This document shows positions 1 to 64,000 of a stretch of 64,000 nt of DNA, piece after piece. Under the pieces are notes generated by a model that saw only the letters and a program-made list of their open reading frames with translations, ran no database searches and was not told the origin of the DNA. How positions within the stretch are numbered: the first letter of the stretch is position 1; each line of letters starts with the position of its first letter. Origin of the DNA: Carpediemonas membranifera BICM. Its lineage: Eukaryota; Protista; Fornicata. The stretch is from NCBI GenBank assembly GCA_019828565.1, contig JAHDYR010000022.1, forward strand, positions 124,001 to 188,000, read 5' to 3'. The position numbers and the translations under genes were made by a program.

Positions 1-1
1 C

Positions 2-913
2 GTTGTAGCCGATACCGGCGACTTCCAGTCCATCAAGGGCCTCGGTGTCCGCGATTCAACGACGAACCCTTCTCTCATCCTCCAGGCGGTGCAAAAGCCC
101 GAATACAAGCATCTCCTGCAGCAAGCAGTCGATATGGCCGAGAACAAGGACGACAGCAGTGAGATCGTCGACTGCCTCCTCGTCGTCTTCGCCTCTGAGA
201 TCACCAAGCTTCTCCCCGCGGAGGGTCGTGTGAGCGTTGAGGTCGACGCCCGCCTGTCCTTCGATACCGAGGCAACCATCGCCAAGGCGCGTTCGATCAT
301 CGCCCGACTTGAGGCCCACGGTATTCCCCGCTCGAAGATCCTCATCAAGATCGCCTCCACCTGGGAGGGGCTGCAGGCGGGTATCGCGCTCGAGAAGGAG
401 GGTATCCACTGCAACTTGACCCTTCTCTTCTCCATCGCCCAGGCTGCTGTGGCTGGTCACGGCGGGGTGACGCTGGTTAGCCCATTCGTTGGCCGTATTC
501 TAGACTACTACAAGTCGGTCGCCCCCGACGCCGACTACAGCGGCGCCTCGGACCCTGGTGTCCAGAGTGTAACTGCCATCTTCAACTACTTCAAGAAGAA
601 CAGCATCCAGACTCAGATTATGGGGGCCAGTTTCCGGTCTGTTTCTGAGATCAAGGAGCTGGTTGGGTGCGACCTCCTCACCATCGCCCCTAAACTGCTC
701 GAGGAGCTTGCCGGAAGTGACTCGGGCCTGACTGTCAAGCTCGACGCCGCTAAGGCCAAGCAGGCTGATGTGCCCAGCATCAAGGTGGACGAGAAGAGCT
801 TCCGCTGGATGATGAATGAAGACGCGATGGCTACCAACAAACTTGCCGAGGGAATCCGCAAGTTTACCGTCGATATCCTCAAGCTCGAGAGTATGATAAA
901 ATCCATGAAGTAA
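2..913 (+). CDS. TAL1: Transaldolase (5'-partial, runs off window start)
   Basis: Frame open from nt 2: VVADTGDF..DSTTNPSLIL, GRVSVEVDARLSFD, Schiff-base LIKIASTWEG, CNLTLLFS, SPFVGRILD, MGASFR. Confidence 0.97.
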   Translation, partial: VVADTGDFQSIKGLGVRDSTTNPSLILQAVQKPEYKHLLQQAVDMAENKDDSSEIVDCLLVVFASEITKLLPAEGRVSVEVDARLSFDTEATIAKARSIIARLEAHGIPRSKILIKIASTWEGLQAGIALEKEGIHCNLTLLFSIAQAAVAGHGGVTLVSPFVGRILDYYKSVAPDADYSGASDPGVQSVTAIFNYFKKNSIQTQIMGASFRSVSEIKELVGCDLLTIAPKLLEELAGSDSGLTVKLDAAKAKQADVPSIKVDEKSFRWMMNEDAMATNKLAEGIRKFTVDILKLESMIKSMK

Positions 914-982
914 ATCGACCGAATCCTATCTTATTTATACTGCGCCGTCCCGGCCAACGGTTCCGGCACTTCAATCATCTGA

Positions 983-2074
983 TTAGTACGAAATGAGGCG
1001 CGAGACCTGGACGTACCGGTCGCCGCTGTACTTGCGGTAGATGCCCTTGAGCCCGCTGCTGGGCACACGGTTGACGATGCCCTTGAGGTCCCCGACGACG
1101 GCGCTCAGGTCGTCATGGCTGTAGCCGCTGTACTTGGTCAGGAGAGGTGTCCACACTGCTGGCCTGCGGACAATCTTGTGAGCCAGCATCACACAGCCGG
1201 CGGCAACCTCGGAGGGGAGGTACTTGGCCATGCCGGCCTCCTGGTTGGCGAGCTCCGCGAGGTAGAAGGCGAGGTATCTGTCGCGGGTCGACATATCAGC
1301 GACCTTGGCGAAGCGGCGAAGGAAGGTGATGGACGTGGGGTTCGAGAGGTTGAAGCCCGTGACCTTGAGCAGCATGCGCTCCATGGAGAACATCGACTTC
1401 TGGTCGACCCCAGGAGCCATACGAACGAACGAGCGGACTGAGGGAGTGTAGCTCTCCTCGAACTTGGAGGCGAGCCAGAGAGAGGTGATGCCGACGAGCT
1501 GAAGCTTGGCCTCGGCTACCTGCTTCTTGGCCAGGAATCTGTCGAGGATATTGACCGCGAGGAAGGCGGACTCATTAGCGAGCTTGAGGCGGTGGTGGAC
1601 GTCGACCATCCAGTCGACGATGGCAGCCCTCATCTGAGCGTTGATCGATGTCTGTCTGGAGATGAAGTCTGTGGGCACACGGTATTCGGCAGACTTCTCC
1701 TGCTGACGAAGGTAGGCGTAGATCTCCTTGACGTATACGGGGGCAGCCAGGGGGTTGCCCTGGTCGACGAGGTCGATGTCTTCCAGGTCGTTTGAGTTGA
1801 GGGCGTCGACGACGGTGGAGCCGGACTTCTTGATCTCGGGGTTGGGCGCCTGGTTCGTGGGGGCTGCGAGGCCAGCAGCGCCGAACATGCTCGAGGGCTT
1901 AGCAAATGAGTAAGGCTGCGCAGCAGGCGCCTTATGCTCAGTTCTTTCGGGCTTGAGATGCCCAACGCCCTGGAGATTCGTCACGGTGTTGTTCTGAAGA
2001 CCACGGCAATCCTTCTGGAAGCGCGTCGCGTATGAGGGCATAAATGAGTGCAAATTGGGGTTTCTGTTGAACAT
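983..2074 (-). CDS. Mitotic (A/B-type) cyclin
   Basis: Cyclin box MRAAIVDWMVDVH..LAVNILDRFL..KLQLVGITSLWLASKFEE, PTSITFLRRF, YLPSEVAA. First in-frame ATG (MFNRNP) at 2074. Confidence 0.92.
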   Translation of the reverse strand: MFNRNPNLHSFMPSYATRFQKDCRGLQNNTVTNLQGVGHLKPERTEHKAPAAQPYSFAKPSSMFGAAGLAAPTNQAPNPEIKKSGSTVVDALNSNDLEDIDLVDQGNPLAAPVYVKEIYAYLRQQEKSAEYRVPTDFISRQTSINAQMRAAIVDWMVDVHHRLKLANESAFLAVNILDRFLAKKQVAEAKLQLVGITSLWLASKFEESYTPSVRSFVRMAPGVDQKSMFSMERMLLKVTGFNLSNPTSITFLRRFAKVADMSTRDRYLAFYLAELANQEAGMAKYLPSEVAAGCVMLAHKIVRRPAVWTPLLTKYSGYSHDDLSAVVGDLKGIVNRVPSSGLKGIYRKYSGDRYVQVSRLISY

Positions 2075-2574
2075 GAACGACAACGGATGGCTAACAGCTG
2101 AGATAGCTGGGAAATTTGTCGAATTCTGCGACTTGGTCGACTCAGCACGAAAAAAATCTTGGAAATCGCGACTTGCATGGACCATCAAGAGTGCCGTCGG
2201 GTATTCAGCTGGCACCTCATGGTTTGGTCCGCCGCTGTCTTGAAATTTTGACTGCCGCCGTGAATGCCTCGACACGAGTGCTGTCTAGCTCAGCTGCGTG
2301 GACCGAGCGGCGATGGCTGAACTGACCATCCTCGCTGTGTTATCCTCCACAGACATCCAATTGGAAATGCCATTGTACCCCGAAAAATGCCATGGGTGAC
2401 CATACGCCCGCGGATTTCCCCGTCTTTTGCCTCAGCAATAAGTGTAATCATCCAGCGATTAGTCCGCCTTTGAGATGCTGGAAACGTGTATTCTCATTTC
2501 AGTGAGTCAAAAACTTTGCCTTTTGACTCGGATAAATTGAGATCAAGGTGCAGTTTATGGCATGCGAGTGCATA

Positions 2575-3206
2575 ATGTCACTTTCGCAAGCAAAAATTGT
2601 AGTTATGGGTTCCGGCGGTGTCGGTAAGAGTGCCATCACTGTCAGATTCGTGAAGGGCAAGTTCGTCGCCAAATATGACCCCACAATCCAGGTTTGTTCC
2701 CTTTCTTTCCATTGGGATTCATCTCTTGATGGAATACTATCCTTTTTCTAACACAGGACTTCTACAAGAAGCAGGTGGATTGCGGCGGCGAGGCCATTCT
2801 CCTCGACATCCTCGACACTGCGGGCCAGGAGGAGTACTCGTCCCTCCGCGACCAGTACATGCGCGATGCCAATGGTTTCGTCCTTGTCTACTCTGTTACC
2901 TCCCAGGCGTCCTTCGACGACTGCCGCACTCTCCGCGAGCAGATCCTCCGCGTCAAGGAGAAGACCGAGGTTCCCCTCATCCTTGTCGGCAACAAGTCCG
3001 ATCTCGACGAGGAGCGCGCCGTCTCCGAAGAGGAGGGCAAGGCTCTTGCCGAGGAGTTCGGCTGCCTGTTCATAGAGACCTCTGCCAAGGAGGACATCAA
3101 CATCGAGCAGACCTTCATGGACCTGACGACCAAGGTGCTCGAGGAAGAGGCCAAGAACCCCACCAAGCCCGCCAAGAAGAGCGGCGGTGGCTGCCTCGTG
3201 CTCTAA
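2575..3206 (+). CDS. Ras/Rap-family small GTPase; join(2575..2691,2757..3206)
   Basis: [14 protein letters not shown]|[29 protein letters not shown] 65-nt intron GTTTGT..TCTAACACAG (2692-2756) restores the frame. Confidence 0.95.
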
Positions 3207-3349
3207 GGCTGGTGCTACTATATGTTTAAAGAATTTGAAGGACGGAGGCAGGCTTTCATATGGTGGGCAAGACACACTCCATAAGCGATCAATGCTGACT
3301 TCTTGTACCCTCGTGCGACCATCGCGCCGCCGCCAAAATTCTCACGACA

Positions 3350-4267
3350 ATGGCTTCGACGATGCTCTTCAAACACGGGCCTCTGAGGAGAAGGACATTA
3401 TCTACAGACGATTTGAAGATGAATGCTTGCCCAAATGATGCTGCAAACGCTCTCACGCCCTCGTTGTCCTCGTTGGCATCTCGTACGAAGTCCGCACGGC
3501 CTGCTAGCGCACAACGGGCAAGATCCGTGGGACAGAGAACGACTACATATACTACAGAACGAAGAACTAGCCGATCGAGGGCTCCATTTGCAACTGCTCA
3601 GCTTCTTGCCGACTGGCAGCAAAAGAGTCGGTCCCAACAGGAGACAGGGACACTTTCGCTGGTCCATGTGACGCGCACCACGCTATTGGAACGCAGATCC
3701 ACCACCATGCGTGATATATTCCGCCCCTTGCCCCTGCATGGCAGCTCCACGCTCGAGCCCCAGCAGGCTATGGCCGTTGACAACCTTGGGGAAACCAACA
3801 CTACCGCTGTGGACCTCAGTCAACCGCCGACTGAGACCGTATACCTCCAGCAGGCTCGGTCCGCTAAGGATCGCCTTGCTGCAGAGCTCGCTGAGCTTAG
3901 GCGGCGCGAGAGAGCGCTGTCACAGAGGCCACACGCGCCAATCATCGCTTCAGCATCCATGTTGAGTGCATTTTATGACAATGAGCAACCAACACATCTG
4001 ATATCACCCCGCAATAGGGGTCAGCTGACCGCCCCTCAGAGTACAATGACCAACAGCAGACGCGACACACATGCGCAATCTAACTGTGAGGTATCGGTCC
4101 CGAAGTCGCGAGATAGAGTATCATGGAAAGTCGATGTTGATGTTGTGAAGGGAATACGCCGTGTTGTTAGAACAGGTGATGAGTTGAGAGTGTCTTTCAT
4201 TAATGGGACAGCCTGCGCCCTGTTTGCTGCACATCTAGAGATGCTCAAGGAGAGCTTGTTCGTATAG
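3350..4267 (+). CDS. Hypothetical protein (305 aa, short coiled coil)
   Basis: Long ATG-initiated ORF filling the space between genes; no recognisable motif. Confidence 0.55.
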   Translation: MASTMLFKHGPLRRRTLSTDDLKMNACPNDAANALTPSLSSLASRTKSARPASAQRARSVGQRTTTYTTERRTSRSRAPFATAQLLADWQQKSRSQQETGTLSLVHVTRTTLLERRSTTMRDIFRPLPLHGSSTLEPQQAMAVDNLGETNTTAVDLSQPPTETVYLQQARSAKDRLAAELAELRRRERALSQRPHAPIIASASMLSAFYDNEQPTHLISPRNRGQLTAPQSTMTNSRRDTHAQSNCEVSVPKSRDRVSWKVDVDVVKGIRRVVRTGDELRVSFINGTACALFAAHLEMLKESLFV

Positions 4268-4965
4268 ACCATAGCCCTGTAAATGCCGTCGTGGGCAGTT
4301 GTCTGCTTTTGTTCATGCTGTCATGATCAGGGAGGACTGGTCCCACCCACCCCTGGTAATGCTGCTGTGTGGATCTGGATATGCCCGAAAAGGGATGCAC
4401 GCTGCCATCGCCATTGGGCGCGAATGTGCGCCGAATTGCTCAAGTCAGTCTTGAGCGGTCAACGCACTCACAACAATTTCACCAGTTCCTGACGAAACCA
4501 CACGTTGACTTGGCTACACAGCAGAGTTGGCTGGGATGTAAGTGCTCATGAACGAGGCCGTGGCCGCGCGAGTCTACCACGCCCGGCGGACAACAACCCA
4601 GGCGGCGCAAGCCGTCGATATTTGCGGACGTGAGAACTTCACGGCAGTAAATATCCTTCCCCCCCCATTGGTTTGCACAGCGGATGAGCTAGTGCGGATG
4701 TGTCAGACATCCGCTGCAAGAAAAAATTCCTGTCACAGGACCATCACTGGCACCTGCGCGCGCCGATCAATGTGCACTTTAGGTCACACTTCGAAACGCA
4801 TCGGCAGGTGTCGGAGCCGTTTCGGACCTGACCGGATCGCGAGACGAGGATTTACCCGGGTCTGTCATAAGAGCTCGGGGAAGCCACCCGAAGTAAATAC
4901 TCGCCCCCCCCCTTTTGGTTGGATTTAAGAGGAGGGCTCTCTGTTATAGAGCCACACTTTGTGGA

Positions 4966-5297
4966 TGTCGAGGCACTCGGAAACAAAATCTGCATCAGCC
5001 GGGATTCGAACCCGGGTCCACACGATGGCAACGTGCGATGATACCCCTACACCACTGATGCTTGCATACCGTCGTAGACGCGATGCGTAAGTACGCCTCG
5101 GGGCGTGGTACAGACCCAGATGGATTACCGGCCATCTGGTGCAAATATTCGAGAGAGATCGAATACTGACCAAATATTCGAATCAAATCTACGGTCCAGT
5201 TCAGACCAATTTTACCAAGGGGTTAAAACCCTATTCCTCGGTAGTTCCGAGAAGATGGGCGACGCACAGCCCCCCGTGACACTGGAGAGCCTGGAGG
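4966..5297 (+). repeat. ~330-bp dispersed repeat (tRNA-Gly + hairpin-rich leader + start of DIRS gag), copy of 55348-55678
   Basis: Near-identical to 55348-55678 with a few substitutions and one indel; the tRNA is identical. It ends within gag after MGDAQPPVTLESLE. Confidence 0.95.
4991..5061 (-). tRNA. trnG-GCC: tRNA-Gly(GCC), copy 1
   Basis: Reverse complement GCATCAGTGGTGTAGGGGTATCATCGCACG-TTGCCAT-CGTGTGGACCCGGGTTCGAATCCCGGCTGATGCA. Acceptor stem GCATCAG/CTGATGC, T-loop GGTTCGAATCC, followed by a TTTT Pol III terminator. Confidence 0.96.
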
Positions 5298-5340
5298 TCA
5301 GAGCATGTTTCCCATCAATCTCGGGTATAAATATGATCTA

Positions 5341-5378
5341 ATCAATTGGAGACTTCGACCGTAGTCGACTGCAAGTCG
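5341..5378 (+). repeat. 38-bp hairpin motif shared with the far end of the DIRS-like element (62493-62530)
   Basis: ATCAATTGGAGACTTCGACCGTAGTCGACTG[C/T]AAGTCG, 37/38 identical; contains a TCGAC-CGTA-GTCGA hairpin. Confidence 0.9.
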
Positions 5379-5890
5379 AAAGTTCTGGAACTTGTAGATT
5401 TTACTTGACATACCTGGTAGTGGAGCCTGACACTCAGCCAAAATTCAACCAGGTCCAACTTCTCGGCCATATGCGTGACCATACGAGTTTTGGGTCATTT
5501 GACAAGTTCAAACTCTGGAGAAGGACACCGCGGCGACCTGTCGTCGATGTGGTCGTCTCACAGACGAACAATGTCTGGATCCGGGACAGGGCATCTCAGT
5601 ACAAGATGTACACTTGATGTTTGGACTGGAACAGTGTCGCGTTCAGATGTTTTGAATGCTTGTGGGTCTGCCCCACTGCTGGTAGCGACGTACTGGCTAC
5701 AATCTTGACACTCTTGGCTCAAGTCTCACTTCAGACGAGACCAATCAACTTCTTAACATTGCTCAAGAATGGCTGAGCGGTCGTCCCTCACAAATACTCG
5801 AGGCTTGACATAACATGCACCTAGTATCTGATCAGATAGTCAACCCAATACAGCCAGTTAGCTTATTAAACAACTTTACAACGGTATAGC

Positions 5891-8800
5891 TTACCCTAGG
5901 AGCTGTGCATCCTTGAAAATGAGCTTGCCGGCGTTTCTGCGAAGTGTGGCGTGGAACCCTGCCTTCTTGATCACGAACTGATGCTTACATCCCCAGGCGA
6001 TCTCAGCGAGAGTGATGCCACTGACAAAACCGATGGCGTCGTTGCTAGAAACACGATCACTGTCCATGACGTTGAAGTCGAGACACTCATGCCAACCAGC
6101 GAGCTTCGTCAGGTCAAGAGTGAACGGCGCCCACACCGGGGCGCTGTTGTCCTTGATAGACTCGGTCGAGAACACTTCAGAACCATCAGATGTGCGAGTG
6201 ATCTTCACGAGAGCATCAGCAGCACTCATAGCGTCGCCGGAGAGCAGGTCGACGGCAGCCAGGGTCAGTGTGAGATGCTTGGGGGCGGCGGGGGCCTCCT
6301 TCGGCACCAGCATCTTAACAGGCTCGACCCCTGCGTTGTTGAAGAGGTTATCGACCTTGCCGCGGGACTCTGCCCGGCCGACAACCTTAGCCTCCGCGGC
6401 ATACGACCTAACGTGAAGCCCCTTGCTGACGCGAGCAAACCGGAGTCTCGGCACGTTAGGGCAGAGAAGCTCGCGGATTGAGACCTCGGTCTTGCCGACA
6501 AGGGAGTGGTCGGCATCTGAGTCCCAGTCCCACAGTTCGAGGGTGAGAAGCGAGTCAATACCGCCTACAAGCTCGGGGATGAGGGTTACCTCGAATGTGG
6601 GTGTTGACTGGTTCATCTTGACCTCAGTGCGGAGTACCACACCCGCATTGGCCAGAGCGACGGCCATGGCGGGTGAGGGCTCGGCAGCATGAACGCCAGT
6701 AGGAAGCATGGCGTGGGTAGCACTGACCTCACTGGTGTAGGGACCGTAAACGGACCTCTGCTTGAACGCCTTTGCCGTGCCCATCGGGAGGAGAGCAGCG
6801 TGGCTCCTGGTCTCACCCTTCTGGCTGAAAGTCACCGGGTTGGACAGCAGGGGGCCTGTCACAGTTAGGAAGGGGTCGTTCTTCGACAGGGCGTCCTTGC
6901 GGTCCATCTTGCCAAATTCCAGGGTGACCTTGACTGTCGTTGGGTGGGTCAGTGCTGAGCCGACTACTACTTCCCCAGCGGTCATGTCAGCATACTCGGG
7001 CAGGACCTCAGTGGCACTGATGACTGAGAGAATGCCCCGGTTCTTGCGGAGAAGGCCGGCGCCACCGTCGTTCTGAAGCACCACCATGGCCTCTGGGACA
7101 GTCAGCTGCTGCAGGGTGACATGCGCCTTGCCGATGAGGCTGTCGGCAGAGATACTGTCGTAATCCCAGAGTTCAATGGTGAATGTTGAAGTCAGGGAGC
7201 CGACAGATGCGGAGTCAATCTGGAATGGAGCAAACACGGGGGTGAGTGATTGCTTGATTGTCTCAGTTCTATAAATGATATGCTCTGGAGCGTTCTTATA
7301 CATCCTTCCCTTGACAACCAAGTATGGATCCGACTTACGAAGGGCGCCATCCATTCTTGGTATGTTCTTGCCCTCGAGCTGTAGCTTGTAGGCGACGGGG
7401 AGGGTACGGGGGTCAGCGCGGTCACACGATGTCATGGTGAGAGTGCCAGCATTACGGCCAACCCGACCCTTCTCCAGTGGCATGGCCCAAGGGAACCGGA
7501 CCATTGTTCTGAGGTTCATGAGACGGAAGCTGAATGCGGTGATCTCACTGATCTTTGAGAGGGCGCCGCTCTTTTCCCAATCGCTGATTCTGACAGTGAG
7601 GGGAGCATACATCCCACCGCAACGGGCAACGTCGAGGTAAATGGGTGTGAAGTCGGCATTAAGGGTTCGACGATGTACCTCAGATTGATACAAGATCTCG
7701 TCATCCTCTGATATGATCTGGAGCACAGGGTCGGCGCCAGTGCTCATGTCCATGCGGGTGAGCTTGGTCACAGAGAAGGAAACCATCGCTGCAAGGGGCG
7801 GCTCGACGTCAGCAGCTTCGTCGATGGACATCATCCGCTTCACGGCGACGTTGAGCTTGCCGCTGTTGTGGTAGACGGGGTTCGTCTTCTTCTCGTCGTT
7901 GATGAGTACAGTGTCATAACCCGCCTTGCCCCGGTTCATGATGACCTTCACGGGGATCGAGCAGACACCAATGAGGTCGCTGGAGCCGTCCTTGTCGCTG
8001 TCACTGATCTCAATCTCGAGATCGCTGTAGATACCACCCATATCTCTGAGAGTAAGCGTGACATCATCAAATGTCGGGTTGAGATCCCTGTTATGGACCT
8101 CTGAGCGATACACGAGGCGCCGCTCCCCCTTGCAGCCATAGGGCGTGCAGTAGATGTCGAGGAAAGGGTCTGACGATCGGGACACAGTGTCCTTCTTATC
8201 AAGGCCCTTGGCGTTGACGGTGAAGGTGATGGCGCCGGGCGGAGAGTAGATGTGCTCGGGCATGGTGTTGAGGGGGGCGACGGCGTCGACAGTGACGATA
8301 CCAGAGCCCTTGAGGGCCTGCAGGGGGCCTAAGCTCTTGCCCGCAGGTGTGATTGCCTGCCTGAACTCGGGTGTGATGAGCATTCTGAGTGTGGTGTTGA
8401 TGGAGCCGATGAGGGTGTCAGAGCCGTCTCTCTCGAAGTCGTAGAGCTCGAGTCTAATCAGCTGATCAATCCCACCGCACTCAGGAGAGAACACGGTGAC
8501 GGGGTCGAACGTGCAAGACTTCTTCCCGCGGTGGACCTCTGTCTCGAGGATGCGGCACTCAGTACCAGTTCGTCCAATGCCAGCCACAGCCTCCCTCTCC
8601 TCGGCGGGGAGGGGGTTGAGGACAAGCTCGAGAGGGATCTCGACAGGTCTGGTCTTGAACACAAGGTAGGGGTCTGACTTGGAGAGTCCCTCAACCTTAG
8701 GGACCTTGGCCACGGAAAGGGTAAGCTGGGCACCAGGCATGTCTGGTGCCAGGTCAGCAGGGGCGATGGTTCTAGCAGTAGTGACCTTGAGGACGCCTGA

Positions 8801-11800
8801 GTTGTTGTACTTTCTCACCATGTTACTGCCGTTCGGGTCGACCATGGGGATGAGGAAACCAGGCGTGAGCAGCGTGCGGGGCGTGACTACAGCCATGCCG
8901 ATGAGGTCCATGACGCCAGACTTATCGTAGTCCTGGACGACGAGGACGATTGGCTCATCTGGTCCGCCAGTAGAGGTGTAGCGGAGGAGGATGTTCTCGA
9001 ATGTCGGGCTCAAGTTGTTTTTGAACACGGCCGAGCGGTAGATGGGCACCTCGCACTTCTCAATCAACTCGGGGCCGAAGTTGACAGCGAAGTTCTCAGC
9101 AACGGCCTTAGCGCGCTTGTGGAAATCAGCGTATGAAGTCGGGTCGATCGCCGACTCACGAATGGCAGCGAGCTTCTTGTCATCGATAAAGGGCGTCTCA
9201 TCGCTAGGCAGCGCCATGACTGTGAGAACAGGGTCGGACTTGGAGAACTTGTCCTTGTTCTTGAAGCGTTTCACAGTCTCGAGGGTGAACTCGATAGCCG
9301 CATCGCCGGGGTCCTCCTCGATCACGTCAACCTTGTCGATGTTAAGGCAGAGTGTGGCCCTGCGCTTACGGACCTTCTTGTCGACGATTACAAGACTAAG
9401 TCTTGGGCAGTCGTCGATGAGATGAGAGAGCGTCGTGCTGGCATAGCCAAGCCTGTCATGCGAGCCGTCAGCGTCGTAGTCGAACACCTCAATGAGAAGA
9501 GGGGCATCAGCACCACCGCACTTCTCCGTCATGAGGGTAGCAGGACTAAATGTGGGGTTGTCATCGTTCATGCGGACCTCGGACGTGTAGAGGCAAACCG
9601 GCCGTCTGGGATAGTGCGTGGCCATGACGTTCTTGCCGAGCCTCGCCTTCATCTGGGCGATTGCAGCGTCCTCGTACTTGCTGGGCTGGGCGAAGGCGCT
9701 CACTCGGATGAAGAGGTCGACCTTAGTGGCCTCGATGCGGGGGACGTCCTTCATGCTGAAGGTGAGCGCATAGCCAGGCGCAACGGGCGGTCTGTGATCG
9801 ACGAAAGGCCCGCCGATCTCAACATGACCGAAGAGTTCTCCGGCGTTCCGGAAAGCCGACTTCCGGACTGCGCCCCAGATGGATTTCCTCTCGCTCTTGT
9901 CGGGCGACTTGAATATGAGGGGCATTCTCGCGTGTGAGACGGCCAACTCGTACAGAGAGGTGACTGTGCCGCCGATGGGCTTGTAAGCCTGACTCGTGCC
10001 GTGGAAGACCTCGATGATAAGTGCGTTATCAATGGAGCCACACATGGTGGGTGTCAGGGAGAAGGGCTTCCACTCAGGGTTGAAGGTGTCCTCGAGGATC
10101 TCAGATTGGTATATAGGGACGTAGAGAGGCGATTTGTCCTTCTTGGCGCCCTTGTGCAGGGCTGGGAGCGAGGGCTCGGCGTATACGATGAAGAACGGGT
10201 TAGAGCTCGTGGCCGCAGGACCGATGCCGTTCATCTTGAGCAAGTTCTTGGCACTGAGGGTGACGACGGCGGTTGAGACGTCCTTGCCCTTACCGAGGCT
10301 CTTGACGAAGGCAGATATGGAGGCAGGCTCGTGGGTGACATTGCTGAACGTAACGACTCCGTTGTTACGACGGACAAGCTTCTTCACGCTGAGGCCAGAG
10401 CCGTGGGCAGCTTCTCCGCTGGGCTCCAGCAGCGGGTAGGCCTTGTACCCCGAGCAGATGTTCCTGAGGGATGCGGTGAACATGCCGATATCGTCGTGGT
10501 CCCCGTTCTTCTCGTAATCCCGCACCCGCCACGTCAGCTGCTCGGAGAATGTTGCCCTGGCGTAGACAATGCCCTGGGGAGCGAGGCTAATGGAAGACCT
10601 GTCGAACTGAGGCGCGGTGCTGTTCATGACGACATTAGACCTGTACACGAGTTGGCCTGCAGAGTTCCTTACCTCGAGGAAAGGGTCTGCTATGTCGAGC
10701 CGCTCGCTCTTGAGCTTAGCAGCGGCCGCATCGAACTCTAGAACAAGGGGGTCGAGGAGTGGTTCGACGCTGGTAAGAACAGAGGAAACGACGACCGTGC
10801 CAGAGGACTTCAGCTTCCCTTCACGGTGCAGGGCGGCCTCGTGGGGTGCATCGGGGGACATCATCTGGCGCAGGGTGATCTCAGCTGACCCAATGAGCTC
10901 TGGGACACCGCCAATCTCGTAGTCGTTGACGGTAATGACGAGCAAGTCGTCGAGACCGGTGCTGCAGAGGTCGGGCAGACGGGGCATGTTCTGCCTGAGC
11001 CAGGTAAGGGCATTGGCGTCAGTACGGCCGCCGATCTCAGCAGTCTTGGCCTTGCGGGCTTTCATGGCAGCCTTGTAGTCGGAGCAGAAGTTGACACGGT
11101 GGAGCGGGATCGAGAACTGGTCCCACTCGGGGTTGAGATCATCCATCTTCACCTCAGAGCGGTAGATCTCAATATCCGGCTCAATCTTCCTGGCCAGAGT
11201 GAAATACGGATCAGATTTGGACGATTTCTTGAGAATGTTCTTGTCCATGTTCTGAAGCTTGAGGCCCTCGATCTTGAGGGTAGCGGAGAGCGGCGTGTCG
11301 ATGATAGGCTCAGCTTCTACATCAGGTCTGACGTTACCAATGTACATTCTGCCCCGGTGCTTTTGGGACTTATCGAGACGGTAGAGGAATGTGCGCTGTA
11401 CGTCGTCCACGCAGCACTGAGTGAGCACTCTATACGTCGTCACAGTCTCGGCGACGAGGTCGTTGTCGCCGTACTTGTCCCAGTCCATGATCTGGACCTT
11501 GATGAGGGCGTCAGGGCCTCCGCATGCCACTGCATCCAGCCTGATGCTCTCATACTTCGGATCCCGGTTGTTCATCTGCACCGCGCTCCTGTAAATCGTC
11601 ACCTCCTCCGCATGCCTCTCGAACGGCCCCCATGGTGCGGGCGGCACCAGGGGCATGGGGCAGGGGGGCTCAACAATGCCCTGCTGGTCCATAGGCAGGG
11701 TGACAGTGTGGGAGGGGGGGAGGATCGGGCGGGCAATGATCTCGAGATAGGGGTCGGTCTTGTCGGTGATGGATGAAGCAAGCTTCTCAAAACGGAAGTC

Positions 11801-13444
11801 AAGAGTGGATGCCATCTGGTGTGACGGGTTTTCCTCAAGCTGTTCAAGATTAGTGATCTCAACCAGGCCCCGGGAAACGGTTGGCCCCTTATCGTCGCAG
11901 TGCAGGACGAACTTAGTGCCGGCGAAGCACAGTTCGCGGAGAGTCGTGGTGCAGGAGCCAATGAAGTCCGTCTGGCCGTCGTTGTCCTCGTCATTGCACT
12001 CGAATGTGATCGTCGAGTCGTATGAGTCGCACGACTCAAGGGCCAAAATGATTCCTTCAAAAGTAGGGTTGAGATTCTTCTTCTGGACCTCCGTCTTGTA
12101 GATAGGGACGTTCGCATCCGTCACGGGAGGCAGCTTGAGTCTCTGGCGGAGTGCCTTGCATGGATCAGATGGTGTGGCGCTCTTGATGACGAAGAAGGGA
12201 TCTGAGCTCTTCCGACCAATGCCACTATCCATAGCAGCCAGCTTAGTGCAGGCTAGGTTGAAGCGGAGGTAGCGGGTGGACGCTTTGATGGGAGAGCACT
12301 CGGCGATGTCGTCCGTTCCACCGGACCATCGGACGGCGACAATGGGAGTAGATGAGGTGGCGGGGGCGTCCGGCAGGGTGAGGGGCTTGAGGAGGTGCTT
12401 GGTCATGACGATGTCGGACATGACCATGGGACTGCTGCCGATTGGTGTGAGCGTACCATTGGTGGCCTCACAAAACACCTCAAACGTCAGAGTCTCGGCG
12501 GGTGAGATGGCTGTGCGACTTAAGGCGAACTGGTCCCACTTGGCGACGTTTCCAGAGACAGAGGAGGACGGGGCTCGCATCATGAGGATGTTGCCCTTGA
12601 GGACCTTGAGGAGGTACTGCTTCTTGGGGTTGCTCGGCACCTGCAGCTCGACGGAGATCTTATCCCCGACAGGGGCTGGGGAGTCGCCAGCAGGCTTGGT
12701 CCGGACACCAGCGACGACGAGGTCGTACTTTGCCTGGCCGGTCATGGCGATGGTCTTTGCCTGACCAAGGACAATGTCAGAGAACTTCACAGAGCCAGAA
12801 GAGTGCACCTTTTGCTCGCCAGTGGCGAAGTTGTCAATGGAGATGACCTTGAGGACGAGCTCAGTGTCGGGTTTGACCGCTGAGGTGAGGACGGCGGGCG
12901 TCCATGCGACATCCTTCTTGCTGATTTCCCATGCAATCTCGGTGGCAAAGATCAGCTTGTCGCCGTCCTTGAGGTTGATCTGGAGCTGGAAATTCTTACC
13001 TGAGCCGAGCTTACCGAAGAGTTTGCCTGAGGTGATGCTGAGAGCGTGGAAGAGAACCTCGGTGCGGCTCGCGTCCAGAGTCGGCGAGTGGTCCCCAATA
13101 GCGGCGATAAGCCGCTTGGTGGTGGCTTCCCACAGCGCGATGACGTTCTCGTCCTGGTGGAACAAGTATTGCGTCCGGGCGGGCGAGACCAGAGCAAGGC
13201 CGATGAGGGAAGCGTTCTTGGGCACAGGATCAGCAGATGTAGCCCTACGGACCTCAGTGACGTCCTTGAGGGCTAAGAAACCCTTCTGATCGGTCATGGG
13301 CTCGTCAGTCTTGTAGTACGAGAACGACAGGGCAGTAAGCACGTGCGCCCGCTCCTTCCAGGACTTACCACTGCTATCTACCTTCAAGAAAGTGTCGACG
13401 AGCACGGGCTGGAACCCTGAGGGCTCCGGTTCGGGCGTAGACAT
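5891..13444 (-). CDS. Giant PH + tandem copine-type C2 domain protein (~2517 aa)
   Basis: N-terminal PH (KSWKERAHVL..LSYYK..KGFLAL..W). About 13 repeats of the copine C2 signature (SDP[FY]..[IV]Y[RK][ST]EV..N.NP.F..C/GG..D.D..D.IG). No vWA domain seen. Confidence 0.88.
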   Translation of the reverse strand: MSTPEPEPSGFQPVLVDTFLKVDSSGKSWKERAHVLTALSFSYYKTDEPMTDQKGFLALKDVTEVRRATSADPVPKNASLIGLALVSPARTQYLFHQDENVIALWEATTKRLIAAIGDHSPTLDASRTEVLFHALSITSGKLFGKLGSGKNFQLQINLKDGDKLIFATEIAWEISKKDVAWTPAVLTSAVKPDTELVLKVISIDNFATGEQKVHSSGSVKFSDIVLGQAKTIAMTGQAKYDLVVAGVRTKPAGDSPAPVGDKISVELQVPSNPKKQYLLKVLKGNILMMRAPSSSVSGNVAKWDQFALSRTAISPAETLTFEVFCEATNGTLTPIGSSPMVMSDIVMTKHLLKPLTLPDAPATSSTPIVAVRWSGGTDDIAECSPIKASTRYLRFNLACTKLAAMDSGIGRKSSDPFFVIKSATPSDPCKALRQRLKLPPVTDANVPIYKTEVQKKNLNPTFEGIILALESCDSYDSTITFECNDEDNDGQTDFIGSCTTTLRELCFAGTKFVLHCDDKGPTVSRGLVEITNLEQLEENPSHQMASTLDFRFEKLASSITDKTDPYLEIIARPILPPSHTVTLPMDQQGIVEPPCPMPLVPPAPWGPFERHAEEVTIYRSAVQMNNRDPKYESIRLDAVACGGPDALIKVQIMDWDKYGDNDLVAETVTTYRVLTQCCVDDVQRTFLYRLDKSQKHRGRMYIGNVRPDVEAEPIIDTPLSATLKIEGLKLQNMDKNILKKSSKSDPYFTLARKIEPDIEIYRSEVKMDDLNPEWDQFSIPLHRVNFCSDYKAAMKARKAKTAEIGGRTDANALTWLRQNMPRLPDLCSTGLDDLLVITVNDYEIGGVPELIGSAEITLRQMMSPDAPHEAALHREGKLKSSGTVVVSSVLTSVEPLLDPLVLEFDAAAAKLKSERLDIADPFLEVRNSAGQLVYRSNVVMNSTAPQFDRSSISLAPQGIVYARATFSEQLTWRVRDYEKNGDHDDIGMFTASLRNICSGYKAYPLLEPSGEAAHGSGLSVKKLVRRNNGVVTFSNVTHEPASISAFVKSLGKGKDVSTAVVTLSAKNLLKMNGIGPAATSSNPFFIVYAEPSLPALHKGAKKDKSPLYVPIYQSEILEDTFNPEWKPFSLTPTMCGSIDNALIIEVFHGTSQAYKPIGGTVTSLYELAVSHARMPLIFKSPDKSERKSIWGAVRKSAFRNAGELFGHVEIGGPFVDHRPPVAPGYALTFSMKDVPRIEATKVDLFIRVSAFAQPSKYEDAAIAQMKARLGKNVMATHYPRRPVCLYTSEVRMNDDNPTFSPATLMTEKCGGADAPLLIEVFDYDADGSHDRLGYASTTLSHLIDDCPRLSLVIVDKKVRKRRATLCLNIDKVDVIEEDPGDAAIEFTLETVKRFKNKDKFSKSDPVLTVMALPSDETPFIDDKKLAAIRESAIDPTSYADFHKRAKAVAENFAVNFGPELIEKCEVPIYRSAVFKNNLSPTFENILLRYTSTGGPDEPIVLVVQDYDKSGVMDLIGMAVVTPRTLLTPGFLIPMVDPNGSNMVRKYNNSGVLKVTTARTIAPADLAPDMPGAQLTLSVAKVPKVEGLSKSDPYLVFKTRPVEIPLELVLNPLPAEEREAVAGIGRTGTECRILETEVHRGKKSCTFDPVTVFSPECGGIDQLIRLELYDFERDGSDTLIGSINTTLRMLITPEFRQAITPAGKSLGPLQALKGSGIVTVDAVAPLNTMPEHIYSPPGAITFTVNAKGLDKKDTVSRSSDPFLDIYCTPYGCKGERRLVYRSEVHNRDLNPTFDDVTLTLRDMGGIYSDLEIEISDSDKDGSSDLIGVCSIPVKVIMNRGKAGYDTVLINDEKKTNPVYHNSGKLNVAVKRMMSIDEAADVEPPLAAMVSFSVTKLTRMDMSTGADPVLQIISEDDEILYQSEVHRRTLNADFTPIYLDVARCGGMYAPLTVRISDWEKSGALSKISEITAFSFRLMNLRTMVRFPWAMPLEKGRVGRNAGTLTMTSCDRADPRTLPVAYKLQLEGKNIPRMDGALRKSDPYLVVKGRMYKNAPEHIIYRTETIKQSLTPVFAPFQIDSASVGSLTSTFTIELWDYDSISADSLIGKAHVTLQQLTVPEAMVVLQNDGGAGLLRKNRGILSVISATEVLPEYADMTAGEVVVGSALTHPTTVKVTLEFGKMDRKDALSKNDPFLTVTGPLLSNPVTFSQKGETRSHAALLPMGTAKAFKQRSVYGPYTSEVSATHAMLPTGVHAAEPSPAMAVALANAGVVLRTEVKMNQSTPTFEVTLIPELVGGIDSLLTLELWDWDSDADHSLVGKTEVSIRELLCPNVPRLRFARVSKGLHVRSYAAEAKVVGRAESRGKVDNLFNNAGVEPVKMLVPKEAPAAPKHLTLTLAAVDLLSGDAMSAADALVKITRTSDGSEVFSTESIKDNSAPVWAPFTLDLTKLAGWHECLDFNVMDSDRVSSNDAIGFVSGITLAEIAWGCKHQFVIKKAGFHATLRRNAGKLIFKDAQLLG

Positions 13445-13730
13445 TTTGGGGTGAATTCGGGTGCAGTTTTGGAATGATCTCGCGATCTGGAGCTGTAAGG
13501 TAATGATCAGGGGGGAGTTTTCCCTAAATGCTGCCAAGATTAGCGTCAGTGCATTCATATACCGGCATGACTGATGCACTCACCTCCGAACTGTCTTCGT
13601 CGGCAGAGATACTCTGGTTTCAGTTGTACATATTACATAATATCATCAGCAAAATATTATCTGCCGTAACCACCGTCGCAGCCCTCTATCCACTGATTTA
13701 CATCTATTCTAGTATATACATAATTGCCCC

Positions 13731-14924
13731 TCAGTCAACAAAGTCATATGCCATCTGATCATCGTCCATGTAGCTATCACTGGCACTCAGAGGCTCACCC
13801 GTATCCCGGGCTGGCGATGCCAGCAGCAGCGTCTGCTCGGCTCCCGGTGTGAACCTTGCTCTGTCGGCCATGGTGAAGGCGGCCTCATCCCGGTAGAGCC
13901 CGATGGCGATGGCGAGCAGGACCACAGGGATGATCTCGGCGGACATGAGATAGAACACCATGCTCATGTTGCACCCAATTGTGGAGTACAGCACGCTCAG
14001 CACCCATAGCTCAGCACTAGTTGACCCCACGGCCCTGATGAGGACAGCAGCACCACTGACGGCCGTCATAAACTGTAGGATCACGATACGGTAGACTGTG
14101 CGGGTGTATTGGGTGGGGGTGTCAGGATTTGATTGACTCTGTATCGTATGGGCACGGATAACTGAGGCCAGGACAATCCAGAGATATGAAAATGACACCA
14201 TCAAGAATACGAACACGAGACCGTGACTGAGGGCCTCAAGGACGTTGCTATAGGACAGCATCGCCCCAACGCCCAGAACGAGGCCGACAAGGAGACCACC
14301 GAGACAAATGACAGCGCTCAGTACCGCGATGGCGCTGACAGTAGAGAGGGCGATGACTCTCGCCCAGACCTCAGCGTTGCCCCTGCCCTGCTGGATGGAT
14401 GGCGTGATGACTGACTGAGCCCTTGGCATGCCGCGGAGGGGTGGGCCAGCAGCGAGGAGGGCCCACGCGCCGACGGAGATGAAGAGGAGCATCGTGACCC
14501 ACGGAGGGATGCTATTGAACAGCTGGGCAATGAGTTCTGCGGACTGTTTGCTGCTGGTTGCCCTGTACTGGAGCTGGATGGTGACTATGAGTCCAGCTAC
14601 TCGGGGAAGGGAGGCGAGCATTGCAAAGATGGCAAGGATCAGGCGGAAGTCATCGCGCTTGATCAGTTTGGACATCCAGGAAGTGGCGCGGAGAGTTCTC
14701 AAGTGCTGAACGCGCGTGGTGAGATCAACGACCACGAAAACAGAGGCTACGAGCGCAACAAGACCGGAGATGAACAGCAATGCGATAAGCAATAGAGAAG
14801 TGAATGAATTTGCGGTGTCATCAACGCATAGATACGCGTTGCGTTCAATCATCTCGAATGGGAAGGGCAGGATAGCCGAGGCAGGAGGTGGCAGGGGAGA
14901 CGGGAGAGCATAGTAGTGCGTCAT
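13731..14924 (-). CDS. Seven-TM membrane protein (GPR137/TOM1-like)
   Basis: About 7 hydrophobic segments; the last helix YLMSAEIIPVVLL resembles the TOM1/GPR137 E-I/L-L/I-P motif. Confidence 0.6.
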   Translation of the reverse strand: MTHYYALPSPLPPPASAILPFPFEMIERNAYLCVDDTANSFTSLLLIALLFISGLVALVASVFVVVDLTTRVQHLRTLRATSWMSKLIKRDDFRLILAIFAMLASLPRVAGLIVTIQLQYRATSSKQSAELIAQLFNSIPPWVTMLLFISVGAWALLAAGPPLRGMPRAQSVITPSIQQGRGNAEVWARVIALSTVSAIAVLSAVICLGGLLVGLVLGVGAMLSYSNVLEALSHGLVFVFLMVSFSYLWIVLASVIRAHTIQSQSNPDTPTQYTRTVYRIVILQFMTAVSGAAVLIRAVGSTSAELWVLSVLYSTIGCNMSMVFYLMSAEIIPVVLLAIAIGLYRDEAAFTMADRARFTPGAEQTLLLASPARDTGEPLSASDSYMDDDQMAYDFVD

Positions 14925-15063
14925 ATCGTGTAGTAGACAGGGAGATGGGTGGCGTGGTTGTCTGGCGGTGTTGACGTGAGTGCTCAGTCCCGGTCTTCAA
15001 TCATCCGAGCTCAACAGGTCTATTTACCATCTAATACATACGGTGCATGTACATGAACTACAG

Positions 15064-15606
15064 CTACAGGCTCGGTCTGGCCCTCCCAGGACCCCGAAGC
15101 ATCACATCAAGCGCACCAGTCAAAAACAGATCAATCACTGTCTGCGGCAACACGCTACACTGCACCGACCTGCTCTCGAGCGTCTTGCCCGACTCCTCAT
15201 GAGTCTGTGCGAGTCTAACGGTCCCATCGAGGACGTCTTTGGGGTCAAAATTGACTACCACGGTCGGGTCGGTTTCCTTGGCGCCCCTGGTGCGGGTGTT
15301 CTGGTACCAGGAGCGGACGTTGGCTGGCGTGAGGTCGAGGAATGCAGCGATGTTCATATACTGTGTGCTTGAGGGATACGCCTGATACTTGAAGCACTCG
15401 GTGAGGACTTTGTACTGGAGCGGCGTAAAAACCCTATTGCTACGCGGAGATACCGATCCAGAGGACTTCTTCGAACTTCTCGCATGCTTCTTGGTCGTCA
15501 ATCGCTTCGGTGACGTCGTTGAACGAGGAATGCGGTCCGCATGATCTATCATGCTTGATGCGAACGCTTCAAGCAGCTCCGAATGCCCGCTCTCGTGAAT
15601 GAACAT
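15064..15606 (-). CDS. Homeodomain protein
   Basis: RSNRVFTPLQYKVLTECFKYQAYPSSTQYMNIAAFLDLTPANVRSWYQNTRTR follows homeodomain consensus (F8, L16, F20, YP, W48, Q50, N51, R53). Confidence 0.85.
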   Translation of the reverse strand: MFIHESGHSELLEAFASSMIDHADRIPRSTTSPKRLTTKKHARSSKKSSGSVSPRSNRVFTPLQYKVLTECFKYQAYPSSTQYMNIAAFLDLTPANVRSWYQNTRTRGAKETDPTVVVNFDPKDVLDGTVRLAQTHEESGKTLESRSVQCSVLPQTVIDLFLTGALDVMLRGPGRARPSL

Positions 15607-15906
15607 CACGTCTGTAAAGATCCATTGAGGAGGATCGTATCTATGTCCTGATTCGCCGGAATCGTTGACGAAATTTAAGCCCGTATCAGCTCTAAAATTC
15701 TGGATATGGGTTGAAAGGCGTCTATATTATTAGAAGAGTCTGTCTGCCAGGTTTCTTCAATTTGAGGTCGGATTCGCCTAAAAACAATCTTTGACCACCG
15801 ATTAGATATGAAACGCTCAAAAATCGAAAATCGAAGTGAGTTCAGAATGACTCTAGAACCACTTCAGTAGCCTCTCGACACCCATTTACTTTTACGTAAA
15901 TGATCA

Positions 15907-16761
15907 CTACGAAGACATAGTATACACATAACCCCGACCCAAATCCACGAAATTCCGCCGCATCATCTGCCGCCCGCCCTCTCTCGTCGCGTTAATGAGA
16001 CTTGCGGCCTGCTCCTCGGAGAAGCCATTTGACAACAACACTGGAATGATCTTATAATCCGTCACGCCTCGCATGATGTTCTCATAAATCCATTCGAGCC
16101 ACTCATCGGGCACACGGTTGCAGCAGTAGTTATAGAACACAGAAAACGACACCTTGCCGGTGCCCGCTGAATCAAGCGCCATGATCTCCCGGATACGGGA
16201 TGAGATGTCATGGTCGGTCGCCCCTTCCTTCTGCAGGGCACGTTTGATGCCGTCCGCAGTGAGGCTGCCTCTAATTACGATTGACGCATCAAGACGCTTA
16301 AACTCGCTGATGATGTATAAATCGTGCATCGTTCGCTGGCACCGCATCGCTCTAAACTCATCAAAGTCGATGAACCCGTCCTCGTTGGTGTCGACGGCCT
16401 TGATCATCGCCTTGAGCTCGGTCAGTCGAGGAAATAGTCTGAGTCCGTTGACTACGGCCTTCAGCTCTTGCGGGCCGAAGAAGCCCTTGTTGTACACGTC
16501 AAACTTCTCAAACAGCATGTATGAGGCACTCTCACTCTCGATCTTGTGCACAGGGGCCTTCGAAACTTGCGGAGAGTGGGTCGAAGTTGCAATCTGAAGC
16601 TCTTCAACGCGGAGAATGTCGGGGGAAACGAGTTTCTCGGCGTCTGCTATAGGTGTGACTGTCGTATTCTTCACAATTTCCTCAGTTTCTGCTGTTCCAG
16701 CAGCAGAAATATCGGTCTCACCATCAGAATGGTCCCGGCGCTCAGATTCATCGTCGCTCAT
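15907..16761 (-). CDS. EF-hand calcium-binding protein
   Basis: DVYNKGFFGPQE, DTNEDGFIDFDE and DSAGTGKVSFSV loops. Confidence 0.85.
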   Translation of the reverse strand: MSDDESERRDHSDGETDISAAGTAETEEIVKNTTVTPIADAEKLVSPDILRVEELQIATSTHSPQVSKAPVHKIESESASYMLFEKFDVYNKGFFGPQELKAVVNGLRLFPRLTELKAMIKAVDTNEDGFIDFDEFRAMRCQRTMHDLYIISEFKRLDASIVIRGSLTADGIKRALQKEGATDHDISSRIREIMALDSAGTGKVSFSVFYNYCCNRVPDEWLEWIYENIMRGVTDYKIIPVLLSNGFSEEQAASLINATREGGRQMMRRNFVDLGRGYVYTMSS

Positions 16762-16765
16762 TATT

Positions 16766-16875
16766 TGTGCTGCGCAGGATTAGAATTGTTGAGTCCAAAA
16801 CACACAGTGATCCAAGCAGCATCAGGATCGCAGTGTGGTTCATCATACTCTATCAATCGTGCGCTGCATATCACG
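16766..16875. repeat. 110-bp exact direct repeat, copy 1 (copy 2 at 18189-18298)
   Basis: TGTGCTGCGCAGG...GCTGCATATCACG is identical at an offset of 1423; it contains an internal hairpin CACACAGTGATCC/GGATCGCAGTGTG. Confidence 0.97.
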
Positions 16876-17821
16876 CGCGCTGCAGCGCGTGTTTGCTCAA
16901 CTTAGCGCCATCAACCTGCTCGTCGGTCAAGTTGCTCTTCGCTGACCAATCCCGATAGACACGGAGGCGCCTCTTCATCGCTGGGGTGAGCGACATATAA
17001 CCGTACTCGATGGTCATGAACCCAGGCTTGACCGGTGCCATCGGCACGAACGGAACGAGCTTCAGCTCTGGCAGGGCCTGACTGAGCTCGAGGTTCACGG
17101 CACGAGTGAGTGTGACCAGCTTGGTCACTGCAGCACTCATGCGCGTGACGCACGACAGCACGCCGACGAGGGCCTCGGCCACGGTACCAGTGCGACCCAC
17201 CCGTTGCCCCTCGGGCAATGCATGTATTTGAGGATGATACCTGCCATGATCGGCGGCTATGGCGGCAACCTCAGTGTCGAGCTCGCCTAGGGTGTCGAGA
17301 AAATCCTGTCGAACACCCGGCTGATCATGGAGGAGCGGGCGCACCCGTTCTATTCCAGCACGAAGACGGGTCAGGTACCCGGGTGACGCGCGCGAGAGCC
17401 AGACCCGGGTGGCTGTGGAGTACTCACCCAACCAGCTCTGAAATGGAAATGCAATTCCAACGTAGGCTTCCCTGAAGTCCCGGACGAGTGGGGTTATGTC
17501 AGGGTCCCTCCACATCGCCAGGTCGCCAATCCACCTGCACCGATCCGCTGCCTTTGCCTTCGACACCTTTTGCTGAGCAATGCTGACGATCTGCTTGAGG
17601 ACCTCCTGGTCGAACAGGTTGACCGTCCTCGGTGGGGTCAACGCGTGCGCAGATGCAGAGACGCACGCAAGCAGGCAAGTGAATGTGTACTTAGCCTGCG
17701 TGAAAGAACGCATGCCCGGTTCAAGATTTCCTCGCCGCGGCGCGTTGTTATCGCCTCCACCGTTAATCTCGCCAATGGCCTTGTTAACGGAAGCCTTCAC
17801 CGTGTATATCTTGGAAGGCAT
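16871..17821 (-). CDS. Probable Fanzor1 N-terminal half (WED/REC), lacking RuvC
   Basis: Ordered motifs resembling the Fanzor1 N-terminus: YTVKASVNKAI; NLFDQEVLKQIV; GEYSTATRVWL; KLVPFVPMAPVKPGFMTIE (F..P....I[DE]). The ORF ends before any RuvC DPG/DPN motif, and its stop codon is supplied by the flanking repeat. Recognised by eye only. Confidence 0.55.
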   Translation of the reverse strand: MPSKIYTVKASVNKAIGEINGGGDNNAPRRGNLEPGMRSFTQAKYTFTCLLACVSASAHALTPPRTVNLFDQEVLKQIVSIAQQKVSKAKAADRCRWIGDLAMWRDPDITPLVRDFREAYVGIAFPFQSWLGEYSTATRVWLSRASPGYLTRLRAGIERVRPLLHDQPGVRQDFLDTLGELDTEVAAIAADHGRYHPQIHALPEGQRVGRTGTVAEALVGVLSCVTRMSAAVTKLVTLTRAVNLELSQALPELKLVPFVPMAPVKPGFMTIEYGYMSLTPAMKRRLRVYRDWSAKSNLTDEQVDGAKLSKHALQRA

Positions 17822-18190
17822 CGGAGTCTATTGAGCTGCCTGCATCGATCATTTCTTTTCAGGGTTCATCAGCTAGCAGCATCCCTCAAAACACAAGAAA
17901 CCAGCATCATACAACACAAAGCGTCTTTACTACCAGCTACAACCGCTTTCCACCACTAGTGTCTCTCACAACAGACGAAGATGACGAAGACGACGACGAC
18001 ATGAGCTTCAGACGCCGGCAATGGCCGACAGATGAGCGCGTAACAGACGAGCACAGACGCGAAAGAAGACAGCAGCGTTCGACACAGACGATGGACGACA
18101 GACGACGCATCTTTTCGTGCAGACCGACGACTGAAAGCACGAAAGCCCGATGGTACAGACGAGGGCTGAAGTGGGTGAGTGGAGGTAGTG
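16876..18190 (-). mobile_element. 3'-truncated DNA-transposon insert with CACTA-like end and subterminal CAGACG repeats
   Basis: Minus strand starts CACTACCTCC at 18190. Seven co-oriented CAGACG copies lie in 17972-18161, with two subterminal hairpins. The insert is bounded by the 110-bp duplication. Confidence 0.55.
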
Positions 18191-18298
18191 TGCTGCGCAG
18201 GATTAGAATTGTTGAGTCCAAAACACACAGTGATCCAAGCAGCATCAGGATCGCAGTGTGGTTCATCATACTCTATCAATCGTGCGCTGCATATCACG
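18189..18298. repeat. 110-bp exact direct repeat, copy 2
   Basis: Identical to 16766-16875. Confidence 0.97.
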
Positions 18299-18405
18299 GT
18301 CGGTAACACCATGCCGGTGGACAAGGAAGTCAAGTTCAAGGAGGAACAGTACAAGCACTATCGCGTCAAACCAACTGTGATCAATCCGCGGCCGGTTCGC
18401 TGTCA

Positions 18406-19263
18406 ATGAAGCTTGCGAGTCACCGCTTGGCCCTGTCAGGCGAGGGTGGTCTGGTCACAATTCTCCGGATTATGGATGTCACCTCCAAGGAGGCCAGGCA
18501 GGCGTTGATGGCTTCATATCGTGATAGAATCGGGATGAATCTTCATCAATCTGACGATCCCGACGCGATACCCATGGATATCAGAAACACGCCACCAGTG
18601 CGAGATCTGGTGCTATCTCCCGACCAGATCCAAATATTGTGTGATTCCCTCCTGGATGCCAGGACCACCCTCCCATGCGCCGCCGCACATCTGATACTAC
18701 AAATATTCATATCTGGTCCAGATTCTGTGGTTGATATGATCTCACCCGAGGCCGCTCTTGACCTGGTTTGGTCTTTGAGGGCTTTCCCCGCGGCCATGGG
18801 CAGGATGCTGGATTTGATTAGCTCGGGCTTGCCAGAAGATGTGCTCAGTGCAGACTCGAGATATGCAGAGAGTCAAAAGTTCTTGGATCAGATCAGAGCG
18901 GTCGATCTTACTGATGGGATACAGCTCCACGATCTTGAATGTATCATTGAATCGAGCGAGATCCTGACCGAATCGCACATGACGCTCAAACAGCTTGGAC
19001 TTGCTTCTGCCGAGGTTGCCATGGCGCTTTCCAAGTCTGGGTTTGCCTCATTCGGCATCCCGGACACAGTCCTGGCCTCTATTGCCGAGAAACCATTCGA
19101 ACAGCGTCTTGAATTCATCAAAAATCAAATGATTACCCTCTCCTCGCATCTCAACGTTGCGTACAAGAGCGCTGTCCGCGCCTGTGGTGTCTTTGACGTC
19201 AGCGGGCTCGACGTACTTGGCCTTCTGGCCCAGGAACGTGTCCTGAAAGACGCGGTCGAGTAA
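18406..19263 (+). CDS. Hypothetical protein (285 aa; true start may be near 18311)
   Basis: Long ORF; no motif recognised. Confidence 0.6.
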   Translation: MKLASHRLALSGEGGLVTILRIMDVTSKEARQALMASYRDRIGMNLHQSDDPDAIPMDIRNTPPVRDLVLSPDQIQILCDSLLDARTTLPCAAAHLILQIFISGPDSVVDMISPEAALDLVWSLRAFPAAMGRMLDLISSGLPEDVLSADSRYAESQKFLDQIRAVDLTDGIQLHDLECIIESSEILTESHMTLKQLGLASAEVAMALSKSGFASFGIPDTVLASIAEKPFEQRLEFIKNQMITLSSHLNVAYKSAVRACGVFDVSGLDVLGLLAQERVLKDAVE

Positions 19264-19307
19264 TCAATTGATTAGCAAATGTGCATTTATCAAGACCATA
19301 AACATCG

Positions 19308-22300
19308 CTACAGGCTGAGTGTGAATCCATTTCCCACCTTCCTCAGGTTAAATCTGCTGCCCAGTTGAACTGCCGTCTCCTCTGACACAAAGACAGAACC
19401 CGGGTCACACCTCGTCTCATTCTCCACGGCTCTCATCACTGCGGGGCCAAGGACGTCGTAGCTGAAGCGATAAGAGCCGAATACAGAGCCGCAGGCGGCC
19501 CCGCTGCCGATGCCCGCTCGAGCGGAGAGAGTCACCGCGGGATCGATGGCGTTGAATGCTTCGATATCCCTAAGGATAGCGATGGCGGCGCGGCACGAAA
19601 GGAGGGCGTGGTTGGTAGCTCCGTCGAAGAGGCCGCTCACGTACATCAGACGGTCGCCCATGGTCTTGATCTTGGCCAGACCGAACTCCAATGCTCTCTG
19701 GTCAGCTAGGTCGACCACATAATTCAGGAAGTTAAAGCTTCTGTCCCCAACCTTTGTCGTGTCAATCCTTTCAGAGAAGTTGACAAAGTCGATGACAGTA
19801 ACTGAACACGAGCTGACTGAGTCGAACGCCAGTGCAAGGGGACTCTTTGGTTGGGCAACCAAGGTAGACAGTGTGCTATGTCTGTGGAGTCGCATCGGAG
19901 TTGAGCTCGAGTCAGTTTCAGGGAGGAACACGCGGTCGATGAGGTGGGACGGCAACATGGCGCATATGATAGTGTTGATGCGTGTCTGCCGCTTGAGATG
20001 AAGCAGCCTGAATGCATGGCCGAGGTCTCCGGTGTTACGGCTGAGGCCGGATAAAATCGGGACAAAGGCGATCAGGGGGAACATATGCCAGTGGTTGGCT
20101 AAGGGAGTCAACCCGAATAAAATAAGAAGTATAAGAATAATAATAAAAGCAGCTGCGTTAACTAGCAGGGTCAGCCTCAAGAATGACCGGCCGTGAATAG
20201 GCATAATCGAGGAGTACTGCAAATACAGTAGGGCCGCCGTGATGTAGATGCAGAGGGGTGTCAGATGGACATCGTCGTCAAGATACCGGATCGTAAAAAA
20301 ATACTGCGCATAAAGAGTATCCATGAAAAGATTCAGTAGTGACACGTTGACCAGGATAAACAGCGAGGACAGAGCATGCTTGGATCTGCCACTTAGACGA
20401 CTGCCCAGGTCATGGAAGGCCATTTTCACAGCGAGCTCAGCGATGATGACGGAGCCCCCCGCCAGCTGTAGCAAGTAGGGAACCGTTGGTACGAATGCGT
20501 GGGGGCGGGAGTCCTCAAGCTCCGCGAACTGCAGCAACGGGATGCACAGGGCGATGATTGAGTGAACGGCGAGGAGGATGAATGAAAAACCGCACGCCCC
20601 CACGATGGTGTGCCTGCTACTGTCTGCTGACTTGTTCCAGTATCTCTCGTAGTCCTGCGCGGGGCGGGTCAGCGGCAGACCGTGGAGCAGCCATCCAATG
20701 GCGTGTCTCAGTACAACACGCGGGGTCGACCGGAAAAGTCGGGCGTCTGAGGATAGCGTGCGGGTGCTGAGCACAATGCGGTGGTCGAATGCACTGGTAG
20801 TCAGCCCACTGACTCGGGCCATGGACGTCGCCCCAGTGAGCTCCTCGGTGGACGTGACGGCAGAGACAATGGCTGCGGACGACATGCCCTGGTTGAGTGG
20901 CATCTGCGCATGGTCGAAGTCCCTCCCCTTACCAGTGTAAGCAAGGTTGGCCACCACACCGATGCGAGCAGTCAGAGGCTGGTCTACCGCAGTACTGGAG
21001 GTGCTGTACGATAGAATCTGGGACTCAGCCCGTTGTATCGACTCAGACGAAGTCAGTCCAATGAGGTTCAAGTTCTGCATCCCCAGGGCGGTCGTGCTCA
21101 TCATAGGGGGCAGCGGATGGGGCCGGGGCAGTGGTGCAATGCTCTCACTGGTGTCCTGCGTCGTCAGGCCAGTCGAGTCGCTCACAGTCGTTGATAGAGT
21201 CGATGTCAATGATGAACTCTGGTGCAGTCGGCGGTCAAAGGGCGGGGCAATGGTGACGAGGCGGGTGCTGGGGTCGAGACTACCGGCCTTTGTCAGGTCA
21301 GGAAGGGCGGAGTCAGTCGACAGTATCTTGACGGATTGTGATCGGCGTCTTGGCATGTCATCGCCATCGGGTGCCCGGGGTGAGAACGTTGAGGGGTTCG
21401 AGTGTCTTGATATTGTCTCAGAATCCACCAACTCTGTCATATCCAGGTGGAGCGAGGACGCGATATTGAACCGCACAGTATTGAGACCGTTCCTGGGCAT
21501 ATCGCATGTATCTTCGTTATCAGATTCAGATCCACTAGATTCAGTCGGTGAGAAATCGACCGAGACGGGTGACTCGGACGCCATATCAGAGTCAATCGTG
21601 CCGGCCTCCACCTCGACTCTTTCAGCCGTCAGTCGCCGTCTTCCCGCGGGAATCTCGCCGAGGTGGCTAAACGGGGTGAGGTTGCTGAGGCTGAATCCAA
21701 GCACATCGTTGGCCGCTGTTTCAGATCCCATAGTCAGCCTGGTCTCGGTCTCACTTGCGATCTCGGGATCGGTACTATCGTCCACGGCGAGCCTGATGGC
21801 TGAAAGGGGCAGGGACGCGCTCGCTGTCACAGTTGTAGCGGCCGCACTGCTCGAATGGTCCTGGCCCAGCCCGTCGAATGACACGGCGACGTTCTCAGGA
21901 CGGGGTATGGGCAGCATCAGGGCCCCAGTGACGGGGGTGTCGGTGTCCCTGGTCAGTTCAGAGGCGACAGAATGCAGGTCAGTGGGCGGGGTGCGGGCCT
22001 CGAGCACGGCGACTGTGTCCTCTACTGCCAGGGGTCTGTTTGACGCGATTTCCTCGACCACCCGGCCGAGCTTGGCGTTCCTGCTGACAACCTCAGCCAG
22101 CCTGTGTCGGACGACCGGCAGGGGAAGCCTCTCAACCCACTCAACGTCCCTATGCTGGCTGTGACCCTCTATCTTCCCCATGGGCGTGGCTGAGCACAGG
22201 GCTGAGCAAAGCTCTCCCGCAGTGGCAAGCGTCCCTGGTTTGGCGTGGGAGAGCAGGATCATGGCGATGGACACCGCCGGCCCGAGCACCTCGACGTGCA

Positions 22301-23615
22301 TGGCAGTGTGGCCTACTGCCCCTAGCTGCATATGACCCGAAGCTGCGGATGCAGACCATGAGGCGTCCGACGTGTCCGTGAGGAGCTGTGCAGAGACCAT
22401 GATGAAGGAGGAAACCTTGAACAACGCATCCGCACCTACTGCGGCGACCATGTAGGTTGTCCCGAACGTATTGACCTTCTCCACTTCCATCTCGAGGGCT
22501 AGTTCGTCGAGAGCAACGAACGCTGCCTGGAGGAAGGAGACAAGCATGTGGGCCTTGGAAGTCTGGTCGACGTGGAGTCTGATCACACCCACTGCGGCGT
22601 CCTCGTGGTGCTCGCTCGTCTTCCCTTCGATGATTTGAGTGGTGCTATGGAAAGGCACTAAACTGCGGAGAATATTACTAGTGATATCTCCCAGATCAGC
22701 GGCCAGAGACTCGTTGATGAAGCTCAGCTTCTTCCTCCTCTCTACGCTGTACGTCACCGCCAGCGCCATGGCCTGGAACATGGTGAGCACCGCCCCCGTC
22801 GAGAAGAACGAGACTAGCGTTGGCCAGTTCGACCCGTGTGTGGCAGTGATGGAGTGTACTACTGATATTAGGAGCAGCATGAGGATGTTAGCAATGAACA
22901 GCGGGGCAAAGGGCACTGCCATGGTCAGACTATAGAACATGAGGTCGATGATGTGGAGGGGCACAGACATGAGGGGGAGATAGCCCGCTCCGGCTAGTAC
23001 TATGTTCGTCAGCGTGGTCATGAGGTATGCTATGCAGCTAACTGAGAGAACAATAGGTCCCATGGCCTTGCGGAGGGTGGGGAAGAGCAGGAGGAGGTGG
23101 CAGATCAGGATGATGGGGACATGGGCCACAGAGAGGATCCACGGCGGGTAGTAGACGTCTGTGAAGTCTGATAGGAACCTGAGGTAGATGAGATGCAGGA
23201 GACTGATGCTATACAGGCCTATCACTAGACGCCAGAAGGGCGGTGACCCCCATCGCCACAGATAGGCCCTAGATATGATCGGGTCGCAGATGTGGAGTCG
23301 GAAGAAGGTCACACGTGGGTTTCTGCTGCGGTGGCGTTGGACTGTGTCGACAAGGACCTCAAGGCCGTGAGTCAGGCCGTCCTGGCTTAGTACAGCCTCG
23401 TGCGTTGGTGAATGATGTGAATTGAATACATTGGCTGGAGTTGGTGACCTAAAAGTCCCTTTGAGGCTAACCATGGGCGAGAGAGCTGCGATGTGTGACG
23501 TAGAAAGCGGCGAGGACGTTGATTCGTCGCGAGTAAAACCATTATCGGCCACACTGGACGGAACTGGAGTGCTCCTATCGCTGAATGAGACGCTGGCTCT
23601 GTGCGTTCGTTTCAT
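19308..23615 (-). CDS. Class III nucleotidyl cyclase-like protein, 2x6 TM with two cyclase domains
   Basis: TM blocks each followed by a cyclase domain: EKVNTFGTTYMV..EVLGPAV and VIDFVNFS..KIKTMGDRLMYVSG..RAGIGSG..YDVLGPAV. Confidence 0.88.
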   Translation of the reverse strand: MKRTHRASVSFSDRSTPVPSSVADNGFTRDESTSSPLSTSHIAALSPMVSLKGTFRSPTPANVFNSHHSPTHEAVLSQDGLTHGLEVLVDTVQRHRSRNPRVTFFRLHICDPIISRAYLWRWGSPPFWRLVIGLYSISLLHLIYLRFLSDFTDVYYPPWILSVAHVPIILICHLLLLFPTLRKAMGPIVLSVSCIAYLMTTLTNIVLAGAGYLPLMSVPLHIIDLMFYSLTMAVPFAPLFIANILMLLLISVVHSITATHGSNWPTLVSFFSTGAVLTMFQAMALAVTYSVERRKKLSFINESLAADLGDITSNILRSLVPFHSTTQIIEGKTSEHHEDAAVGVIRLHVDQTSKAHMLVSFLQAAFVALDELALEMEVEKVNTFGTTYMVAAVGADALFKVSSFIMVSAQLLTDTSDASWSASAASGHMQLGAVGHTAMHVEVLGPAVSIAMILLSHAKPGTLATAGELCSALCSATPMGKIEGHSQHRDVEWVERLPLPVVRHRLAEVVSRNAKLGRVVEEIASNRPLAVEDTVAVLEARTPPTDLHSVASELTRDTDTPVTGALMLPIPRPENVAVSFDGLGQDHSSSAAATTVTASASLPLSAIRLAVDDSTDPEIASETETRLTMGSETAANDVLGFSLSNLTPFSHLGEIPAGRRRLTAERVEVEAGTIDSDMASESPVSVDFSPTESSGSESDNEDTCDMPRNGLNTVRFNIASSLHLDMTELVDSETISRHSNPSTFSPRAPDGDDMPRRRSQSVKILSTDSALPDLTKAGSLDPSTRLVTIAPPFDRRLHQSSSLTSTLSTTVSDSTGLTTQDTSESIAPLPRPHPLPPMMSTTALGMQNLNLIGLTSSESIQRAESQILSYSTSSTAVDQPLTARIGVVANLAYTGKGRDFDHAQMPLNQGMSSAAIVSAVTSTEELTGATSMARVSGLTTSAFDHRIVLSTRTLSSDARLFRSTPRVVLRHAIGWLLHGLPLTRPAQDYERYWNKSADSSRHTIVGACGFSFILLAVHSIIALCIPLLQFAELEDSRPHAFVPTVPYLLQLAGGSVIIAELAVKMAFHDLGSRLSGRSKHALSSLFILVNVSLLNLFMDTLYAQYFFTIRYLDDDVHLTPLCIYITAALLYLQYSSIMPIHGRSFLRLTLLVNAAAFIIILILLILFGLTPLANHWHMFPLIAFVPILSGLSRNTGDLGHAFRLLHLKRQTRINTIICAMLPSHLIDRVFLPETDSSSTPMRLHRHSTLSTLVAQPKSPLALAFDSVSSCSVTVIDFVNFSERIDTTKVGDRSFNFLNYVVDLADQRALEFGLAKIKTMGDRLMYVSGLFDGATNHALLSCRAAIAILRDIEAFNAIDPAVTLSARAGIGSGAACGSVFGSYRFSYDVLGPAVMRAVENETRCDPGSVFVSEETAVQLGSRFNLRKVGNGFTLSL

Positions 23616-23774
23616 CGCGCGATGATTCCTCCTAATTCTGCGGAAATTGACAAAAACTCATCTCGGGACGGCGGGTCTGGCTGGCCTCATCTCGCCATTT
23701 GACCCCCCTTATTGCAGCATTTCGGCAGTATCCTCCTGGTGTATCTCTTCCCAGAAGGTCACCGAAAGAGCAAC

Positions 23775-24226
23775 ATGGCCGAGGAGGAATTTTCCGAGGA
23801 AATCATCGAGGAACAGACGCAATACGCGCTGCTATCGATGCATGACGTTGCTATGAAGCCATTTATGGCTGGGGAAGAGCTTGATATCGCAGTTTGTTCA
23901 AATTAGCCCAAAAGAGCCGTTTACCCAGAATATCAACACAGAGAAGCCACTATTGAGGTTCCGAAACCGGGCCTATGAAGGAACGCTCGCAGAATCCGTT
24001 GGAACCTTCATGGCCTTCACTGCACCACCTCGTCTGTCCCCTCACCGCCCCTCACACAGTCCAGAACAGGTACATCCAGGACGAGAGAGACAGTATGAAG
24101 CACGTTATGAACATCAAGCGGGAGATCATGGCCACCAGGGTTGGTTTGACTGAGATTCACCCTGAGAAGATCCCCGCCAACTTCGAGGGCATGCACGAGA
24201 GACTGATGCGGGAGCGGGGCTTGTAG
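23775..24226 (+). CDS. TFIIIC subunit 6 (Sfc7/TFIIIC35)-like; join(23775..23891,23929..24031,24060..24226)
   Basis: NINTEKPLLRFRNRAYEGTLAESVGTFMAF matches the TFIIIC_sub6 motif (DTE.P.L.....F.G.....GT...F). Introns of 37 nt (GTTTGT..TTACCCAG) and 28 nt (GTCTGT..CTCACACAG) give one open frame. Confidence 0.75.
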
Positions 24227-24439
24227 GTGCGATTACCACGTCACATCCAGCCCTAGCAGGCGTTGGCCGATTTGATGGAGTCAATATGTTATCGCCGCTC
24301 GAATTGATCAGGCTGAATAAACCTGTATAGCGACGACATGTAGAGTGTGATCATAGCCCCTGTCTTGCCCAGCCCCTCTTCAAATTTGATCCGGTCGATC
24401 GGCAGTTTAGCCCGCAGGCGACGCGTCAACAGTCAAACC

Positions 24440-25108
24440 ATGTCCTTTTCACAGGCTGCGACCATCTTGGCGAAGCAACTTAGAGAACTCCAACGCGAGA
24501 ATGCTGTAGAAGGTATCAGCGTGGGCCTGATTGACGACAGCAACATTTTTGAATGGCAGGTCATCATTTCGGGCCCATCCGACACCGATTAGTTTGTATA
24601 ACATGCATGGAACGATGTACACTATGATTGAAGCGTATTTCTGCTTGCAGGGTTGCTTTCCACGGTCTTTCCGGCTAGTTTGACCACAACAGCCCCGCGA
24701 ACAACATGCTCCTCAGTCACCACTATTCGATGCCCCACCGCACCATTACACAGCGAAGGCGGAATATTCAAGGCCATTCTCAAGTTCCCCCACGATTTCC
24801 CTCTCAATCCGCCCAAGATGAAGTTCATTTCAGAGATGTACCACCCCAACATCTACCCTGATGGCGACGTCTGCATCTCCATCCTCCACGCGCCCGGCGA
24901 CGACCCCATGCACTACGAGACGGCTGACGAGAGATGGCGTCCCGTGCACGGGGTCCAGTCTGTTCTTCTTTCCGTCGTTTCGATGCTGAACGAACCTAAC
25001 ACAGAATCTCCCGCTAACATAGAGGCCGCCAAGCTCAGTAGGGAGAACATGGGGGAGTTCAAGAAGCGCGTCAGACGTACCGTACGCAGGAGCCTTGAAA
25101 GCCTTTGA
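24440..25108 (+). CDS. UBC7: Ubiquitin-conjugating enzyme E2 (UBE2G/Ubc7); join(24440..24591,24754..25108)
   Basis: GPSDTD|YEGGIFKA, HPNIYPDGDVCISILHAPGDDP..YE..ERW.PV (acidic loop of Ubc7/Cdc34). 162-nt intron GTTTGT..ATTACACAG. Confidence 0.93.
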
Positions 25109-25688
25109 GATGCGTCTGTTATAAACCACACTGCATGCGGGGGTAGACTGGGATTCGGTAGGGTGCCGACTGGGATCATCGGTAGAGGTCGGGTTGGGTC
25201 TTGCCACGTGTCATAGTGTCATGAGGGTTTCATGCTCGATGTAATAGCTCTGGCGGTGAGTTGGACTGTGGAGTTGGACAAGGCTTACACGCGCGATTTA
25301 ATTCCTACACTGTTATTGAGGTATCTAAAACTGAATCTAGAATCTCACCTCAATCTTTTGACTCACTCGAGATCTCAACCAAAGGGACCATAACCATGCT
25401 CCTCCCACTTCATTGCACCATCTTTACCCATCCGTGAGGATCTTACGCCCAACATCACCGAAGTCTCGTGATTTCCTGCCGTCGCGGATCAGATCCAAAT
25501 CAGTCGAATGACTCACTCCATGAGCTTTATTAAAAATGAAGCGTGCATATAATTAGGAGGACAAACCAGGGAGATGCCAGGCAGGGTGCTAAGGGCCCTG
25601 TATCTAGGATATGGACCGTCCTCGAGATTCCCAGAAGACAACTCGAGACAAGACAGAAACTCATTTCGTCAAGTGGCGCGAATACAAC

Positions 25689-26860
25689 ATGGCGGACATC
25701 AGCATGAAGAAGACTCCTCTGTTTAACCTTCACACTCGTCTTGGTGGCGAGATGGTTCCTTTCGCTGGCTTTGCGATGCCTGTGAAGTATGATGGTGTTG
25801 GTATCATCGAATCCCACCTCCACTGCCGTAACAACGCCTCTCTGTTTGATGTTTCCCACATGGGCCAGGTGTACGTCGCTCCATTCGCCCCGTTGTCTCA
25901 CACAGCAAGCTCGGCGGCAAGGATCGTGAGAAGTTCCTCGAGAAGATCACCGTCTGCGACGTGACCCACATGGCCCCCCACCAGACCAAGCTCTCGGTCA
26001 TGACTACCCCTGAGGGCACCATCATCGACGATATGATGATCACTCGCCACGACGACCACTGCTTCCTTGTCCTCAACGCCGCCTGCTTCGCCAAGGATTC
26101 CGCTCACATCAAGAACATGATCAAGCAGCTCGGCATGGACGTCACCTTCGACGATATCTCCCCTGACCGCGCCCTCATGGCCATCCAGGGCCCCAAGGCC
26201 GCCCGCTCTCTCCAGAACATCGTCAAGGCCAACCTCGCTCAGCAGCCATTCATGTCCCAGCGCTCTGATGAGTTCAAGGGCGAGGAGATCCTTGTCTCTC
26301 GCTGCGGCTACACCGGCGAGGACGGCTTTGAGGTCTCTGTCCCGAACGCCCTTGCTGAGGACTTCGCCCAGTCCCTGCTTGACCAGGACGGTGTTGCCCC
26401 CTGCGGCCTTGGTGCCCGCGATTCTCTCCGTCTCGAGGCCGGCCTGTGCCTTTACGGCAACGACATCGACACCACCACCACCCCCATCGAGGCCAACCTG
26501 ACCTGGCTTATCACCAAACGCCGCCGTGCTGAGGGTGGCTTCATTGGCGACAACGTGATCATTCCCCAGATCAACGACCCCAAGCTGGTCACCCGCCGCC
26601 GTGTCGGTCTCTGCATCAAGGGCGCCCCCGCCCGCGAGCACACGCCCGTCTTCACCACAAGCGGTGCCCCTGCCGGCGAGATCACCTCTGGCCTCTTCTC
26701 CCCCTGCCTTAAGAAGCCGATCTCCATGGGTTACATTGACGTACCCCATCACAAGGCTGACACGGAGCTCCTCGTCGAGGTCCGCGGCCGGAAGCAGCCT
26801 GCCAAGGTCGTCAAGATGCCCTTCGTCCCCACTAACTACTACCGCGGCGCTACTAACTAA
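25689..26860 (+). CDS. gcvT: Glycine cleavage system T protein (aminomethyltransferase); join(25689..25870,25906..26860)
   Basis: KKTPL, GGEMVPFAGFAMPVKY, LFDVSHMGQ, SRCGYTGEDGFE, GLGARDSLRLEAGLCLYG, KMPFVPTNYY. 35-nt intron GTACGT..CTCACACAG. Confidence 0.96.
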
Positions 26861-26962
26861 GTACCATGGTAAATGATGCTTTACAAGCCCTTGTTTAGAA
26901 ATTATTGTCTTTGATCGGTCGCTGTTGATTGGCTCGGGCCTTTGACCTGGGCGGGGTCACCA

Positions 26963-28460
26963 TCACAGGATGCCATGCCGTAGGTGCGTGTTCTGTTGTC
27001 GGTGGCCAGGTGTCTGCCGAGGAGTTGAAGAATGTGTTTGTTCGACCATCCGGAGAGCCCGGGCGCCTACCGTGTCCAAGTCAGTCATGATCGCCTCACA
27101 TTCCTTCGTCAGGATTTCACTCGGCAGGGTCGGGGACGGGTTCGCCCACTTCAGAGACTCTGCCCTGGCCAGGGTCGTGCGTGGGAGAGGTACGGTTTCA
27201 TCTGCGCGCTCCGACGGGAATAGTCTGTGTACTTCCGCCACTATCTGCTCCTCCGACCACGCGGACTCGTGCCGTTGCCCCAACAGTTTCCGTGCTTTGC
27301 CGACCTGGCCTATCATGAAGACGTCCACTGCTTTCTCGACTTGTCTCCGTTGCTGATGGGTGCCTGTGCGGCGATTCACTGGTATGCCGCGTATAACACG
27401 TCTGACGGCGTTGCGGAAGCCGACTGCAGCGAACAACCCGCTGTGTGGCAAGCATCGGACAGTTACCTTACCTTACCTTGCTTTACCTTACAGCAAGTCG
27501 AGTTCTTCGTCTGACTCCTCGGCCTCGCCACCCGACGAGGACTCATAGTCTTCGTCCGAGCTGAGGATGAACGTCGGGTCCTTGGTGGTCCGACGGGACA
27601 GACTGGCTGGAGTCAGTCTCGTAGTCTGAGCCGACTACCTGCACGTATTCATCCGTGCTGCTCACCGAGCGGCCAGTGTTGCTGGGGCAGGATGACCGGC
27701 GTCGCTGCAGCATCGGTAGCGTGGCTGGGGAGGCTCGGAGAGTATGGTGCGGGACGGGACCAACGCGTGCCCAGAGGCCTCTCATGCCGGCTGCTAAGTG
27801 TTCGCGGAGGAGCCGACGGGCGGAGTGGCTCTGGGGCAGACGCAGGCGGCTCGTCGCACGGGGTCGGGGAGAGGATGTATGTCGGTGTCAGTGGGGCCAG
27901 GTGGGCGGCTCGTCGATCATGACGTCCTACTGGCCCTGCATCCCTGTCCATCGGCTGTGGTCGGGGGGGGGTGCGGTGGCGGGTCTGCGACCAACCGGCA
28001 CAGCCGGGGGCGACCTCGTTCCACCGTCCCCCACCCCCACGGCGGGCTCCGCCACAGGCGTGCACTGGGCGGCGTCGGGGGGTGGTCGGGATGACCCGGG
28101 GGCGGCTCTTCCTATGAAGAGCGCCCACGCGGCGGCGAACATTGTCGGCCACCACGGACCCATGGGGGGTCGCCGGGTACGGTAGAATTCACGAGCAACG
28201 CAATACCTCGAGGATTTACGAGGACCAGACTGGGTGGGCGTCTGGGAAGACTGGGCCTGGGGCTTCCCACCCCGGCCACGACCGCCTCCCCTGCCTCGGC
28301 CGTTGCCACGTCCGCGGCCACGTCTCTGTCCCTGGCCTCTACCTCCGAGTCCGCTTGCCGGGCGCCCGTATTGCCGCAGCATCGCCGCCTCGGCCTCGAC
28401 GAGGGTGACCAGCTCGCGCTAGCACCCTGCGCGTATCTCCAGGGCGTGCGCCTGCACCTC
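26963..28460 (-). mobile_element. Degenerate CRE/R2-like non-LTR retrotransposon remnants
   Basis: GQVGKARKLL..VHRLFP is followed, after a frameshift near 27068, by the RT domain-0 motif APGLSGWSNKHILQLL. The upstream GC-rich RGG/acidic segment has internal stops, and a (TAAGG)-like tract lies at 27463-27491. Confidence 0.6.
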
Positions 28461-28794
28461 ATCCCTCACCGGCTAATCTCTCGACGACTAGACCCACTAA
28501 CCATTGCTCTGTCTCGGGGGCATGGCCCACCGAGAAGATGTTGATTAAATACTGGGGCAAGGTGGCGTCGGAGAGAGGGAGGGAGTGGCGGGCGAGGATT
28601 GAGCGTGCCGACATCGTGGCGGAAGGCATGATACGCACCTCTATCTCGCTGCGTATGTCGTCGAACAGTCGCGGCTGTTGCTTGCTCGTTCGTGCTCATC
28701 AGCGTGATGGCGTGCCTATCCTGGAGAGATAGCAACACTGAGCTTGAGAAGAAGTTGGTGGACGATCTCTTTCCGCAGTCTCACGACATTTAGT

Positions 28795-29149
28795 CCCAAG
28801 GAGACCCACAGGAGAGGTGCCAAGCGAAAGACCATCCAATGCGCGAAGAAGACGTTGCTGCAGAAGCGCGCCAATGACGCCGAGAGCTCTGCTAAGTAAA
28901 TAGACAGTTTAAGACTTCTTCCACCAAGCGTATTGCTTTTTTCACCTTAAATCAACCACGAGCTTGTTTATTTTGAGTCCTGAATTAAGCAATCAAACAC
29001 TGTGTTTTGAGTGCTGAAAACAGGTGAATTGAGCGATGGACGATGAGGGAACGGATGTTACTATTAAGGTGAAGAAGTCTCGTAACAAGGTACTTTGCAC
29101 GTTTATAGTGCAGATGAAGCAAGAGTGGACAGCTATGGAAGCCTTCGTG
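28795..29149. repeat. 355-bp exact direct repeat, copy 1 (copy 2 at 32463-32817)
   Basis: CCCAAGGAGACCCACAGG...GAAGCCTTCGTG is identical at an offset of 3668; it includes the left end of the Tc1-like element. Confidence 0.96.
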
Positions 29150-32100
29150 TAGTGGTCACCTGACCCGTATATATTTAGGCCATATTTACCACTAGGGTTC
29201 GACCCTATTTAAACACTTCGCATTGATTGTTGTTGTTCTGTGCCCACCACAGTAATATTACTATCTAGATGAACGTAGAACAACTATCAACTTTTTTCCT
29301 GGCACCCTATCTCACTAGTACGAAGCCTAAGGCATGGTATTCATTCCGGGAAGCTTTCATTGCCCATTACGCACGAAACGCCGCTTCCAAGCCTCTGATC
29401 TTCGATTACGTCGCAGCGACGGTTTTGAAGATCATGTTCCTCGAATGCCCGGACCTCGAAGACCTTATTACTCGTGCCCGTGAGGTCACACAGCAACCCC
29501 GCGCTGCGCCTAGGGACCCCCTTCTGTTCCTCGCGCCCCCTGAGTCTGACACTGATGACGACACCGAGTCTGACACTGATAGTTCGGTCTCCGACGAGTC
29601 CGAGCATCTACCCGTTCACACACCCGAGACCCCTAACGACTTCAACAAAAGATTTATCTCAATGGTGAACGACATCTTCGGACCCCTCGACCGTCAGGAC
29701 GCGCTCGACCGATTTGACTCGATTACCTTTGACACCGCCAGCAAGAACGTTTATGAGTCCATGCTCTACTACACGTTAATCTACCAGCGGACACTCGAAA
29801 ACTGCGCCTCTGTACCCCCGAAGCAGTCGAGCCTCGTAGCCAAATTCCTGAAGGGCATCCGCAATGATCGCTTACGTGAACGCTGTAAGACCTTTGAGGA
29901 TAAGTCCTCCATCGCCAACACCATGCGCGCCGCTCTCTCCCAAGCCAAGAAGATGCAGCAAGCCGAGAAGGAATCCCACAAGTCGCGGAAGAAGGACGTA
30001 AATGATAGGTCCTACGCGCACGATTTCCTCGCTGCTACGGTTGAAGAGTACTTAGACGCAATGTCAGCCGAAACGCCCAAAGACGATCAAGCAGAACACC
30101 GCCCAGTCTTCAAAGTCAGACTGCACGGATCCTCCGTGCGCGCCCTCTACGACACAGGTGCCACCGCCAACTTCCTCCATGAGGCGAAAGCGAAGTCCCT
30201 GGGCCTCACCCCCATTCCTGAGTGCCACAGGGTTCGCCTCATGTCAGGCCAACTAATCAACACCTCCCACGTGGCCTACGATACTGTCCTGTACCCTTCT
30301 GTGACAGGTAGACCCCTCTCTGTACGCACAAAGTTTATCCTCATCTCACTCGACCATTACGATGCGATCATCGGGTTCCCACTCCTGCGCAGCGCGGGAC
30401 TGATCGAGATACCCTCGCCTGACCTGACTCCGTCAAACCAGAACGACGACGACGAGATGTTCGAAAACGAGGTCGAGAGAACAGCCCCAGAATATGTGCA
30501 GTTTGCAGAAGCCAGCCAAAGGATTGTTGAAAAGTTCCCAGGCCTATTCGGGGACATTTCCAGCCCGTCCAAGCTCCCAGCATTCTCCCTGAAGACCAAG
30601 AATGACCAGGTCATCAACTGCTTCCCATATCGTCACGGCAAGCAGGTGGAAGATGAGGTTAATCGCCAGGTTAAGGAGCTGCTTGCTCTGGACGTCATCG
30701 AGCCTTCGGACTCAGCCTTCAATAACCCCATCGTCATGGCAAAGAAGAGAGGCAACAAGCTTCGCCTCTGCCTCGACTTTAGACGGCTGAACCTTATCAC
30801 CCAGGCCGAGGAGCATCCCCTACCCCTCATCGACGACTTGATTGATCACCTACAAGGCCAACAGTTTTACGCCACGCTGGACCTATCCAAAGCGTTCCAC
30901 CAGATCATAATCAACCAGGACTCGCGCAAGTATACCGCTTTTGTGGCTGGTGGGAAGAAATACCAGTATAAGCGGATGCCCTTTGGGCTTCGTAATGCTC
31001 CCATCCACTGCCAGAAAGCCATGGAACACATTCTGGGTCAATCCCTTTATACTCAGTGTCTCGCTTACATAGATGACATTGTCGTCTTTGGAGCGAATCG
31101 TGACGAGTTCCTGAAGAATCTGGAGGACGTGTTAGCTCGCATCCACGCGGCCGGTCTGAAGCTTAATCCTTCCAAGACGGTCATTGGAGCGACTTCCATC
31201 GACTATTTGGGCTGGCGAGTAGACAAGGACGGTAAGCGGATCTCCCCCGACCGTCTGGAGGCCATCCATGATCTCAAGGAGCCGACTAGTCTGACGGACG
31301 CCCGAGCCTTGCTCGGGTTCGCGAACTACTTTCGAGCACTCATTGAGCGTTACGTCGATATGACTGAACCCATCACCGAGCTCACCCGAGCCGCCGAAAA
31401 GTTCGTTTGGGGCGACCGACAACATGACGCGTTTGAGCAGATTAAGCGAGAGCTTCTACTGCAGCGCACGCTGGTCCACCCCTGTCCCGACGAACATCTC
31501 CACATTTTTACGGACGCATCAGACTACGGCATTGGTGGCGTGCTGATGAACGCGGAGTTTAAGCCCATCGCGTTCTTCGCCAAGACGCTCACGCCCCAAC
31601 AGCGCCGTTGGTCTACGATAGAGAAAGAGTGCTACGCTCTGTACTTCGGTACTACCAAGTTCAGACGCTATCTCGCTGGACGAGACTTCACAGCTCATCT
31701 AGATCACCGTAACTTGGTCTACATGGACCGTTCCTTGAATTCCAAGGTGATTAGATGGAGCCTCGCGCTGTCTGAGTACTCATTCGACATCGTACACGTT
31801 CCAGGTTCCGACAACTCTGTAGCGGACACCCTGTCCCGCCTCGTTCACCTGGACGAGACCTCCGTCGAACCTTCCCCTCCACCCGAGGCGCATCGGGAAT
31901 CCTTCCAAGAAGCACATGGCGGAGATTCTGGTCACCTTGGCCGTGATGCCACCTGCAAACGCATCATAGCCGCCGACAAGGGCTGGCCTGGCATGCGCCG
32001 GGACGTTACTGCCTGGATAAGACAGTGCCCTGTTTGCCAGTTGACACGCCTCAAGCTTTCACCGTTTCCCCAAGCGACCCATCCCATGACCGGCAGCCGA

Positions 32101-32462
32101 CCCTTCGAAGTAGTGGAGGCCGACACCATTGGTCCCCTCTCACTGCCCGGGCAACACCGCTACGCGGTTGTGATTATCGACACGTTTACTAGACTCACCC
32201 AAGCCTACCCCACGAAGAGCACGGACGCTGTATCTGCACGTTCGGCTTTATCGACATGGATGAAACACTATGGCTCCCCGACATGCTTGATTACCGATGG
32301 TGGCTCACAGTACCATAACAGAACCATCAGAGAATTTTGCCAAGACCACGGTATAAGACACGAGATCGGTACGCCTTATCATCCTGCGGGACAGGGTGCT
32401 GTTGAAAGAGCGAACAAAGAGGTGAAGAGACACCTGCGCGCCTGGATTCTCGAACATGACGA
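29148..32462 (+). mobile_element. Ty3/gypsy LTR retrotransposon with 5' LTR, truncated at the end of the integrase core
   Basis: Putative LTR 29148-29251 (TGTAGTGG...CCACCACA) then a single gag-pol ORF. There is no PPT or 3' LTR; the element is cut at copy 2 of the 355-bp repeat. Confidence 0.9.
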
Positions 32463-32571
32463 CCCAAGGAGACCCACAGGAGAGGTGCCAAGCGAAAGAC
32501 CATCCAATGCGCGAAGAAGACGTTGCTGCAGAAGCGCGCCAATGACGCCGAGAGCTCTGCTAAGTAAATAG
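29269..32571 (+). CDS. Gag-Pol polyprotein (PR, RT, RNase H, integrase); last ~35 aa are read-through into the duplicated target
   Basis: PR LYDTGA; RT LCLDFRRLN, MPFGLRNAP, YIDD; RH TDASDYGIG, DHRNL; IN H..H..C..C, EADTIGP, TDGG, VERANK. Confidence 0.93.
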   Translation: MNVEQLSTFFLAPYLTSTKPKAWYSFREAFIAHYARNAASKPLIFDYVAATVLKIMFLECPDLEDLITRAREVTQQPRAAPRDPLLFLAPPESDTDDDTESDTDSSVSDESEHLPVHTPETPNDFNKRFISMVNDIFGPLDRQDALDRFDSITFDTASKNVYESMLYYTLIYQRTLENCASVPPKQSSLVAKFLKGIRNDRLRERCKTFEDKSSIANTMRAALSQAKKMQQAEKESHKSRKKDVNDRSYAHDFLAATVEEYLDAMSAETPKDDQAEHRPVFKVRLHGSSVRALYDTGATANFLHEAKAKSLGLTPIPECHRVRLMSGQLINTSHVAYDTVLYPSVTGRPLSVRTKFILISLDHYDAIIGFPLLRSAGLIEIPSPDLTPSNQNDDDEMFENEVERTAPEYVQFAEASQRIVEKFPGLFGDISSPSKLPAFSLKTKNDQVINCFPYRHGKQVEDEVNRQVKELLALDVIEPSDSAFNNPIVMAKKRGNKLRLCLDFRRLNLITQAEEHPLPLIDDLIDHLQGQQFYATLDLSKAFHQIIINQDSRKYTAFVAGGKKYQYKRMPFGLRNAPIHCQKAMEHILGQSLYTQCLAYIDDIVVFGANRDEFLKNLEDVLARIHAAGLKLNPSKTVIGATSIDYLGWRVDKDGKRISPDRLEAIHDLKEPTSLTDARALLGFANYFRALIERYVDMTEPITELTRAAEKFVWGDRQHDAFEQIKRELLLQRTLVHPCPDEHLHIFTDASDYGIGGVLMNAEFKPIAFFAKTLTPQQRRWSTIEKECYALYFGTTKFRRYLAGRDFTAHLDHRNLVYMDRSLNSKVIRWSLALSEYSFDIVHVPGSDNSVADTLSRLVHLDETSVEPSPPPEAHRESFQEAHGGDSGHLGRDATCKRIIAADKGWPGMRRDVTAWIRQCPVCQLTRLKLSPFPQATHPMTGSRPFEVVEADTIGPLSLPGQHRYAVVIIDTFTRLTQAYPTKSTDAVSARSALSTWMKHYGSPTCLITDGGSQYHNRTIREFCQDHGIRHEIGTPYHPAGQGAVERANKEVKRHLRAWILEHDDPRRPTGEVPSERPSNARRRRCCRSAPMTPRALLSK

Positions 32572-32817
32572 ACAGTTTAAGACTTCTTCCACCAAGCGTA
32601 TTGCTTTTTTCACCTTAAATCAACCACGAGCTTGTTTATTTTGAGTCCTGAATTAAGCAATCAAACACTGTGTTTTGAGTGCTGAAAACAGGTGAATTGA
32701 GCGATGGACGATGAGGGAACGGATGTTACTATTAAGGTGAAGAAGTCTCGTAACAAGGTACTTTGCACGTTTATAGTGCAGATGAAGCAAGAGTGGACAG
32801 CTATGGAAGCCTTCGTG
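32463..32817. repeat. 355-bp exact direct repeat, copy 2
   Basis: Identical to 28795-29149. Confidence 0.96.
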
Positions 32818-33436
32818 CGTGATATTCGCAACTTGGTCAGCGAAAAGGGGTATAACATTGCAGAGAGCGTTGCAAAGCAGAGAATTCAGGTACGTTACAA
32901 GCTTCCCAATGATAAGGTCTTCTTAGAAGACATTACTATGGCTGCCTGGAGCAAGTTCACCAGATGCAGCAAGCCTGAGGCATATGTGTGGACTGCTGAC
33001 CCCAACAAGACCACAGCTTCATCTCAACCTGTCCACCAACCGCGAAACGCACTCGTCGGCCGAGAGGCTTTGCATGAAGCCCGCGAGATCCTTCGTGCTG
33101 CCAATCCTGGCCTGACCGAATCTCAGCTGATGGGTTGGGCTCACTCCCTGGCGTCAGGGAGTTGACGGAGTCACTGCCCTTGATCCACCGGCTGGCGTTC
33201 AATACGAGCGGCCACAAGCGAGCCAAGAGCTTGCAGAGACACCTCAGCATCCTAGACGGCCTCCCAACTTCGACTTGGATGCGTATGTCCTCGTTCCAGT
33301 CCCCTATGAGCGTGTAACTGAAGTCCGAGCACTACTGAGACGCGCCCAGACAACTCCAGCTCCGGTCAGTCGTCCCCCGCCGCCTATCATGCCCAACAGC
33401 CTCAACATTCCCGACTACGAGCACCAGGAAGACTGA
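32704..33436 (+). pseudogene. Accessory ORF of the Tc1-like element (153-aa open part, probably frameshifted, ending ..PDYEHQED*)
   Basis: ATG just inside the left TIR. Coding-like sequence continues in other frames to TGA 33434-33436, 9 nt from the convergent transposase stop, with a shared AATAAA/TTTAT. Confidence 0.5.
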
Positions 33437-33445
33437 ATAAAGCGT

Positions 33446-34420
33446 TTATCTGAAGTGTATGTCCAGCTGCCCGTCGTGGTAGCCATGGGAGCTGAAGAGG
33501 TGTGATTGACTGTTGGTCACTTCAGCGAAGAGCCTGCTCAGTGTGGATGCTGGAGCTTGAGCAAAAGCAGCTTGATCTCTCTGTATGCGAGACTTGATGA
33601 TGGAGAACATGACCTCTATGGGATTAAGGTGCGGACTGTATGGGGGCAGAAAGATCATCTTGGCGCCAATGTTGTCGATACATTGCTGCAACTGAGGAAA
33701 GTGGTGAATTGAGGCGTTGTCGAGCATTAAGATCGACCGTGGCCCAGGCCATGGATTCATTTTGTAATACACATTGGCGATAAAGGAGTCGTAGAATAGC
33801 TGCCTGTCGAATGTCCCTGGCGTTATTGTATGCCCTAGTATGCCGTCATGACCCAGCCATGCGCACACACTATACCTCTGGCCGCGGGAGAAAGGCAGAG
33901 TGACTTTGCATCTCTGGCCAACAGTGGCCCAGCCGCGAAGCCTAATCCCAGCACGAAGGTCTTTTGCCGTCTCGTCAGCAAATATAAGCTGATCCTGACA
34001 GTGGTAAACGGCGTTGAGCTCGGCACTAAACCGGGCAAACTGCATGCTTGTTGCTTGTGTGGCTCGTCTTTCGAGGCTCTTCCGTGTCATGTTCAAGCTG
34101 AAGCGTAGTATGCGCCACACTGTGGCGGTGGAGATCTTTCGGTTGAACTTGTGAACGATCTTATCTCGAAGCTCGTCCAAATAGAAACAGGGATCTGATC
34201 TAATCAGCTCTGTAAGGTAAACAATGACTTCCATCGGTACTTGAGGCTTTCGCTTGTCTCTGTCAGTATGACGAACACTTCCTGTCTTTTCAGCTCGTGA
34301 AACCCATTGGCTGATAGTTGTATGGCTCTGAATGTGCATAACTAAGGCTATTTCTCGAAAGGACCATCCATATATGGTGGCTAGAAACACACAGCGCCAC
34401 CTTAGGTCTTCAGAATACAT
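33446..34420 (-). CDS. IS630/Tc1-family DD34E transposase
   Basis: MYSEDLRWR HTH start, YLDEL..S.ATVWRIL, FADET, LDNASIHH-(34 aa)-PYSPHLNPIE. The ORF is intact. Confidence 0.93.
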   Translation of the reverse strand: MYSEDLRWRCVFLATIYGWSFREIALVMHIQSHTTISQWVSRAEKTGSVRHTDRDKRKPQVPMEVIVYLTELIRSDPCFYLDELRDKIVHKFNRKISTATVWRILRFSLNMTRKSLERRATQATSMQFARFSAELNAVYHCQDQLIFADETAKDLRAGIRLRGWATVGQRCKVTLPFSRGQRYSVCAWLGHDGILGHTITPGTFDRQLFYDSFIANVYYKMNPWPGPRSILMLDNASIHHFPQLQQCIDNIGAKMIFLPPYSPHLNPIEVMFSIIKSRIQRDQAAFAQAPASTLSRLFAEVTNSQSHLFSSHGYHDGQLDIHFR

Positions 34421-34582
34421 TGCGCAAAGCTGACTTTTGAGCGAAAATCAACCGAATTAAGCGCTTAAAACGGTTGATTTTAGCTAAAAATTCATCTGTT
34501 TTTACTTAATTCAGCTCATAAAAATCTGAACAGTGGTCGATTTTCCCTGAATTTAGCAATAGCTCTCATTATTATTTATCAT

Positions 34583-35899
34583 TCAAAGTTGCTGTCCAGT
34601 GACTTGCAGGCTGTCCTCAATAAGCCTCTTGTTCAACTTCCGTTCGATCTCACCCATCTGAGCCTCACGGCGGTCACTCTGCTGGGAGACAATCTGATCC
34701 TGCAGCTGACGGCGATACTGAAGCTTCTTCTCCTTGATGGAGTTCATCCGACGCTCCTTGTCAGCCTTGAAAGCCACGTACTCCTGCTCCAACCGGTACA
34801 GTTCCTGTTCCTTCTCCCGCTTCGCCCTGGCCTTCTCCTCAGCATGGGCCTTAAGCTGCGCCTCAAGAGCCGACTGTGTTTCTACGTTGAGGCTCTTGTG
34901 GTAGGACCCCAGCTGGCCAAGAACAGAAGGGCCTTCGACAACCTTCTCCACGAACTTGTGCTTCTCATCGTCAAGTTGCTGAACCATTGTCTGGACAGCA
35001 TCCAGGTCCTTCTGCCGGGCCTGCTCCTTGTGTTGCTTCATAGCCTTGAGGGCCGCCTCGCGAGCTGCCATGCGAGAGTCCTCCTCGGCGATGAGACGCT
35101 GCTCCTCGTCGCCCTCGGCAATGCGGGAGGCATGGGCGACAATGGGCGAGTGGGGAACGCCGGTGCTGATCTCGGCGAGCTGGGCCTCACGGAGACGGCG
35201 CTGCCTCTCGAGCTTGGCCTCCCGTTCCTGGCGCTGGGAGTCCTCAAACTCGGCGGTGATCCGGTCAAGCTCGTCAGACTCGCGGGCAATACGCTCCTCC
35301 ATGGCCTTGAGCCTCTCCTGCCGCCGCTTCTCGATCTCCGCGGCGTTGTGGGCCGCAGTCTCCTTCACGGTGCGGTGCTTCTCCTCGCGGAGGCGGTCCT
35401 CGCGGCCAAGGGCTGAAAGAACGCTGTTCTCGTCAATACCGCCCTCCGGCTCGGCATGGGCGGGGTTATGCTTGTGCTTCACCTGCTCGTCGAGGTCCCG
35501 ACGCATCTGCTCCTGGCGTTCACGGACGGCACGCTTACGGGCCTCCTGCTCCTCGAGGAACTTCTTATTCTGGGCCTCGTAGATCACCTGCCACTCATCC
35601 ACGGCGGGGGCGCGGGGCTCCTCCTGCCCGGGGCGGTGCACCTCAAGAGGGGGGTGGGCGGTGGTTGTGGGCTTGCTGGTGGCGGCTGCAGGCTTCTGGA
35701 TACCGCGCGCAGATGAAGGATTGCTGCGGGGAGCAGGTTCAACATTCTGGCCAGTCAGTTCCGCGATTTTGGCGGCGATGACTGCACGCTGCTTAGGATC
35801 CTTCGTTTGCTGCAGCTTTTGCTCAAGCTTGGAAACAAAGTCATCGCGCTTCTTGGGATTCTGGGCAATTCGCTTCGTAGCACTGTGCCTGCTGTTCAT
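34583..35899 (-). CDS. Coiled-coil protein (E/R/K/Q-rich, possibly ciliary)
   Basis: Long ORF with heptad-rich charged helices. Confidence 0.75.
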   Translation of the reverse strand: MNSRHSATKRIAQNPKKRDDFVSKLEQKLQQTKDPKQRAVIAAKIAELTGQNVEPAPRSNPSSARGIQKPAAATSKPTTTAHPPLEVHRPGQEEPRAPAVDEWQVIYEAQNKKFLEEQEARKRAVRERQEQMRRDLDEQVKHKHNPAHAEPEGGIDENSVLSALGREDRLREEKHRTVKETAAHNAAEIEKRRQERLKAMEERIARESDELDRITAEFEDSQRQEREAKLERQRRLREAQLAEISTGVPHSPIVAHASRIAEGDEEQRLIAEEDSRMAAREAALKAMKQHKEQARQKDLDAVQTMVQQLDDEKHKFVEKVVEGPSVLGQLGSYHKSLNVETQSALEAQLKAHAEEKARAKREKEQELYRLEQEYVAFKADKERRMNSIKEKKLQYRRQLQDQIVSQQSDRREAQMGEIERKLNKRLIEDSLQVTGQQL

Positions 35900-36241
35900 T
35901 TGTTCAGAATTTGGTCTTGTTCTTTTTTCTTGCACACAACCGCCCCCGCTTCATTTCTGGCATGTCAGGCGACTTCCTGAAAGAGATCGCACAACGCGGC
36001 CTCCACATCCCACTACCAGCTGCTTTCGCCGAGTCGCTGGGTCATTCACCTGTTCGACCATGAACATGATCCGCCCTTTCTTAGGATGACGTGGAATATA
36101 CAGAGCAACTAAGGGATAACAGACCCCAGTGGTGTACCTCCTCGTGAGCCGTGATCTGAGTAAAGACAGTAGACAAGAATCGCTTGCTATATTTACTTGG
36201 CACGTGTCTAGATAACAGATAAACGGCATAAATGCCACCAC

Positions 36242-37828
36242 TCACCTCAACCCACCCCTACTCCGGGGCTGGGGCGGTCTCCTTTGGACAGCAGCCAGGT
36301 TCTCCCTCCCAACATCAGCCCGAAGCCCAGCGGGCCTCACCATCGGCCTAAAGCCCCCAACACGGGACCGACTGGTCCTGTGACTGGCAAGGTCACTCGC
36401 CCTAGGGTCCATGGGCGGCCGGTAAAAGTGTGTGGGCGACTGTCGGTGGTCAGGCGACCTGACCGCGGCTCTCTGACCGACGGGCTGGTATTCGGGCTGG
36501 ATACGGTCGAACTGGGCCTTATTCTGAGGCATGGCCTGGGGTCTGACGAGTCCCCCGCCGATAGACGGCAGGGCTGGGGTGTGTGACCGACCCGCCCTGC
36601 TCTGCGTGGGTCTAGGGTGCATGTTATGGATCGAATAAGCCTCATTCGCCCTAGTGGTAAACCCGCTGGTAGTCGGCTTCTCGTCTGACACTACCGGTTT
36701 CCGTCCAGCCCTGCTCAGGGACGGTGTGGCTCTGGATGCTTGTGTGGCGGGCGGCTGGTGGTGTCTCGCCCTCTCCCTGTCATGAACCAAGAACCGATCC
36801 AGTCGCCGGTCGAGCTCGTCGTGTTGACTCAGCCCGGCGTGTGTCTTGGTTCGTACTGGTGGTTCATCGTGGTCTCCCAGAGGAGCGAGCCCGTGTCTTC
36901 TCCGGGTAGGGGTGGTGGATCTTCTCACGTCGTGTTGGTGTCTTACGTCGTCGAAGAACGGGTGCTGGAGACACTCCGCGGCTGTGGGTCTGTCGGCCGG
37001 GTCTAGGGAGAGCATCGGCTTGAGGATCCCCATGATGTCTTCCCCTCTCTGCTGTTGGGCCCAGTACTTCCGCTCGAGCCGCTCAGAGGGCTGGTCGACG
37101 TCTGGAAACTTGAGGCCGACGAACCGCGGGTTTCTGAGGAATGATTCTGTCTGGCGCCGAGTCAGTGGACCGAGGGCGCGTTGGATGATAAACAGCTGGT
37201 CAATTTCACTCTCACCGGGGAACATCGGCTGGCCGTCTAGTAGCTCACCGAATATACACCCCGCTGCCCACACATCGACGCTTGTATCGTAGTCGGTGCT
37301 GTTGAGGAGGAGCTCGGGTGACCGGTACCACCGTGTCGCCACATAGTCGGTGTACTTGGGTGCTCGGCCCACTGTAACGTTCCTGGCGAACCCGAAGTCG
37401 CATAGTTTGAGCTGGTTGTCGCCAGTGATAAGCAGGTTCTCGGGTTTGATGTCGCGGTGGATGACGTCCTGCGAATGGCAGTAGTCGATGGCGAGCAGGA
37501 GCTGGTAGATGTACGTCTTCACCATGGAGATCTTCAGCCCAGTCGGGTTGGCTTCCAGGACTTCTAGGAGGTTCCTATCGCAGAACTCAAAGACTAGATA
37601 GAGTTTCTTCTGACGACGGAAGGCTTCTTTCAGCGCTACAATGTTGGGATGCTTCAGCATTCGGAGTATCTTAACCTCTCTCAGCGTGGTTTTCCTCACA
37701 GCCGGATCGTCCTCGCTTTCTTTGAACTTCTTGACGGCTACGATCTCCCCGGTCTGTTTGTGCCGGCATTTCAGCACCACGCCATAGGCACCCTCACCAG
37801 AGATGCTTAAGACAGTATACTTGTTCAT
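36242..37828 (-). CDS. CDKL-family kinase (CDKL5/LF5-like)
   Basis: [35 protein letters not shown], activation loop [18 protein letters not shown]. Confidence 0.93.
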
Positions 37829-38178
37829 GTAGCCTCGCTACGAGGAAGTTAATCGAAGGCGTTCCGTGGTGTTTTACGATTTACGGAATTTTCAGCCGCA
37901 TAAACCATAAATATCTGATGACTTGAGTCGCTAGACCATATTTTGCCCCGTAATCACCGGTCGATCGGCTTTTCCGGGGATAATTCCGGCCACGCTTGCC
38001 TGAAGGGTGATGAAGGGTGATGGCTCGCGCCGTTCAAATATTAGCGGCATACTATCCACTTGACTCTACTGAATCACGAGCTATCCAGCCCTAATAAACC
38101 GCTAGTCTGCCCAGGAAGACGGAATTTTGGAATGTGCAGTTTATTGCCGAACGACTGCTTCATTGCAAGATTATATTG

Positions 38179-40173
38179 ATGAGGGGAACGCTATGCGATG
38201 CAATTCCACCGCATCTAGAGGTAGAGAATGATCTCTGTGACTTCCTGTCCTTTGTTTCGCTCAAGAACCCTTCCAAGTTCAACTATGGCATCCCGATCCA
38301 TTCCCTCTACGTACACGTTACTATGCACGCCAAGAAGTGGGCGCAGAAGTCTTTTATAGCGTTTCAAGTGCTCATTGGCGACAATCTTCACAACAGCGCT
38401 GCAGCTGCGCTCTCTGCTGTGTTCCTCCCCGCCGCTCTCCGCCCACTTAACCTCAGGAACTCGGCTCTGACCAACCCCCTCTACATGTCCGAACTCTACA
38501 AGTTCCTATGCACCGTCAAGCCCCAGGAGCGGTGTCCGGTGTGCCACCTCTTGTCGGATGCTTCCCAGCTCATCGATAACAGACTCTTCCAGGGCTTGGT
38601 CGACGCCAAGCTCGTTAGTGCCATACAGGCACCGAAGATACGGGACTACCTTGCTGAGTACGACCGTACATCGCTCGTTGACGTCCTCGTTGCAGTAGGG
38701 TCGATGGTTCCCATGACTGCGGAGATTTGCGACAATCTAGAGATCCAGTACATATCTTACTTCGGAGATACGGTAGATACAACGAGCAATGACTCTCTGA
38801 AGGCATACATCGACCAATCGATTGTCACCATCCAGCTTGAGGCGGCCAAGAGGCTCAACAACGTCATCCACCAGTATTCATCTCGGATCAAGGAGGAGTG
38901 TTCAGCAGAGATCAAGGGAGAGGTTGCCAAGGAGGTCTCCGCCGCTGTAATGCCCCAGCTGCGGGTGATGAAGAGGAATACGCCCCCCACGACCTCCGTC
39001 ATCAAGGCACAGGTCGACTGCGAGCAGGCTGAGGTCAAACAGGCGTTGATACTGCTCAGAGACGCGTCCAACGTCCTCTCATCCCGCATCGACGGGCTGC
39101 AGGACAACATTGGGTCTCTGGAGAAACGGATGCCCAACGTACAGTATCTGAGGCGGCTTGAAGGGCGCATAGCTGCGCTGGAGCTCGGTGACGGCTACCC
39201 TCAGAGAGGCAGGTCCGGTGTGACACTCAGTGCACTTGCAGGATTTGACCGCACGGTCGAGTTGTCCGAACCCTCCGAGGATGACAACGCCCTGACTGAG
39301 ATGACCGGTCGGGTTGACTCTGTAGAATCTGACATCAAGCAGCTGAGAGACACAGCCCAGTCCCTGCAGCAGCAGGTGGGGGCCATGTCCGCTGCTCTCG
39401 AGGGGGTGGCCCGGGCGCAGTCGGACCTGGAGGCCGTGACGACTCGCAGACCCGCCCCGCCCCCGCCCGTGGCGCCAAAGCCGAGCCTGCCCGACCCAGC
39501 GATCACCGACCTCAGGGCGAGGATGGATCAGATCACTGCTGAGCTGGAGGCGGTGAAGGTGAGTGCCAGTAAGGCATGCAGCCCAGCCACCCACACCGAG
39601 GGCCTCCCAATGAGTGTAACCCGGACTACCAGTGAAGCCGCACTCAACACAGGTCTGGTCGAGCCCACTGAGGATGAGGCACGGCTGCAGGCAGAGGCTG
39701 ATATGCCTATCGAGTTCGCATCATTTACAACCCGACGGTCAGGTCGGACAGACCCCCATGTAGCTCGACTGGAGAGGAACATGGCGGTGTGGGCCAACCG
39801 GGTGGAGAGAGAGATGCTGATGTTTGCGGAGGGTGTCAAGTCACAGCTGAAGACGATGAAGTATGCCCCAAGGTCACCGGTGCCGCAGCGAACAGCCTCG
39901 CCCCGCCCAGCCTCACCGGTCCGTGTGATCAGAGCTAGAAACATGGTACCAGATGACAAGACAGAGGAGAGGCTTCGGGCTCTGATCCAAGACGAGGTCA
40001 AGGCGATGAGAGCAAGAATCGAGGGCGAACGGAGGGACCTGCAGCATCGTATTGATGAGAGAATCGGAGAGGTGTCGACTGAGGTGCGGGGGGTCATTGG
40101 CCAGCTGGCGACCACGGCCCAATTGTACTATAATGTGCCCAGAGACGGGTGTAGTCCTGTAAACCAGCGTTGA
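38179..40173 (+). CDS. Hypothetical coiled-coil protein
   Basis: Long ORF with coiled coils and a Pro-rich segment. Confidence 0.7.
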   Translation: MRGTLCDAIPPHLEVENDLCDFLSFVSLKNPSKFNYGIPIHSLYVHVTMHAKKWAQKSFIAFQVLIGDNLHNSAAAALSAVFLPAALRPLNLRNSALTNPLYMSELYKFLCTVKPQERCPVCHLLSDASQLIDNRLFQGLVDAKLVSAIQAPKIRDYLAEYDRTSLVDVLVAVGSMVPMTAEICDNLEIQYISYFGDTVDTTSNDSLKAYIDQSIVTIQLEAAKRLNNVIHQYSSRIKEECSAEIKGEVAKEVSAAVMPQLRVMKRNTPPTTSVIKAQVDCEQAEVKQALILLRDASNVLSSRIDGLQDNIGSLEKRMPNVQYLRRLEGRIAALELGDGYPQRGRSGVTLSALAGFDRTVELSEPSEDDNALTEMTGRVDSVESDIKQLRDTAQSLQQQVGAMSAALEGVARAQSDLEAVTTRRPAPPPPVAPKPSLPDPAITDLRARMDQITAELEAVKVSASKACSPATHTEGLPMSVTRTTSEAALNTGLVEPTEDEARLQAEADMPIEFASFTTRRSGRTDPHVARLERNMAVWANRVEREMLMFAEGVKSQLKTMKYAPRSPVPQRTASPRPASPVRVIRARNMVPDDKTEERLRALIQDEVKAMRARIEGERRDLQHRIDERIGEVSTEVRGVIGQLATTAQLYYNVPRDGCSPVNQR

Positions 40174-40228
40174 TGTTTATTAAAGGTCATGCCGCTGATT
40201 TGATGCTGTGATAAAAATACCACTTCGC

Positions 40229-62128: not shown

Positions 62129-62817
62129 AAGGACGAGAAAGACGGATAATACATAGAATATGATTGCATAAGGCCCCATTAGACTGTACAATAGGCCATG
62201 TAAGAGTTAAAGATATGATAGAGAGCAGAAGAGAAGGCGGGAGAAAGGAGAAACCGCAGCAGATTGTCACTAATGGTTAATAAGATCGATATATCGAAGA
62301 CTATCGAAGAATTGGCCGGAGAGAGTGAGAAAATGCCGGCGATGGAAATGGCCAAAACCGCGCACAAAGAATGACTATCAGGCTGTGAAAATATGTGCCT
62401 GAGAGATGGGCATCAATGGCATGCTGGGAGGCACAGGAGACCAGAGAAATAATTTCTGAAGAGAAAATTTTTATTATATGATGGCGGGATACATCAATTG
62501 GAGACTTCGACCGTAGTCGACTGTAAGTCGGCGAGACGTCAGCTCCGGCGTGAGATAATGGAGCATGGGCGATGGATCTGCCTGATTCGATTTATTCGAG
62601 CCGAACGAATCGGGATCGAATCAATTACGGCCAGATGGCTGAAGAAACCGAGAACAACACCGGGGACCGCACGCCTGAAGCAGAGAAGATCCCAGATCCG
62701 CAGAAGCGCATCAACGAACTAACAGGCGAGTTATTGACGCTTCGAGATTTAATGTCGCTGGAGTGGCGCCACCCGGACTCACTAGCCAAGCGTAACGAGT
62801 CAGAATGGCTGCAGATG

Positions 62818-64000
62818 TGTCGGTTGAAATCATTTACAGTAAACCGCAGCGGGGTAAAAGTGGTCAAAACTGGACGGAGCAGTTTATAGACCGGTGACAC
62901 TACCTCCCTTTTTGATGAGAAAACCCCCAACCTGCAAGGAACGGGGGAAAAAGATGGTTAGTAGAGTTTCAGGTTCTTCCTCGCCTTACGGGCCAACCTC
63001 TTCATCTCCTCGAGGTGTTTCACTCCCGAGAGTGGTTCTTCCGTTATGTTTTCGAATCCTACCCACTTGATGGCGGCTGTCCCTTCTTTCCAGTCTACCG
63101 ATACTACTCGCTCTACCTCCCATTTTTTTCTGGTCGAAGCTTGCAAGTTGAAGCATCATCGTGTCCGTTACGGCATCCGTGTCGAACATCATGAGTTTTT
63201 CAATGTGGGTTGATCTGGTCGATCCGTCGAGTATCGACTGCAGGACTATTCTGTTATTATCAAGTACATCGTGTACCTTCCATGGGCCCCTGTTGCGCGC
63301 GTCTAGCTTCTGAGGGGCCTCATCTTTCCAGAGGACGTAGTCACCCGGCTTCAGTTCGGTGTTGACTATTGTCTTTTGGCCCGGGCCCACACTCTCTCTG
63401 GCAGTGGTCTCCAGGGCGTTAAGGGCCAGCTCCAGGTCCTTTTTGAACTCTGGGAAATCTCTGATCGGAGAGTTGTTGTCGTTCGTCCACCAGCTTGTAA
63501 ACATGTTGTGCTCATGGCCAAATATCAGCTCGTGCGGGGAGAACTTCGTGGCCGTATGTGTCGTGCCGTTGATAATCATCTGGACCGTCGGTAGGAGTCC
63601 GCACCACTGGTCTTTGTAGGCTATTGCCAGGACAAGCCACCGTAGGTGTCTTCCAATCTCCGCATTCCTTCTCTCCACGAGACCATTGCTCTGTGGATGA
63701 AACGGGATGGTGAAGTGGTGTGCGACTTTCAATGACGTTGTGAGTTGTTCAACTATCGAGTTCGCGTACTCCGGGCCGCCGTCGGACAGAATCTCCGCCG
63801 GTATCCCGTGTCGCGTGAAAACGTGGTCCCATAGGGCCCTGGCGGAGGTCTCGGCGTCGATCGATGCGACTGCGACGAGCTCGGTGTATCTTGTAAACAT
63901 GTCTACAGCCACAATGATGTAGCGAGCGCCCAGCGAATCCGTTGGGAGAGGGCCAATTGTGTCGACTGCCACTGTCTCCCATGGTCTGGTGCGTCTTGTC
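62818..64000 (-). mobile_element. 3' part of a chromodomain-bearing Ty3/gypsy element (integrase, chromodomain, PPT, ~82-bp 3' LTR)
   Basis: IN AVDTIGP, SDGG, VERRN, GPW. After a 1-nt slip in A7 (63123-63129) comes the chromodomain KKWEVERVV..IKWVGFENITEEP. PPT AAAAAGGGAGGTAG, then LTR TGTCACC...CCGACA (62899-62818). Confidence 0.9.

What the first reader, a model, noticed from the sequence alone, without database searches (positions are those of the whole stretch)
16766..18298. Probable Fanzor1 derivative without RuvC, in a CACTA-ended insert
Seen: a 316-aa ORF inside a 1.3-kb insert whose upstream end reads CACTA and carries 7 co-oriented CAGACG motifs. The ORF is uninterrupted and borrows its stop from the flanking repeat. 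From recalled Fanzor1 sequences, its motifs (TVKASVNKAI / LFDQEVLKQ / EYSTATRVWL / FVPMAPVKPGFMTIE) follow the WED-REC-WED half of these RNA-guided nucleases in order and approximate spacing, and it stops before RuvC. Inference: this genome hosts a Fanzor1 family, possibly in an EnSpm/CACTA-type vehicle. This copy is either a truncation or a nuclease-less RNA/DNA-binding derivative. The sequence immediately 3' of the stop, where an omegaRNA would lie, is the structured 110-nt repeat.
Basis: partly seen in the sequence, partly recalled or inferred. Interest (0 to 1): 0.75.

Follow-up and report, generated by a model that had tools for sequence, protein, structure and literature searches.

The report
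Deleted Fanzor1 copy keeping guide-RNA end
This is a copy of a multi-copy jumping gene of the protist Carpediemonas that has lost its nuclease half by an internal deletion but kept the end predicted to make the guide RNA, so it likely acts only as a passive passenger and guide donor for intact Fanzor-type nucleases elsewhere in the genome.

Summary
The ORF, the 110-nt repeat and the seven CAGACG motifs are real. The genome is Carpediemonas membranifera. The 316-aa ORF is 89.5% identical to the N-half of a 642-aa family member that carries the Fanzor1 fingerprints (TDG, DPG, alternative glutamate, C4 finger, RD); 58 of the 61 relatives retrieved are gene models of this species. The copy is an internal deletion, not a 3' truncation: it jumps from codon ~304 to just past the family's stop codon, and a second copy on another contig ends the same way. 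The 110-nt repeat is not flank. It is the family's own right end (predicted omegaRNA scaffold), which ends at the same base in 5 of 6 other contig junctions. CACTA is not a terminal inverted repeat: the right end reads CACA, and in two other copies about 31-33 nt of right-end sequence precede CACTA. The vehicle looks TIR-less with direct terminal redundancy, most likely a circle-forming element moved in trans; no transposase was identified. A sister protein is already listed in one Fanzor paper's supplement; I found no description of the element. The scan had not noted this family before. A new member of a known kind; moderate interest.

The parts
16871..17821 (-). 316-aa ORF: residues 1-303 are the N-terminal (predicted WED-I/REC) half of the family Fanzor1; the last 11 residues and the stop are read from the family's non-coding right end
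   Evidence: 89.5% identity over 305 columns to P0041 residues 9-313; no TDG, DPG or HRD
16907..16910 (-). Internal deletion junction: about 330 codons (TDG-WED, RuvC I-III, zinc finger, native stop) are missing
   Evidence: contigs laid up to 16906 continue with the reverse complement of the family's last codons and stop (loose ends behind 16906); same junction peptide in P0055 on another contig
16766..16906 (-). Family right end, 141 nt; predicted omegaRNA scaffold (two small hairpins and a long stem that closes 2 nt before the end)
   Evidence: sharp end at 16766 in 5 of 6 non-adapter left-side loose ends (register read by eye); fold z -1.8; variant T16865A repairs a stem mismatch; no Rfam match; expression as a small RNA untested
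16766..16798 (-). Last ~31-33 nt of the right end; the same stretch precedes CACTA in other copies, so it behaves as a terminal direct repeat, starting just after a T-run
   Evidence: P0034 boundary at 18221 and P0049 at 18219; contig with other flank behind 16799
16746..16765 (-). Predicted guide of this copy: the first 20 nt of flank, which cover the start codon of the EF-hand gene
   Evidence: sequence; guide role inferred from Fanzor rules (PMC10711439, PMC10432273)
17972..18161 (+). Seven co-oriented CAGACG motifs in the 5' non-coding part; none at the right end; role unknown (promoter or binding sites)
18186..18190 (-). CACTA: the junction of the right-end sequence (CA) with the unique 5' part; not a TIR
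18189..18298 (-). Upstream partial copy of the right end (last 110 nt), head-to-tail with the element; lacks the first hairpin and half of the second
18294..18298 (+). 5-nt microhomology shared by the repeat and the flanking gene sequence as found in other contigs
   Evidence: loose ends before 18294 in runs X3 and X4
15907..16761 (-). Host EF-hand gene whose start codon lies 5 nt downstream of the right end

Best explanation
This is an internally deleted, non-autonomous copy of a multi-copy Fanzor1-type element of Carpediemonas membranifera that has lost its nuclease half, kept both ends including the predicted guide-RNA scaffold, and is likely copied in trans through a circular or rolling-circle intermediate that would leave the 110-nt head-to-tail redundancy. 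Shown: family membership, the deletion, a second copy with the same deletion, the sharp right end, the lack of TIRs. Inferred: intact copies such as P0041 make an RNA-guided nuclease; each copy's right end plus ~15-20 nt of flank makes an omegaRNA that would direct cuts at the empty allele (TAM unknown); this copy can still donate a guide in trans, like the ghost loci of Spizellomyces; its 316-aa product is probably inert. The mover is most likely an HUH-type (Helitron2- or Replitron-like) enzyme, about 50%; recombination-driven copying after a break about 25%; reverse transcription about 15%; other 10%.
For: Family: 24 relatives near length and 2 longer, all C. membranifera, more in clusters; 53 of 61 proteins held are >=75% identical to P0041. 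Fanzor1 marks in P0041: TDG 334, DPG 392, glutamate six residues before the finger at 152 residues from DPG, HRD 603, matching the fingerprints in PMC10711439; 21 of 61 match my regex of the Bao-Jurka motif, 17 of 61 keep the D/E/D motifs. ESM Atlas: P0027 scores 0.98 to clusters with Cas12f1-like_TNB/DUF8286. Foldseek on a poor model: 5 of the top 5 are SpuFz or PpFz, best E 7e-4. A clear sister protein, KAG9392881.1, is in Table S2 (Fanzor HMM hits) of PMC10711439 (compared by eye). Deletion and ends. Circle-type vehicle: no TIR; first base after the end varies (A, A, G, G, T, T over six loci, plus the window); direct terminal redundancy of 31-33 or 110 nt; 3' hairpin; the Helitron2-borne CRe Fanzors also have intact 3' ends, internal deletions and T-run targets (PMC3627910); the genome holds geminivirus-like Rep and helitron-related genes and lacks NHEJ (PMC8516963).
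Against: Direct profile evidence is weak: no Pfam, NCBIfam or PDB sequence hit at threshold for P0001 or P0041; both models are poor (pLDDT 42 and 43); the C-half model gave no Fanzor match and VIA-align found only helical bundles. P0001 alone scores only 0.80 in the Atlas. The left end rests on two gene models and one contig; P0018's boundary at 18193 is compatible with an end at CAC. No autonomous partner was found and the genome was not available. The Rep and helitron-like genes were reported as unexpressed. The coding-strand fold is only modestly better than shuffles. No small-RNA data.
Confidence: 0.72

Rival explanations
1. The element is an EnSpm/CACTA-type DNA transposon derivative with CACTA termini and CAGACG transposase-binding repeats.
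For: CACTA and a one-sided motif array are present; Fanzors with EnSpm/CMC ends are reported (PMC10530073, PMC13565253); an unreviewed note reports a CMCT-clade transposase in this genome.
Against: No inverted partner at the right end (3 of 20); right end reads CACA at 5 of 6 junctions; the only internal TAGTG (17958-17954) has no matching 3-bp flanks; shared sequence runs 31-33 nt past CACTA in P0034 and P0049; no CAGACG at the right end.
Confidence: 0.04
2. The 316-aa product is a selected, nuclease-less DNA- or RNA-binding derivative (TldR-like regulator or dominant-negative partner of intact Fanzor).
For: The frame is open and the same deletion occurs in a second copy (P0055, 97.7% identical over 214 aa); the TAM-reading REC/WED-I part is kept by analogy with SpuFz1.
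Against: The open frame is inherited from a young family; many other deletions and frameshifts exist (13 of 61 have the N-half motif but no DPG); the parts that bind the omegaRNA in SpuFz1 (RuvC, NUC, second WED part) are gone; P0055's model starts only at residue 103.
Confidence: 0.07
3. The 110-nt repeat arose after insertion: two family copies lay head to tail (second insertion or recombination into an older right end) and microhomology-mediated deletion trimmed the upstream one; it says nothing about the normal transposition route.
For: 5-nt microhomology at 18294-18298 and a rearranged right flank; a-EJ is present and NHEJ absent; redundancy length differs among loci (110 vs 31-33 nt).
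Against: Three other boundaries cluster within 4 nt at 18219-18222, and an internal deletion in P0015 rejoins at the same place, which suggests a defined end; this rival is compatible with the Fanzor part of the best explanation.
Confidence: 0.3
4. Copies spread through RNA: a reverse transcriptase in trans starts at the fixed 3' end and template-jumps, giving Penelope-like partial tandems.
For: Fixed 3' end, variable 5' side, partial tandem; retroelements are present in the window.
Against: No poly(A) or target duplication at the ends; no hammerhead match in Rfam and no CTGANGA core in the repeat (the one core-like site is at ~17872).
Confidence: 0.12

Closest known systems
SpuFz1 / Spu-1 of Spizellomyces punctatus, with partial copies and ghost loci (PMC10432273, PMC3627910)
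   Same: Single ORF of ~640 aa with DPG, alternative E and RD at similar positions (D383/E541/D606 there; D392/E547/D605 in P0041); non-coding stretch between stop and right end; many partial copies; nuclease-less loci that keep the omegaRNA.
   Different: Spu-1 has 30-33-nt TIRs and TA duplications; this family shows no TIR, a longer right end (141 nt) and direct terminal redundancy. Sequence identity is too low for a phmmer hit.
CRe-1/2/3 Fanzor1 in Helitron2 elements of Chlamydomonas reinhardtii (PMC3627910)
   Same: Non-autonomous, intact 3' ends, internal deletions, T-run next to the 5' boundary, subterminal inverted repeat and 3' hairpin, occasional long flanking direct repeats.
   Different: There the flanking repeats are target duplications; here the repeat is the element's own right end. 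No matching Helitron was identified; no introns in this ORF.
Replitrons (PMC10288648)
   Same: TIR-less, terminal direct repeats, right-end hairpin; the genome has geminivirus-like Rep genes (PMC8516963).
   Different: Replitron repeats are ~6 bp; no Rep gene linked here; no Fanzor-carrying Replitron in the two papers that hold both terms.
KAG9392881.1, C. membranifera, Table S2 of PMC10711439
   Same: Same species and, by eye, same family (RuvC half).
   Different: Listed only as an HMM hit; a diverged subfamily fragment; no element or RNA described in the passages read.
TldR nuclease-dead TnpB repressors (PMC13565253 passage)
   Same: No catalytic activity, guide RNA gene next door.
   Different: TldRs keep the RNA-binding fold (recalled); this ORF has lost the whole nuclease lobe.

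Membership tests
Fanzor (family of the parent element) | D-x(125,275)-[TS][TS]-xx-C4 finger-x(5,50)-RD motif | tested here: met
   21 of 61 proteins held, incl. P0041, P0052, P0037, P0060; absent from P0001 by deletion
Fanzor | DPG in RuvC-I and glutamate six residues before the zinc finger | tested here: met
   P0041 D392, spacing 152, 21 of 61 match; P0060 has both motifs at a spacing just over the 160 limit
Fanzor1 | TDG motif in WED and long REC insertion (~600+ aa) | tested here: met
   TDG 334 in 642-aa P0041; 37 of 61 carry TDG; helical N-half in the model
Fanzor1 | Structural match to solved Fanzors | tested here: inconclusive
   Top Foldseek rows are SpuFz/PpFz, E 7e-4, but TM 0.13 and pLDDT 42; C-half model no match
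Fanzor1 | Placement inside the Fanzor1 clade of a tree | not testable with these tools
   No reference Fanzor sequences were available as session sequences
Fanzor1 | Conserved structured right-end RNA with variable guide | tested here: inconclusive
   Conserved end with different flanks shown; fold modest; small RNA not seen
Fanzor1 | RNA-guided, TAM-dependent DNA cleavage | not testable with these tools
   needs biochemistry
Active Fanzor nuclease (this copy) | RuvC D-E-D triad | tested here: not met
   none of TDG, DPG, HRD in P0001
EnSpm/CACTA | TIRs beginning CACTA/CACTG at both ends | tested here: not met
   3 of 20 matches; right end CACA
EnSpm/CACTA | 2-3-bp target duplication | tested here: inconclusive
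   none at this locus; both flanks of other loci could not be paired
Helitron2 / Replitron vehicle | No TIR, 3' hairpin, T-run target or terminal direct repeats | tested here: inconclusive
   fits, but the left end rests on three loci
Helitron2 / Replitron vehicle | Autonomous RepHel or Rep element with the same ends | not testable with these tools
   genome not held; none among the long ORFs of the window that were scanned (10 scanned)
Penelope-like element | Hammerhead ribozyme in the repeated end | tested here: not met

The most novel reading that the evidence does not exclude
Carpediemonas carries a Fanzor1 on an undescribed TIR-less vehicle with ~31-nt terminal direct repeats (this part alone about 30% likely, interest about 0.6), and its dozens of copies, nuclease-less ones included, supply a library of guides that lets the intact nuclease make programmed R-loops and breaks across a genome that lacks ORC and NHEJ, thereby seeding the recombination-dependent replication proposed for this organism.
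Probability: 0.03. Interest if true: 0.9.

Novelty: new member of a known kind. Interest (0 to 1): 0.42.

Why it matters
The deleted copy itself is an ordinary by-product, known in kind from Spizellomyces. Its value is that it exposes a young, high-copy Fanzor1 family in a metamonad, a group for which my full-text searches found no Fanzor paper, with an apparently intact 642-aa nuclease (P0041) and a sharply mapped right end, so scaffold and guide can be tested at once. The family is distant from solved Fanzors and may add a TAM. Its ends do not fit the vehicles described in the papers read, and it sits in a eukaryote without NHEJ or ORC, where the fate of RNA-guided breaks is of interest.

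Tried and rejected
No whole genome is held, so copies could be studied only through gene models and run contigs. Pfam, NCBIfam and PDB sequence searches gave nothing at threshold; the family profile gave Cas12f at E 0.08 over the zinc finger only. Scans for relatives in metagenome and viral contigs found none, nor did the end sequence, so no covariation test was possible. Both structure models were low-confidence; VIA-align rows were generic. No other family copy in the window. Depth was not used as copy number: no listed run is on record as RNA, but all four give no cover at 19309-19400 and X1/X2 none at 15800-15920, so they may be transcript data, and records are filtered; the depth drop at 16814/16815 is unexplained. 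An early reading that the repeat is a right end plus spacer plus left end with imperfect TIRs was dropped when one search showed the end at 16766. snoRNA/SECIS/hammerhead identities for the repeat: no Rfam support. Self-targeting by the upstream scaffold (its guide would be the element's own 5' part) was rejected as unlikely: that copy lacks the first hairpins, and the bases before the target are the same as before every guide; a literature search on this gave 3 off-topic papers. No guide target with <=2 mismatches in 15 nt elsewhere in the window. Carpediemonas was not found in the supplements of PMC10530073 (2 files) or PMC10432273 (9 files searched; one scanned file unreadable), and no transposon names in those of PMC8516963 (10 files; one unreadable). 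Repbase was not searchable.

Full report
Observation. The window holds an open 316-aa frame at 16871-17821 on the minus strand, two identical 110-nt direct repeats 1423 nt apart and seven co-oriented CAGACG at 17972-18161. The motif cluster exceeds local chance: in 2000 shuffles of the 370-nt region the motif never passed 4 copies, and in 1000 shuffles no hexamer passed 6. CACTA is at 18190-18186 and overlaps the upstream repeat by two bases.

Host and family. All 24 near-length and both longer homologues of the ORF are Carpediemonas membranifera gene models. With cluster members (15 of 22 members of the largest cluster were listed) I held 61 proteins: 57 named from this species, the window's own, one unnamed near-identical fragment, and two from unnamed metagenome sources (P0032, P0060). 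53 of 61 are at least 75% identical to the 642-aa P0041; P0060 is a full-length relative at about 41%. Residues 1-303 of the window's ORF match P0041 9-313 at 89.5%.

Is the family Fanzor1? P0041 has TDG at 334, DPG at 392, a glutamate six residues before CPYC, a second cysteine pair and HRD at 603. PMC10711439 (passages) calls DPG plus this glutamate the fingerprint of Fanzors, found in under 1% of TnpB-family proteins, and TDG characteristic of Fanzor1. 21 of 61 proteins match my regex of the motif in PMC3627910 (parts 1-4 of 7 read), 17 of 61 keep all three catalytic motifs, and 4 C. membranifera models plus P0060 have them together with the N-terminus. The ESM Atlas places P0027 at 0.98 with largely viral clusters bearing Cas12f1-like_TNB and DUF8286. 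A Foldseek search with a poor model of P0041 (pLDDT 42) ranks SpuFz and PpFz chains in the first five places (best E 7e-4, TM 0.13). Against this, no HMM or PDB sequence search passed threshold, the C-half model found no Fanzor, VIA-align gave only helical bundles, and the window's ORF alone scores 0.80 in the Atlas. Table S2 of PMC10711439 lists KAG9392881.1 of this species among Fanzor HMM hits; by eye it is a sister of the family's C-half. I put family membership at about 95%.

What happened to this copy. Contigs from coded runs laid on the locus follow the window down to 16906 and then continue with the reverse complement of the family's last codons and stop (loose ends in X1, X2, X4). So 16906-16766 is the native non-coding 3' part, and the window's copy has lost about 330 codons between codon ~304 and that point. 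Its last 11 residues are read from the 3' part. P0055, on another contig, ends in the same peptide (2 of 61), so the deleted form has been copied at least once. The deletion removes TDG, all of RuvC and the finger. In SpuFz1 the omegaRNA is held by RuvC, NUC and WED residues 312-317 (PMC10432273 passages), so the product is unlikely to load a guide. 13 of 61 models have the N-half motif without DPG: broken forms are common, and an open frame in a young family is no sign of selection.

The repeat is the right end. In one search (runs X2, X3; 10 loose ends, all shown; 16 of 27 pieces shown) six contigs carry unrelated flanks on the left of the repeat. Read by eye, five of the six end in register with 16766, two of them with a small indel in the last bases and one with a substitution; one stops at 16780. 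A seventh loose end there is an adapter-like string that recurs at unrelated places. The first base beyond the end differs (A, A, G, G, T, T with the window). The 141 nt fold into two small hairpins and a long stem closing two bases before the end (z -1.8, 8 of 200 shuffles; the opposite strand folds better, z -3.2), like the three-stem Fanzor1 RNAs described in PMC10711439. A variant seen in 8, 7 and 1 contigs of X1, X2 and X4 turns a stem mismatch into a pair (-47.8 to -52.9 kcal/mol). Rfam has no match. The guide of this copy would be the 20 nt over the EF-hand start codon. Expression as a small RNA is untested.

The left end and the vehicle. CACTA has no inverted partner (3 of 20). Two gene models from other contigs run into the element through right-end sequence placed before CACTA, with boundaries at 18221 (P0034) and 18219 (P0049); a contig has a different flank at the equivalent of 18222, and P0015 rejoins at 18221 after an internal deletion. 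P0018 begins at 18193, just after a possible splice acceptor, and is ambiguous. The simplest reading is an element whose last 31-33 nt are directly repeated at its start, after a T-run in two of three other loci; here the redundancy is 110 nt and ends at a 5-nt microhomology with a neighbouring gene sequence. Terminal redundancy, a fixed 3' end, a 3' hairpin and no TIR point to a circular or rolling-circle intermediate (inference). The CRe Fanzors in Helitron2 share several of these traits, Replitrons have terminal direct repeats (PMC10288648 passages), and this genome has geminivirus-like Rep and helitron-related genes, reported as unexpressed, and lacks NHEJ (PMC8516963 passages). No partner was identified. 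Post-insertion rearrangement of tandem copies could equally explain the 110 nt.

Mechanism. Shown: family, deletion, second deleted copy, right end, no TIR. Inferred: intact copies cut TAM-plus-guide sites, favouring retention or spread of the element as for other Fanzors/TnpBs; deleted copies move in trans and may donate guides, as ghost omegaRNAs of S. punctatus work with SpuFz1.

Novelty. Partial copies and nuclease-less loci are known (42 full or partial and 134 ghost loci in S. punctatus). Full-text searches for Fanzor with Carpediemonas or metamonad returned 0 papers; the species is absent from two other Fanzor supplements but present in one. Repbase and unreadable supplement files may hold more. 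The scan's own index had no look-alike. PMC8516963 (Discussion, part 1 of 2) proposes replication from RNA:DNA hybrids and breaks; a link to this nuclease is my speculation. PMC10530073 and PMC13565253 were read as passages only. Verdict: new member of a known kind, interest 0.42.

Noticed in passing
P0030 (J8273_6085): Chimeric family member: residues 1-225 are 38% identical to P0041 but 50% to metagenome P0060, residues 226-508 are 93% identical to P0041: an N-half (TAM-reading) swap between subfamilies. A third subfamily (P0029, P0031, P0033, P0061, ~30%) also exists.
   Followed up: partly
P0034 and P0059: Two copies on different contigs share about 45 codons of upstream sequence not in the window; may be part of a larger vehicle or a duplicated segment.
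   Followed up: no
window 18294-19272: Looks like an internally deleted copy of a gene found elsewhere: contigs show other sequence before 18294 and extra sequence between 18395 and 18396, and a 96% paralogue. Could be a captured fragment.
   Followed up: partly
window 16761-16770: The right end lies 5 nt before the EF-hand start codon; contigs of the gene carry an adapter-like string at 16766, a weak hint that the element end serves as or replaced its promoter. The same string joins at 16782, 16792 and 17703 in the antisense direction.
   Followed up: no
window 16770-16783: The last 20 nt of the right end read like a branch point and 3' splice site (CTAAT...CAG); P0022 is a gene model fusing the Fanzor N-terminus to Cdc73.
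   Followed up: no
window 28786-32753: Ty3-type LTR retrotransposon, 300-nt repeats 99% identical, 1100-aa gag-pol.
   Followed up: no
window 33446-34420: Tc1/mariner-type DDE_3 transposase ORF next to a 41-nt palindrome at 34428-34497.
   Followed up: no
window 56735-63900: RT, RNase H and integrase ORFs of further retroelements; repeats shared with 4966-5378.
   Followed up: no
window 5891-13579: A 2,562-aa ORF of many C2-like repeats (identity recalled from motifs, not tested).
   Followed up: no
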